Assembly (NCBI GenBank): GCA_049650505.1
Contig: JBASAH010000485.1
Coordinates: forward strand, 1 to 55,656
Direction of reading: 5' to 3'
DNA from: Xanthobacteraceae bacterium
Lineage (GTDB): Bacteria > Pseudomonadota > Alphaproteobacteria > Rhizobiales > Xanthobacteraceae
Length of the DNA: 55,656 bases
The notes under the pieces are model-generated. The model did not search any database. It worked only from the letters and a program-made list of their open reading frames with translations, and had not been told where the DNA came from. Positions 1 to 55,656 of this stretch are shown in pieces. A program made the translations under genes and the position numbers. Position 1 is the stretch's first letter, and every line of letters starts with the position of its first letter.

Positions 1-1007
1 GCTGCCGCGGGACCAGGTCGGCGGCGCTTGCCGTTGCCGTGGCGCTCGCCTGGTGCGCGCTGTCGCTTCCGGCGACGGCGGCCGATTTTGTCATGAAGTT
101 CGGCACTGCGACGATCAACGAGACGCAGCATCAGTTCATTAAATTCTACAAAGAAGAACTCGAGAAGGCCTCCAGCGGTCGCATCGAGGTGCAGATCTAT
201 CCGGCAAGCCAGCTCGGTCCGATCCCGCGCGAGATCGAGGGCGTCCAGCTCGGCAATATCCAGGGTTATATCGGTCCGGTGGATTTCTTCGTCGGCGTCG
301 ATCCACGTTTTGGCGTGTTCTCCGCGCCGATGCTGTTCCGCGACGAACCGAACGCCGCCGCAACGGTCCATGATCCGGCGGTGCAAAAAGCAATGTTCGA
401 CCTAGCGGGGCCGAAGCGCATGGTCGGCATCGCCACTTTGGACCTCGGGTCGTCCAATTATGGCGCGAAGAATGCGATCATGCGGCTTGCCGATTTCAAC
501 GGCAAGAAGCTGCGCATCAACGGCACCGAGCTGGAGCGGCAAAAAATGGCCAGGCTGGGCGCCACGGGCATCGGCATGCCGCTTTCCGAGGTGGTCCCGG
601 CGCTCGATCAAGGCACCATCGATGGCACCATTTCCGGGCTCTCGGTCTTCGTCGCCTTCAAGATGAACGATCTTCTCAAAGTAGTCACGGTGACCAACGA
701 TACCTTCATCATCTCGATCGCGGTGGTGAGCAAACCGTGGCTCGACACGCTGCCGCCGGATTTGCAGAAAGTCGTCACCGAGGCCGGCGCCGCGGTGCAG
801 GCGAAGGCGCAGGCGTGGGAGGTGGATTTCACGAAAAAGTTGGCGAGCGACTGGACCGCGTTGGGCGGCACGGTGCATGCGCTGCCGACCGAAGATCTCG
901 CCCGCATGAAGACGCTGCTCGATCCAGTCGCCGACGAAACGACAAAGAGCCAGCCGGCCGTGCACGACATGCTGGAAATGGTTCGTGCCGCCGCGACAAG
1001 GCACTGA
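1..1007 (+). CDS. TRAP transporter solute-binding protein (DctP family); 5' end truncated by window edge
   Basis: The frame of track ORF 39..1007 stays open back to nt 3 (..RSAALAVAVALAWCALSLPATAADF looks like the end of a signal peptide). It is followed directly by DctQ- and DctM-like permease genes. Confidence 0.85.
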   Translation, partial: CRGTRSAALAVAVALAWCALSLPATAADFVMKFGTATINETQHQFIKFYKEELEKASSGRIEVQIYPASQLGPIPREIEGVQLGNIQGYIGPVDFFVGVDPRFGVFSAPMLFRDEPNAAATVHDPAVQKAMFDLAGPKRMVGIATLDLGSSNYGAKNAIMRLADFNGKKLRINGTELERQKMARLGATGIGMPLSEVVPALDQGTIDGTISGLSVFVAFKMNDLLKVVTVTNDTFIISIAVVSKPWLDTLPPDLQKVVTEAGAAVQAKAQAWEVDFTKKLASDWTALGGTVHALPTEDLARMKTLLDPVADETTKSQPAVHDMLEMVRAAATRH

Positions 1008-1030
1008 GCATCTTTCGACATTTCCCGGAA

Positions 1031-1062
1031 GCGCCCGCCGAAGGTTCAGCAACGGCGGGCGC
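1031..1062 (+). other. Intercistronic GC-rich stem-loop between the binding-protein and permease genes
   Basis: gcgcccgccg (1031-1040) pairs with cggcgggcgc (1053-1062) around a 12-nt loop. There is no T-tract, so it looks like an mRNA-stabilising or attenuating hairpin rather than a terminator. Confidence 0.35.
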
Positions 1063-1168
1063 GGATCCGGGATCGTCCCATACACGGATTCTGTAAAGAT
1101 CCCGGTTCAGGAGCGCATCATTTCAGGCTGCGCTGCGCCGGGATAAAGCACTCTCGGGGGATTGGCGC

Positions 1169-1681
1169 ATGACTGAAGTCCTCTCGCGCGGCGCTGCTGC
1201 GCTCATGGCGGCGCTGCGTATCGCGGCAGGAACGATGCTGGCTTTAAGCGTCGCAATCAATTTCGCCAACATCATCGGCCGCTATTTTCTGTCAGTGTCG
1301 CTGCCATGGGCCGAGGAAGCGATGCTGTTTCTGATGATCGGCTGCGTCTTCCTCGGCGCCGGTCCAGTCGGCTGGGCCGGCCGTCACATCCGCATGGATG
1401 TAGTGGTTTCGCTGTTGCCGCCGCGCGCGCGCAGGGCCTTTGACGTTCTGTCCGATCTTGCCACCATCGCGACGTGCCTGGCGCTGGCAATCTTCGCTTG
1501 GCCGGTCATGACCATGCTGGCGGAGCTCGATCAGCGCAGCCAATCCGCCAACATCCCGCTGGTCATTCCGCAGGCCGCGCTGCCGCTCGGGCTTGGGCTG
1601 ATGGCCCTCCTCGTCGCGGTTCGCCTCATCGTACAGGGGACGGCTCATCCCGACATCGTGGACGAGCCGGAGGTTGTCTGA
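1169..1681 (+). CDS. TRAP transporter small permease (DctQ family)
   Basis: 170-aa hydrophobic protein lying between the SBP and the large permease. Its stop overlaps the next start (tgatga at 1679-1684). Confidence 0.8.
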   Translation: MTEVLSRGAAALMAALRIAAGTMLALSVAINFANIIGRYFLSVSLPWAEEAMLFLMIGCVFLGAGPVGWAGRHIRMDVVVSLLPPRARRAFDVLSDLATIATCLALAIFAWPVMTMLAELDQRSQSANIPLVIPQAALPLGLGLMALLVAVRLIVQGTAHPDIVDEPEVV

Positions 1682-2961
1682 TGACGGCAGGCTTCTGCTA
1701 TTTCATCCTGCCGGCGATCTTGCTGATCCTCGGCCTGCCGATCTTCGTCGTCCTGATTCTCACCTCATTGGCCGCGATCGTCACCGTCGCGCATGTGCCG
1801 TTGCAGGCGATTCAGACCTACATGTTCGGCAGCCTGGACAACTTTCCATTGCTTGCCGTGCCGTTCTTCGTTCTCGCCGGCGAGATTATGGGCCGCGGCG
1901 GCATCGCCAATCGCGTCGTTACCTGGGTTGTTTCGATCATCGGCGGCGTGCGCGGCTCGCTCGCAGTGACGACCGTCGCCTCATCGGAATTGTTCGGCGC
2001 GATGGCGCATACCTCGGTCGGCACGGTCGTCGCCATCGGCCGTTTGTTGTTTCCATCGTTGACCAAGCACGGTTACTCCGAGCGCTTCGCCGTCAGTCTG
2101 ATTACCTCATCCGGCGCAGTTGCCGTGATCATCCCACCGTCGATCTCGATGATCCTTTACGCGATGACGGCGCAAGTTTCGGCGATTAAACTGTTTACCG
2201 CTGGCATATTGCCGAGCGTTTTGATTGGCGTCGTCGACGCCGTTTATGTGCTGATCTATGCGCGCATCAAGATGGTGCCGCTGTCCTCGCCGGCGCGCTG
2301 GAAGAATATCTGGACTTCCACCAAGGAAGCGAGCTGGGCGATCGGCACGATCGTCGTGATCTTCGGCGGCATCTATGGCGGCGTGTTCACGCCGACCGAA
2401 GCCGCCGGCGTCGCCGTAGTTTATTCGCTGTTTGTCGCGATGTTTATCTATCGCGAAGTAGACCTGACCGAACTGTGGCGCATCATCGTCAGTTCGGTGG
2501 TACTGATTTCGCAAATTCTGATCATCGTCACCGGCGCCGGCATTTATTCATGGCTGATGACCACAAGCGGCATTCCGCAGAAGCTGATCAATGCGGTCAG
2601 CGCGCTCCACTTGCCGCACTGGCAAACGCTGTTGTTCGTCAATGTCGGATTATTGCTGGCCGGCAGCTTTCTTGAACCGCCGGCCGCGATCCTCATTCTC
2701 ACGCCGCTACTTCTTCCGGTGGTCGAAGCCGCCGGCGTCAATGCGCTGCACTTCGGCATCATCATGGCGGTGAATTTGAGCATCGGGCTCTATATGCCAC
2801 CGTTTGGACTGAACTTGTTCGCCGCCCGCGCCATCTTCACCGTGCCCATGGGCACGATCTATCGCGGCGTGATGCCGTTCATCGCGGTTAATTTCTTGGC
2901 GCTGTTGGTGATTACCTACGTGCCGGCGATCTCGATGGCGCTGGTCGGCGCGGTGCGATGA
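1681..2961 (+). CDS. TRAP transporter large permease (DctM family)
   Basis: The ATG at 1681 is in frame with track ORF 1474..2961. The 426-aa polytopic membrane protein starts MTAGFCYFILPAILLILGLPIFVVL. The upstream 69 codons are Arg/Gly-rich and overlap dctQ, so I reject them. Confidence 0.88.
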   Translation: MTAGFCYFILPAILLILGLPIFVVLILTSLAAIVTVAHVPLQAIQTYMFGSLDNFPLLAVPFFVLAGEIMGRGGIANRVVTWVVSIIGGVRGSLAVTTVASSELFGAMAHTSVGTVVAIGRLLFPSLTKHGYSERFAVSLITSSGAVAVIIPPSISMILYAMTAQVSAIKLFTAGILPSVLIGVVDAVYVLIYARIKMVPLSSPARWKNIWTSTKEASWAIGTIVVIFGGIYGGVFTPTEAAGVAVVYSLFVAMFIYREVDLTELWRIIVSSVVLISQILIIVTGAGIYSWLMTTSGIPQKLINAVSALHLPHWQTLLFVNVGLLLAGSFLEPPAAILILTPLLLPVVEAAGVNALHFGIIMAVNLSIGLYMPPFGLNLFAARAIFTVPMGTIYRGVMPFIAVNFLALLVITYVPAISMALVGAVR

Positions 2962-2977
2962 GCAGCAGCTGTGCTAC

Positions 2978-3056
2978 TCATTCCCGCGGAAGCGGGAAGC
3001 CAGCTAAAACTTAATTGGTCTATCGGTTTTCTGGATCCCCGCCTTCGCGGGGACAA
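2978..3056. repeat. Two short REP-like hairpins
   Basis: The hairpins are ttcccgc-ggaa-gcgggaa (2981-2998) and ccccgc-cttc-gcgggg (3037-3052). They resemble the 'cattcccgcgaaggcgggaa' intergenic repeat common in Bradyrhizobiaceae-type genomes. Confidence 0.6.
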
Positions 3057-3089
3057 GCGAATAACAATGGGCGCTTCAACGATTTCGCC

Positions 3090-3179
3090 CTACACGACAT
3101 TTTTGTTGAAATAACTCGAGCCCCAGATCACCAACACCCAGATCGAGAACAGGACTGCCAGTGCTATGACGACTTCCAT
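3090..3179 (-). CDS. Possible 29-aa hydrophobic micro-protein (MEVVIALAVLFSIWVLVIWGSSYFNKNVV)
   Basis: Hand-translated ATG..TAG ORF, below the track's size cut-off. It has one predicted TM helix and lies 52 nt downstream of the 64-aa ORF on the same strand. No homology support. Confidence 0.25.
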   Translation of the reverse strand: MEVVIALAVLFSIWVLVIWGSSYFNKNVV

Positions 3180-3231
3180 CGCGTTCCCTCCCTTAAATCT
3201 CGTCCGCGGCCGCTTCGAACTGGTGGCGACT

Positions 3232-3426
3232 TCAATCGGTGTCCCGCGGCGTGGCGATTACGCTATCGGCGGCAGCGCAGCGCCGGGTCAATTCGGCCTG
3301 CAGGCGCCCTGCCTCCTCTTCCATTCCCATCCAGCGCAGCTTGCGAATGCGTTTGACAAGATCGTTCGCTCTGCTCTCGCTTTCCGGCGGATCATGAGGC
3401 TTTGGCTGTTGGAGCGTCATTGGCAT
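3232..3426 (-). CDS. Small hypothetical protein, 64 aa (MPMTLQQPKPHDPPESESRANDLVKRIRKLRWMGMEEEAGRLQAEL..)
   Basis: An internal ATG at 3426 is preceded by GGGAGGA 5 nt upstream. The longer track ORF (to 3666) would run through the repeats. The RKLRWMGMEEEA motif resembles small conserved proteins I recall from Bradyrhizobiaceae. Confidence 0.5.
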   Translation of the reverse strand: MPMTLQQPKPHDPPESESRANDLVKRIRKLRWMGMEEEAGRLQAELTRRCAAADSVIATPRDTD

Positions 3427-3475
3427 GAACGTCCTCCCAGATACGCGTTTGCTTTTTCGTTTTCTTTCGTGCGCG

Positions 3476-3537
3476 ACGGCCCCAACCGATGGCGGGCAGA
3501 TCGTGTACGGCCCCAACCGATGGCGGGCAGATCGTGC
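3476..3537. repeat. Tandem direct repeat, two copies with 31-bp period
   Basis: acggccccaaccgatggcgggcagatcgtg occurs identically at 3476-3505 and 3507-3536. It lies 50-110 nt upstream of the 3426 start codon. Confidence 0.9.
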
Positions 3538-3626
3538 CCGCCTCGCCGCATCGTTAGCTTTTACCGATCGACCGTCGTGCGCAAGAGTGCAGGAGTGCGC
3601 CGCAACATATTGCGGCGAAAGCTTGA

Positions 3627-3703
3627 CTAGTGTCCCGATTCCGAAGTTTGCATGCTTTATCGACACGCCTTCATGCGAACTTCGGAATCAAAAGGGACAC
3701 TAG
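3627..3703. repeat. 77-nt palindromic (REPIN/MITE-like) element, copy A
   Basis: Arms are ctagtgtccc-gattccgaagtt..aacttcggaatc-aaaa-gggacactag. The stem extends through gcatg/catgc and has a 4-nt AAAA bulge on the 3' arm. Confidence 0.85.
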
Positions 3704-3716
3704 CAAGTATGCAATT

Positions 3717-3793
3717 CTAGTGCGGTTTTTGGATTTGAAGTTCCTATAAGAGCTTCCGACTGAAGTGTAGGAACTTCAAATCCACCGCACTAG
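3717..3793. repeat. 77-nt palindromic element, copy B (opposite orientation to A)
   Basis: Arms are ctagtgcggt-tttt-ggatttgaagttccta..taggaacttcaaatcc-accgcactag. It has the same length, the same CTAGTG/CACTAG ends and the same GAAGTT core as copy A, but the bulge (TTTT) is on the 5' arm. Confidence 0.85.
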
Positions 3794-3888
3794 CCGCCGG
3801 CGATCTCGAAAGCGGCGGTCGTTTCCTGCACAGGTGTCGGATAGTCTGGCGAGGCTTTCGCAATGTTTCGCCGATAAACGCATCGACG

Positions 3889-4207
3889 TCACGTAGCACC
3901 GGCACAAGAAAATCTCAGAAATGGGGCAACCGCCGCCATGATGATGAAATGCCCGACGCGGCGATAGGTCAGCACTGTTGCGGCATTGCCGGCGGCAACC
4001 AGACGGGCGGCGAGCCGCGTGGAATTGCCGGGCTCCACCAGCCGGTCGCGGCCGCCGGGCATCAACAAGGCCGGCGGCGCCGGGCGAAACATGGAAGATC
4101 GGTTGCGTCTCGGGCCGATCAGTACCGCCGAAAATCACTTTGGGTTTTTCGTCGCGCAACGGCATCAATTCGTAGGGTCCGGCGAGACAAATCATGGCGT
4201 TCGGCAC
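3889..4207 (-). pseudogene. C-terminal remnant of an alpha/beta-hydrolase (esterase), frameshifted and N-terminally truncated
   Basis: Frame 1 reads ICLAGPYELMPLRDEKPKVIFGGTDRPETQPIFHV. Frame 2 continues PPALLMPGGRDRLVEPGNSTRLAARLVAAGNAATVLTYRRVGHF, which matches the typical esterase C-terminus pattern (PxLLxHGxxDxxV..H). The roughly 180 N-terminal residues with the nucleophile elbow are absent. Confidence 0.65.
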
Positions 4208-4245
4208 GCGGCCGCCGGAGCGAGGAGAACGAAACCGATACTAAC

Positions 4246-4270
4246 GGAACCGCGCGCCACGTAAGGCGTT
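4246..4270 (+). promoter_or_regulatory. EcfG-type (general stress response sigma) promoter motif GGAAC-N16-CGTT
   Basis: GGAAC at 4246-4250, a 16-nt spacer, then CGTT at 4267-4270. It lies 105 nt upstream of the ATG at 4375 in the correct orientation. Confidence 0.55.
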
Positions 4271-4374
4271 AATTCAACGCTCGCTCGCCAGGTCGGGCGC
4301 CGAGGCAAAAGGCAGCCTCCGGTTCGTGAAGTGCTTTCAGCGTTCCAGGCGACCTCATTTCAACGCACTGGAGT

Positions 4375-4797
4375 ATGGTTCTGCTCGGAGCGGCCCTGAT
4401 GGTGTTCTCTCTCCTTGCGTATTTTTTCTCGATGGTGACCGCTTTTGCGGTGGCGATGACGGTCCTCGTCGGCTTCGGCGATTCGCAACTGCGCTCAAGC
4501 CGTCTGCGCTATCCCGCGGTCGCGGAGGTCGTGAACGTCAACCGCGATGCGCTTGCGGAAGCGGAAAAGGCCAAAGAGGCGCAAAGGGCTGAGGAGGCGC
4601 GGAAAGCTGCTGAGGCGGAAGCACGGGAAAACGCCAAGAAGCTTGCACGCGCCAAACTCCTGCGCGAACGCAAGCAAGCCATGTTGGCGCGCCTGCAGCA
4701 GCAGCGCGAGCAGGGCGGGAACTCATTGGCGTTTGGTTATGCGGAACCGTACTCCGACGGCGCAGGGTTATATTCGTTCGCGCCGCGCTACCGCTGA
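4375..4797 (+). CDS. Membrane-anchored hypothetical protein with a charged Ala/Glu/Lys/Arg coiled-coil region
   Basis: The 140-aa product has an N-terminal hydrophobic segment (MVLLGAALMVFSLLAYFFSMVTAFAVAMTVLVGF) followed by AEAEKAKEAQRAEEARKAAEAEARENAKKLARAKLL. I recognise no family. Confidence 0.55.
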   Translation: MVLLGAALMVFSLLAYFFSMVTAFAVAMTVLVGFGDSQLRSSRLRYPAVAEVVNVNRDALAEAEKAKEAQRAEEARKAAEAEARENAKKLARAKLLRERKQAMLARLQQQREQGGNSLAFGYAEPYSDGAGLYSFAPRYR

Positions 4798-4850
4798 TTT
4801 CAGGTTTTCGTTGCTCGCGGTTGCTGACCGCATAGTTGCAATTTCGTATT

Positions 4851-6653
4851 TTATTTCACCGGCGCCGCATCGGGAATGAAGCGGCTGCCGAACACCGGCT
4901 CTTTATGTGGCGTCGGCGGCAACTGCCATGCGCCAGTCGAGGGCGGCCGCACTTCGGCATCGACATGCACGTCAAGCACGAATGGCTTGTTCGCCCGGAT
5001 GGCGTGTTCAAGGGCGCCCGCAAAATCCTCCGACTTACTGACCGTAAGCGCATCCACACCGCTGGCCTTCGCCCAAGCCGCGAAATCGGGATTGTACGGT
5101 TTCTTGTTCGCGCCCTGATGGAACATGGTGCCGTGTTCGCGGCCGTCAAACATTCCCAGTTGAATATCGCGTATCGAAACCCAGCCGAAATTGTTCCATA
5201 TCACCCACACGACCGGAATGTTGTATTCGACCGCGGTGCAGAGCACATGGGGAACCATGGTGAAGCAGCCGTCGCCGGTTACCGCCACAACCGGCCGATC
5301 CGGCGCCGCAAGCTTTGCACCCAATGCGCCGGCGGCGCCGAATCCCATGCCGGAAAAGCCCCAGGAATTGAGCATCGTTTGCGGTCGGTGCGCCTTCCAA
5401 AATTGCATGTACCAATTGTGGCTGACGCCGACATCGCAGCAAATGATCCCATCCGGCGGGATGACCGACTGGCAATCCGCCACCACGCGCTCGGGGCGCA
5501 TCGGACTGGAATGCAATGCGAAATTTGGCTGGACGAATTCGTCCCAGGTCGCGCGCCATTCGGCGATCTCAGCGAGCCATGGCTTGGTTGCAGACCGCGT
5601 GGCACGATCCGTACCGTGCTGTTCAAGTTCGGTAAGCAGCTGCCGCAAGAACGTGCGTGCGTCGGCCACCAGCGCAAGGTCTGGCGGATAATTGCGCCCG
5701 AGTTCGGTCGGATCGATGTCGACATGGATGAGCTTGGTGTTTGGAAAATTCCAGGAATAGCCAGGCAGCCATGACGAGGCCGAGCGATCGTCGAACCGCG
5801 CCCCGATTGCAATCACAAGGTCAGCGCGGCGTCCGGCCTCATTGGCTGGAAAGGCGCCGTTGCGGCCGATAAAGCCGAGCGACAGCGGGTCTGCCATGTC
5901 GATGCAGCCCATGCCGTTCGGCGAGGAAATCACCGGGATACCGAGGGTCTTGGTAAACTCGGTCAATTCACGACTTGCTTCTGACAGCGTTACGCCGTGA
6001 CCGATGAAGATCACTGGACGTCGGGCTGCAAGGATCATGGCGAGCGCCCGTGAAACCTCCTCAGGCGAGGCGCCGCTTCGTTGCGCATTGAGCGGCGGCG
6101 CCGCCGCCGGCACTTCCACTTCATCTTCTTCCTGGAAGACGTTGAAGGGCACGTCGAGGTTTACCGGTCCCGGCCGGCCCGTGAGCATCGCCGTCATCGC
6201 CTGCCGCAATGCAAGCGGCAGCATATCGACTCGGGTCGGTTGAAAGCTGCGCTTGACCACCGGCCGCACGATATTGACGAAGTCAGCCTGATAGTGGCGA
6301 TTGATTTCCTGAAACGGACTGCGGTTGAATTGAGAGGTCGGCACGTTAGCAGTGATGGCCAAGAGGGCCGAAGAATCGCTCAGTGCGCAGGCGAGCGGCA
6401 TGATGATGTTGCATGAACCTGGCCCGCACGACGTCAGTGTTGCGACCGGCTCGTGACGGACACGAAAATAAGCGTCGGCCATGTGCGCGGCGACTTGCTC
6501 GTGACGCGGCGAAATAAGCTTGATGCGGTCGCGCGCCTGATAGAGCGGATCGAGCATGCCGACATTGCCGTGACCGCAAATGCCGAACACGTAAGGAATA
6601 GCGTTGGCGATCAGGTATTCGGTTATCAGCTCGGCGCCCTTCATGCGTGGCAT
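4851..6653 (-). CDS. Thiamine-pyrophosphate-dependent enzyme (acetolactate synthase large-subunit-like family)
   Basis: The 600-aa product has the N-terminal TPP pyrimidine-binding pattern (GICGHGNV.., TSCGPGSCN) and a C-terminal GDG..(N) TPP/Mg motif (VTGDGCF...WNN). AGGTGA sits upstream of the ATG at 6653. Confidence 0.85.
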   Translation of the reverse strand: MPRMKGAELITEYLIANAIPYVFGICGHGNVGMLDPLYQARDRIKLISPRHEQVAAHMADAYFRVRHEPVATLTSCGPGSCNIIMPLACALSDSSALLAITANVPTSQFNRSPFQEINRHYQADFVNIVRPVVKRSFQPTRVDMLPLALRQAMTAMLTGRPGPVNLDVPFNVFQEEDEVEVPAAAPPLNAQRSGASPEEVSRALAMILAARRPVIFIGHGVTLSEASRELTEFTKTLGIPVISSPNGMGCIDMADPLSLGFIGRNGAFPANEAGRRADLVIAIGARFDDRSASSWLPGYSWNFPNTKLIHVDIDPTELGRNYPPDLALVADARTFLRQLLTELEQHGTDRATRSATKPWLAEIAEWRATWDEFVQPNFALHSSPMRPERVVADCQSVIPPDGIICCDVGVSHNWYMQFWKAHRPQTMLNSWGFSGMGFGAAGALGAKLAAPDRPVVAVTGDGCFTMVPHVLCTAVEYNIPVVWVIWNNFGWVSIRDIQLGMFDGREHGTMFHQGANKKPYNPDFAAWAKASGVDALTVSKSEDFAGALEHAIRANKPFVLDVHVDAEVRPPSTGAWQLPPTPHKEPVFGSRFIPDAAPVK

Positions 6654-6804
6654 CGGTTCACCTAAATCGGTTGCTGACGGCTTGCTGGTTGATGTGCTGG
6701 CGTAGCGCAGCGGTCGGTCATGATAATCACTATATTTGACACAAGCGAGAGTGCATCGCCAACTCAGGTGCCAAGCCGGAATCGACGGTGTTCATAATGT
6801 CCAC

Positions 6805-7954
6805 TTACACGGCCGCTTGATCCCGCAGCCCCGACTGCTGTAGCAACGGATAAGTCACGTCGCGGATTTCGCGCATCCCTTCGATGTAGCGCGGCCAGGA
6901 CAGCAGCACGCCATCGAGCCCAATCTTGGACAATGTGGCGAGCCCGTCGACGATCTGTTCTCTGGTGCCGATGAGCGGGAAGCCGCCCCAGCCGGCAATC
7001 ATCATCTGCCATGGCGTTGCGGCGCTCTTGCGGATAGTCGCGCTGGTTGATCTCCGCGGCCATCGTATCGATGACATTGCGGGCGGCAATCCAGTCACCC
7101 TTTTCGTGTACATAATAATGATAGAAGTCACGCGCCTCCTTCTCGGTCTCAGCTTGCACGATCGTGGCGTTGCTCCACACCCGCACCTCGCGACCATAAG
7201 TTTCCCTCGCCATCTTATGGTAGGCCGCGACATGCGCCGTATTGGTCGCGATGTCGTGAGAGCGGATATTGGTAAAGACGAGATCGCAGTGCTGGCAGGC
7301 GAAACGACGTCCGCGCTCCGACGAGCCGGCATTCATGATGACCGGATGCGGCTGCTGGATCGGTTTCGGCTGCAAGTAACCGCCCTTGATGCGATAGAAC
7401 TTGCCCTCGAAGTCGAACTTCTCGTCGTCCTGCCACAGCCGCTTGACGATCGTCACCCATTCCTCGGCGCAGGCGTAACGGTCCTCGTGCTCAAGCAGCG
7501 AGACACCGAACATTTCCATTTCCGGAAAATTCCAGCCGTTGACGACATTGAGCGTGTAGCGGCCATTTGAGATGTGGTCGATGACGGTCGATTGCTTGGC
7601 GGCGACAAGCGGGTGATTGAGCGCGACATGCGAGGTCGAGATTACGCCGGAATGCCGTGTCGCCGCGGCAATACCCGCTGCCCAGGTGAACGTCTCGAAG
7701 CCCGGGCCTTGTGGATCGGTCGCGCCACCGAAGCCGCGCCAGCGCGCCACGGGCACCAGCGCTTCGAATTCCATCTCGTCGGCGAGCTGAGCCAGCGTCA
7801 CCGTGTTCGGCCAGGTGATTTCCAACCGGCCATCGAGGTCCGACATCACGCAGCCGGAGTCGAGATTGGTCTGGAACGTGCCGAGCTTGAGCTTGCGCGA
7901 ACCGAGCGCTGGGTTGACCTCGCGCCGGTCTATTTGATGGGGCCTTGGCGTCAT
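6805..7954 (-). pseudogene. LLM-class flavin-dependent monooxygenase (SfnG/SsuD-like), reading frame broken near 7000-7030
   Basis: The N-terminal ~310 aa in the frame of ORF 6764..7954 look like SfnG (NVVNGWNFPEMEMFGVSLLEHEDRY..KPIQQPHPVIMNAGSS). After ..RDYPQERRNAMA that frame turns into Arg-rich nonsense. The conserved C-terminus (MMIAGWGGFPLIGTREQIVDGLATLSKIGLDGVLLSW) is in the frame of ORF 6805..7332. The switch lies at a GATGATGAT run. Confidence 0.75.
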
Positions 7955-7973
7955 CCCCGCGCCCGACGGTGTG

Positions 7974-8732
7974 CTAGCGGCGCCGCTTCAGGCGGCGCAC
8001 GAGGTAATCGAAGTTTATGGTGAATTGCTCAGGCTGAGTGATATCCACCTTCAGTTTCTCGATGTCGGCACGCGAAAATTCCGGCGCGGGATCACCCGCC
8101 GCCTCGACCAGCAATTGCACCATCGCGCCATTCTCCAGCATGATCGTGCCGATCACGGCTTCCGCGATCGTGGCCCCGGTGACGACCACGCCGTGGTTTT
8201 TCAACAGCACCGCGCGACCTTGACCAAGCGCCCGCGCTACTCCTGCGCCCATCGCATGCGTGCGGATAAGATTGATCGTATCGGTATAGGTGCCGAGCCC
8301 ATCATAAAATAGTGCGCCCGGCTGGCTATAGCACTTAAGCGTTCGTCCGGTTGCGGATAGTGCGATTGAATAAGTCGGGTGGGTGTGGATCACACAATTG
8401 ACGTCCCGCCGTGCCTTGAAAATTTCCGAATGGATATAGACCTCGCTGTGTCGGCGCGCGCTACCGGCAACCACATTGCCGTCTAGGTCAATGGTGAGGA
8501 TATTCTGCATCGTGATCTCATCGAGCCCGATGCTGTGCGCTTTCATGAAAAACAGGTTCGGATTATCCGGAAGACGAAACGAAATATGACCGCGGGTAAA
8601 ATCGTCCTGGCCTTCGGCGACTAGCACTTTCCCGGCCATAATCAGCTGCTCTTTGATGGCTCTGTGAGCCGCCTGCTTACCGATCCTGTTGCCTCGACTA
8701 ATTTTGGTATTCGAGCTTTTGCTTTTGACCAT
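7974..8732 (-). CDS. Class II aldolase/adducin-family protein
   Basis: It shows the class II aldolase pattern GHISFR..., HSEVYIHSEIF, VIHTHPTY, LLKNHGVVVTG. I prefer the ATG at 8732 (GAGGG upstream), with a GTG at 8741 as the alternative. Confidence 0.85.
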   Translation of the reverse strand: MVKSKSSNTKISRGNRIGKQAAHRAIKEQLIMAGKVLVAEGQDDFTRGHISFRLPDNPNLFFMKAHSIGLDEITMQNILTIDLDGNVVAGSARRHSEVYIHSEIFKARRDVNCVIHTHPTYSIALSATGRTLKCYSQPGALFYDGLGTYTDTINLIRTHAMGAGVARALGQGRAVLLKNHGVVVTGATIAEAVIGTIMLENGAMVQLLVEAAGDPAPEFSRADIEKLKVDITQPEQFTINFDYLVRRLKRRR

Positions 8733-8892
8733 TGCCCTCACCCACCCCAGTCACGTGCGGGCGCAACAAAACAGGGAATTCGGACCGCCTCAAGCAAAAA
8801 ATAAGAGGGCAGCGCCAGCTGGCGCCACCCAATCTATGTCGCCTGCTCACCCGGATTTTCCCCGGTCCGCGCCGCTCTTCTTCGAGGCCGCG

Positions 8893-9396
8893 CTAGGCGG
8901 CCTTACGGTTGATCTGGCTTTCCGCCATTTCGGTCAGTTTCTTGTCGGTTGCCTTCTCCTCGTCCAGAGTCTGGTTGAGAAGCGTCGCGGCATCGTTGCG
9001 GCCCAGCTGCTTGGCCCAAGCAACGAGCGTTCCATAACGCGTCATTTCATAATGCTCGACCGCTTGCGCCGCAGCAATCAGGGCTGCATCGAGAACGGAT
9101 TTGTTCTGAACTTCGCCGGCAACCTCCTCGGCCTCTTCGATGATGCCGTCGATTGCGGGACAGTCGACGCCCTGAGCTTTCTTGCCAAGCAGATTGAAGA
9201 CCTGATCCAGCCGCTTAACGTGATTTTCGCTTTCGCGAAGATGGGTTTGAAATCCCTGCTTGAGCTGTGGATTATTCGCTTTTTCGATCATTTCCGGCAG
9301 CGATTTCACGATCTGCTTCTCGGCATAGTAGATGTCGCGCAGCGTATGCACGAACAGATCGTCCATGTTCTTGATGTCCTTCGAAAACAGGCCCAT
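8893..9396 (-). CDS. Ferritin-like stress protein (YciE/YciF, DUF892 family)
   Basis: Starts MGLFSKDIKNMDDLFVHTLRDIYYAEKQI and also contains ..LRESENHVKRL...AVEHYEMTRYGTL. The internal ATG at 9396 has an AGGAAAG RBS, and the upstream 16 codons of the track ORF are rejected. Confidence 0.85.
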   Translation of the reverse strand: MGLFSKDIKNMDDLFVHTLRDIYYAEKQIVKSLPEMIEKANNPQLKQGFQTHLRESENHVKRLDQVFNLLGKKAQGVDCPAIDGIIEEAEEVAGEVQNKSVLDAALIAAAQAVEHYEMTRYGTLVAWAKQLGRNDAATLLNQTLDEEKATDKKLTEMAESQINRKAA

Positions 9397-9465
9397 GGCT
9401 GTCACTTTCCTATTCTTGATGGTTTGTGGGGGTGGCGGGTGCATGCCCGCCCGATACTTTTTGCC

Positions 9466-9490
9466 AACGCCCCTATCCGAGCACCGTTCC
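9466..9490 (-). promoter_or_regulatory. EcfG-type promoter motif GGAAC-N16-CGTT
   Basis: The minus strand reads GGAAC (9490-9486), then GGTGCTCGGATAGGGG, then CGTT (9469-9466). It lies 70 nt upstream of the yciF-like start at 9396. Confidence 0.6.
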
Positions 9491-9556
9491 GGCGCTCATT
9501 CGACAGTTCCAAGTTCCAACAACAAACGCGACGATTGGTCCGTGCTCGACGAAGAC

Positions 9557-9712
9557 TCACGTGAAATAAATCAGCCAAATTATTCCAAATACGACGATGA
9601 TCGCGGCGATGCTGAAACCGAGGACATAGCGGACGTTATGTCCTGTTACACCCTGACGGGCCTGCCGTGCCGGCACGACGGGGCGCGGCTCTGGGCGGTC
9701 TGAAGAGCTCAT
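9557..9712 (-). CDS. Small membrane protein, 51 aa (MSSSDRPEPRPVVPARQARQGVTGHNVRYVLGFSIAAIIVVFGIIWLIYFT)
   Basis: The ATG at 9712 is preceded by AGGAGG, and there is a single C-terminal TM helix. It lies 53 nt downstream of csbD on the same strand. Confidence 0.6.
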   Translation of the reverse strand: MSSSDRPEPRPVVPARQARQGVTGHNVRYVLGFSIAAIIVVFGIIWLIYFT

Positions 9713-9765
9713 GATCGCCTCCTGTTGTGGGCGCTTGAGTTCGGCGCGCGCCAAGCCATTCGGCG

Positions 9766-9966
9766 CTATGGCTGAGCGTTCAGCCAATCGCCCACGTCTT
9801 TTCGCACCAGATCCTTGGCCAAGCCGTAGCGTTGTTGGATTTTGCCTTCCAGTTGATCGCGACGGCCATTGATCTTCGACAGATCGTCGTCGGTGAGTTG
9901 ACCCCACTTTTCTTTGACTTTGCCTTTAACTTCTTTCCAGTTTCCTTCGATCCGATTCCAATCCAT
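9766..9966 (-). CDS. csbD: CsbD-family general stress protein
   Basis: The sequence MDWNRIEGNWKEVKGKVKEKWGQLTDDDLSKINGRRDQLEGKIQQRYG is the canonical CsbD pattern. The ATG at 9966 is preceded by GGAGG. Confidence 0.9.
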   Translation of the reverse strand: MDWNRIEGNWKEVKGKVKEKWGQLTDDDLSKINGRRDQLEGKIQQRYGLAKDLVRKDVGDWLNAQP

Positions 9967-10006
9967 TTCGATGCCTCCAAATCCATGCGCGCAAGGGAGC
10001 ACGACT

Positions 10007-10031
10007 AACTAACCGCCGGGCGCGAGGTTCC
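10007..10031 (-). promoter_or_regulatory. Imperfect EcfG-like motif GGAAC-N16-AGTT upstream of csbD
   Basis: The minus strand reads GGAAC (10031-10027), then CTCGCGCCCGGCGGTT, then AGTT (10010-10007). It lies 40 nt upstream of the csbD ATG. The first base of the -10 element deviates from CGTT. Confidence 0.3.
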
Positions 10032-10075
10032 CCGATCAGTTCCCGGAACGTTGCCCATTCTTCACGGAACTTTCC

Positions 10076-10100
10076 GGAACGCGATTGTCGCAGCCGCGTT
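10076..10100 (+). promoter_or_regulatory. EcfG-type promoter motif GGAAC-N16-CGTT
   Basis: GGAAC at 10076-10080, spacer gcgattgtcgcagccg, then CGTT at 10097-10100. It lies 93 nt upstream of the ATG at 10193. Two further GGAAC pentamers sit at 10045 and 10066. Confidence 0.6.
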
Positions 10101-10192
10101 GGGCCGGAGAGCACATGGCTAGGTCGAGAACCGGCATTTCGCTGATGCGAAAGGCGGCGGCTTGGCTTTGCGGGAGAACAGAGGAGAGCGAA

Positions 10193-10990
10193 ATGAAAAA
10201 GAAGCTATTGGCTACGGTCGCCGTAGCGGCGGTAGTCGGGTTCGGCGGAGTCGCCGCCGCCCAATCGCAGATGGGCGATTCTAATAAATCGCCGTCCGCG
10301 ACACAGGAGAAGAGTGGCGGCAGCATGAGCGGGACGCAGTCCGGCAGCAAGACGCTCAACCCGTCGAGCACCCAGTCGAGCAAGCCATCGAGCGGTCAAT
10401 CGGCCCAAGGTCCGGAGAAGAGCGGCAAGGATAACGAGCGGCTCGGCCAAGGCCGTGAGGACCAAAAGGGCATGACGCGTGGCGCGCAAGAAGAAAAGGG
10501 CGGCATGCAGCAAAAGGGGGCGCAGGAGGAACGCGGACAGCAAAAGAACCTGAAGGGTGCGCAAGAGGAGCGCGGCCTGCAAAAGAACCAGAAGGGTGCA
10601 CAAGAGGAACGTGGCACCAATCTGAAGGGCGCCCAGGAGCAGCGTGGCACAACCGAACGCGGTACGGCGGAATCGACCCGGTCTGGCGTGAACACCAGCA
10701 CCAGCGTCGAGAACCGCGGAACACGTGGCTCGGTGCAGCTGTCGGAAGATCAGCGCTCGCAGATCAAAACAATCATCGGCCGCGAGCGCGGACCACGGCT
10801 TGGCAGTAACGCCAACTTCAGCGTCTCGGTGGGAACCAGAGTCCCGCGGAGCGTACACGTTGCGGTGCTGCCTGGAGACATCGTGCGCATCGTTCCTGAA
10901 TACCGCGGATACGATTACTTCCTCGTCGGCGATGAGATCGTGATCGTCGACCCGCGCACGCTGGAAATCGTTGCAATCATCCCCGCTTAA
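10193..10990 (+). CDS. Secreted repeat protein with a C-terminal DUF1236-like domain
   Basis: The ATG at 10193 has a GAGGAG RBS and the signal peptide reads MKKKLLATVAVAAVVGFGGVAAAQ. The protein has a low-complexity Ser/Gly/Gln region and about four tandem GAQEERGxxKNxK repeats. The C-terminus (QRSQIKTII..FSVSVGTRVPRSVHVAVLPGDIVRIVPEYRGYDYFLVGDEIVIVDPRTLEIVAII) matches my recollection of DUF1236. Confidence 0.75.
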   Translation: MKKKLLATVAVAAVVGFGGVAAAQSQMGDSNKSPSATQEKSGGSMSGTQSGSKTLNPSSTQSSKPSSGQSAQGPEKSGKDNERLGQGREDQKGMTRGAQEEKGGMQQKGAQEERGQQKNLKGAQEERGLQKNQKGAQEERGTNLKGAQEQRGTTERGTAESTRSGVNTSTSVENRGTRGSVQLSEDQRSQIKTIIGRERGPRLGSNANFSVSVGTRVPRSVHVAVLPGDIVRIVPEYRGYDYFLVGDEIVIVDPRTLEIVAIIPA

Positions 10991-11011
10991 TCGGCCGGAA
11001 TGAATTGCGCG

Positions 11012-11051
11012 GCGGGCCTGTGTCGGGGTTCCGACCCAGGCCCGCTTTTTT
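11012..11051 (+). terminator. Rho-independent terminator
   Basis: Hairpin gcgggcctg-tgtcgg-ggtt-ccgac-c-caggcccgc followed by tttttt. Confidence 0.8.
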
Positions 11052-11142
11052 GATGTGGAACGCAATTACATTCAACGGCTATCTGTCTCGGTATTATTGA
11101 ACACACGAGACGACTAAGCGAGCGACTAGCAAGCGACACAGT

Positions 11143-11181
11143 AAAAAATCCCCCGGCGAGGCACCGGGGGATTTTTTTTTG
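11143..11181. terminator. Bidirectional rho-independent terminator
   Basis: Sequence aaaaaat-cccccgg-cgaggca-ccggggg-attttttttt. It has an A-run on one side and a T-run on the other, and lies 20 nt past the stop of the minus-strand gene at 11201. Confidence 0.8.
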
Positions 11182-11200
11182 CGAAAGTACGAACGACAGT

Positions 11201-11392
11201 CTAACGATTTTGTGGGCCCTGCTGACCGCCTTGTTGTCCACCTTGTTGGCCACCACCGCCTTGCTGACCGCCTTGGCGTCCTGGTGTCTGAGTTTGCTGA
11301 CCTGGTTTCTCCTGACCCGGTTTCTGCTGACCGCCCTGTTGACCGCCCTGCTGGCCGCCTTGCTGCTGCCCACCCATTTTTTCGTTATCCAT
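11201..11392 (-). CDS. Small Gly/Gln-rich low-complexity (hydrophilin-like) protein, 63 aa
   Basis: Reads MDNEKMGGQQQGGQQGGQQGGQQKPGQEKPGQQ..GGQQGGQQGGQQGPQNR. The ATG at 11392 has a GGAGAA RBS, and a clean terminator lies just downstream. Confidence 0.6.
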   Translation of the reverse strand: MDNEKMGGQQQGGQQGGQQGGQQKPGQEKPGQQTQTPGRQGGQQGGGGQQGGQQGGQQGPQNR

Positions 11393-11592
11393 GGAGCAAT
11401 TCTCCTTCGCGGAAGGATTTCCGCGGGAGGACAATCGCCTACTGTTGGTTCCCTATCGGACAAACGCGCTGGGTAAGGAATGACAACTGCGATGGTAAGG
11501 AATGCCGGAACAACGACGCAAGGCCTTGGTTAGCACGAATGATCGCCACGCGAGCATTTCGACGTGCTTAGCGCCCACAAAATGGGCTGACC

Positions 11593-12234
11593 ATGACCAG
11601 GCGCGATCAAAGTTCCGGTACAATTATGCCGCAAAGCGGTCCCGATCGCAGATCGGTCTTGATGGGAACCGTTTCGAGTGCTGCCGCGCCCGTGATTGCA
11701 CGAGCCGCGCAAACCGAAGCGCGGCGCGTTGCGCCGTCCACCAGTTCGGGTAAACCGGTCGATATTGCTCTCACCATTAATGATCGCGCGCACAATGTCG
11801 CAGTGGACATAAGAACGTCGCTACTGGATTTGCTGCGCGAGCGGTTGGGACTGACCGGTACAAAGAAGGGCTGCGATCACGGCCAATGCGGTGCCTGTAC
11901 CGTCCTGATCGATGGACGGCGCGTCTTGTCGTGTCTCACGCTTGCCATCGTTACGCAGGGACGCAACGTGACGACGATCGAAGGTCTCGCCAATGAGGGC
12001 GAACTGCATCCGATGCAGCAAGCCTTCATCGATCACGACGCGTTCCAGTGCGGCTATTGCACGCCCGGCCAGATCATGTCGGCGATCGGCTGCGTGAACG
12101 AAGGTCATGCCGAGAACGATGCCGACATCAGGGAATATATGAGTGGCAATCTCTGCCGCTGTGCCGCCTATCCGAATATTGTCGATGCGGTGAAGCAGGC
12201 AAGAGCGCAGATGAAAACCGCGAGCACACAATAA
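11593..12234 (+). CDS. Aldehyde oxidoreductase/xanthine dehydrogenase-family [2Fe-2S] small subunit with a twin-arginine signal (PaoA-like)
   Basis: The Tat motif is GPDRRSVLMGTVSSAAAPVIARAAQ, followed by GTKKGCDHGQCGACTV and FQCGYCTPGQ...NLCRCAAY. The start may instead be the ATG at 11626 (MPQSGPDRR). Confidence 0.88.
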   Translation: MTRRDQSSGTIMPQSGPDRRSVLMGTVSSAAAPVIARAAQTEARRVAPSTSSGKPVDIALTINDRAHNVAVDIRTSLLDLLRERLGLTGTKKGCDHGQCGACTVLIDGRRVLSCLTLAIVTQGRNVTTIEGLANEGELHPMQQAFIDHDAFQCGYCTPGQIMSAIGCVNEGHAENDADIREYMSGNLCRCAAYPNIVDAVKQARAQMKTASTQ

Positions 12235-12236
12235 CC

Positions 12237-13259
12237 ATGCGCACTTTTCTCTATCAGCGCGCGCGTGAACCGAACGAAGCTGCGCAGCTTGCCGCCGCCG
12301 CCAATCCAGCAAGCGCCCGCAGCCGAAATAAAGTCGAGTATCTCGCCGGCGGCACGACTTTGACCGATCTTATGAAGCTCGATGTCGCGCAACCGGATGT
12401 GATAATCGACATCAATCCGCTCACTGAGACAGGTCACGGACGAATTGAACTCAGTCAGCGCGGCTTGCGGCTTGGTGCGTTGGTCCGGATGGCCGAAGCG
12501 GCCGATCACCCCGGCGTCAAATCGCAATATCCAGTAGTCGCGCAGTCGCTTTCTCAGGCGGCCAGCCAGCAGCTGCGCAACATGGCAAGCCTCGGTGGCA
12601 ATGTCTTGCAGCGCACGCGTTGCACCTACTTCCGCGACGTTTCCTATTCTGAATGCAACAAACGCAATCCCGGATCCGGCTGCGCGGCGCTAACCGGCTT
12701 CAACCGCCCGCACGCGGTGCTCGGCGGTAGCGATCAATGCATTGCCACCTATCCCGGCGATTTCGCTCAGGCGCTAATCGCACTCGAAGCGGCGGTGGAG
12801 ATCGCTGGCCGCAGCGGCAGCCGAACCATCCTGTTTGCCAACCTTCACCGCAAACCGGGCGACACGCCGGATCAGGAAACGAGTTTACGGCCGGGCGAGA
12901 TCATCACGTCGTTTCTGATCCCTGCCGCGCCATGGACCCGGCGTTCGCTTTATCTGAAAGTGCGGGATCGGCAGTCCTACGAGTTTGCGCTCGCTTCGGC
13001 GGCGGTAGCGCTCGATCAACAGGACGGCATTGTGCGCACTGCACGCATCGCGCTGGGCGGGTTGGCGACCGTGCCCTGGCGGGCGACCGACGCCGAAGCA
13101 TTGCTACGCGGTAAGTCCGTCAACGAGCAAAACGCTACTGCAGCGGCAAGCGCCGCTTTCGCCGACGCCAAAGGTTATGGCTACAACGACTTCAAGATCG
13201 AACTTGGCAAGCGCACCTTGGGCCGCGCCCTGCAACAGGCGGCAGCGCTGGAAATTTGA
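12237..13259 (+). CDS. Xanthine dehydrogenase-family FAD-binding subunit (PaoB/CoxM-like)
   Basis: The ATG at 12237 lies 2 nt after the upstream stop. It shows the FAD-binding PCMH pattern (YLAGGTTLTDLMK...NMASLGGNVLQRTRC). The 63 upstream codons of the track ORF overlap the previous gene and are rejected. Confidence 0.85.
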   Translation: MRTFLYQRAREPNEAAQLAAAANPASARSRNKVEYLAGGTTLTDLMKLDVAQPDVIIDINPLTETGHGRIELSQRGLRLGALVRMAEAADHPGVKSQYPVVAQSLSQAASQQLRNMASLGGNVLQRTRCTYFRDVSYSECNKRNPGSGCAALTGFNRPHAVLGGSDQCIATYPGDFAQALIALEAAVEIAGRSGSRTILFANLHRKPGDTPDQETSLRPGEIITSFLIPAAPWTRRSLYLKVRDRQSYEFALASAAVALDQQDGIVRTARIALGGLATVPWRATDAEALLRGKSVNEQNATAAASAAFADAKGYGYNDFKIELGKRTLGRALQQAAALEI

Positions 13260-13275
13260 TGATGGAGATCAAGTG

Positions 13276-15558
13276 ATGGCGAACGCTGCAGCACCGCAGC
13301 CGAAGGAAAATATGGGAGCGCCAGCGCCGCGCTACGACGCGCGGCTGAAAGTCACCGGACAAGCCCGCTACCCGGCCGATACTCCGGTCACCAATCCCGC
13401 CTACGCGATGCTGGTGACCAGCGCGATCGCTAAGGGCACCCTAACCTCGCTCGAACTTGAGGACGCACGTGCCGTACCGGGTATCCTCGATATCTTCACC
13501 GCCGAGGACATGTCCGAGCTCAAGACCGTGGAATTCGGCGCGCGCTGCTCGACATCGATCCAGAATCTTGGTCCGGAAGTCCTTCACGCCGGCCAGATTA
13601 TCGCGATTGTCGTGGGTGATACGTTCGAGGCTGCGCGTGAAGCGGCGCGGCGCGTCAAAGCGAGTTATCGCGAAGAGACGCCTTCGGCCACATTCGGCGC
13701 GCCGGGCCTAAACGAGGCCGACGCAACCAAGGAATCGAAAGCGCACAGACATGTGCCACAGGCCGGCGATGCTGCGAGCGCAATTGCCGGCGCGGATGTG
13801 GTGCTTGACGCCGAATATGGCACGCCGACACAGCACCACAATGCAATCGAACTGTTCACGACCACCTGCGCCTGGACCGATGATCAGCTAACCATCTATG
13901 AACCGAGTCAGTTCGTTTATGGATTGAAAAACAGTGTCGCCGAGCGGCTTGGTATCGAGCCCGAGAAAGTGCGGACCGTCTCGCATTATGCCGGCGGCGC
14001 GTTCGGCTCCAAGGGCGCGATGACGCCGCGAACCGCGATGATCGCGCTTGCCGCCAAACGGCTAAATCGGCCGGTCAAGCTCGTGCCTACCCGCGCTCAA
14101 GGCTTCACTATCGCCACTTACCGCGCCGAGACGCGGCACCACATCCGCCTGGGCGCGCGGCGCGACGGCAAGCTTATCGGTTATTTCCACGAAGGCTGGG
14201 AAATCAGTTCGCGTCCAGACCCCTACGTCGTGGCTGGCGTGGAAGATACTGCACAGCTTTATGCCTATGGTGCGGTGACCACGAAGGTGAATCTCGTGCA
14301 TGCGGACCGCAATACGCCGGGCTACATGCGTTCGCCGCCGGTCGTGCCATACGTGTACGCGTTGGAAAGCGCCATGGACGAAATGGCGATTAAGCTCGGC
14401 ATGGATCCGATTGAATTCCGTCGTGTCAATGACACGATGACCAGTCCCATCGGCGGCAAGCCGTATTCGAGCCGCTCCTTGATGCAGTGCTATGACCAGG
14501 CGGCAGCGGCCTTCGGCTGGCAAAGTCGCAAGCCACAGCCGCGGTCTATGCGCGATGGTGATTGGCTGATTGGCTTCGGCTGCGCGACCGCGCTCTACCC
14601 AACGCATGTCGGCCCCGCTGCTGCACGGGTGCGCTTGATGCCAAATGGTGACGTCCGCGTGCAGACCGCCGCCCATGAAATCGGCAATGGCGTCTACACG
14701 GTTCTCGCTCAGGTGGCGGCAGAACGGCTCGGTGTCAATCTCGGTTCAGTCAGGGTCGAAGTCGGCGACTCACGCTTTCCTCCCGCCCCTGTCGCCGGCG
14801 GGTCGAACACGACGGCGAGCACATGCAGCGCCGTGCTGAAAACCTGTGATGCAATTCGTAGCAAGCTGTTCAATGCCGCAGTCGCCGCCCAGGAAGGCCC
14901 GCTCGCGGGCCGCAGCGCCGACGCTCTGACACTGAACGACGGCAAGGTCGTCGCCGCAGATGGCGCTGGGGAAAAAATTGAAGACGTGTTCAAGCACCTG
15001 GGCGTGAGTTCGATCGAAGAATATGCCGAATTCATCCCACCGGGCCTCGAGCCGAAAGCCATGTCCAGCCTCTATGCAGGAACATATACCTCGACCGGCG
15101 GATCGCACGGCGAAAAGATCATGTACGCGATGGGCGCGGAGTTTGTCGAAGTTCGGGTCCATGCTTCAACCTGCGAAATTCGCGTGCCGCGGATCGTCGG
15201 TGCCTTTGCCGCCGGCCGGCTTATGAATACCCGAACTGTTCGCAGCCAGGTCATGGGCGGGATGATCTGGGGTATCAGTTCGGCACTCCATGAGGCGACC
15301 GAAATCGACGTCAAACGAGCGCGGTATGTTAATGACAATCTGGCCGACTACCTGGTGCCGGTGAACGCCGACGTCAAACAGGTTGAGGTAATACTCGTTT
15401 CCGAGATCGATCATGACGTGAATCCGGCCGGCGTGAAGGGTTTGGGTGAACTCGCTAATGTCGGCACGGCGGCTGCGATCGCCAACGCCGTATATCAGGC
15501 GACTGGCAAACGCATTCGCCAACTGCCGATCCGGATCGAGAGCCTACTTTCCGCATAG
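13276..15558 (+). CDS. Xanthine dehydrogenase-family molybdopterin-binding large subunit (PaoC-like)
   Basis: The ATG at 13276 has a GGAGAT RBS. The 760-aa product carries RYDARLKVTGQARY, GGAFGSK and GVKGLGE motifs typical of Moco hydroxylases. Confidence 0.88.
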   Translation: MANAAAPQPKENMGAPAPRYDARLKVTGQARYPADTPVTNPAYAMLVTSAIAKGTLTSLELEDARAVPGILDIFTAEDMSELKTVEFGARCSTSIQNLGPEVLHAGQIIAIVVGDTFEAAREAARRVKASYREETPSATFGAPGLNEADATKESKAHRHVPQAGDAASAIAGADVVLDAEYGTPTQHHNAIELFTTTCAWTDDQLTIYEPSQFVYGLKNSVAERLGIEPEKVRTVSHYAGGAFGSKGAMTPRTAMIALAAKRLNRPVKLVPTRAQGFTIATYRAETRHHIRLGARRDGKLIGYFHEGWEISSRPDPYVVAGVEDTAQLYAYGAVTTKVNLVHADRNTPGYMRSPPVVPYVYALESAMDEMAIKLGMDPIEFRRVNDTMTSPIGGKPYSSRSLMQCYDQAAAAFGWQSRKPQPRSMRDGDWLIGFGCATALYPTHVGPAAARVRLMPNGDVRVQTAAHEIGNGVYTVLAQVAAERLGVNLGSVRVEVGDSRFPPAPVAGGSNTTASTCSAVLKTCDAIRSKLFNAAVAAQEGPLAGRSADALTLNDGKVVAADGAGEKIEDVFKHLGVSSIEEYAEFIPPGLEPKAMSSLYAGTYTSTGGSHGEKIMYAMGAEFVEVRVHASTCEIRVPRIVGAFAAGRLMNTRTVRSQVMGGMIWGISSALHEATEIDVKRARYVNDNLADYLVPVNADVKQVEVILVSEIDHDVNPAGVKGLGELANVGTAAAIANAVYQATGKRIRQLPIRIESLLSA

Positions 15559-15848
15559 TTCACACTACAGCTGTCTCCCCTTCACCTACCGATCTAGGTC
15601 TATTTTCGCAGACGCTCAGCGGGCCCGAGAAGAAAAAAATTTATTGGGGTGGGACCAAAGTCCGGCTTCGAACGTTTGAAGCTACAAGACAAACAGGAGT
15701 TTGCGCGGCGCTGAAGCGAGCGCGAGCGGTAATTACGAGGCAAATACCGATCAGAGTGCTGGGTCCCTGATAGCCAACAGATACGCTTTGCTTGCACATC
15801 GTGCTGCGCTATTCAGTCGATCCTGACGCGGGAGCGCGCGATCGCTCC

Positions 15849-15878
15849 GGAAAAGCCCCGGTTGGCCGGGGCTTTTCC
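15849..15878 (-). terminator. Stem-loop terminator downstream of the FNR-like gene
   Basis: ggaaaagccccgg-ttgg-ccggggcttttcc forms a perfect 13-bp stem with T/A runs inside the arms. It lies 43 nt past the stop at 15921. Confidence 0.6.
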
Positions 15879-15920
15879 ATTATCGTTGATCACATGGCTC
15901 TTGATCCGCGACGATATCGG

Positions 15921-16685
15921 TCAGATCAACGGACGCAGAGCTATCTCTTCGTCGAAATATTGTCCTACCCGCTCCAGCACGCGCGGATTAGTAAGCGTCA
16001 ACATGCCGTTGACGCGCGTGAACATTCCCATCCGCCGCAACCGCGCCAAGGTCTTGTTGGTGTGGACGAGCGATAGGCCAAGTGCGTCGGCGACGTGCTG
16101 TTGCGTCAAGGGAAAAGCAAACGTCTGCCCGGCGACCAGCCCCAAAGCTCTGGCGCGCTTGTAAAGCGCTACGATCAAGGCCGCTACCCGTTCCGGCGCT
16201 GAGCGGCGTCCGGCGCTGGTGAGATTCTCGTCGACGATGCTTTCCTCGCGCGAGCCAAGCCACGCGACATCGAATGCGAGAGCCGGCATTTGTCCAAATA
16301 GGGACCACACTTTACGGCGCGGGAGTGCGCAGAGCTGCACTTCAGTGAGAGCCTCTATACCGTGCAGCGCGGTATCGAACATGGCCGCTTGCAGCCCGAG
16401 TAAATCACCGGGCAAAAGAAAGTTTAAGATCTGCCGGCGGCCGTCAGGTAGGGTTTTGAATCGGAATGCCCAGCCGGAGTAAAGCGTGAAAAGCTCCGGC
16501 GTAGCGTCACCGGCGCGAATGATTTCTGCGCCGGCCGGCATCAGTAAATGTTCGCGCTTGATCTGGTTGATGGAGCTGAGTTCTTCCGGACTTACCGGCT
16601 TGAATAGTCCGCAGGCGCGCAAGGCGCAGTCATGACAGGACAATTGCATAGGGACGCCCGGGCCGAGAAAATTCATGAGGGACAA
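15921..16685 (-). CDS. Crp/Fnr-family transcription factor with an N-terminal Cys cluster (FNR/FnrN-like)
   Basis: It has a cNMP-binding-like fold plus a C-terminal HTH (LTQQHVADALGLSLVHTNKTLARL). Cysteines at positions 17, 20, 25 and 119 (SCHDCALRAC...QLCAL) parallel the FNR [4Fe-4S] ligands. Confidence 0.8.
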   Translation of the reverse strand: MSLMNFLGPGVPMQLSCHDCALRACGLFKPVSPEELSSINQIKREHLLMPAGAEIIRAGDATPELFTLYSGWAFRFKTLPDGRRQILNFLLPGDLLGLQAAMFDTALHGIEALTEVQLCALPRRKVWSLFGQMPALAFDVAWLGSREESIVDENLTSAGRRSAPERVAALIVALYKRARALGLVAGQTFAFPLTQQHVADALGLSLVHTNKTLARLRRMGMFTRVNGMLTLTNPRVLERVGQYFDEEIALRPLI

Positions 16686-16791
16686 TCATACGTTGCGCGC
16701 CGCGTATAGAGGCTTTGCGGCTGGCGTGCCTTCCGGCAACCCAGATGTCAGACGCAAAGTTCCAATGCTGCGTTCTGCCGGAGGCGCCGTG

Positions 16792-18648
16792 TTAGGCGAC
16801 GGCGGCGCGATCGGGGATGCTCGACATGAAAATCTTTTGCAGCACATCCCGCTCGATCGGTTTTTGCAGAGTCGGAATGTCGCTGAACCGCGGATCGATG
16901 CTGTCGACGTCGTACCCCGTCACAAATACGAACGGAACACCGCGCACGCCCAAGATCTCAGCTACGGTGTAAACCAGGCCATCGCCGAGATTGATGTCAA
17001 GGACGGCGGCGTCGAAATGACTTTCGCGCGCCGCGACCAGAGCCTCGGATGCGGTGCTCAATGGACCGATCACCTGAAAGCCGAATTCGGCCAAGGTGTC
17101 CTGGATCATCATCGCGACGAGCGCCTCATCTTCGACCAGCAGTACGCGCGGTTTATCCTTGCGCTTAAGGTCGACCACCGCGCCGTTGCCGCCGTTTGTA
17201 ATCAGCGACGGATTGAGGACGCGCGACTTGGCCAGCTCGGTCCGCGGTATTGCGAACACGCAACGCAAGCCGCCGGCATTCCACTCGAACGCAGCCTTCC
17301 CGCCCAATTGCTGCTCGATGCTGGCGACGATAACCTTCAGGCCGAAGCTGCGCGACGACGGTACAGCAACGGCAGGCCCGCCGTTTTCGATCCAACGCAA
17401 TATCAGCGCATCGGAGTCCAAGCCCCATTCGAGGCTGACCTTGCCGGATGACGACGACAATGCGCCGTGTTTGGCTGCATTGGTGGCGAGTTCGTGGAGT
17501 GCTAGGGCAAGTCCCTGCGCGGTCGCGGGCTGCAACGAAATGTCGGGGCCACCGCATTGAACTTTATCGCCGGCCCGATATGGCGCCATTTCTTCTCCGA
17601 CCAGCGTGCCAAGATCGGCGCCGCGCCAGCGTGAATCGGAAAGAAGCGTATGCGCGCGCGCCAGCGCTTTGATGCGACCTTCGATTGCTTGCACATACTC
17701 GTCGACGCTTTTCGCGCGGGTCAGCCTGATGATGGATTGAATAACCGCGAGCGCGTTCCGCGCGCGATGGTCAACCTCTCGCGCTAGCAGGACCTGGCGT
17801 TCGTCCGCCTCTTTGCGGTCGGTGTTATCGATCGTGACGCCGTTGATGCGGACGACATTGCCCGAGTCATCCAGACTGGCGGCCGCGGTTCCGATGCACC
17901 AGCGGATCTCGCCGTTAGGCCGTACGACGCGAAACTCCGTCTGTTGCGTGCGTGCGCCCTGCGACATACCGCGAGCAATCTCAACGAGTGACACCCAATC
18001 TTCCGGGTGGATCAGCGCGCGAATGTTTTCCACCGTAATTTGGAAATTCTGCGGATCGACCCCGAAAATACGGTGTTGGCCTTCGTCCCAGCGCCAATGC
18101 TTGCTCACCAAGTCCCAGTCCCATGATCCCATCTGGCCCGCGGCAAGCGCCAGGCTCCGCCCCTGCTCAGCCTGCTTAAGCTGCGTGTTTGATGCTTCGA
18201 GGTCCGCAGTGCGTTCCGCAACATGCCCTTCGAGCTGCAAGTTCATCCGCTCGAGTTCGCGAGTCTTTCGGAATAGCTCAGCGAACACCCGAACCTTAGC
18301 GCGCAATACTTCCGGCACGACCGGTACGGGGACATAATCGACCGCCCCCATCTCATAGCCACGCAATCGATCGACGTCGGTCAGGTGAATGGCAGAAATG
18401 AATATAATCGCCGTCTTGCGGAAGCGCGGATGTTCGCGGATCATCGCGGCCAGCTGAAAACCATCCAATTCCGGCATGCAGACGTCGATTAAGACAACGG
18501 CGACGTCATTCTTGAGAAGGAATTGCAGCGCCTCACGTCCGGAGGAAGTCTTGACGAGATTCTCGCCAAGCTCTCCGAGAATCACCTCGTAAGCGAGCAG
18601 CTTATCCGGCTGATCGTCGACCAGGAGAATGTTGACTTTGTCGGTCAT
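16792..18648 (-). CDS. REC-PAS-HWE histidine kinase-REC hybrid sensor
   Basis: The ATG at 18648 lies 10 nt after the upstream stop. The N-terminal receiver reads ILLVDDQPDKLL..VVLIDVCMPELDG and is followed by a PAS region. The HWE/HisKA_2 core reads EVDHRARNALAVIQSI...LHELATNAAKHGA...LRWIENGGP. The C-terminal receiver reads VLLVEDEALVAMM..AAVLDINL. Confidence 0.85.
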   Translation of the reverse strand: MTDKVNILLVDDQPDKLLAYEVILGELGENLVKTSSGREALQFLLKNDVAVVLIDVCMPELDGFQLAAMIREHPRFRKTAIIFISAIHLTDVDRLRGYEMGAVDYVPVPVVPEVLRAKVRVFAELFRKTRELERMNLQLEGHVAERTADLEASNTQLKQAEQGRSLALAAGQMGSWDWDLVSKHWRWDEGQHRIFGVDPQNFQITVENIRALIHPEDWVSLVEIARGMSQGARTQQTEFRVVRPNGEIRWCIGTAAASLDDSGNVVRINGVTIDNTDRKEADERQVLLAREVDHRARNALAVIQSIIRLTRAKSVDEYVQAIEGRIKALARAHTLLSDSRWRGADLGTLVGEEMAPYRAGDKVQCGGPDISLQPATAQGLALALHELATNAAKHGALSSSSGKVSLEWGLDSDALILRWIENGGPAVAVPSSRSFGLKVIVASIEQQLGGKAAFEWNAGGLRCVFAIPRTELAKSRVLNPSLITNGGNGAVVDLKRKDKPRVLLVEDEALVAMMIQDTLAEFGFQVIGPLSTASEALVAARESHFDAAVLDINLGDGLVYTVAEILGVRGVPFVFVTGYDVDSIDPRFSDIPTLQKPIERDVLQKIFMSSIPDRAAVA

Positions 18649-18658
18649 GACAACCGCC

Positions 18659-21600
18659 TTAACGATGCAACCACATTCGCAACGCCGAGAGGAGCTGCTC
18701 GGTATTAACCGGCTTAGCGAGATAATCGGAAGCACCGGCTTGCAGGCATTTCTCGCGATCGCCTTTCATCGCTTTTGCCGTTAGAGCGATGATCGGCAAG
18801 CGGCGATACTCCCGGTTCCGGCGAATCATTTCAATGGTCTGATAGCCGTCCATTTCCGGCATCATGATGTCCATCAGTACGATCGCTAGCGATGGAGTTT
18901 CTTCAATGATCTCGATCGCTTCGGCGCCAGTCGTAGCAGTCAACACATTCATGCCGCGGCGCTCCAGCGCGCTCGACAGCGCAAAGATGTTGCGCGGATC
19001 GTCGTCGACCAGAAGCGCGGTGCGGCCGATCAGGTCCTCATCGGAAGAGTTGAGCCGCTCCAACATCTGTTGTTTTTCCGGCGGAAGATCGGTGATGACC
19101 CGATGCAGGAATAACGCGGTTTCATTGAGTAGCCGCTCCGGCGACTCAACGCCCTTGACGACGATACTGCGCGCCATCGTGTGGAGCTGAGCATCCTCCT
19201 CGACCGACAGTTCTCGTCCGGTGAACACGACCACCGGAACATCAGCAAGCGTCGTATCGGCGCGCATGCGTTCTAGTACCTCAAAACCGGACATATCCGG
19301 CAGCCGAAGGTCGAGCACGACGCAGTCGCAGGACTCCTGCCGCAGCCGGCTCAGAGCCTCGCCGCCGGTTTCGGCATTGACGATCTCGATATCGTCGTGA
19401 CCGAGCAGTTCTCGTATGCTCATCTGCTCGGCCTGATTGTCCTCGACGACCAACAATCGCTTCCGCCGCGGTTCCGCGAATTCCTTAATACGCGACAGCG
19501 CCTCTTCGATGCCCTCGCGGGTGGTGGGCTTGTTGACGAAGGCAAATGCGCCGCGCGCCAAGCCATGCTGACGATCCTCGTCGAGCGAGACGATCTGCAC
19601 CGGAATATGCCGGGTGAGCGGATTCTGCTTGAGCTGGCTTAGTACGGTCCATCCGAGAATATCCGGCAGGAACACATCGAGAGAAACCGCCGTCGGCTGA
19701 TACTGCTTAGCCAAGTTGAGCGCATCGTCGCCTCGCATCGCCAAGAGCGCTTTGAAGCCTTTGTCGCGTGCCAGATCGACGAGAATCCGCGCGTAATGCG
19801 GATCGTCCTCGACAATGAGGAGAATTGCATCCCCCGGCTGAACATCCATCCGATCGTCCGGGATCGACTCGATCGGACGGTCGCTGGCGATATGCGCGCC
19901 CGACGAGGAGCTCGATAGCGGTAAGGCGGTTGTGATGCCGGTCGGCGTCGCGTTCGGCCCGACATATTTGATCGGCAAATAGAGCGTGAATGTCGAACCC
20001 GCGCTCGGCGCGCTTCGCAAATGGATTTCGCCGCCGAGTAGCGTCGCCAATTCGCGGCTGATCGCAAGGCCGAGACCGGTGCCGCCATATTTCCGGCTGG
20101 TCGATGCGTCGGCCTGCTGGAACGCCTCGAAAATGATCTTCTGTTTCTCTAGCGGAATTCCAATTCCGGTGTCGGTGACTTCAAATGAAACCACCGCGGG
20201 CGTCTGACTCAAGATCGGATGATCCGTGCTCCACCCGCCAGGCGCCACTGCCACGTTCAGGCGTACGCCGCCTTGCGCGGTGAACTTGAAGGCATTCGAC
20301 AGCAGATTCTTGAGCACCTGCTGCAGCCGTTTGCTGTCGGTAGTGATGCTACGCCCAAGATTTGGATCGACATGGACTTCAAACGACAATTGCCGCGTTT
20401 CGGCTTCGTGCCGGAACGGCCGGGCCACCATGTCGACCAAGTTCGCGAAAAATACTTCCTCGGCGTCCACGGTGACAGTGCCGGATTCAATCTTCGATAG
20501 ATCCAGAATGTCACTGATCAGGTTAAGCAAGTCTGTGCCTGCGCCATGTATCGTACGCGCAAACTCGACCTGCTTCGCCGTCAAATTGCCTTCCGGGTTG
20601 TCGGTAAGCTGCTGGCCTAGGATCAGGATGGAATTAAGCGGCGTGCGCAGCTCATGCGACATATTGGCGAGGAATTCCGACTTGTATTTCGAAGTGAGCG
20701 CAAGCTCGGTAGCCTTTTCCTCCAGTGCGCGTCGAGCTTGTTCGATTTCCTGGTTCTTACGCTCGACTTCGACGTTTCGTTCGGCAAGCTGTTGCGCCTT
20801 CTGCTCCAACTGCTCGTTTGTCTGCTGCAATTCCTTTTGCTGCGCCTGCAACTCCGCGGCAAGCTGTTGCGACTGCGTCAACAAGCCTTCGGTTTGCATC
20901 GTTGCCTCGATCGAATTGAGCACGATGCCAATCGAGGTGGTGAGTTGCTCCAAGAACATGGTCTGCAAAGCGGTGAATTCGTGAATCGAGGCAAGCTCGA
21001 TCACCGCTTTGACCTGGTTCTCGAACAAAACCGGCAGCACGATGAGGTTGCGCGGCGGCACCTTCAACAATGCTGAGGAAATCGGCGTCGCTTCTGTCGG
21101 CGTGGTGATGAGCATGCGATGCTTGTCGAGCGCGCATTGGCCAATCAGGCCCTCGCCCAGGCGTAACGCTTGCGGATGGCCGTTGATGCCGGCGTCGGCA
21201 TAGGTCGCAAGCAGCTTAAGGAGATGGTGCTCCTCTTCGCCGCGCATCTGATAGATCACGCCCTGATGCGCGTTGACCAGCGGCGTCAGCTCGGAGAGTA
21301 GCAGCCGGCCGACCGTCGTGAGATCGCGCTGACCTTGCAGCATGTTCGTGAACTTGGCGAGGTTGGTCTTCAACCAATCTTGTTCAGTATTGCGGTCGGT
21401 GGTGAGCCGCAAATTATCGATCATCGTGTTGATGTTGTCTTTTAGCTCAGCTACCTCGCCGCGCGCCTCGACTTGGATCGAACGCGTCAGGTCGCCCTTG
21501 GTCACCGCAGTCGCGACCTCGGCGATCGCGCGCACTTGTGTCGTCAGATTCGCGGCAAGCAGATTGACGTTGCCGGTAAGGTCCTTCCAGGTGCCGGCGG

Positions 21601-24600
21601 CGCCGGGCACGTTGGCTTGACCGCCGAGCCGGCCCTCGACGCCGACTTCGCGCGCCACCGTGGTCACCTGATCAGCGAAGGTGGCAAGCGTGTCGGTCAT
21701 GTTGTTGATGGTTTCGGCCAGCGCCGCAACCTCGCCCTTCGATTTCACGGTAAGGCTTTGCTTAAGGTCGCCGTTGGCGACGGCGGTCACCACCTTGACG
21801 ATGCCGCGCACCTGTTCGGTGAGGTTCGCGGCCATGACGTTCACGGTGTCCGTCAAGTCTTTCCAAGTGCCCGCGACGCCAGGCACTTGCGCCTGGCCGC
21901 CGAGCAAGCCCTCGGTGCCGACCTCGCGTGCCACACGCGTCACCTCCGAAGCAAATCCGTTGAGCTGATCCACCATTGTATTGATGGTGTTCTTCAGTTC
22001 GAGAATTTCGCCCTTCACGTCGACGGTGATCTTGCGCGACAGGTCGCCGCGCGCCACCGCGGTCGTCACCTCGGCAATATTGCGGACCTGCGTGGTGAGG
22101 TTCGCCGCCAGGAGGTTGACGTTATCGGTCAAATCCTTCCAGGTCCCGGCGACGCCGGGCACGACAGCTTGGCCGCCGAGGCGACCATCGGTGCCGACCT
22201 CGCGCGCAACGCGCGTCACTTCGGCGGCGAACGAGCGCAGCTGCTCGACCATGGTGTTGAGCGTGTCCTTGAGCAGCAGCATTTCGCCGCGTACGTCCAC
22301 GGTAATCTTCTTCGACAGATCGCCGCCGGCAATTGCCGTCGCTACTTCGGCGATGTTGCGAACCTGCGCGGTCAGGTTCGAGGCCATAAAGTTGACGTTG
22401 TCGGTCAGGTCTTTCCATGTGCCGGCAACGCCGAGCACTTGTGCCTGGCCGCCGAGCTTGCCTTCGGTACCGACTTCGCGCGCAACGCGCGTCACTTCGG
22501 ACGCAAAGGCGTTCAGCTGGTCCACCATCGTATTGATGGTATTCTTCAGTTCGAGAATTTCGCCTTTCACGTCGACGGTGATCTTGCGCGACAGGTCGCC
22601 GCGCGCCACCGCTGTCGTCACCTCGGCGATGTTGCGGACCTGCGCCGTCAGGTTGCCGGCCATCGAATTGACGCTGTCGGTCAAATCCTTCCAAGTGCCG
22701 GCGACGCCAGGCACGTTGGCTTGCCCGCCGAGCCGGCCTTCGGTGCCGACTTCGCGCGCCACACGCGTCACCTCGCCGGCGAAGCGGTTGAGCTGATCGA
22801 CCATCGTGTTTAGCGTTTCCTTCAGCTGAAGGATCTCGCCGCGCACGTCGACCGTAATCTTGCGCGACAGGTCGCCGCCGGCAATCGCGGTGGCGACTTC
22901 GGCAATGTTGCGCACTTGAGCGGTCAAATTGCCGGCCATGGAGTTGACGCTATCGGTCAAGTCCTTCCAGGTACCGGCGACGCCAGGCACCTGCGCCTGA
23001 CCGCCGAGCTTGCCCTCGGTGCCGACCTCGCGCGCCACGCGTGTGACTTCCGCGGCGAAGGCGTTGAGCTGATCGACCATGGTGTTGAGCGTGTCTTTCA
23101 GCTCGAGAATTTCACCACGCACGTCGACCGTGATCTTGCGCGACAGGTCGCCTCGCGCCACTGCAGTGGCGACTTCGGCGATGTTGCGCACCTGCCCCGT
23201 AAGGTTCGAGGCCATTGAATTGACGCTGTCGGTAAGATCCTTCCAGGTGCCGGCAACGCCGCGCACCAGAGCCTGACCACCGAGCTTGCCTTCGGTGCCG
23301 ACTTCGCGCGCGACACGCGTCACTTCGCCGGCAAACGCATTGAGCTGGTCCACCATGGTGTTGATGGTGTCTTTTAGCTCGAGAATTTCGCCGCGTACGT
23401 CGACGGTGATCTTCTTCGACAGGTCGCCGTTCGCAATCGCGGTCGACACTTCGGCAATGTTGCGGACCTGCGCGGTCAAGTTCGACGCCATGGAGTTGAC
23501 CGAATCGGTCAAGTCTTTCCAGGTGCCGGCAACGCCAAGCACGTTAGCTTGTCCGCCGAGCTTGCCTTCGGTGCCGACCTCGCGCGCGACGCGCGTCACC
23601 TCGCCAGCAAATGCGTTGAGCTGGTCCACCATCGTGTTGATGGTTTCCTTCAGCTGCAGGATTTCGCCGCTTACGTTCACCGTGATCTTTTTCGAGAGGT
23701 CGCCGCCGGCAATCGCGGTCGCCACTTCGGCGATGTTGCGGACCTGCGCGGTCAGGTTCGACGCCATGAAGTTGACGCTGTCGGTCAAATCCTTCCAAGT
23801 GCCGCCGACTCCGGGGACTTGCGCTTGGCCGCCGAGCTTGCCTTCGGTGCCGACCTCGCGCGCCACACGCGTCACTTCGGAGGCAAAAGCGTTCAGCTGG
23901 TCCACCATCGTGTTGATGGTGTCCTTGAGCTCGAGAATTTCGCCGCGGACATCGACCGTGATTTTGCGCGACAGGTCGCCGCGGGCGACTGCGGTCGTCA
24001 CATGCGCGATATTGCGTACCTGGTCAGTGAGGTTGCCGCACATCGCATTCACTGAGTCGGTCAAGTCCTTCCAGGTGCCGGCGACGCCCGGCACGATCGC
24101 CTGGCCGCCGAGCTTGCCGTCGGTGCCGACCTCACGCGCCACGCGCGTGACTTCCGAGGCGAACGAGCGCAGCTGATCGACCATCGTATTGATGGCTTCC
24201 TTGAGCTGCAGGATTTCACCACGCACGTCGACCGTGATTTTTTTCGACAAGTCGCCGTTCGCCACCGCGATCGTCACTTCGGCAATGTTGCGCACTTGCG
24301 CCGTAAGATTCGATGCCATCGAGTTGACGCTCTCGGTCAACTCCTTCCACACACCGGTGACGCCGCCGACCTGCGCCTGACCGCCGAGCTTGCCCTCAGT
24401 GCCGACTTCGCGCGCCACACGCGTGACTTCCGAGGTGAACACATTGAGCTGCTTGATCATCGTGTTGACGATCTCGGCTGAACGCAGGAACTCGCCCTTG
24501 AGCGGCCGTCCGTCGACGTCGAGCTGCACGGTTTGCAAGAGATTGCCCTGCGCCACCGCGGCAATGGCGCGGGTCACTTCCGTTGTCGGCCACAACAGAT

Positions 24601-24970
24601 CGTCGATCAGCGAGTTGACACTTGATTCCATCTCGCCCCAGGCGCCGTCGGACAGACCCAGGCGCACGCGCTGGCGCGTGCGGCCTTCGCGGCCGACCAC
24701 TTGGCCGACCCGTTCGAGCTGCTGCGCCATTCGCTGGTTGGTGGCGACGATGTCGTTAAAGGTGTCGGCGACCTTGCCGATGAGACCGACGCGGTCGCCG
24801 GCCATGCGCACGGAAAAATCGCCCACACGCATCGCCTGCAGCGCGTGGAGAAGTTCGGTCAGACTGTGTTCGGTCAGGGCGCCGGGATCGTCGCCGTTGA
24901 CGTGGCGCTCGCCGGTTGCGGCGGGGGCTTCGGCGTCCTTTGCGCCAACGACGTCTTCAGCGATCTGCAT
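18659..24970 (-). CDS. Giant soluble poly-HAMP / GAF / HisKA-HATPase hybrid histidine kinase with three receiver domains (2103 aa)
   Basis: I prefer the ATG at 24970 (GGAG 7 nt upstream) over the track's TTG at 24982. There is no N-terminal hydrophobic segment. About 3 N-terminal HAMP-like units are followed by 11 tandem 92-aa units, each holding two HAMP-type helix-connector-helix modules. A GAF domain and a long coiled coil follow. The H-box reads SHELRTPLN (His codon near 20654-20656) and the G-box reads [12 protein letters not shown]. Three REC domains follow (LLIVEDD.., LLVVEDN.., ALLVDDD..). Confidence 0.9.
21395..24430 (-). repeat. Eleven in-frame tandem 276-bp repeats inside the kinase gene
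   Basis: The [10 protein letters not shown] motif recurs every 92 codons (track aa 185, 277 ... 1105). Spot comparison of two units gives about 90 percent nucleotide identity. Confidence 0.9.
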
Positions 24971-25410
24971 AGATTGCTCCAAAGGCAGGCGAAGGGAGAA
25001 CGCCGCACATCATGCCGGTGAGTGCGCGAAGGTTCATGATTGGCAACATAGGCGGACACCGCAAAGGGCGCAGCGTAAGGGACACGGCGCGAAGCGTAAG
25101 CCGGAATATGGCGAAGAAGCGGGCGCAAAAGGCAGAGATTAGGCCGCCGGTCTCGCGCTGCTGCACCCTCGTGAGGCCGCCTAGGTATGCAGCAGCATCC
25201 CGCGGGCACAACACCCGGGGCGCAAAATATCGGAACCGACGTGGAATCCCCCTCACGTGTCGGGCCTCGACCTTCCTTGCCTCGACGCAAACGCCGCGGG
25301 TCGGGGTTCGTTCCCGCCTTACACAGAAAATTTGGCAGACGGGATGGATCAATCCCATGCAGTATATGAATTTAATCCTACACTATGTCGGGCAATCACA
25401 TAATCGCGCG

Positions 25411-26394
25411 TTACGGCACTAAGACTGCAGCACCGTGCAACCGACCGGCGCGCAAATCGGCGAGCGCCTCGTTGGCACGAGTGAGTGGATAAGCCGTAGT
25501 TTCCGTCTTGATCCCCACCTTTTGCACGGTCGTGAAAAAGTGCTCGCCGTCTTGTCGGGTCAGATTGGCGACCGATTTGAGCTCACGCTCGTGCCAAAGG
25601 ATTTCGTATGGGAAACTTGGAATGTCGCTCATGTGGATTCCGGCGCAGACCACGCGGCCGCCTTTACGCACCGCGCGCAAAGCCGCCGGCACAAGCGCGC
25701 CGACTGGCGCGTAAATGATGGCGCAATCGAGCGGTTCGGGTGGAGTGTCGTCGGAACTTCCGGTCCAACAGGCGCCAAGCTTTTTGGCGAAAGCTTGCCC
25801 GGCACTGTCACCCGTTCTGGTGAACGCGAATATGTCGCGCCCCTGCCAGCGCGCTACTTGGGCGATGATATGCGCAGCGGCGCCAAACCCGTAAAGCCCC
25901 AGTTTTTTGCCATCGCCAGCGATTTGCAAGGAGCGCCAGCCGATCAAACCCGCACACAACAGCGGCGCCGTGGCGACATCGTCGCCGCGTTCCGGTAACG
26001 GAAAAACGTACCGCGCATCGGCGATCACATGCGTCGCATAACCGCCGTCACGGGTATAACCCGTGAATAACGGACGATCGCAAAGATTTTCCTGGCTATT
26101 GCGGCAGAACCGGCAGCGTCCGCAGGTCTGGCCCAGCCACGGCACGCCGACGCGGCGGCCAATTCCAAGCGCAGCGACACGATCGCCGACCATATCGATG
26201 CAGCCGACAATTTCGTGGCCAGGTACGAGCGGGAGCTTGGGATTCGGCAGTTCGCCGTCGACAACATGCAGGTCGGTGCGGCACACGCCGCACGCCGCGA
26301 CGCGAACTCGCACCTCACCGTCAGCTGGCCGCGGATCGGGCCGCTCCACAAATGAGAGCGGAGCGCCGGGCCGTTCCAGCACCATTGCCCGCAT
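25411..26394 (-). CDS. Zinc-binding alcohol dehydrogenase (MDR family)
   Basis: Reads MRAMVLERPG...ACGVCRTDLHVVDGE..PLVPGHEIVG...CGRCRFCRNSQENLC. The ATG at 26394 is chosen because the upstream 34 codons have no homology-like character. Confidence 0.88.
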   Translation of the reverse strand: MRAMVLERPGAPLSFVERPDPRPADGEVRVRVAACGVCRTDLHVVDGELPNPKLPLVPGHEIVGCIDMVGDRVAALGIGRRVGVPWLGQTCGRCRFCRNSQENLCDRPLFTGYTRDGGYATHVIADARYVFPLPERGDDVATAPLLCAGLIGWRSLQIAGDGKKLGLYGFGAAAHIIAQVARWQGRDIFAFTRTGDSAGQAFAKKLGACWTGSSDDTPPEPLDCAIIYAPVGALVPAALRAVRKGGRVVCAGIHMSDIPSFPYEILWHERELKSVANLTRQDGEHFFTTVQKVGIKTETTAYPLTRANEALADLRAGRLHGAAVLVP

Positions 26395-26459
26395 GTTGCG
26401 AACTCTACCGCCCGAATTGTTTGCAGGAAATCTGCAACAGGCGAGGTAATCGCCGGTTT

Positions 26460-26684
26460 TTAAGGACGATATTGCGGAAAAAGCCGGTGAAGACAATCAC
26501 GATCACGCAGGTGCAATTCCTGGCTGAAAAGCAAATTCTTCAGCAGCGCTAACGCCTGTACGACGTTGCTGCCGTTTTGCTCGAGACCTGCAATGATCTC
26601 CCGTTGTCGATTAATCAGACGATTGCCGTCGGCTGCGTGCCGAATCGCTTGCTCCATTCGCACAGTAGTTGAAGCGGTGTCCAT
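26460..26684 (-). CDS. Small hypothetical protein (74 aa)
   Basis: Reads MDTASTTVRMEQAIRHAADGNRLINRQREIIAGLEQNGSNVVQALALLKNLLFSQELHLRDRD. The ATG lies 4 nt after the upstream stop. It resembles small helical proteins I recall from Bradyrhizobiaceae. No function is known. Confidence 0.45.
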   Translation of the reverse strand: MDTASTTVRMEQAIRHAADGNRLINRQREIIAGLEQNGSNVVQALALLKNLLFSQELHLRDRDCLHRLFPQYRP

Positions 26685-26688
26685 CAAC

Positions 26689-27084
26689 CTAACGCGCCGC
26701 GCCGACGCGGTCTTCATTTGGCAGCCCGCGCGGCACGTGTCGGCGCAAGATTCTCGATTGGCTCTTTCGCAGCAGTGCTATTGCGGAATTTGCAATCGAA
26801 GTCGGGTTGCCGTCGCCAAGCTTGAGGATCGCCATCAAGCAGCGCGCCAGCTCGGCTTGGCGCTCAAACGCTTCCAGCATGCAAAGCGTCGGATCGAATT
26901 CAACAAAGGTCCACGCCTTTGCGAAGGCCTTGCTCAAAATCTCGGTTTCGGCGGAATCGAAGACGCTGCGCTCGAATTCGAGCGAACTCACGGCTTCTCC
27001 AGCGGGCATAGCTTCGCGAACCGCGGCTTTTCGAGAACTAACTTCGGGAGACACGGCGCGGGCAGGCGTCATGAGGCGCTCCAT
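26689..27084 (-). CDS. Hypothetical protein (131 aa)
   Basis: The ORF shows coding-like composition and is co-directional and adjacent to the 74-aa ORF and the ADH gene. I recognise no motif. Confidence 0.45.
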   Translation of the reverse strand: MERLMTPARAVSPEVSSRKAAVREAMPAGEAVSSLEFERSVFDSAETEILSKAFAKAWTFVEFDPTLCMLEAFERQAELARCLMAILKLGDGNPTSIANSAIALLRKSQSRILRRHVPRGLPNEDRVGAAR

Positions 27085-27188
27085 CGTGCCTTCATCCCCC
27101 GCCAGCAGGGCTGAACATTATCGGCAATGCAATAGTCTGTCACCTGAGTCACATTCAATTTTTGTGTAAATCCTTCGCGATTGCCGGT

Positions 27189-27947
27189 TCACGCGGATAA
27201 TCGTTTGTCTCTCAAAGACCTGGCCGAACGCGCCGCCGCCACGATGGCGGCAATGCTGTCGCTCAGACGGCGTGCGCTAGCCTCGAAAGACGGCAGCCGC
27301 GGCGTCACCGCTTCGTGCAGCCGACTCACCGCGTCGGGACCGAGCGTGCGCTCAAGTCCGGCGCGGTATTCTGGAATATCGCTCCACTCCGCGACGGTCG
27401 AAGCGGTGATCTCAACATGATATTGCAGCCCATAGGCATGCGCGCCACAGCGAAACGCTTGGACGGCGCACAATGAATTCTCGGCGAGTATTTCGGCGTC
27501 ATCCGGCAGCCGCGATACTTGCGCGCCGTGCCATTGAAATGTTTCCACGCGAGCGGCGAAGCCGGCAAATAGCCGATCTTGCCGACCCGCCTTCGTCAAT
27601 ACGACTTCGCTGAGACCGATTTCCTGTTGATTCATCAGCTCAACCGCGCCGCCGAGCGCTGCCGCCAGCAATTGATGTCCCAGACATATTCCAAGGAAAG
27701 GACGACCGAGGTCTTTCACCCAATAGCGGATCGCGGCCTTCTCGGGTCCCAGCCAGGGATAAACGTCCTCCTGCCAGACGTCCATCGGGCCGCCCAACAC
27801 GACCAGCAGATCGAAATCGTTCAAGTCGGGAATGACCTGGCCTCCATCCAGTTCGATGGTGCGCCATTCATCGCCGTTTTCGCGCCAGAGCTGACGAAAA
27901 AAACCGGGATGTTCTACCGGAACGTGTTGGAAGACCAGAATCCGCAT
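27189..27947 (-). CDS. Class I glutamine amidotransferase-like protein (GMP synthase N-terminal domain-like)
   Basis: Reads MRILVFQHVPVEHPG...LLVVLGGPM...PFLGICLGHQLLA...YGLQYHVE, which gives the Cys-His-Glu triad context. The ATG at 27947 is chosen. Confidence 0.82.
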   Translation of the reverse strand: MRILVFQHVPVEHPGFFRQLWRENGDEWRTIELDGGQVIPDLNDFDLLVVLGGPMDVWQEDVYPWLGPEKAAIRYWVKDLGRPFLGICLGHQLLAAALGGAVELMNQQEIGLSEVVLTKAGRQDRLFAGFAARVETFQWHGAQVSRLPDDAEILAENSLCAVQAFRCGAHAYGLQYHVEITASTVAEWSDIPEYRAGLERTLGPDAVSRLHEAVTPRLPSFEASARRLSDSIAAIVAAARSARSLRDKRLSA

Positions 27948-28048
27948 GGCATGTCTCGAGCGCAGGTTTGCTCGCGAAGCACTAGCATGAAATAGGCCCC
28001 GGTTCCTGTGTTGATGCGGAATTTGAAAACGCGCGATCAGCGAACCGA

Positions 28049-28729
28049 CTAGTCCGATTCTACCAGCTCGCGCAAAGCCTCCGGACTGCGAATGATAGTC
28101 CAGCGATTCTTCAATTCGATGATGCCCTGGCGTTGCCACTCACGCAGGCATCGATTTACTTTTTCTCTTGTCCCCCCGGCCATCTCGGCTAATTCGCTCT
28201 GCGACAGCGATAGTTTCATTCCCGCGCGAACTTCGGGTTCGTAGTTGAGCAATGTCTTGGCAAGGCGCACGGGCAAATTGAAGAAGGCGATATCCGCCAT
28301 ACGCTCGTCCGAACGACGGATCCGAGCGCAAAGCATTTCCATCAGCTTCGTGCACGCGGCCGGATTACGCTCGAGGAAAGGCAGTAGGTCTCGTCGTTCC
28401 AAAACCATAAGCTCGCAATTGGTGAGCGCCGTTACATTGGCTGAGCGCGGCTTGCCGTCCAGGAGCGCGATCTCGCCAAAGAGTTCTCCGGACCGCAGAT
28501 CCACAAGAATAACCTCCTTGCCCCTGGTGGTCGGAAGCGAGATGCGCACCGAGCCGACCACCACCGCCATCATGCTGTCGCCGTGGTCGCCAAGGCGGCA
28601 TATCGATTCACCAGATGTGAAGCTACGCCGTTTGGCATAAGCCGCGATATCGCGACGCGCCTTTTCGTCAAGCGAACTGAAAAGCGCGCACTTTTCTAGT
28701 AATTTACGGCCGTGATCGGTGGGGTTCAT
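28049..28729 (-). CDS. Crp/Fnr-family transcriptional regulator
   Basis: The cNMP-binding domain reads LFSSLDEKARRDIA...GELFGEIALLDGKPRSANVTA and the C-terminal HTH reads LSQSELAEMAGGTREKVNRCLREW. The ATG at 28729 is chosen. Confidence 0.85.
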   Translation of the reverse strand: MNPTDHGRKLLEKCALFSSLDEKARRDIAAYAKRRSFTSGESICRLGDHGDSMMAVVVGSVRISLPTTRGKEVILVDLRSGELFGEIALLDGKPRSANVTALTNCELMVLERRDLLPFLERNPAACTKLMEMLCARIRRSDERMADIAFFNLPVRLAKTLLNYEPEVRAGMKLSLSQSELAEMAGGTREKVNRCLREWQRQGIIELKNRWTIIRSPEALRELVESD

Positions 28730-28809
28730 ATTGGCCAGGCAAAGATGATGATTAGATCGCAAGTATAGATCGAAATGAGCCAAGAGGGGCCTAGACCAAG
28801 GAGACCTCC

Positions 28810-29232
28810 ATGATCCGCAAGGCAAAAGCAGTTTGGCGCGGCACTGGCCGCGCGGGCAATGGTAATCTGTCGACCGATTCAGGGGTGCTCGCCGAAACCC
28901 CTTACTCCTACAAGACCCGTTTTGAAAACGAAAAGGGTACAAACCCGGAAGAGCTGATCGCCGCCGCGCATGCTGGCTGTTTCACCATGGCGCTGGCGTT
29001 TCAATTGCAGGGCGCCGGCTACACGCCCACGCAACTGAGCACCGAGGCGGCCGTCACTCTCGAACCGGAAGGCCAAGGTTTCCGTATCAGCAGGTCCGCG
29101 CTGACATTGCGTGCCAGCGTGCCAAATCTTGACGAAGCCAAGTTTAGAGAGCTGGCCGGCACTGCCGAAAAAACGTGTCCGGTATCGAAAGTTCTCAATG
29201 CGCAAATTACATTGGACGCCAAGCTGGAATAA
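28810..29232 (+). CDS. osmC: OsmC-family peroxiredoxin
   Basis: Reads MIRKAKAVWRGTGRAGNGNLSTDSGVL...NPEELIAAAHAGCFTMA...AEKTCPVSKVL, which includes the two conserved Cys contexts. GGAGAC sits upstream of the ATG. Confidence 0.92.
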   Translation: MIRKAKAVWRGTGRAGNGNLSTDSGVLAETPYSYKTRFENEKGTNPEELIAAAHAGCFTMALAFQLQGAGYTPTQLSTEAAVTLEPEGQGFRISRSALTLRASVPNLDEAKFRELAGTAEKTCPVSKVLNAQITLDAKLE

Positions 29233-29309
29233 AATCTCTTGACGGACCGTAAGTACCCATCAGCGTAACCTTCGATTGCGCAATTGAACCGCCGGAAACT
29301 CGCAGTCTG

Positions 29310-29834
29310 TTATTCGCCTCTGGCTGCGCGTGTCGCCTCAAACAGAAACCACGTACGGCGTTCTGCCTCGTCAATCCAATTTTCCAGAAGGCTCGCCGTC
29401 GCGACGTCGCCGTGCTCATCGCAAAGATCATGCGTTTCACGCATCCTCGTGGTGAGATCCTTGTTATCCTCGCGTAGCTCAGCAAGCATATCCATCGGCG
29501 TGACGAAATCCGCGTCATTGTCCTTTATGCGTTGCAAGCGGGTGATCTGGCCAATCGACCGCATTGTTGTGCCGCCCAGCTTGCGGATGCGTTCGGCTAT
29601 CGGATCAGTTGTAGCAAAAATCTGATCGCCGTGCTCATCCAACAGCAAATGATAATCTCTAAAATGCGGGCCTGATACATGCCAATGGAAATTTTTCGTT
29701 TTCAGGTAAAGCCCAAACATATCCGCAAGCAGAATGTTGAGCGCACCTGCGATGTCGCGCACGGCGTTCGGTTGCAAATCCGTCGGCGTGGCAAGCGGAG
29801 CAATTCGCAGTGACTTAGCTTCTCGAGCCGTCAT
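29310..29834 (-). CDS. dps: Dps-family DNA-protection/ferritin-like protein
   Basis: Reads LNILLADMFGLYLKTKNFHWHVSGPHFRDYHLLLDEH...IAERIRKLGG, the canonical Dps ferroxidase-site pattern. Confidence 0.92.
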   Translation of the reverse strand: MTAREAKSLRIAPLATPTDLQPNAVRDIAGALNILLADMFGLYLKTKNFHWHVSGPHFRDYHLLLDEHGDQIFATTDPIAERIRKLGGTTMRSIGQITRLQRIKDNDADFVTPMDMLAELREDNKDLTTRMRETHDLCDEHGDVATASLLENWIDEAERRTWFLFEATRAARGE

Positions 29835-30100
29835 TTGCAGCCTCCTTCGAGTATTTCAACGAGATACTGAAACTCTGCGCGCAGCAGCGCTTACGCGACA
29901 ACAAGGCCAGCGAAGATCAGTTGCGTCTCACGCAACGCGTAGTTTAATAGAACTCCTGGTTCTGCCAATTTGCAAGTGCTCCGCGATTGAGCGGCGGAGA
30001 GCGACATGTTTGCTAAAGTGCGACAGCGTCCTTACCTCTCGTTGCGGCAGGCTTACTCTCATAGCCGGCAAATGCGCGAACTTATGTCAGGAGTATTCTG

Positions 30101-31225
30101 ATGGCTCGCCGCGACAATTTATTTGCTAAGGCGATTCCACTAGGTGCCTACATTTTCATCATCTGTTCTCGCGTGGCTGCCGCGCAGGGCGCGCCGCCGC
30201 CGCCAGCAGTTACCGTGGCCCCGGTGATAAGCCGGCAGGTAACCGCGACCGGCGATTTCATCGGCCGTGTCGTGGCGATCGACAAAGTTGACATCGTCGC
30301 CCGCGTTTCCGGTTTCATCAAAGAGCGCAATTTTACCGAAGGGCAGCAGGTCAAGACCGGCGATCTGCTGTTTCACATCGAACCCGATATTTATAAAGCA
30401 ACGGTCGACCAGCAGAGCGCCAATGTCGCCAGAGCAAAGGCCACCGAGGTCAATGCCAATCTGCAGCTGCAGCGCGGCCAGGAGCTGGCGCACAACCAAA
30501 ACATCCCGCAATCCACCGTGGATCAACGGGCAGCCGACGAACAGGCGGCGCAAGCCGATGTGCTGCAAGCGCAGGCCCTGCTCGAACAGGCAAAGATCAA
30601 TCTCGGCTACACCGAAATCCGCTCGCCAATCGACGGCCGGATCGGCCTCGCCAATTTCACTGTAGGCAATCTGGTCAGTCCATCATCCGGAACGCTGGCG
30701 ACGATCGTTAGCCAGGATCCGATTTACGTCACATTTCAAGCTAGCGAAGCCGACGTCATCGAATACAAGCACCGGATCGCTGCCTCGCCCGACAAGAACC
30801 CCCATGTCACCATTCATATCAAGCTGCCTGACGGCAGCATGTATCCGCATGCCGGGCGCACCAATCTCCTCGATGTTCAGGTTCAGCCAGACACAGACAC
30901 CATCCTGGTGCGCGCGCAACTGCCAAATCCCGAAGGCATGCTGATCCCCGGCGGAATCGTCGGCGTGTTGGTCGAGCGCGGCGCGCCGCAATCGTCCCTT
31001 ATCATTCCGCAGTCGGCGGTCCAGCTCGACCAGGCCGGTCGCTACGTCATGGTGGTCGGCGAAGACAAAAAGGTCGAACAGCGGCGCGTTGTGACCGGGG
31101 TCGAGCAGGGTCGCGACATCGTCGTGACGCAAGGCTTGAAAGAGGGAGACCTCGTCATCGTCGAGGGCATCCAAAAGGTTCATCCCGGTCAAGTGGTTTC
31201 GACTAGCGTTACTGCGGTAAACTGA
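30101..31225 (+). CDS. RND efflux periplasmic adaptor (membrane fusion protein)
   Basis: It has an AGGAG RBS, a signal/anchor segment, a coiled-coil hairpin region ([32 protein letters not shown]), and lies immediately upstream of the RND pump gene. Confidence 0.9.
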
Positions 31226-31230
31226 CACCG

Positions 31231-34200
31231 ATGTTTTCCGCCATTTTTATCGATCGGCCGCGATTCGCGATTGTCATCGCGATATTGATCACGCTCGCCG
31301 GTGCGATCGCCGTCGCGGCCATTCCGATTGCGCAGTTTCCAGACATTATACCGCCGCAAGTCACGCTCACCGCCAATTATCCCGGCGCCGATGCCGAAGT
31401 TGTCGAGACCACGGTCGCGCAACCGATTGAGGAGCAGATCAACGGTGTCGATAACGCCATCTATTATCAATCGGCGAGCGGGTCTGATGGCAGCTACACG
31501 CTGAATGTGACCTTTTCGCTGGGCACCGATCCAGACATCGATACAGTGAACGTGCAAAACCGCGCCAGCTTGGCCATTCCGCAGCTTCCGCAGGAAGTAT
31601 CCCGAGCCGGTTTGACGGTACGCAAGAAATCGGCGGCGCTGCTTCAGGTCCTCAATATCTACTCGCCAAAGAACACGTATGACGCCATCTATCTGAGCAA
31701 CTATGCGACCATCAACATTATCGACACGGTGGCGCGGATTAAAGGCGTTGGTCAGGTAACGTTGTTTGGTCCACTCGATTATTCGTTGCGGATTTGGCTC
31801 GATCCGGATCGGCTGACCGAACTTAACCTAACCCCGAACGACGTCATCCAGGCGGTGCAAAATCAGAACGTCCAGGCGGCACTCGGCCGCATTGGCGCTG
31901 CACCGGTTGCAAGCGACCAGCAGGTTCAGATCAATATCAAAACCAAAGGCCGGCTGACCCAGCCGCAGGAGTTTGCCGGCATCGTGCTGCGCGCCAATCC
32001 TGACGGATCGGTCGTTCGCATTAGCGATGTTGCACGCGTCGAAATGGGCGCAAAAAGCCAGGACCGTTACAGCCGTTTTAACGGCGCTCCAGCGGCTGCG
32101 ATTGGCATCTATCAATCCCCCGGATCCAATGCCGTCGATGTCGCGAAGCAAGTCCGCGACACGATGAATACGCTGGCAACGCGTTTTCCCGCCGATTTGA
32201 ACTACGCGGTCTTCTGGGACAGTACCGTGTTTGTCACCTCCACTATGATCGAAGTCATCCGCACCCTCGTTGTTGCTATAGTCCTGGTTGCCCTTGTTGT
32301 TTTCCTGTTCCTCGGCAAACTGCGAACAACGCTCATTCCGTTAGCCGCCGTACCGGTGTCCGTCATCGGCACTTTTGCGGTGCTTCTGTTGATCGGATAT
32401 TCGGCCAATACCATCTCGTTATTAGCACTCGTGCTGGCCATCGGCATCGTTGTCGATGACGCGATTGTCGTCGTTGAAAATATCGAGCGGGTGATCGAGC
32501 AAGAGCCCAACCTTTCCATACCCGATGCTTGTAAAAAGGCGATGAGCGAGATCACCGGTCCCATCCTCGCTATCACTTTCGTATTGCTGTCGGTCTTTGT
32601 TCCGGTGGCGTTCATCCCCGGGATCAGCGGGCAATTGTTTCGTCAATTCGCCGTTGCCGTATCGGTTTCGATGCTGATCTCGGCGCTCAACGCGCTCACT
32701 TTGAGTCCTGCATTATGTGGGGTGCTGCTAAAGCGCGGTCACACCAGTCGAGGCGCCATGCGCTATGTGCTGAGCGCGATCGATCGAACGCGCGATGGCT
32801 ATGTGGCGACTGTCCGCAAACTGATGCGCATGACCGCGGTTTCGGTTGTCGTCGTCGCGGGGGCAATAGCCGCGTCGGTCCTTATATTTTACGTGACGCC
32901 GCAAAGTTTTCTGCCGGACGAGGACCAAGGCGCAATCTTTGCCGCGCTGCGGTTGCCGGAAGGCGCATCAGTCAACCGCACCGAGGCGGTGGTCAAGCAG
33001 GTCGAAGATATTGTCAGACCCATTCCCGGCGTCGAAGGCGTGTTGTCCGTGGTAGGGCTGAATTTCATCGATTATGTTGCGTCTTCAAATCAGGGATTCT
33101 TCGTCATCCGGCTCAAGCCGTACGAACTGCGTACCGATCCTGCGCAAAGCGCCAGCGCAATCGTAGGACGATTGCGCCCTCTATTGGCAGCGATCCCCGG
33201 CGCCATCGCCTTTCCGTTTAACCTGCCGCCGATTATCGGCTTGGGAAACACCGGCGGTTTCCAATACGTCTTGGAAGCACTGCAAGGGCAGACTCCCACC
33301 GACCTCGCAGCAGTGTTACGCGGGTTGCTCGTGACGGCCAATAGCCAGCCCGAGCTCGCTGGCGTATTCAGCACTTATGCTGCCGACACGCCGCAAATTT
33401 TTCTCGACATCGATCGCGACAAGGCACAGGTGCTGAGTGTCAGGATCAGCGACATCTTTAACGCCCTACAGTCGACACTGGGTAGCTACTACATCAACGA
33501 CTTCAACGTTTTCGGGCGAACCTGGCAGGTCAATCTGCAGGCGGAAACGTCGTTTCGCAAACGGATCGACGAAATTCAAAACATTTACGTGCGGAATGCA
33601 CGCGGTGGCATGGTGCCTATGCGTGCGCTGGCCGAAGCCAAGCTCGTGCAAGGGCCGCAGACCGTGGTTCGCTACAACGGCTACCGCGCTGCGATCGTGA
33701 ACGGCGCACCCAAGCCCGGCTATAGTTCCGGCCAGGGACTCGCAGCCATGGAACGGATTTCCGCCGCGACGCTGCCACCCGGATACAGCTTTGAATGGAC
33801 TGGGACTGCCTTCCAGGAAAAAGCAGCGGGGGGACGCACGATAATCGTGCTTGGGCTTGCCATGCTGTTCGCCTATTTGTTTCTAGTCGCGCTCTATGAA
33901 AGCTGGAACATTCCGGTTCCCGCACTGCTGTCGGTCAGCGTTGCAATTTTAGGAGCGCTCGTGGCGGTAGCGATCTCTGGGTTGAGCTTCGACATATATG
34001 CGCAGATCGGTCTGGTGGCGCTCATCGCACTTGCCGCCAAGAACGGCATTTTGATTGTGGCATTCGCGGTAGAGCAGCGGCGGCTCGGCAAAGACATTTA
34101 TACAGCGGCCATCGAAGCGGCAGGTTTACGTTTTCGTCCAGTGATGATGACGAGCTTTGCCTTCATCTTTGGGCTGTTTCCGCTTGTCATCGCACGCGGG

Positions 34201-34329
34201 GCTGGCGCCGCTACACGCCACGCAGTGGGCACACCGGTTTTCGGCGGCATGATCGCGGCATCAATCTTCGGCATTTTCGTTATTCCGCTGCTGTTCGTCA
34301 TCGCGGAACGATTGCGCTATCGCAAGTAA
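31231..34329 (+). CDS. RND-family efflux permease (AcrB/MexB-like)
   Basis: The 1032-aa product starts [20 protein letters not shown] and has the 12-TM architecture with two large periplasmic loops. Confidence 0.93.
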
Positions 34330-34412
34330 AGCAAAAAGATTCCTCGGCATGTGAGCTTAAACAGTTAGGCTAGGCTGTTTGGCTGCGCGGAATCCTAAAC
34401 AGCGGAATGGTT

Positions 34413-35168
34413 TTACTGGCCTGCCCGCATCGGAATCCAGTTGAATAGAGCGAGTCCGCCGTCAACTGCAATCGTTGTCCCGGTGACATAACGCGAAAAG
34501 CGATCGCACAAGAGAGCAACCGCCATATCCGCAACGTCTTCCGGTGTACCGGTCCGGCCGAGCGGAATCATCTTCGCGAGCGAGCTAACATCGGCGTCGA
34601 ATCCGCCGCCGGGAATTGCGCCTGGAGCTATAGCATTGACGCGAATGCCATCCGCTCCGAGCGCGCGCGCCAGTTCTTTCACCAGCATGGTCTGACCCGC
34701 TTTGGTGGCGCTGTAATGCGGCAGATTGCGCGGCGTATAGGCGTGCAGCGAAGTTATAAAAAGCATCCGCCCTCTGATCTGGCCCGCTTTCATGTGGGCG
34801 CCCACGGCTTGACCGAGTACGAACCCGGCGCGAAGACCGACCGTGATCATCGAATCCCATTGAGCCTCCGTCACAGCCAAGGCGGCGTCGCTCTCGTAAC
34901 GCTTTGGCGATGCGCTATGCACAAAAATTGAAATCGACCCGAGCGTTTTTACTGCAGTCTCGAACAGCCGACGCGCCGCAGCCGGATCGGCAAGATCGGC
35001 GGCAATAAAGGCGGCGTTTAATTCACGCGACAGCGCGGCCCCGGCTTGCTCGGTAACGTCGCTCAAGACCAGTCGAACTCCCTCCGCGGCAAGCGCCTTC
35101 GCTATACCGCGCCCAATCCCCGACGCTGCGCCGGTGACCAGCGCAGTGTCGCCCTCAAGTAATCCCAT
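34413..35168 (-). CDS. SDR-family oxidoreductase
   Basis: Reads ALVTGAASGIGRGIAKAL...YSATKAG...(YxxxK). The ATG at 35168 is preceded by GGAGG. Confidence 0.88.
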   Translation of the reverse strand: MGLLEGDTALVTGAASGIGRGIAKALAAEGVRLVLSDVTEQAGAALSRELNAAFIAADLADPAAARRLFETAVKTLGSISIFVHSASPKRYESDAALAVTEAQWDSMITVGLRAGFVLGQAVGAHMKAGQIRGRMLFITSLHAYTPRNLPHYSATKAGQTMLVKELARALGADGIRVNAIAPGAIPGGGFDADVSSLAKMIPLGRTGTPEDVADMAVALLCDRFSRYVTGTTIAVDGGLALFNWIPMRAGQ

Positions 35169-35297
35169 GTCACGCCTCCGCTCGGCCGAGTAGTCACTTC
35201 CGATTCTTATCCTACCAAGTGATCGGACCGGATGGCTGCTACAACATCCCGCGCGCAAATCAAAATTGATTTGAACAAAAGATACAGCGCGGTGTTT

Positions 35298-36110
35298 TCA
35301 CGAATGCAGCAGTAACCAAGCTCCCATGGCAATGAAGGCGACGCCGGCAACGCGCGATACCGATTTACCGAAAGGCACCGTTTTCTCAAATAAGACCAGC
35401 ATCGCTAGCGCGGCGATCCAAAGCAGATTCATGACGCCGCCGACAAACAGCAGCAGCATAAACGCCCAACAGCAGCCGATGCAGTACAGGCCATGGCGAA
35501 AACCAAGCGTTAATGCGCCGGTTGCTTCACGGCGAAATCCGCCATGGCGCATAATGAAGGTGAGCGGCGCCTGGCAATAAGAGAGGCACGCCTCCTTGAC
35601 CGGTGTCCATTGATAAACCCCGGCGGCAATTAGCACGACACCACCAAGCACATTACTCGCGCTTTCCATCATCGGAGTGAGCAGTGCGGCACGCTGCAAA
35701 GCCCATTGCGCGAAAGTCGCCGCCAGCGAAAATGCCGTCCATGCCACGAGATAACCGGCCGCGAACCATGCGCTTGCCGCAAACGGCTGGCCGCTCATAT
35801 CAGCCTGCTTGCCAACGCGCGCGTAGATGAGAATCATCGGCGCCACTGATGGCGTCATCATACCGATCATCATCACGGCCCACATCGCGAACACGTAGGC
35901 AAATTCGATCGGCTGCCACGGCGCCCCGGCCGGCATCATTAGTCCTTGGCCGGCTGGAATCATGCGAAACCCGGACATATCCATGCCGCCCATCGCCATG
36001 TCGTCGGCGAGCCAGGCGAGGTCCATCCAGGCGAGCGCGGTAAGTATCGCAAGCGCAGCGATGACGACTGCGCGTTCGCGCCGCAGCACCGCTTCAAACG
36101 CGCCGCCCAT
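35298..36110 (-). CDS. DUF2182-like polytopic membrane protein (Met-rich N-terminal region)
   Basis: The N-terminal region reads LADDMAMGGMDMSGFRMIPAGQGLMMPAG and is followed by several TM helices. It lies 6 nt downstream of the DUF1326-like gene, a pairing I recall as conserved. Confidence 0.7.
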   Translation of the reverse strand: MGGAFEAVLRRERAVVIAALAILTALAWMDLAWLADDMAMGGMDMSGFRMIPAGQGLMMPAGAPWQPIEFAYVFAMWAVMMIGMMTPSVAPMILIYARVGKQADMSGQPFAASAWFAAGYLVAWTAFSLAATFAQWALQRAALLTPMMESASNVLGGVVLIAAGVYQWTPVKEACLSYCQAPLTFIMRHGGFRREATGALTLGFRHGLYCIGCCWAFMLLLFVGGVMNLLWIAALAMLVLFEKTVPFGKSVSRVAGVAFIAMGAWLLLHS

Positions 36111-36116
36111 CTCAGG

Positions 36117-36752
36117 TCAGCGCAAGATGCCGCTTTGACAGAGATTGACGTGCGCGAACTGCGCGTAGGAATCGGCGAGCGTGAATTGCATCGGACGCGC
36201 GACCTTGGTCCAGCCGCGCCCAATCTCGGCAAGCGAATATTCGAACCCATCAGGAATATCGATACGGGCACGATGCGCGACGCCCGTCACGGGATTCTTG
36301 ATCGGCTCGCCACGGCCTTCGGTTATTCCACGCACAACCAGCCGACCTTTGCGGGCGTCAATGTCCACCTCAAAATCGATGGGAGCGAAGATTGGTTCAT
36401 GCAATTTCTCGAAAGTCGTGGAGAATACCTGGAAGATCGTAGCGCCAGGCTCGGTGTCTTGTCCGGTGACAATACGCAGCAATGCCGCGCGCTGCGCCTC
36501 GTTTGCCCGTTCGTCGATGACGACCGCCGCCTCCCCCTTACCCTCGTGGATCGCCCCCGGCCAGCGGAAGATGCCGACGAATCGTAAGCCGTCGAGTCGC
36601 GTGTCGCCGTGGCGGCCTTCGTCGATTTGCATGCCCGCGACGGCCTGGCAGTCGCCATAGGTCGGCAGCCCGTTGAATTGGCACGGGCAGCCGTAGCTGC
36701 AATTGCAATTTACGAACTCGCGCGCCTTGATGCTCCATTTCACGTCCGTCAT
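36117..36752 (-). CDS. DUF1326-like Cys-rich protein
   Basis: Reads MTDVKWSIKAREFVNCNCSYGCPCQFNGLPTYGDCQAV, which has the CNCxxxCPC motif I associate with DUF1326. Confidence 0.7.
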   Translation of the reverse strand: MTDVKWSIKAREFVNCNCSYGCPCQFNGLPTYGDCQAVAGMQIDEGRHGDTRLDGLRFVGIFRWPGAIHEGKGEAAVVIDERANEAQRAALLRIVTGQDTEPGATIFQVFSTTFEKLHEPIFAPIDFEVDIDARKGRLVVRGITEGRGEPIKNPVTGVAHRARIDIPDGFEYSLAEIGRGWTKVARPMQFTLADSYAQFAHVNLCQSGILR

Positions 36753-36860
36753 GGGAACCCTCCCCGAGCGCCGCTACAAGATCATTTGACTGGCATTGCA
36801 GCCGAGGCCGCCGCTTCTGCTCACGGGAGTATACAATAGATTTTACGGCAAGTTTGAACT

Positions 36861-37397
36861 TCAAAGATCTGCCGGATAGATCAATACGTCATCTGGCCCC
36901 GGTTTCGCGCCTTCCGTGATACGCGCCTGCTCAATGTCATCTGGGCCGAGAATGTGAAAGACCGCGTTACCGGCAGCGATCAGATAATCCGAAATGACCC
37001 GCCGGTGACAGCGCCACCAAAGAGTCTCGGCGCACATGATTGCGCATCGCTTCGTGTCACCCAGCGCTCGTAATTTTCGCAGGCCAGACTGAAACTCCCG
37101 ACCCATCGCATAATCTGCGTAATTGTGAAAACTCCGGTTTTGCCAGAACGCGTTGACGGCGACCGGTACATCTTTCTGTTTGCTACGTAGTCCACGGAGC
37201 TCAGGGATGTACTGATATTCGATGCCAGTGGTACTAAGCGATCCAACCAGGGGTTCGCGATTGAATTGGGGATTGGTTTTTGAGCGTGGAACGCTGCGGA
37301 CGTCAGCCACTATCAGGATTTCGACTTGCCTCAACAAGTCTAAAAATGCGCCGATTGGCCGAGTCGCATGTCCAACGGTAAAAAAGACGTTGCGCAT
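36861..37397 (-). CDS. DUF488-family protein
   Basis: Reads FFTVGHATRPIGAFLDLL...IVADVRSVPRS...IMCAETLWWRCHRRVISDYL, the typical DUF488 pattern. Confidence 0.8.
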   Translation of the reverse strand: MRNVFFTVGHATRPIGAFLDLLRQVEILIVADVRSVPRSKTNPQFNREPLVGSLSTTGIEYQYIPELRGLRSKQKDVPVAVNAFWQNRSFHNYADYAMGREFQSGLRKLRALGDTKRCAIMCAETLWWRCHRRVISDYLIAAGNAVFHILGPDDIEQARITEGAKPGPDDVLIYPADL

Positions 37398-37504
37398 GCC
37401 TCTTCTAATATAGAATGTATCATTGTCTGTTCGATTGGACTCGTCAGGCAGTCTGTTTCACGATACTATTACGCAGTGGCACCATAGGCGTAAGGGATGG
37501 TTCC

Positions 37505-37666
37505 ATGGATAGGGATGTTACTGACCGGACCGAAACCGAAGAGGACATGCTTATCCTCGATGTTTCGGACGACGCGCTGGAGCGCACCGCAATTATTGAC
37601 CAAGGAAAAACGCTTACTTGGGCATATTGCACCCACGTTTGGTACGACTGTGGGTGGCCCCAGTAA
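37505..37666 (+). CDS. 53-aa peptide with an acidic leader-like N-terminus and a Trp/Cys-rich C-terminus
   Basis: Reads MDRDVTDRTETEEDMLILDVSDDALERTAIIDQGKTLTWAYCTHVWYDCGWPQ. An AAGGGATGG RBS lies before the ATG at 37505, and a dedicated terminator follows. Local GC is visibly lower than in the neighbouring genes. Confidence 0.45.
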   Translation: MDRDVTDRTETEEDMLILDVSDDALERTAIIDQGKTLTWAYCTHVWYDCGWPQ

Positions 37667-37706
37667 GCACTAAGTACATCGGATAGTTGCGCCTTATGGC
37701 TCGGAA

Positions 37707-37741
37707 GAAGAGGCCGCCGATTTGGCGACCTCTTTTGTTTT
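37707..37741 (+). terminator. Rho-independent terminator after the 53-aa ORF
   Basis: gaagaggccgcc-gattt-ggcgacctctt followed by ttgtttt. There is one mismatch in the stem, and the T-tract is on the plus strand only. Confidence 0.65.
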
Positions 37742-37806
37742 GAAATGTTTTGAAACTAGCTATCGCCGCTGGCACGAGGCATCCCGGCAGAAAGTTGACG
37801 ACTGTC

Positions 37807-38796
37807 TTATTCCGCCCTGATGCCAGCCGCTTTGATAATCGGCCACCATTTTTCGATCTCAACTTTCTGCTGTGCGGCAAGCGCCTCCGGACTCTGTTTG
37901 TCGCGCGGCCAGGGCTCTTGTCCCAAGTCGATAAACCGCTGGCGAACTGTCGGATCGGCCAAGGTCTCCACTACGGCGGCATCAAGTTTGGCGACAATGT
38001 TTTTTGGCGTTCCCTTGGGAGCCCAAAGGCCATGCCAGAACGAAGCGTAAAGGCCCGGCACGCCGCTCTCGTCGCTCGTCGGCGTATCGGGGACCGCCGC
38101 CCATCGAGACTTGGCCATCACCGCATAGGCTTTGACTTGGCCGGCGCGAAATTGTGGCAGCGCGCTCGCCACCTGCGTGAATGTCATGTCAATATGCCCG
38201 GCGAGCAAGTCCTGCATGATCGGCGCCGCACCGCGATAAGGCACAAACTGGAATCGTGTGCCGGTATTTTTCTGAAAATAGGTCCCAACAACATCGGCAC
38301 CACCGCCGGCGCCACCAATGCCAACAGTTGCCTTGCCAGGATTCTCCTTTAGCCAAGCGATAAGTTCCGACAGGTTTTGCGGCGGCAATGCCGATTTGCC
38401 GACCAACCACACCGGACAATCCGCAATCAGTGATATTGGCTCAAAATCGTTGACCACATCGAACGGCAGCGAATAGGTGGCGCCGTTAACGACGTGCGTC
38501 TGCCAATGGCCGAGAATGAGGGTGTAACCATCCGGTAATGAGCGCGCGACGTGAGTGCTGCCGATCGTACCCGCTGCCCCGGTCAGGTTTTCAATAATGA
38601 CAGACTGGCCGAGCGCACTCCTCATGCGATCGGCAAGAACGCGACCAAGCGTATCGGTCGGCCCTCCAGCCGGAAAAGGCACCACGATCGTGATCGGCCG
38701 CGCCGGAAAAATTTGCGCCGACGCTATGCGCGATGACACCGAAACCGCGGCCGCAGCGGCAGCCAACTGCAGAAGTGTTCGCCGTCGTAATTTCAT
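37807..38796 (-). CDS. Bug-family (TctC-like) tripartite tricarboxylate transporter substrate-binding protein
   Basis: The signal peptide reads MKLRRRTLLQLAAAAAAVSVSSRIASAQ. The mature part reads ...RPITIVVPFPAGGPTD...VPYRGAAP, the canonical Bug pattern. It is an orphan with no TctAB genes nearby. Confidence 0.9.
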   Translation of the reverse strand: MKLRRRTLLQLAAAAAAVSVSSRIASAQIFPARPITIVVPFPAGGPTDTLGRVLADRMRSALGQSVIIENLTGAAGTIGSTHVARSLPDGYTLILGHWQTHVVNGATYSLPFDVVNDFEPISLIADCPVWLVGKSALPPQNLSELIAWLKENPGKATVGIGGAGGGADVVGTYFQKNTGTRFQFVPYRGAAPIMQDLLAGHIDMTFTQVASALPQFRAGQVKAYAVMAKSRWAAVPDTPTSDESGVPGLYASFWHGLWAPKGTPKNIVAKLDAAVVETLADPTVRQRFIDLGQEPWPRDKQSPEALAAQQKVEIEKWWPIIKAAGIRAE

Positions 38797-39093
38797 ATGA
38801 TCGCCTCACGACCTTGGCCACAGTCCGCCACCACAAAAACTGTGGCGGAACCAGAATTCGATTATCGCGATCGATCGCCCGCCGCAGGCACGCTCGCTGC
38901 CGTTAATCGCCCCGGAACGTCGGCCTGTTCCGTTGGCAGCTCTGAAGAAAACGATACACCAACGTCCCGCCGGCGGGTAGCGCGGTAAACATTGGGGAAC
39001 ATGCCGCCCGTCATTGCGTTGCCGAGACAACCGCCGCAGTCTGGGCCCCGCATTGGCGGACCGTTGCCGTCCGTCCCGTTACATTTGAAGCCA

Positions 39094-39642
39094 ATGGCTA
39101 AAACATCAGCAGCAGCTCGCAAGCGCGGCGAGAAATTTTCGGCGCCGGCCAAGATGACGATCACGCTCCTTGTCAACGGCGTGGCGAACAAGCTGACCCT
39201 GGCCCCGTGGACTACGCTGCTTGACGCGCTGCGCATCCGTCTCGGTCTGACGGGTACCAAAAAGGGCTGCGACCACGGCCAATGCGGCGCCTGCACCGTT
39301 CTGGTCGATGGCCGGCGGATCAATTCATGCCTGACGCTCGCCGTTATGAAGGACGGTGCGCAAATCACGACCATCGAAGGATTGGCGAAAAACGGCGCGC
39401 TGCATCCAATACAGCGAGCCTTCATCGACTATGATGCCTTCCAGTGCGGCTACTGCACGCCCGGCCAGATTTGTTCCGCCGTCGGCTTAATTGCCGAAGG
39501 GAGGGCGCACACGGCCGATGAAATTCGCGAGCTTATGAGCGGCAACATCTGCCGCTGCGGCGCCTATCCCAATATTCTAGCCGCGATCGAACAGGTCCTT
39601 TCCCAGAAATCGGCGTCGCCGCCGCGAGACGGAGGATCATGA
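39094..39642 (+). CDS. Xanthine dehydrogenase-family [2Fe-2S] small subunit, no Tat signal
   Basis: Carries GTKKGCDHGQCGACTV, FQCGYCTPGQ and NICRCGAY motifs. The ATG at 39094 is chosen, with MTITLLVNG as a possible alternative start. There is no RR motif. Confidence 0.85.
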   Translation: MAKTSAAARKRGEKFSAPAKMTITLLVNGVANKLTLAPWTTLLDALRIRLGLTGTKKGCDHGQCGACTVLVDGRRINSCLTLAVMKDGAQITTIEGLAKNGALHPIQRAFIDYDAFQCGYCTPGQICSAVGLIAEGRAHTADEIRELMSGNICRCGAYPNILAAIEQVLSQKSASPPRDGGS

Positions 39643-40655
39643 ACAATTTTGAGTTCAGTCGAGCGAGCGACGTCGCCGACGCTGTGCGCCAGATGGCCGC
39701 CGATCCCGCCGCGAGATTCGTCGCCGGCGGCACCAATCTGATCGATCTAATCAAGGAAGGCGTGGCGACGCCATCGCGGCTGATCGACATCACTCGATTG
39801 CCTCTCGGCCGCGTCGATGAAACGGGCGATGGTGGACTTCGCGTCGGCGCTCTCGTTCCAAACAGCGATCTGGCGTATCACCCACAGATTGAGAAGCGCT
39901 ATCCATTGCTGCGCAGCGCGATCCTCGCTGGAGCGTCGCCGCAATTGCGCAACATGGCGACAACCGGTGGAAATCTTCTGCAGCGCACACGCTGTTTCTA
40001 TTTTTATGACACAACGACGCCTTGCAATAAGCGCGAGCCTGGAAGCGGCTGTTCGGCCATCGACGGGCTCAATCGCATGCATGCAATCCTTGGCGCCAGC
40101 GAGCACTGTATCGCGACCCACCCATCGGACATGTGCGTAGCGCTGGCGGCGCTAGACGCGCGAGTGCTGGCAACCGGCCGCGATGGCGAGCGCGGCATCG
40201 CGTTCGCCGACTTCCATCGCCTGCCGGGCGACACACCGCAGCTCGATACAAATCTGAAAAAGGACGAAATCATAACCGCGATCGAACTGCCGCCAAAAGG
40301 CTTCGCCGCAAACTACAGCTATCTGAAAATCCGCGATCGCCTGTCCTATGCGTTTGCCTTGGTGGCGGTCGCGGCAGCTCTGGAAATCGAGAATGGCGCG
40401 ATTAAAGAGGCGCGCCTCGCACTCGGTGGCGTGGCACATAGACCATGGCGCGACCGCCAAGCCGAGTCGCAACTGCGCGGAGCGCCGGCGATCCGCGAGA
40501 GCTTTGTGCGGGCGGCGGATAACGTGCTGCGTGACGCGCGCGGCTTCGGACACAATGACTTTAAAATCGAGCTGGCACGGCGCGCCATCGTGCGCACCTT
40601 AACGCAGGCGGCGAACGGAACGCCGCAGTCGCAAAGCGACAAACGTATCACGTAA
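39639..40655 (+). CDS. Xanthine dehydrogenase-family FAD-binding subunit
   Basis: ATGA start/stop overlap at 39639. Reads FVAGGTNLIDLIK...NMATTGGNLLQRTRC. Confidence 0.88.
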   Translation: MNNFEFSRASDVADAVRQMAADPAARFVAGGTNLIDLIKEGVATPSRLIDITRLPLGRVDETGDGGLRVGALVPNSDLAYHPQIEKRYPLLRSAILAGASPQLRNMATTGGNLLQRTRCFYFYDTTTPCNKREPGSGCSAIDGLNRMHAILGASEHCIATHPSDMCVALAALDARVLATGRDGERGIAFADFHRLPGDTPQLDTNLKKDEIITAIELPPKGFAANYSYLKIRDRLSYAFALVAVAAALEIENGAIKEARLALGGVAHRPWRDRQAESQLRGAPAIRESFVRAADNVLRDARGFGHNDFKIELARRAIVRTLTQAANGTPQSQSDKRIT

Positions 40656-40666
40656 GCGAAACGAAT

Positions 40667-42892
40667 ATGGCCGACATGACCACTAGTTATCTCGGCAAGC
40701 CGATCTCGCGGGTCGACGGCCGCGCCAAGGTCACCGGTGCTGCGAAATACGCGGCCGAACACAACGTGTCCGGCCTAGCTTATGGTTTCGTCGTGTCGTC
40801 GGCGATCGCCAAAGGCCGCATCTTGCGTATCCACACCGCAGACGCATTGTCGGTCCCCGGCGTACTCGACGTGTTCACGCACGACCATCGGCCGAAACTG
40901 GCAGCCTCAGACAAGAAATACGGCGATGAAGTCGCCCCACCCGGCTCGCCGTTCCGGCCGCTGTATGACGATCGGATTCGATTTAGCGGTCAACCGGTGG
41001 CTTTGGTTGTTGCCGATGATCTGGAAACCGCGCGCTTTGCGGCGTCGCTTATCCGCGTCGACTATGAGCAACAACAACACATCACCGATTTCGAAGCACA
41101 TCACGGGCGCGCGCGTGTCGTCAACGAAAACGACGAAAGCCACTCGCATAAACGGGGCAACGCCGCCAAAGCCTTCAGCCAAGCGCCAGTTCGCGTTGAG
41201 GTCGAGTACCGGATGCCGGTCGAGCACCACAATCCGATGGAAATGTTCGGTGCAACCGCAGTGTGGGAAGATGATGACCGCATCACGATCTACGACAAGA
41301 CCCAAGGTCCGCAGAATTGTCGAAACTACGTCGCTAACGTGTTTGGAATGGCCCAGGACGCGGTTCGCGTTTTGTCACCCTATGTCGGCGGCGGATTTGG
41401 ATCCGGTTTGCGTCCGCAATACGAATTGCCACTCGCGGTGCTGGCGGCGCGGGCGCTGCGGCGCTCGGTGCAGGTGGCTTTGACGCGGCAGCAGATGTTC
41501 ACAATCGGGTATCGGGCCGCGAACATTCAATCGCTGGCGCTCGCCGCCGACCGCGATGGCAAGCTTGCGAGCTTCCGTCACCAGTGGGTCGGCATCACGT
41601 CGCAGTTCGAAAATTTCCAGCGCAATTACGTGACTTGGTCGAGCCTGCTCTACAAATGTGACAACGTCGAACTCGTGCAAAAGCTGGTCAAGCTCGATCA
41701 GAACACGCCGTGCGACATGCGCGCGCCAGGCGGAACGGAAGGCCTGTTCGCCATCGAATGCGCGATGGATGAGCTTGCCTATGCTGCGGGAGTAGATCCG
41801 CTGACGCTGCGGCTCTCCAATTATTCCGACAAGGATCAGGTCGAGGGCAAGCCTTACAGCAGCAAGGAGCTGCGCGAGTGCTATCGCGAGGGCGCTGAGA
41901 AATTCGGTTGGTCCAAACGCAATCCGCAGCCGCGCTCGATGAAGGATGGCAACGAGCTGGTTGGCTGGGGCATGGCGACCGGCATCTGGGAAGCGATGCA
42001 GATGAAGGCAAGCGCCAAAGCGGTGTTGACCGCTAACGGCAGCGTCGAAATCAGTAGCGCGACCGCCGATATCGGGCCCGGGACCTACACCATGATGACC
42101 CAGCTTGCCGCCGACATGCTCGGTGTGCCCATCGAGCACGTAACGGCAAAGCTGGGGGATTCTGCGCTGCCGGATGCGCCGGTTGAAGGCGGATCCTTTA
42201 CAACATCATCGGTCGGCTGTGCCATTCAGGCTGCATGCCGCGAGGTGCAGAAGGAACTCCTTCGACTCGCGCAAAGAATCCCGCGCTCGCCGCTCGCCGG
42301 CGCGAAATTCGAAGATGTGACATTTGCGGAGGACGGCATTCGACATAAAAGTAAAAATGTCGAGGTATCCCTCGCCGACGCCATGCGCGCCGGCAATATC
42401 GACCGCATTGAAAAGGAGGCAAGCGCCGAGCCGAACGAGCACAGCAAATATTCCCACTACACGCATTCCGCGGTTTTCGCCGAGATCAGGGTCGACGAGC
42501 AGATCGGGGTCATCCGTGTAACGCGCATCGTGAACGCCGTGGCCGCTGGCCGCATTCTTAATCCCAAGCTTGCCGCGAGCCAGATTCTCGGCGCCGTGGT
42601 CGGCGGCATCGGCATGGCGCTGCACGAAGAGACGTTAGCTGACAACCGGTTCGGCCGCTTTATGACTCATAACCTCGCTGACTATCATGTACCAGTGAAT
42701 GCCGACGTGCACGCGATCGATGTGATCTTCGTCAACGAGAAAGACGACGAGATCAACCCACTCGGCGTCAAGGGCGTTGGTGAAATTGGCATCGCGGGAA
42801 CCGCCGCAGCGATCGCCAATGCGGTCTATCACGCCACCGGCAAGCGCGTTCGCGATCTACCGATTACGATCGATAAGCTGCTGCGCCATTGA
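40667..42892 (+). CDS. Xanthine dehydrogenase-family molybdopterin-binding large subunit
   Basis: The 741-aa product carries RVDGRAKVTGAAKY, GGGFGSG and GVKGVGE motifs. It is a paralogue of 13276..15558. Confidence 0.9.
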   Translation: MADMTTSYLGKPISRVDGRAKVTGAAKYAAEHNVSGLAYGFVVSSAIAKGRILRIHTADALSVPGVLDVFTHDHRPKLAASDKKYGDEVAPPGSPFRPLYDDRIRFSGQPVALVVADDLETARFAASLIRVDYEQQQHITDFEAHHGRARVVNENDESHSHKRGNAAKAFSQAPVRVEVEYRMPVEHHNPMEMFGATAVWEDDDRITIYDKTQGPQNCRNYVANVFGMAQDAVRVLSPYVGGGFGSGLRPQYELPLAVLAARALRRSVQVALTRQQMFTIGYRAANIQSLALAADRDGKLASFRHQWVGITSQFENFQRNYVTWSSLLYKCDNVELVQKLVKLDQNTPCDMRAPGGTEGLFAIECAMDELAYAAGVDPLTLRLSNYSDKDQVEGKPYSSKELRECYREGAEKFGWSKRNPQPRSMKDGNELVGWGMATGIWEAMQMKASAKAVLTANGSVEISSATADIGPGTYTMMTQLAADMLGVPIEHVTAKLGDSALPDAPVEGGSFTTSSVGCAIQAACREVQKELLRLAQRIPRSPLAGAKFEDVTFAEDGIRHKSKNVEVSLADAMRAGNIDRIEKEASAEPNEHSKYSHYTHSAVFAEIRVDEQIGVIRVTRIVNAVAAGRILNPKLAASQILGAVVGGIGMALHEETLADNRFGRFMTHNLADYHVPVNADVHAIDVIFVNEKDDEINPLGVKGVGEIGIAGTAAAIANAVYHATGKRVRDLPITIDKLLRH

Positions 42893-43086
42893 TCCGTCGG
42901 TCCCGTCGCCCGGGCGACGCTGTTTAACCGAATTACTTATCGCCAAGAAATTGCGTGTGCGATCGAAACTTTCCGTCGATCGCGGTCGATCGGGCATTCA
43001 CGAAATGGATCACGAAATAAACGTGTCGGTCGCCCCACTGTCGCGCGATAATAACGGTGGCTCAGGCCTGCGGATGAGGAGCGATC

Positions 43087-44361
43087 ATGCCGAACGAGAG
43101 AGGCGCCGTCTGGTTGGCCGCCGGGCTACGGACGCCGTTTGTCAATGTGGACGGCCCCTTCACTCACCGCGATTCTTTGAACTTGTCGGTGCCCGTCGTA
43201 CTGGCAATGGCGAACCAAGCAAACGGGCCGATCGATTTTGCGGTGTGGGGCTCGGTGGTGGTCAATCTCGCCTATGCCAATTTGGCACGGGAAGTGTGGC
43301 TTGAAAGCAAACTGGACCCGCACGTGCCGACTTACACGACCATCATGCAATGCAGCACGAGCATGGTGGGCGTATTTGAGGCCGCGGGAATACTCGACGA
43401 AAAGAAAGCGTCGCTGGCGATGGTTGGCGGCGTAGAAAGTATGAGTCGCCTTCAGATCGGCCTGAGCCAAAATCTCTCGGTCTGGCTGCGGCGCCTCGTT
43501 CAGGCGCGCGGCCTGGTAAAGCGGTTAAGCCTTCTGCCGAAGCTACGGCTGTCGGATATCCGGCTCCACGTCCCCGAAGTGAAGAATCGTGTCACCGGCC
43601 GGAGCATGGGTGAACACACCGAAGACATGGCCAAGGATTGGAACATCGGTCGGCGCGAACAAGACGAGCTTGCTCTGGAAGGCCATCGACGCACCATCGC
43701 CGCGCAAGATCGCGGATTTTTTGCTGACTTAATCGTTCCGTTCGATGATACGAGCAAGGATCACTTTCCACGACGCGACACCTCGCTGGAGAAACTCGCC
43801 AAATTACAGCCTGTCTTCGACCGCACCAGTGGACGCGGCACGCTGACGGCGGGCAACAGCTCGCCCCTGACCGACGGAGCCGCCGCCATTTGGGTCGCAA
43901 ACGATGAAGGCATGGACCGGTTGCCAAACAATTTGCCACGCGTGCGTCTGGTCGATTTCGAGATGGCCGCTGTCGATATCTTTACTGAAGGATTGCTCAT
44001 GGCGCCCGTATCGGCCATCCCGCGTTTGCTGGCGCGACACGGATTGAAATTCAATGACATCGCACTCTGGGAGATTCACGAGGCCTTTTCGGCTCAGGTC
44101 TTGTGTCATCTCAAGGCGCTGCAAGACAGCGACTTCGTCCGAGCCAAGGCCGGCGTTGAGCACAATTTTGGAACATTTCCGCGCGAGCGGATGAACCCCA
44201 ACGGCGGCAGCGTTGCCCTTGGACATCCTTTCGCCGCCACAGGCGCACGTATCCTAAGCCAAGCAGTCAAAGAACTTGCCGAGTTGCCGAAAGGCAGTCG
44301 GGCGATCGTGAGTATTTGCTCGGACGGCGGTCTCGGTACCGTCGCGCTCTTGGAGCATTGA
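43087..44361 (+). CDS. Thiolase (acetyl-CoA C-acyltransferase, FadI-like)
   Basis: The nucleophile Cys context is IMQCSTSM. The C-terminus reads NPNGGSVALGHPFAATGARI and ICSDGGLG. A GAGGAG RBS precedes the start. Confidence 0.85.
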   Translation: MPNERGAVWLAAGLRTPFVNVDGPFTHRDSLNLSVPVVLAMANQANGPIDFAVWGSVVVNLAYANLAREVWLESKLDPHVPTYTTIMQCSTSMVGVFEAAGILDEKKASLAMVGGVESMSRLQIGLSQNLSVWLRRLVQARGLVKRLSLLPKLRLSDIRLHVPEVKNRVTGRSMGEHTEDMAKDWNIGRREQDELALEGHRRTIAAQDRGFFADLIVPFDDTSKDHFPRRDTSLEKLAKLQPVFDRTSGRGTLTAGNSSPLTDGAAAIWVANDEGMDRLPNNLPRVRLVDFEMAAVDIFTEGLLMAPVSAIPRLLARHGLKFNDIALWEIHEAFSAQVLCHLKALQDSDFVRAKAGVEHNFGTFPRERMNPNGGSVALGHPFAATGARILSQAVKELAELPKGSRAIVSICSDGGLGTVALLEH

Positions 44362-44437
44362 GCGCTGTTGGACTGGGTCGATTAAAGTCCGATATCCGTC
44401 ACAAGACACAGCTGCTGGCAACATTATTATGTGACCA

Positions 44438-46048
44438 ATGGCGAACACCATCCAAACTCTCCTCCTCCTGCTAGCGGTCATGGTCGCGGTGGCCGTGATC
44501 GCGCGACGAATTAATGTTGCTCCTACGATTCTTCTGGTTATTGCCGGTATTGGGCTTGCGCTGACGCCCGGACTTCCACGCATCGACCTCGCGCCGGAAT
44601 TGGTCTTGTTAGTCATCTTGCCGCCGCTGATTTATTCGGCTGGCGTCGCAATGAGCTGGCGCGAATTTCGCTTTAATCTCCGTCCAATCACATTGCTTGC
44701 ATTGGGATGCGTCGTCTTCACCACCTGCGCCGTGGCGATCACGAGCCATTGGCTGCTCGGGATGCCGCTCGCTGTCGCTTTTGTGCTCGGAGCCATTGTG
44801 GCTCCGCCTGATGCGGTGGCGCCCCTGGCCATGGTCCGCCAACTCGGGATTCCACGACGAATTATTGTGGTGCTTGACGGAGAAGGAGTCGCAAACGACG
44901 CAACTGCGCTGATCCTTTACCGCTTCGCCGTTGTCGCCGTGAGCACCGGCGCATTTTCCTTCTGGAAGGCCACTGGTACTTTTGCGCTGATCGTGGTGGG
45001 CGAAATCGCCTATGGAATTGCCGTCGGTTGGTTAAGTCTCCAGCTACGCCGCTGGGTTCGCGATCCCCGGGTTGAGATCACGCTTTCGTTGATGACGCCC
45101 TACGTCGCCTTTCTGTTGCCAGCTCACATCGGCGGTTCGGGCGTGCTGGCGACGATCGCAGCCGGCCTGTTCGTAAGCTGGAACGGTCCACTACTCATCC
45201 CGGCGGCGACGCGGCTACAGGGAATTTTCTTTTGGGATTTACTTGTTTATTTGCTCGAAGGTTTCGTCTTCTTGGTGACGGGCTTGCAGATTCGCACCCT
45301 CATGGAACGTACCGATCTGAGCTTTCTGCACCAGCCGATACTTACCGCCCTGCTCACGGTGCTGGTCGTAGTGGTCGCGCGATTTATTTGGGTCTATCCG
45401 GCGACATACTTGCCACGCTGGTTGAGCTCGGCGGTGTCGCGCCGGGATCCGCTGCCGCCCTGGCAATGGGTATTTTTTCTCGCCTTTGTCGGCGTCCGTG
45501 GGGTCGTCTCGCTTGCCGCAGCGCTAGCGATTCCGCTGACTACAGCCTCAGGCGCGCCATTTCCGGACCGCGACCTTATTCTCTACATCACCTTTGGTCT
45601 CATTGTCGTTACGCTGGTTGGTCAGGGACTGCTTCTGCCCCGAACCGTGCGCTGGTTAGGCTTGACGAGCCATGCCGCCGAGGAACGTGAGCGCGAGCAC
45701 AATGCCGAGCTTAGCGCGCGAACTGAAGCGCTAAAGCTGGCGCAAAGCCGGCTGGAAAAGCTCGCAGCCGAGAGCGAAATTTCTCCTGAAGCCTTGGCAA
45801 TCTTACGCGCGCGTCATGATTATCGTTTCGGTCGCTTGCCGAGACCGGTCGCGGAGGGCGTCGACCCCGCCTCAACCGCCGCCGACGTAAGATCGGATTT
45901 GATCGCGGCCGAACGCGACTACATTTACCGTCTACTACAAAACGGCCAAATCACCGACGAAGCGCGCCGGCGCATAGAACGCGAGCTCGATTTGGATGAG
46001 GCGTGGATTGCCAGCAAGAAAGAAGGCGGACTCGAACCGCCGTTGTAA
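44438..46048 (+). CDS. Na+/H+ antiporter (CPA1/NhaP-type) with a cytoplasmic C-terminal tail
   Basis: The 536-aa product has about 12 TM helices (LALTPGLP...PPLIYSAG...ATALILYRFAVV) followed by a charged helical tail. Confidence 0.85.
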   Translation: MANTIQTLLLLLAVMVAVAVIARRINVAPTILLVIAGIGLALTPGLPRIDLAPELVLLVILPPLIYSAGVAMSWREFRFNLRPITLLALGCVVFTTCAVAITSHWLLGMPLAVAFVLGAIVAPPDAVAPLAMVRQLGIPRRIIVVLDGEGVANDATALILYRFAVVAVSTGAFSFWKATGTFALIVVGEIAYGIAVGWLSLQLRRWVRDPRVEITLSLMTPYVAFLLPAHIGGSGVLATIAAGLFVSWNGPLLIPAATRLQGIFFWDLLVYLLEGFVFLVTGLQIRTLMERTDLSFLHQPILTALLTVLVVVVARFIWVYPATYLPRWLSSAVSRRDPLPPWQWVFFLAFVGVRGVVSLAAALAIPLTTASGAPFPDRDLILYITFGLIVVTLVGQGLLLPRTVRWLGLTSHAAEEREREHNAELSARTEALKLAQSRLEKLAAESEISPEALAILRARHDYRFGRLPRPVAEGVDPASTAADVRSDLIAAERDYIYRLLQNGQITDEARRRIERELDLDEAWIASKKEGGLEPPL

Positions 46049-46128
46049 ATGGTCGCACTATCACAATTCGCTTTGGTGAGAGACTGCTCTCCCGATAATG
46101 TTACCCTTAATAAATAGGAGGAGATGTC

Positions 46129-47160
46129 ATGGGCAAGGGTTTGCGCGCCAGCGGCAAAATGTTGGAGCGACTGATCAGGCGCACCGCATTTCAGGGGATT
46201 GCCGGCATTGCCTTGACGTTGGCATTCACAAGCAGCGACGTCCATGCGCGCGACGATTTCCCCACGCGCCCAATTCAGATGATCATTCCATTCTCCGCCG
46301 GCGGTCCAACCGATATTGTCGGACGAGTCATGGGAGCAAAAATGGGCGAACTGCTAGGCCAGCAGTTCGTCGTGGAAAATAAAACTGGCGCCGGCGGCAA
46401 TATCGGAGCGGAAGCGGTCGCCAAAGCAGCACCCGACGGCTACACAATCTTGATGGCGACAGTTTCCACCAACGCCATCAATCCTGGGCTCTACAAGCAC
46501 CTACCTTACGACGCGGTGCGCGATTTTGCGCCGCTGGGCCGGGTCGGCGTCACACCGACGCTGCTGCTTGTCCATCCTTCCATTCCGGCAACCGACGTAA
46601 AGGGCCTGATCGATCTCATCAAGGCCAATCCGGGTAAATACAACTACGGCTCATCGGGTCTTGGTTCAATTCTTCATCTCTGCGGAGAGGAATTCAAATC
46701 ACTGGCGGGAGGCCTCGACATCACCCACGTCCCTTATAAAGGTTCGGCGCCGATGGATACTGATCTGATGGGCGGACAGATCACCATGGCATTTGACGCC
46801 ACGCCGACGGCGCTGCCCTTGGCAAAATCCGGCAAGTTGCGCGCGCTCGGCGCCGGTATGGCCAAGCGCGTTGCCGCGATGCCGGATCTGCCAACTCTGC
46901 AGGAGCAGGGTCTTAAAGGATACGAATGCTATACCTGGAACGCGCTGCTAGCGCCCGCACGCACGCCGAAGCCAATTGCCGATAAGCTCAACGCCACCAT
47001 CAACAAGGCGCTGGCCGATCCCGCAGTCTCTTCCGCGTTGGAAAAGGCCGGTATCGATCCGACGCCGGGTAGCACGCCCGAGACGACGGCAGAATTCGTC
47101 AAGGCAGAGCTTGCCAAGTGGGCACCAATCATCAAGGCGTCGGGCGCACAGATCGATTGA
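46129..47160 (+). CDS. Bug-family (TctC-like) substrate-binding protein
   Basis: An AGGAGGAG RBS precedes the start. Reads ...RPIQMIIPFSAGGPTD...VPYKGSAP. It is an orphan. Confidence 0.9.
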   Translation: MGKGLRASGKMLERLIRRTAFQGIAGIALTLAFTSSDVHARDDFPTRPIQMIIPFSAGGPTDIVGRVMGAKMGELLGQQFVVENKTGAGGNIGAEAVAKAAPDGYTILMATVSTNAINPGLYKHLPYDAVRDFAPLGRVGVTPTLLLVHPSIPATDVKGLIDLIKANPGKYNYGSSGLGSILHLCGEEFKSLAGGLDITHVPYKGSAPMDTDLMGGQITMAFDATPTALPLAKSGKLRALGAGMAKRVAAMPDLPTLQEQGLKGYECYTWNALLAPARTPKPIADKLNATINKALADPAVSSALEKAGIDPTPGSTPETTAEFVKAELAKWAPIIKASGAQID

Positions 47161-47399
47161 ATGCCGCGGGATCGCGCACACCAGTCGATGTTCGGCCGCT
47201 GACATCCCCGCAAGCTGAATAATCGCGACGACCGGCCGCCCGCTGGCAGCCCACCGCATATCCTGCCGCGGCGCCTGCCCACTAGCAGGAATAAAAGAAT
47301 GCGTTGCCGAGCGCTCCTCAACTGCACTGTGCCTTGGGTCACAGCAGTTCTTGCGCGCCCCTACTAGAGTTCAACGGGTGAGAAAGATGGAGATGTGCC

Positions 47400-47582
47400 A
47401 TGACCATCTTCCCGCTCGGCGTTTCGCGGTTTTCAAAATTGATTACGCTCTGCTTTCTAAGCTTGAGGCGGCATTATGCCGGCGCCAAACTGGAGAGCTT
47501 GAGCGATAGAGGCCTGCAAGATATCGGCCTTGAACCGTACAGGCGGGATTTCGACGCCGTTAAGCCGTTCTGGATGCCCTGA
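47400..47582 (+). CDS. DUF1127-domain small protein
   Basis: The LESLSDRGLQDIGLEPYRRDF segment matches the DUF1127 signature (L..LSD..L.DIGL.R.D.). Confidence 0.7.
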   Translation: MTIFPLGVSRFSKLITLCFLSLRRHYAGAKLESLSDRGLQDIGLEPYRRDFDAVKPFWMP

Positions 47583-47618
47583 CTAAGCTTCGGCGTTATG
47601 CGTTAATATACCTGCCAG

Positions 47619-48929
47619 ATGAACGTTACTCGGCTCAAATCGAGCCGCACTTTGCTGCTGTGCGGACTTGTGATGGCGGTATCGGTCGCCGGCCCGCAGC
47701 TTATTCACGCTCAATTGCGTGGTCATGGCGGGCCGGTGCGAGCGCTCGCGATCTCGTCAGACGGGACGCATGTGGTCTCGGGCAGTTTCGATACATCGGC
47801 AATTCGCTGGTCGCTTTCGCGCAATGTTGCCGAGCAAGTCATGCGCTTTCACGATGGCCCGGTGAATGCGGTCGCGTGGCTCAAGGACGGTCGGATCGTG
47901 ACCGCGGGCGGCGACACGCACATTGCTATCTGGACGCCGGGACGACAGACGCCCGATCGGGTGCTTGACGGCCATACTGGGCCAATCGTCGCTCTCGCCG
48001 TTTCGCCAGACGGCAAGACGCTGGCATCTGCGTCATGGGATCGCACTGTCCGGCTGTGGCCACTCGCAGGCGGACCGCCACGGGTATTGGAAGGCAATGC
48101 GCAGAACGTCAATGGTGTAGCGTTCTCGACCGATGGCGGTCAGATTATTGGCGCCGGTTACGATGGTACGATTCACGCTTGGCAAGTTGCCGGCGATGGC
48201 GTGTCCGTGCACAACCTGCCAAGCCCGCTCAACGCCGTGGTGACTACACCGGACGGCGAAATGATAGTGGCCGGGGCCAGCGGGAAAATTTACTTCCTGT
48301 CCTCCATCGGCGAGGTGCTGGGTGAACTCCAAGCCGGAACGACACCGACAATTCAGCTTGCGATCCCCAATAATGGCCTGCTCGTTGCCGCCGCCAGCAC
48401 GCGCGGGTCGGTAGCGGTGATCGATCGCAAGCAGCGTACGCTCATACACACGCTGGTCGGCCCCGGATTACCGGTGTGGGCGATCGCGTTCTTGCCCGAT
48501 AACAGCACATTATTGACTGGCGGTACGGATTCCGTCATTCGCCGCTGGAACGCGGTTACCGGTGAGCCGATCGACTCTGCGCTTGTCGGCGTGCCGGAAG
48601 ATCCGCTCAAACGGTATGCCGGCGATCATGGTGCTGAAGTGTTTCGCGCCTGCGTCGCGTGCCACACGCTCAGGGCCGACGAGGCCCAAAAGGCCGGTCC
48701 TACGCTCTGGCACATTTTCGGTCGCCGTATCGCGACGCTTCCGGGCTATAATTTCTCACCGGCCTTAAAGACCCTCGACATTATTTGGTCCAAGGAAACG
48801 GTTGCGAAGCTGTTCGAAATCGGGCCGGCGCACTACACGCCGGGCACCAAAATGCCGGAACAGACCATCGGGGTCGAAGCGGACCGTAAGGCGCTCGTTG
48901 ACTTTCTTGCGCGCTCGACCACGAACTAG
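47619..48929 (+). CDS. Periplasmic WD40 beta-propeller fused to a class I c-type cytochrome domain
   Basis: It has a signal peptide (LLLCGLVMAVSVAGPQLIHAQ) and repeated GHxGPVxALAxSxDGxxxxSxSxDxTxxxW blades. The C-terminal domain carries CVACH heme-binding and GTKMP axial-Met motifs. Confidence 0.85.
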   Translation: MNVTRLKSSRTLLLCGLVMAVSVAGPQLIHAQLRGHGGPVRALAISSDGTHVVSGSFDTSAIRWSLSRNVAEQVMRFHDGPVNAVAWLKDGRIVTAGGDTHIAIWTPGRQTPDRVLDGHTGPIVALAVSPDGKTLASASWDRTVRLWPLAGGPPRVLEGNAQNVNGVAFSTDGGQIIGAGYDGTIHAWQVAGDGVSVHNLPSPLNAVVTTPDGEMIVAGASGKIYFLSSIGEVLGELQAGTTPTIQLAIPNNGLLVAAASTRGSVAVIDRKQRTLIHTLVGPGLPVWAIAFLPDNSTLLTGGTDSVIRRWNAVTGEPIDSALVGVPEDPLKRYAGDHGAEVFRACVACHTLRADEAQKAGPTLWHIFGRRIATLPGYNFSPALKTLDIIWSKETVAKLFEIGPAHYTPGTKMPEQTIGVEADRKALVDFLARSTTN

Positions 48930-48966
48930 AGCTTTCCACACAATCCAGAGAGCAGGAATTTAGAAA

Positions 48967-51039
48967 TTAGCTCTCGCCTTCCTCCTGGCGCGCACGCAAA
49001 TAGTCATCGGTAGTGCGCAAGCGCGGACGCTGCGGCGCGCCGAACGGATCGAAGTTCTCCTCAGCCGTCAACTGGACGCGACAGTCGGCGCACATTTTCA
49101 CGAGGTCGATCCGCCGCGTTGGACCCTTGTACATCCAATGCTTGTCCTCAAGCTTGGCGGCCACCCGTTCGACCGAGCTTTTGACTCCGAACGGAGCTCC
49201 ACAGCGGATGCAGAGGAACGGATCTTCTTGCTTGATGACACGGCTTGATGCCGTTGCCGCACGAAAATCGATCTGCGGTTTCAGACTGATCACTTTTTCC
49301 GGACAGGTCGATTTACATAATCCACATTGCACGCAAGCGTCTTCGGTGAAACGCAGCATCGGCCGCTCTGGATCATCTAACAACGCGCCGGTCGGACAAG
49401 CCGAAACGCAGGACAGGCACAGAGTGCAGCCGTCGACATTCACCTCGACTTTGCCGAAGGGTGCGCCCTCAGGCAGGCTGATCACGTCGACCGGCGTCGG
49501 GGCCACTGCGTGCAACTCGCGCAACGCGAGTTGGAGAACTTCGCGCTTATTACCGACGGCCGAGAAAGTAGCGGGTTTGACCAGATTGTTCAGCGCTGCG
49601 ATACCCCGCAGGCTGTCGCCCAGCGCGTCGGGATCATCGGTTTCGATTGTGTCGATGCGCGCGCCGTCAAAACCGAGCCCGGTCACGATCGTCTTATTCA
49701 AGGCAATCGTTCTGACCAGCCCGCTCAAATCGTGCCGCGGATTGGAGCGCAGCAGAAAACGTACCGCTGCTGCGCCATAGGCAAACGCACCGGCGAGTGC
49801 CTCCAGTCCAATCTGGGTGATCTCATTGACTTCTACCGGCAACACATGAGCCGGCAGCCCGTCGCCATGCCGCGCCAGCGCCTCAATAAGGGGGCGGCCG
49901 TGGTCGCCGTCATGAAATAATAGTACCGGCTCCGCGCCACCTGCTTCGCGGTACGCGGTGAGCAGTACACGCAGTTTTCGCAAAAACGCATCGGGAGGCG
50001 GCAAGGCATAAGCTGCAGCGCCAGTCGGACAGACGGCAGCGCACTGGCCGCAACCAGCGCAAATCTGCGCGTCGATGGCGACATGATCCCCATTAGGCGT
50101 GATCGCGCCGGTTGGGCAGAGATCGAGGCAACGATGACACCCGACGATATTCGAGCGCGAATGCGCGCATAGATGTTCGGTAAATGTAATATAGCGCGGC
50201 TTCTCGAACGATCCCGACAGGTCACGCGCTTTCAGCACGGTCCGCAGCATCGCCGCTGCATCGCCCGGATCGGCGCGCAGATACCCATCGCGCAGATCGG
50301 GTGAGGAAAATAGCGGAACGCCGCCGGAAAGGTCGATTAAAACATCACAGTGCAGTTCAACATCGTTGCGCGGCGCGCTGAATTGCAACCGATCGCGCGA
50401 GGAAGGCGCCGGCGCGGCGTAGCTATCGACCCGCAGTTTGAAAGCTCCAAGATGGCCAGTGGCTGCTTTGATCGCGCCCTTCAGTAGCGGAAATTCCGTT
50501 ACCCCGGCGGGCGATACTCTATCGCCCTCGGTGACCAGAACAGTGATGTCGAGATGGTCCTTTAATAGATTGGCGGCCTCGACTACGTGCTCGTCCTTAC
50601 CATAGAGCAGCGTGACGCCTTCACTTGTTAGATTAACGACTGGAGGATCCGGCATCGGCTCGCAGGCGGCCGCGATCAAAGCCGCTATTTTCGGCCCGGC
50701 GGCTTTGGCGTCTTTCGACCAACCTGCCGTCTCGCGAATATTGACGAACGCGATCGCGTTCTCGCCGATAATCTCCTTAAACAGCGGCGCCTCCTGGGTA
50801 CAGGCAACCGCGATTGGTTGTCCATCAGCCGCCGCGCCGCGAACGCGGTCGAGCTCGGCGCGACAAAGTTGGCGTCCTTGCAGCGTCTCCGCGCCGCGGC
50901 ATACCCGCTCAATGCCGGCGCCGTCGAGCGGCATCGTGTCCTCGCAGGAGCAGATCAGGATCTTCCGCGGCCGTTCCGTCATTTTCGCTACTAGGGTTTT
51001 CTTGTCCTCTTGTTTGCCCGACCTAAAGGCAATCGCCAT
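48967..51039 (-). CDS. Large multi-cluster iron-sulfur (poly-ferredoxin-like) protein
   Basis: The 690-aa product has two 2x[4Fe-4S] ferredoxin motif pairs (CHRCLDLCPTGA/CAGCGQCAAVCPTGA and CTLCLSCVSACPTGA/CVQCGLCKSTCPEKV). It also has an N-terminal ILICSCEDT motif and a C-terminal CIRCG...CADCR motif. A GAGG RBS precedes the ATG at 51039. Confidence 0.85.
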   Translation of the reverse strand: MAIAFRSGKQEDKKTLVAKMTERPRKILICSCEDTMPLDGAGIERVCRGAETLQGRQLCRAELDRVRGAAADGQPIAVACTQEAPLFKEIIGENAIAFVNIRETAGWSKDAKAAGPKIAALIAAACEPMPDPPVVNLTSEGVTLLYGKDEHVVEAANLLKDHLDITVLVTEGDRVSPAGVTEFPLLKGAIKAATGHLGAFKLRVDSYAAPAPSSRDRLQFSAPRNDVELHCDVLIDLSGGVPLFSSPDLRDGYLRADPGDAAAMLRTVLKARDLSGSFEKPRYITFTEHLCAHSRSNIVGCHRCLDLCPTGAITPNGDHVAIDAQICAGCGQCAAVCPTGAAAYALPPPDAFLRKLRVLLTAYREAGGAEPVLLFHDGDHGRPLIEALARHGDGLPAHVLPVEVNEITQIGLEALAGAFAYGAAAVRFLLRSNPRHDLSGLVRTIALNKTIVTGLGFDGARIDTIETDDPDALGDSLRGIAALNNLVKPATFSAVGNKREVLQLALRELHAVAPTPVDVISLPEGAPFGKVEVNVDGCTLCLSCVSACPTGALLDDPERPMLRFTEDACVQCGLCKSTCPEKVISLKPQIDFRAATASSRVIKQEDPFLCIRCGAPFGVKSSVERVAAKLEDKHWMYKGPTRRIDLVKMCADCRVQLTAEENFDPFGAPQRPRLRTTDDYLRARQEEGES

Positions 51040-51137
51040 CAGCGCCTCAAGTCTCGCGCGGCAAACGGTCCGAACTGCGGGACTTTATGGGCCATGCGGT
51101 TATATGTAAAAAGACCACAAAATAACAGCGAGGATCG

Positions 51138-51881
51138 ATGGCGCCAGTGACGCGGGCAACTGTTGCGGCGGAACTGATATTGCCGCCGCCCTATCATGCG
51201 GTGCGACTGCGCGAATTCGGCGATGCATTTGCGCACGCGGTTACACTCGCACCGCAGCGCGGCGCCGGGACTCTCGTCTATGTGGGAAGGTTCGACCTCG
51301 CCGAATTCGCGGTGGTGCTCGAACCGACAGAGCCGCTCGCCCAAGGGCGCAGCGTGTTCTACGCCGGGATGGCCGCCTTAGCTGACGCGATTGCCACAGC
51401 CGCGCCGCCGGAAACCGCCATCCATATCGAATGGCCGGACGCCTTGTATGTAAATTGGGCCTTAGTTGGCGGTGGCAGACTAGCTTGGCCGCCGGAAACC
51501 GGCGCGGGTAACGTTCCGGAATGGCTGGTGTTTGGCGCCACGATCCGAACCGCAAGCAGCACGGAGGCCGATCCCGGCCTCACCCCTGACCTAACGGCGC
51601 TGGACGAGGAGGGTTTTGCCGAAATTAGCTCCAATAGTATGATTGAGGGCTTTGCGCGTAATTTGCTGCTGCTACTCAGCGATTGGCAGGAAGGCCACTT
51701 TACAGCTGTCCGCAAATCCTATTTCGAGCGTCTTTCGCGCGACGACCGCCAGCACTGGGACATCGATGACAATGGCGACCTTATAAGCCGCGTTGCCAAC
51801 GATAAAACCGAGCGCAGGGCCCTGCTGCCTCGGCTCGAAAAACCTGAATGGCTCGATCTGTTCAGCAAAGGACACGTGTGA
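51138..51881 (+). CDS. Biotin/lipoate protein ligase-like (BPL/LplA/LipB fold) protein of unknown function
   Basis: In this 247-aa product, the IHIEWPDALYVNWALVGGGRL segment resembles the BirA/LplA core strand (KWPND..). No complete ligase motif set is seen. The assignment is from memory and needs HMM confirmation. Confidence 0.5.
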   Translation: MAPVTRATVAAELILPPPYHAVRLREFGDAFAHAVTLAPQRGAGTLVYVGRFDLAEFAVVLEPTEPLAQGRSVFYAGMAALADAIATAAPPETAIHIEWPDALYVNWALVGGGRLAWPPETGAGNVPEWLVFGATIRTASSTEADPGLTPDLTALDEEGFAEISSNSMIEGFARNLLLLLSDWQEGHFTAVRKSYFERLSRDDRQHWDIDDNGDLISRVANDKTERRALLPRLEKPEWLDLFSKGHV

Positions 51882-52414
51882 AGCTGCTGCGTACCATCCG
51901 TCTCGATGCATCGGATACATTCGTTTTCGATGTTCCCGCCGAGGCCGGCGACTGGGCAGTTTCGGGTGCATTCGTCTTCTGGAACAAAGATGCTGCGAAC
52001 CTCGAAGGCAAAGCGCGCGCGGCGTTTCGCAGCGGGTTTCTCGGAGTAAAGTCATTGGGCTGGTCAACCTTAGCCCAGGTCGTCGAGGCGACCGTGGCCG
52101 AGCGCGCCGCTCTGGTCGATACGCTCGCCGATCAATTAATTCAGCATTTCGGAGCGCCCACAATCGAAGCAGCCAAGGCGGCGGCAGAAGAAGAGGTTGC
52201 TTTCGCCGAATCCCTCTGCACCATTCCGCAGGACAGCGTTATCGCCGTCCACCGTAGTTTCGAAAATGGCGCGGTACGCGAAACCTTTCGCGCACTTCGC
52301 GGCAGAGAAGGCGCAAAGCCCACGCGCGCATTCTCCTTCATCGAGACTGAAGGCGACGATGAACCAAGCGAACAAATCGATTTGATAGCATTGGGGGAGC
52401 GGGAGCATAAATGA
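51878..52414 (+). CDS. Unknown-function protein (resembles DUF6505 family)
   Basis: The GTG at 51878 overlaps the upstream stop (GTGA). The product starts (M)KLLRTIRLDASDTFVFDVPAEAGDWAVSGAFVF. The ATG at 51848 is an alternative start. Confidence 0.6.
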   Translation: MKLLRTIRLDASDTFVFDVPAEAGDWAVSGAFVFWNKDAANLEGKARAAFRSGFLGVKSLGWSTLAQVVEATVAERAALVDTLADQLIQHFGAPTIEAAKAAAEEEVAFAESLCTIPQDSVIAVHRSFENGAVRETFRALRGREGAKPTRAFSFIETEGDDEPSEQIDLIALGEREHK

Positions 52415-53418
52415 CCGACTTTTGGCTCTCCTGCGGGCATCATTTTCTCGACCGCGATGACGGCGGCGGCTACGTTGTCACTGACGATTTCCTAAAAATC
52501 TATCTGGCCCGGCCAGAATTACTCCCGCCACCGAATGCCTGTCCGATCGAACGCAGTTTGCATAGTGCTCTGCTCGCCGATCCTCGCCGGTTAGTCGCGG
52601 CTTCCGAAATTCAGAGCATCACTGATGCGGACGCACGGGAAAATTGGGAACTTTTGATCGCCTTCCGCGATCATCTCTTGGCGCATAAAACGCTGGAAGC
52701 CAGTTTTGTTGATCTCATCCGTCGCGGCGTAGGCAAAACACCACCTCTGTTCATTAATCAGCTCGTCCATGCGATTCTTCGCAACGCGCTTGATGCTACC
52801 GCCGACCCCTGCACGTTGCGTGCCGGGGAGATGTTCTTTCGGACGCAGCGTATTTCGCTACACGAAGGTTCGCTGATCGCGGCGGACGAGGAGACGGTCG
52901 CCGCCGGCAGCCAACTGCCAGTGTCGCCATTAGTTTCGATGCTCGGGTTGCCGGCAGATTCCGAGATCGAAGTACTCAACGAGAGCAATGCCTCCACATA
53001 TTGGCAGCGCAGTGATCGCTTCGACATGGCACTCGATTTGACTGCTGGCCGGGAAGGTCTTGCAGCGCTCGCGAAAGCGATGGAGCTATGGATAAACCAC
53101 CTGTTGGGTTTGGAGGTGGCAATCGAGCCGCTGACGGAGCTCCGCGAGGCTCCGGTAAGCTGGTATGTAGGTCTCGATGCTGAAGCCACCCGAATCGCCG
53201 ATGCGCTGTGGAATGGCGAGGAATTGGATGAGGACGCGATGGCGCGCGTGGTCGGCTTATTCCGTCTGACCTTCCCCGACGCCGGCCTCATGATTGATGA
53301 TGTGAGAGGCGAACCTATCTATCTCGTGCTCGCGATGACTCACGAACGTCTGATCCGCATGAAGCCGCAGAATCTGGTGACCGGCTTGCCGGTAAAACAT
53401 ATTGAGGCAGTGGGTTGA
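52411..53418 (+). CDS. Unknown-function protein (resembles DUF6352 family)
   Basis: ATGA overlap at 52411. The 335-aa soluble protein starts MTDFWLSCGHHFLDRDDGGGYVVTDDFLKIYLARPELLPPP. Confidence 0.6.
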   Translation: MTDFWLSCGHHFLDRDDGGGYVVTDDFLKIYLARPELLPPPNACPIERSLHSALLADPRRLVAASEIQSITDADARENWELLIAFRDHLLAHKTLEASFVDLIRRGVGKTPPLFINQLVHAILRNALDATADPCTLRAGEMFFRTQRISLHEGSLIAADEETVAAGSQLPVSPLVSMLGLPADSEIEVLNESNASTYWQRSDRFDMALDLTAGREGLAALAKAMELWINHLLGLEVAIEPLTELREAPVSWYVGLDAEATRIADALWNGEELDEDAMARVVGLFRLTFPDAGLMIDDVRGEPIYLVLAMTHERLIRMKPQNLVTGLPVKHIEAVG

Positions 53419-53933
53419 GCTTAATCGCGCCGCTTAGAACTATCGCGGTCGGCATCGTCGTCGAGCGCAGCAAGAGCGCTGGACCTTGGACCGATTTTCT
53501 GTGGCGACCGATCACTGCTTTGGGCGGCGCTCCCGACACTCCGCCTTGGACCAAGTTGTCGGATGACGGGGAGCGAGCGACTTTTTTTGTCGGCACCGCC
53601 GACATTGAGCTTTATCGCTCGGAAGCTGGCAATTACCGGCAGAATCTGCTGGTCGAGATGCCGCTGCTGTGGGTCGCGTTACGACGAACCGAAGCCGATC
53701 CACCCTACGTCTTAGCAGCTGTAACTGTCGATCCGGCAGAGGGCGAGTCCTGGGCTGCTCTCGGCAACGATCTCGTCGATACTGTCGCAATGCCGACGGC
53801 GGTCGAGGCGCTGGTCGCCGAATTCGTTTCGGAGCATTATGTCGAGGAGCCGTTCCTTAAGCGTCAGCGCGACCGCGCTCATCCAGAGACCTTGGCGCGG
53901 CGCTCGCCGGCAGCGGACCCTCGCAAACCATGA
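53415..53933 (+). CDS. Unknown-function protein (resembles DUF3305)
   Basis: The TTG at 53415 overlaps the upstream stop (TTGA). The product reads (M)SLIAPLRTIAVGIVVERSKSAGPWTDFLWRP...VAMP..V..FV..HY. Confidence 0.6.
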   Translation: MSLIAPLRTIAVGIVVERSKSAGPWTDFLWRPITALGGAPDTPPWTKLSDDGERATFFVGTADIELYRSEAGNYRQNLLVEMPLLWVALRRTEADPPYVLAAVTVDPAEGESWAALGNDLVDTVAMPTAVEALVAEFVSEHYVEEPFLKRQRDRAHPETLARRSPAADPRKP

Positions 53934-54535
53934 CCGAGCCTGAAAATTTTCTAAAGCGATGGTCGCAACGCAAACTGGCCGAGCGCGAGCGCTCGAAGGA
54001 CGAACACGCAACGAACCAGAACGCCCCTGTTGAGCATGATGCTTCGGCGGCGGAGCCGCCACAAATCGATGGCATGGCTAAGGCCAGCGACGAGGCCTTT
54101 GACCTTGCGGATCTGCCAGCCATTGATTCGATCGCCGCGAACACCGACGTCACCGCTTTCCTTCGCCCTGGAGTACCGCCGGATTTGACCCGTGCGGCAC
54201 TTCGGCGCGCCTGGACCTCCGATCCGGCGATCAGGGATTTTGTCGGCCTGGTCGAGAACGGATGGGATTTCAATGATCCCTCCGCAATGGCCGGCTTCGG
54301 TACCATCACCGCAGATGAAGTGGCGCAGCTGGCATCGAAGATTATTGGCGAGCCTATAAGGGCTATTTCCGACCCCCCGCCAGCCAAAACTATAAAAGAA
54401 GACACGGCGGAGCCGTCAGGAAGTCCTCTTCTCGAAGCTGCCAGGCCCAAAATCGCGGATGCGACTGAAGCCAGCAGCAGCGAAGAGAAAGAAGACGAAA
54501 ATGACGCACCGCAACAAAGCGGCGCCTCTTCGTAA
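53930..54535 (+). CDS. Unknown-function protein (resembles DUF3306)
   Basis: ATGA overlap at 53930. The product starts MTEPENFLKRWSQRKLAERE, has an acidic disordered middle, and carries a conserved-looking RRAWTSDPAIRDFVGLVENGWDFNDP block. Confidence 0.6.
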   Translation: MTEPENFLKRWSQRKLAERERSKDEHATNQNAPVEHDASAAEPPQIDGMAKASDEAFDLADLPAIDSIAANTDVTAFLRPGVPPDLTRAALRRAWTSDPAIRDFVGLVENGWDFNDPSAMAGFGTITADEVAQLASKIIGEPIRAISDPPPAKTIKEDTAEPSGSPLLEAARPKIADATEASSSEEKEDENDAPQQSGASS

Positions 54536-54687
54536 CCTGACCCCCATTCACCCAGCGACATAGCCTCCGGCTATTGACCGCGCCTCCGACACGGCGATAG
54601 CTTCTTCGCTGAAAAATCTCCTGTTCGCGCTTGGGGGGACGCGGTGCGAGCTGGATTACAACGACAACAACGACAACCATGTGAAGC

Positions 54688-55452
54688 ATGGCTGATAGGG
54701 GACTCAAGGAGGCTATTCGCGCCGTCGGTGGCGTCACCGAGCTTGCGCGCCGCATCGGAATTTCCCAGCCGTCGGTTTCGAACTGGGGCAGAGTGCCCGC
54801 GGAGCGCGTTGTTCAGGTCGAAAGCGCGAGTGGTATTGCGCGTGCGATTTTGCGGCCCGATCTTTATGTCGAGCAGGACGTCGGCGACATCAATCGCGCC
54901 CGCGCGCAGGAATATGGGCTCTTGGCGCGGCTCCTCAGGGAAGCCCCGGATGCCGCGCTCCTGAAACAGATTGGGCAACTGCAGGGTGACGAAACGCCGC
55001 TCGGGGCAGCTCACCTTGCATTGGCGGAAGCGGCAAAAGAAGCAGACGCTGCCGCGATAGAGCACGAATTCTTCGACCTATTCATCGGCGTCGGCCGCGG
55101 TGAGCTTCTTCCATACGCATCATACTATCTGACTGGTTTCCTGCACGAACGCCCGCTCGCGCGTTTGCGTGAAGACCTCACTCGCATCGGCATTGCGCGC
55201 GCCGAAGGCGTGGCCGAGCCGGAGGACCATGTCGCGATCTTGTGCGAGATCATGGCTGGTCTTGCCAACGGTCACCTGCCGGGTGCCGAAGAGTCGAGCC
55301 GCACAATATTCGAAAGCCATATGGCGCCCTGGATAGGGCGTTTTTTCGCTGATCTCGAACGTGCTGAGAGCGCCGACTTCTACAGGCAAGTCGGTGCTGT
55401 TGGCCGGGTGTTCATTGAAATTGAAACCGAGGCTTTCACGCTGCCGTTGTGA
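54688..55452 (+). CDS. Fusion of a Cro/YdaS-type HTH domain to a TorD-family redox-enzyme maturation chaperone
   Basis: Residues 1-60 (LKEAIRAVGGVTELARRIGISQPSVSNWGRVPAERVVQVESASGIARAILRPDLY) align by eye with E. coli YdaS. Residues from about 65 to 254 (RAQEYGLLARLLREAPDAALL...EFFDLFIG...PYASYYLTGFL...EPEDHVAILCEIMAGL) match the TorD/DmsD pattern. There is no stop codon between the two parts. Confidence 0.7.
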   Translation: MADRGLKEAIRAVGGVTELARRIGISQPSVSNWGRVPAERVVQVESASGIARAILRPDLYVEQDVGDINRARAQEYGLLARLLREAPDAALLKQIGQLQGDETPLGAAHLALAEAAKEADAAAIEHEFFDLFIGVGRGELLPYASYYLTGFLHERPLARLREDLTRIGIARAEGVAEPEDHVAILCEIMAGLANGHLPGAEESSRTIFESHMAPWIGRFFADLERAESADFYRQVGAVGRVFIEIETEAFTLPL

Positions 55453-55497
55453 GACGCGCAACGCCAAGGATGACGCATCCTTAAAGGAGGATTGGCG

Positions 55498-55656
55498 ATG
55501 AGACCGGACAGCAAAAGTAAAATCGACCGTCGCGACCTTCTTCGCGTGCTGGGCGCCGGAGCCGGAGCAGTGGCAACTCCTGTCGCACTTGTCGCTGAAG
55601 CCCACGCCGATTCGGAAAGCAATGAGACGAAGCGCAAGGCCCGCTACAACGCAAAT
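55498..55656 (+). CDS. Small twin-arginine signal protein of the 'formate dehydrogenase region TAT target' type; 3' end cut by window
   Basis: AAAGGAGGA lies 8 nt before the ATG at 55498. The product reads MRPDSKSKIDRRDLLRVLGAGAGAVATPVALVAEAHA.. and the ORF is still open at the window end. Confidence 0.65.
   Translation, partial: MRPDSKSKIDRRDLLRVLGAGAGAVATPVALVAEAHADSESNETKRKARYNAN

Follow-up and report, generated by a model that had tools for sequence, protein, structure and literature searches.

At one end of a 55,656-nucleotide stretch of DNA from a Xanthobacteraceae bacterium (the window; GenBank assembly GCA_049650505.1, contig JBASAH010000485.1), five overlapping genes lie between a divergently transcribed polyferredoxin gene and a gene for a TorD-type chaperone (Table 1), which raises the question of what this gene set does and which enzyme it serves. 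Most likely, these six cytoplasmic genes (the five and the polyferredoxin gene) constitute a previously undescribed assembly and cofactor-loading kit for a periplasmic formate dehydrogenase (FDH).

Gene content of the window

All open reading frames listed in a preliminary description of the sequence were found again at the same positions, and the four junctions of the five-gene string read as given there, each being a 4-nt overlap (GTGA at 51878, ATGA at 52411, TTGA at 53415, and ATGA at 53930). Its by-eye Pfam assignments were all correct, with scores far exceeding the curated cut-offs in a Pfam profile search. Its view that the DUF families lack an assigned function also held, as no Pfam or NCBIfam model gives any of the five genes a characterised function. 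The longest open reading frame of the DUF6505 gene begins at ATG 51848; GTG 51878 matches the 178-aa length of homologues, and the start codon lies inside the 4-nt overlap in 62 of 69 related loci. Inspection by eye identified neither a signal-like N-terminal segment nor an obvious membrane-spanning segment in the six module proteins. The strong ribosome-binding site claimed for the small Tat-signal gene is present as AAGGAGG ahead of ATG 55498.

Table 1. Features at the end of the window (positions in nucleotides)
Feature	Position	Strand	Details
WD40-cytochrome c gene	47619..48929	+	Pfam WD40 repeats; C-terminal class-I cytochrome c
Polyferredoxin gene	48967..51039	-	690 aa; Fer4, 4 stretches
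Divergent intergenic region, presumed promoter region	51040..51137	.	98 nt, between polyferredoxin and BPL-like genes
BPL-like gene (gene 1)	51138..51881	+	PF16917 BPL_LplA_LipB_2, 183 bits
DUF6505 gene (gene 2)	51878..52414	+	Pfam 180 bits; 178 aa from GTG
DUF6352 gene (gene 3)	52411..53418	+	Pfam 199 bits; 335 aa
DUF3305 gene (gene 4)	53415..53933	+	Pfam 126 bits; 172 aa
DUF3306 gene (gene 5)	53930..54535	+	Pfam 84.5 bits; 201 aa
Palindrome ATAGCCTCCGGCTAT	54560..54574	.	Candidate operator / -35 element upstream of the HTH::TorD gene
HTH::TorD gene	54688..55452	+	PF02613 (TorD/NarJ) 105 bits; PF15943 (YdaS/Cro-type HTH) 54 bits
fdhX, 5' part	55498..55656	+	ATG 55498; truncated by the window end; TIGR02811 35.6 bits (partial)

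Conservation of the locus in related genomes

Gene order was compared across 80 species-level loci, most of which belong to Hyphomicrobiales, so that shared ancestry inflates the counts. The order was near constant: polyferredoxin on the minus strand, then BPL-like-DUF6505-DUF6352-DUF3305-DUF3306, then TorD-FdhX-FdhABC. It was found in Xanthobacteraceae, Pseudolabrys, Bradyrhizobium, Nitrobacter, Methylobacterium, Mesorhizobium, Bosea, Microvirga, and some Gammaproteobacteria. The four 4-nt overlaps were retained in 62/69, 58/70, 69/79, and 67/80 loci (83%–90%), a pattern compatible with translational coupling, and the DUF3306-TorD junction that follows has a gap of >60 nt in 64 of 71 loci. 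Because the order recurs in 80 loci, the overlaps are retained, and the next junction is gapped, gene order and overlaps go beyond chance.

As the preliminary description had predicted, the five genes occurred together, and with the enzyme, in practically all related loci whose flanks were long enough. The BPL-like, DUF6505, DUF6352, DUF3305, and DUF3306 genes make up a conserved unit in which stop and start codons overlap, and across the related genomes that were examined this unit and the divergent polyferredoxin gene adjoin torD(fdhT)-fdhX-fdhABC. Every locus with sufficient upstream flank, distant ones included, had the polyferredoxin gene. Rearranged versions also exist. In one locus (L028) the module occurs as two separate pieces. 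In gammaproteobacterial loci fdhXABC is located upstream of the module, the BPL-like gene is absent with the rest of the module kept, and the TorD match begins only at query residues 32–67, so the HTH part is missing. Three fusions were seen (DUF6505::DUF6352, DUF6352::DUF3305, and Fer4::DUF6352), which may be artefacts of frameshifts where junctions overlap.

The formate dehydrogenase encoded downstream

The window stops before fdhA, and the enzyme was therefore read from two close relatives, L001 and L002 (93% and 76% identity; the L001 DUF6352 protein is 93% identical). In both, the molybdoenzyme predicted to lie downstream is present, and the next genes encode FdhX, a molybdopterin subunit of 976 aa, a Fer4_11 subunit, and a cytochrome b (FdhX-FdhA-FdhB-FdhC). 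The L001 alpha subunit carries the Cys-His active-site motif ARICHSTTV and its own twin-arginine (Tat) signal, and gives a full-length match of 1184 bits to Shewanella FdhA (PDB 9VAP). The beta subunit scores 337 bits on the NCBIfam equivalog "FDH3 subunit beta", above the cut-off of 240. By these sequence criteria, the close relatives encode a genuine Cys-type formate dehydrogenase of the FDH3/Shewanella FdhABC kind. The earlier label "FDH-like" can hence be sharpened, its formate dehydrogenase part standing and the reservation falling away. The full-length L001 FdhX homologue (68 aa) scores 44.5 bits on TIGR02811, "formate dehydrogenase region TAT target", for which the cut-off is 48.45, and the truncated Tat gene of the window also matches the Tat-signal model in an NCBIfam search. 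The locus would encode a Tat-exported, Cys-ligated, membrane-anchored periplasmic FDH with a molybdenum- or tungsten-pterin cofactor.

Cofactor genes and distant versions of the module

In many loci the cluster is flanked by MoeA (two or three copies), MobB, MobA, and TusA, and in L002 by FdhD. The association reappears in distant lineages in other gene orders (L083, L084, L086, and L087). Of the loci with distant DUF6352 genes (33%–38% identity), L083 encodes polyferredoxin-TorD-MobA-DUF6352 and L087 encodes FdhD-HTH/PBP_like-DUF6352 opposite a full fdh operon, both with overlapping junctions. The HTH protein next to DUF6352 in L087 is HTH_17/PBP_like. In L084, the order is Mrp/ApbC-BPL-DUF6505-DUF6352, with Mrp/ApbC close by. 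Around two further distant DUF6352 genes (L089 and L090), neither module genes nor fdh genes lie within 2–7 kb.

Parts of this context have been recorded before. In Shewanella MR-1, FdhD, two conserved hypothetical proteins, and an Fe-S protein are encoded directly upstream of fdhT-fdhX-fdhABC, and these upstream genes were down-regulated along with fdhA in one transcriptome (PMC2535785; PMC13066108). That locus differs from the present one in that, from the annotation in PMC2535785, it appears to have no adjoining DUF6505, DUF6352, or BPL-like gene. A DUF3305, a DUF3306, and a fer4 gene were tied to dmsD/torD-fdhGHI operons in 2015 (PMC4464133), and the link between DUF3305, DUF3306, ferredoxin, and fdh operons is to that extent not fully new.

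Properties of the module proteins

The DUF6352 family comprises 1225 clusters at 50% identity and has 11 invariant residues, of which the charged and polar ones (E36, E47, R137, E140, R144, Q146, D159, and N321) are of the sort that a ligand-binding or catalytic site would call for; the others are G254, L322, and P327. Its AF2 model is confident (pLDDT 91, pTM 0.89), and Foldseek gave no structural relative in the PDB at E ≤0.001, with TM ≤0.16 among the 50 matches listed. The DUF3305 protein (AF2 pLDDT 86.8) has a beta-rich domain and, after it, a disordered basic tail that is conserved; no fold in the PDB matched it (best E 0.18, TM ≤0.22). Because these confident models match nothing in the PDB, structure yields no functional clue. 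At the level of families, the window DUF3305 protein aligns to positions 220–366, the C-terminal half, of NCBIfam NF011058 (E 1.4e-23), a model for MobA::DUF3305 fusions named "MobA, DUF3305 domain-containing". In DUF3306, only short motifs are conserved, namely an N-terminal FLxRWSxRK and a central block from about LP.. to AALRRxWxxDPxIRDF, and the sequence between motifs is of low complexity and poorly conserved. A C-terminal RRHGGALP occurs in 52 of 73 homologues (more if variants are counted), and the window copy is without it.

The polyferredoxin has motifs for four [4Fe-4S] clusters (conserved C291/C301/C304/C308, C327/C330/C333/C337, C538/C541/C544/C548, and C569/C572/C575/C579), a five-Cys N-terminal region (C30, C32, C47, C59, and C80), and a C-terminal CxxC...CxxC pair (C610/C613/C650/C653). 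Two large stretches gave no family match, and in the best solved matches (FwdF, MvhB, and formate hydrogenlyase subunit 6) only the Fer4 parts align.

Upstream of the HTH::TorD gene, which corresponds to Shewanella fdhT (SO_4507; PMC13066108), the palindrome ATAGCCTCCGGCTAT is perfect, overlaps a TTGACC box, and has a single exact match in the window. Among 61 DUF3306-TorD intergenic regions, ATTGAC was found in 50, ATAGCC in 36, and GGCTAT in 33; palindrome and box are both conserved there. The divergent region at 51040..51137 has a single, weak sigma-70-like match (minus strand, 51110-51082), and comparison of the divergent intergenic regions of 59 loci identified no common motif.

Proposed role of the module and alternatives

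The link of the module to FDH is well supported. What the module does there is less constrained, as gene neighbourhood alone fits maturation, electron transfer, or regulation alike. Of the assembly, cofactor-handling, or electron-transfer roles put forward at the outset, context favours the first two, short of proof. We consider it moderately probable that a cytoplasmic pre-export module matures FDH through bis-MGD and Fe-S handling, and that this end of the window represents the cytoplasmic accessory half of an FDH3/FdhXABC-type locus. The six proteins would form a cytoplasmic assembly acting on apo-FdhA before export, with FdhT, MobA, MoeA, and FdhD. In other bacteria DUF3305 occurs as a MobA fusion, and in distant lineages DUF6352 is coupled in operons to MobA, TorD, and FdhD; these two proteins would receive or hold finished bis-MGD and aid its insertion. 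The polyferredoxin would act as NapF does for its partner NapA, supplying or reducing Fe-S clusters or providing electrons for maturation. DUF3306, with only its short motifs conserved, would be a flexible adaptor tying the partners together. The BPL-like protein, which has no catalytic lysine, would be a non-catalytic ligand-binding add-on of Alphaproteobacteria. The HTH fused to TorD would bind the palindrome at its own promoter, which would couple chaperone load to fdhTXABC transcription.

A maturation step not described before, in which the BPL-like protein adenylates a cofactor or attaches one covalently to FDH or FdhX, is very improbable. The protein heads the coupled string and its PF16917 membership clearly places it in the BPL/LplA/LipB fold family. 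A lysine is catalytic in BirA, LplA, and LipB. Unlike these enzymes, the window protein has no lysine in residues 1–192 and four in total, none of them conserved in an alignment of 68 family sequences, so the catalytic lysine is missing. Among solved structures it has a sole relative, 3BFM, described as a "biotin protein ligase-like protein of unknown function", and no characterised ligase was matched in sequence. With this lysine missing and the gene absent from the gammaproteobacterial versions, the adenylation idea of the preliminary description is not supported.

The polyferredoxin and its partners might alternatively be a cytoplasmic redox enzyme or wire that takes electrons from the FDH cytochrome b subunit, or feeds a formate-linked reaction, and does not build FDH. 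Such a role would suit the cluster and extra cysteine motifs, typical of electron-transfer polyferredoxins, the solved matches, the conserved periplasmic WD40-cytochrome c neighbour, and the stoichiometric complex suggested by the stop-start overlaps. It is nonetheless unlikely, given that the partners belong to no recognisable redox cofactor or substrate-binding family in Pfam or NCBIfam, that the distant contexts tie DUF6352 and DUF3305 to MobA, FdhD, TorD, and Mrp/ApbC, which are biosynthetic and not respiratory, and that no membrane span for docking on FdhC was obvious by eye. Sensing of Mo/W, oxygen, or formate, with control of FDH expression or export through HTH::TorD, is less probable still. 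Fe-S proteins often sense oxygen or redox state, the chaperone carries a fused HTH with the conserved palindrome overlapping a -35-like box at its promoter, and overlapping junctions couple the L087 HTH protein to DUF6352. However, six proteins with conserved overlaps exceed the usual needs of a sensor, gammaproteobacterial versions keep the module without the HTH, and the palindrome lies at the fdhT promoter only, being absent from the promoter region of the module itself. An unrelated function that travels with the fdh locus by inherited synteny within one bacterial order would be in keeping with the predominance of Hyphomicrobiales and with the isolated L089 and L090 genes, but it is highly improbable, as the association outlasts rearrangement in L028 and the gammaproteobacterial loci and recurs in distant lineages in different orders.

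A neighbouring cytochrome c gene

The WD40-cytochrome c gene, of uncertain membership in the module, appears to encode a secreted WD40 beta-propeller fused to a class-I cytochrome c. By eye, its N-terminal hydrophobic stretch resembles a signal peptide, and the NCBIfam cytochrome c-550 model matches the C-terminal part below its cut-off (5.6e-11). The gene is absent from gammaproteobacterial MAG loci and lies directly upstream of polyferredoxin in most alphaproteobacterial loci, and its CVACH haem motif is conserved (56 sequences).

A conserved gene set physically tied to a formate dehydrogenase

Six genes, namely a minus-strand polyferredoxin gene and a divergent plus-strand string encoding a biotin protein ligase (BPL)-like protein, DUF6505, DUF6352, DUF3305, and DUF3306, form a conserved set (the module) that is physically tied to a formate dehydrogenase (FDH) of the FDH3/FdhXABC type. 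The ORF map obtained here reproduced the layout in the preliminary description, and the four 4-nt junctions reported within the string (GTGA 51878, ATGA 52411, TTGA 53415, and ATGA 53930) were read in the sequence. Family assignments previously made by eye were also all borne out, with scores well over the curated cut-offs for Fer4, PF16917 (BPL_LplA_LipB_2; 183 bits, cut-off 27, residues 15-196), DUF6505 (180 bits), DUF6352 (199 bits), DUF3305 (126 bits), and DUF3306 (84.5 bits); for the four DUF families, gathering cut-offs are 23.9-25 and model coverage was near full length. The same holds for the protein following the string, HTH::TorD, in which a YdaS/Cro-type helix-turn-helix (HTH) is joined to a TorD-family chaperone domain (Pfam PF02613, 105 bits versus a threshold of 22.2, residues 101-221). 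It scored under the NCBIfam equivalog cut-offs for TorD (55.8 versus 132 bits) and DmsD (32.9 versus 162 bits). No signal peptide was seen by eye in any of the six module products.

Coordinates of the module and adjacent genes in the window
Feature	Position	Strand	Description
WD40-cytochrome c gene	47619-48929		WD40 repeats (Pfam)
Polyferredoxin	48967-51039	-	690 aa; Fer4, four matched stretches (Pfam)
Five-gene string (BPL-like, DUF6505, DUF6352, DUF3305, DUF3306)	51138-54535	+	ORF map
HTH::TorD	54688-55452	+	254 aa; separated from the five-gene string by a 152-nt gap
fdhX, incomplete	ATG 55498, past window end	+	AAGGAGG ahead of ATG; TIGR02811-like

The fdhX fragment scored 35.6 bits against TIGR02811 ("formate dehydrogenase region TAT target"; curated cut-off 48.45), and the full-length 68-aa FdhX of the closest relative, locus L001, also fell below this cut-off (44.5 bits); each alignment extends along the entire model (1-64 to 1-66 of 66), and the Tat-signal model was passed as well. 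No matching chain for FdhX (68 aa) was found in solved structures, in a search that a 30-residue mature peptide of a distant species could escape. At the other end, the C-terminal part of the WD40-cytochrome c resembles the NCBIfam cytochrome c-550 model, below cut-off, with a conserved CVACH motif, and a signal-peptide-like stretch was seen by eye at its N-terminus. This gene, for an apparently secreted WD40 propeller fused to a class-I cytochrome c, also lies directly upstream of the polyferredoxin gene in several alphaproteobacterial families (e.g., L002 5267-6556), and not in gammaproteobacterial loci. A 60-aa ORF at 47400-47582, considered as a DUF1127-like protein, had no Pfam match.

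The window itself stops within fdhX, and genes past position 55656 were inferred from relatives retrieved by DUF6352 homology, chiefly L001, which shares the gene set of the window from TctC on. L001, whose DUF6352 is 93% identical, goes on to encode a small Tat protein (68 aa), followed by a molybdopterin subunit (976 aa), a Fer4_11 subunit (198 aa), and a cytochrome b (330 aa). L002 (76% identity) has the same gene set, flanked additionally by TusA, three MoeA paralogues, MobB, MobA, and FdhD; the molybdoenzyme that had been expected downstream is thus present in both relatives. The L001 alpha subunit bears its own twin-arginine signal (RRAFLRR) and, at the active site, the Cys-His motif ARICHSTTV; the gamma subunit scores 163 bits against the formate dehydrogenase gamma model TIGR01583, over its cut-off of 116. 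The beta subunit passes the NF038355 equivalog "FDH3 subunit beta" (337 bits, cut-off 240), linking the enzyme to FDH3 (fdh3ABC) of Methylobacterium/Methylorubrum, which we take to be the enzyme that the model name denotes. In addition, L001 FdhA matches PDB 9VAP chain A over its full length (1184 bits), this chain being FdhA from the oxygen-tolerant SoFdhAB of Shewanella oneidensis (PMC13066108). On this evidence, the enzyme in the relatives is a genuine formate dehydrogenase.

Gene order across relatives

DUF6352 comprises 1225 clusters at 50% identity in a representative library, and at least 590 species genomes carry it when each species is represented by a single genome. We compared the best 80 of these (at least 590) carriers, spanning Xanthobacteraceae, Pseudolabrys, Bradyrhizobium, Nitrobacter, Methylobacterium/Methylorubrum, Mesorhizobium, Bosea, Microvirga, and a few Gammaproteobacteria. 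Gene order across the 80 loci was near-constant: WD40-cytochrome c (+), polyferredoxin (-), BPL-like, DUF6505, DUF6352, DUF3305, and DUF3306, followed by HTH-TorD, FdhX, FdhA, FdhB, and FdhC. The supposed co-occurrence of the five string genes with each other and with FDH was likewise near-constant, and dehydrogenase genes were present in each locus with enough flank, either downstream or, in gamma-type and rearranged loci, upstream. The start codon fell within a 4-nt overlap at the four junctions, in order, in 62/69, 58/70, 69/79, and 67/80 loci, whereas a gap of >60 nt separated DUF3306 from TorD in 64/71. Hence, the five genes make up one conserved coupled unit and fdhT-fdhX-fdhABC a second.

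Variation among loci defines the core of the module. Four gamma-type loci have fdhXABC upstream and a polyferredoxin gene followed directly by DUF6505; the BPL-like gene, the WD40-cytochrome c, and the HTH on TorD are absent from them. In L028, the set is split into DUF6352-DUF3305-DUF3306 and polyferredoxin/BPL-DUF6505. Three further loci (L005, L007, and L068) show a variant order with TorD and FdhX placed between DUF6352 and a far more divergent DUF3305 (L005 11149-13039; 34% identity in L005), with a divergent DUF3306 next in L005 and L068. A representative search also returned three metagenomic proteins (P0237, P0141, and P0197) that are apparent fusions of DUF6505::DUF6352, DUF6352::DUF3305, and Fer4::DUF6352, which could be real or could be frameshift artefacts at the 4-nt overlaps.

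More distant DUF6352 genes (33-38% identity; L083, L084, and L086-L090) sit in other arrangements. L083 reads polyferredoxin-TorD-MobA-DUF6352 with overlapping junctions, and L084 reads Mrp/ApbC-BPL-DUF6505-DUF6352 next to polyferredoxin (-) and DUF3305-DUF3306. In L086, polyferredoxin, DUF3306, and DUF3305 are divergent from DUF6505-DUF6352-ankyrin, while L087/L088 hold a complete fdhC-B-A-X-torD-polyferredoxin-DUF3306-DUF3305 operon divergent from FdhD, HTH_17/PBP_like, DUF6352, and ankyrin. No module or fdh gene accompanies DUF6352 inside 2-7 kb in L089 and L090. The ankyrin-repeat protein directly follows DUF6352 in two unrelated loci (L086 4912-5631 and L087 11038-11799), taking the position of DUF3305 in alphaproteobacterial loci, with a stop/start overlap in L087. 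The Mrp/ApbC-type Fe-S cluster carrier ATPase of L084 (1539-2630) lies immediately 5' of BPL-DUF6505-DUF6352.

In independent lineages, the module neighbors genes for making, sulfurating, or inserting the bis-MGD cofactor (MoeA, MobA, MobB, TusA, FdhD, and TorD) and, in one case (L084), the Fe-S carrier gene. Moreover, a MobA::DUF3305 fusion family exists (NCBIfam NF011058, "MobA, DUF3305 domain-containing"). The window DUF3305 aligns to its C-terminal half (positions 220-366 of 382; 83 bits versus a cut-off of 820) and, lacking the N-terminal MobA domain, is free-standing.

A perfect palindrome, ATAGCCTCCGGCTAT, occurs upstream of HTH::TorD at 54560-54574 as a single exact copy in the window, its end overlapped by a -35-like TTGACC box at about 54573-54578. 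Among 61 equivalent intergenic regions, the palindrome halves were present in 36 and 33 and an ATTGAC box in 50. This makes the palindrome a candidate operator, which would fit autoregulation of fdhTXABC by the Cro/YdaS-like HTH on TorD. An operator shared by the module and fdhT promoters was rejected, as the palindrome is found at 54560-54574 alone and the module's own divergent intergenic region has no motif shared among the loci compared.

Properties of the module proteins

The confident AlphaFold model of DUF6352 (pLDDT 91, pTM 0.89) had no PDB relative at E 0.001 in a fold search, with TM ≤0.16 among the 50 matches listed, and a sequence search of the PDB gave no match. Its invariant residues are mainly charged or polar (E36, E47, R137, E140, R144, Q146, D159, and N321). 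DUF3305 is modeled (pLDDT 86.8) as a beta-rich domain that contains three helices, along with a conserved basic tail for which disorder is predicted, again with no PDB fold match at E ≤0.001 and no match by sequence profile. Structure therefore gives no functional reading for these two proteins. DUF3306 is conserved only in an N-terminal FLxRWSxRK motif and a central block, to which most homologues add RRHGGALP(R/K/S) at the C-terminus. The C-terminal motif is missing from the window copy (53930-54535) and from those of L001-L003. An out-of-frame KRRHGGAV within the window gene (54394-54417) could be a relic or a coincidence; a frameshift hiding the motif was not accepted, and since L001-L003 lack it in every frame, loss in the lineage is at least as likely.

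The BPL-like protein has a sole solved relative, PDB 3BFM (E 1e-19 by single sequence, 8e-24 by profile), a homologue deposited as a "biotin protein ligase-like protein of unknown function". No characterized ligase was among its PDB matches by either method. Members of the superfamily use a catalytic lysine (BirA K183, LplA K133, LipB K135). The first 192 residues of the BPL-like protein contain no lysine, its four lysines are unconserved in a 68-sequence family alignment, and the catalytic residue of BirA, LplA, and LipB is therefore missing from it.

Cysteine conservation in the polyferredoxin covers four [4Fe-4S] clusters, five N-terminal positions, and a CxxC...CxxC pair at the end of the protein. 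Its matches to known families are confined to the Fer4 parts, including that to the NapF equivalog TIGR00402 (44.5 bits, below the cut-off of 102.2), in which the Fer4 portion alone aligns. Comparisons of the module families with each other and with MobA, MobB, and TusA by hhalign showed them to be unrelated (best probability 14.6%), so the five string proteins are not diverged paralogues.

Comparison with known systems

The Shewanella oneidensis cluster SO_4503-SO_4511 encodes the same type of FDH. Besides FdhA1B1C1, it includes a TorD-like FdhT and the small Tat protein FdhX (PMC13066108), and FdhD, two conserved hypotheticals, and an Fe-S protein are annotated upstream of fdhT-fdhX-fdhA in strain MR-1, where the FdhD, hypothetical, and Fe-S genes were down-regulated together with fdhA in one transcriptome (PMC2535785). 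By annotation, however, this locus lacks adjacent DUF6505, DUF6352, and BPL-like genes and the WD40-cytochrome c, and its FdhT has no HTH. The two conserved hypotheticals are presumably DUF3305 and DUF3306. In Methylobacterium/Methylorubrum, four loci (L073-L075 and L077) have the module upstream, with fdhABC downstream in L074, L075, and L077; L073 ends before that point.

For the polyferredoxin together with FdhT, the closest working analogy is NapF and NapD. NapF, a cytoplasmic poly-[4Fe-4S] protein, reportedly contacts the Tat-exported NapA before export and is implicated in NapA Fe-S assembly, and NapD is the signal-peptide-binding chaperone of the Nap system. Unlike NapF, the polyferredoxin is about four times larger, with a weak NapF match and long stretches without a family match, and the Nap system has no known counterpart of the five DUF genes. 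Dedicated cytoplasmic factors likewise serve the Tat-exported FdnGHI-type enzymes FDH-N and FDH-O of Escherichia coli: FdhD adds sulfur to bis-MGD and passes it on, and FdhE, a CxxC iron protein, attaches to the catalytic subunit. FdhD is found in or beside several loci examined, whereas annotation of L001, L002, and L087 showed no fdhE gene; the terminal CxxC...CxxC pair of the polyferredoxin may be set beside the CxxC of FdhE. Short of direct profile comparison of these pairs, no sequence relationship was found between FdhD or FdhE and the module proteins. E. coli FDH-N is also not known to have the TorD-family chaperone and FdhX present here.

Within the NarJ/TorD/DmsD chaperones, the window HTH::TorD, as a PF02613 member, can be compared with the "DmsD-fdh" group. 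Passages of Bay et al. 2015 (PMC4464133) on fdh-operon TorD-family chaperones place DUF3305, DUF3306, fer4/hybA, and "fdh tat" genes in their vicinity. The passages on these genes describe DUF3305 and DUF3306 as putative membrane proteins, whereas our model of DUF3305 shows a soluble, beta-rich domain, and they are silent on DUF6352 and DUF6505 as well as on the BPL-like gene and the HTH fusion.

Possible roles of the module

The module is probably dedicated to this formate dehydrogenase, and we lean slightly toward a role as a pre-export maturation machine for FdhA. In such a machine, DUF3305 and DUF6352 would deal with the completed cofactor, the polyferredoxin would act in the manner of NapF, DUF3306 might serve as a flexible adaptor, and the BPL-like protein may be an add-on without catalysis. 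An adenylation or covalent attachment step by the latter, raised in the preliminary description, fits its fold family (PF16917) but not its residues, as the conserved catalytic lysine is lacking and the gene is absent from gamma-type loci; we consider covalent chemistry driven by this protein highly improbable. A module that merely hitch-hikes with the fdh locus is equally hard to credit.

Two other readings assign the module a function outside maturation: electron transfer, which seems unlikely, and sensing, which seems less likely still. It is also conceivable, if doubtful, that DUF6352, DUF6505, DUF3305, and the polyferredoxin go beyond escort and carry out a new electron-requiring step on the pterin cofactor or the metal/sulfido site, such as selection of W over Mo, sulfuration, or an FDH3-specific tailoring reaction. 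This last reading is suggested by the modeled DUF6352 fold, for which the PDB offers no relative, and by its invariant Glu/Arg/Asp/Gln/Asn constellation.

The cluster occurs in hundreds of species, and the window copy is an ordinary instance of it. Pfam already lists its families as DUFs, and the neighborhood was noted in part in 2015 (PMC4464133). Our full-text literature search found no paper on DUF6352 or DUF6505, only Bay et al. 2015 (PMC4464133) and one unrelated paper on DUF3305/DUF3306, and no functional study of fdhT/TorD or the Shewanella locus tags. Relative to the open literature searched, the new elements are the delineation of all six genes and their conserved stop-start overlaps; the association of FDH3 with DUF6352, DUF6505, and the BPL-like gene; two proteins (DUF6352 and DUF3305) without PDB fold relatives; the lysine-less BPL; and HTH::TorD, upstream of which an operator-like palindrome is conserved.

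Among the FDH3/FdhABC-type enzymes is the oxygen-tolerant FDH of Shewanella, which is in development for electrocatalytic CO2 reduction (PMC13066108). That enzyme was made in its native host and therefore gives no evidence on maturation without its own accessory genes. Being widespread, near-constant in order, and uncharacterized, the six-gene set is an obvious candidate for the missing maturation factors. The module would bring new players, two with folds not in the PDB, to the TorD/FdhD/FdhE/NapF account of Tat-exported molybdoenzyme assembly, and it has practical relevance for the production of oxygen-tolerant formate dehydrogenases. If these genes prove dispensable, the finding shrinks to a conserved neighborhood of "known unknowns".

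Other genes in the window

Two gene sets of the xanthine-dehydrogenase/CO-dehydrogenase family, at 12048-15558 and 39639-42892, each comprise an FAD-binding and a large molybdopterin-binding subunit, which means that molybdoenzymes with no relation to the FDH locus are also encoded in the window. The gene at 18659-24982 (-) specifies a 2107-aa hybrid histidine kinase with a long HAMP array (11 HAMP and 10 HAMP_2 stretches), GAF, a kinase core, and three receiver stretches, and it adjoins the gene for a 647-aa protein (16792-18735) that combines receiver and PAS domains with an HWE histidine kinase domain.
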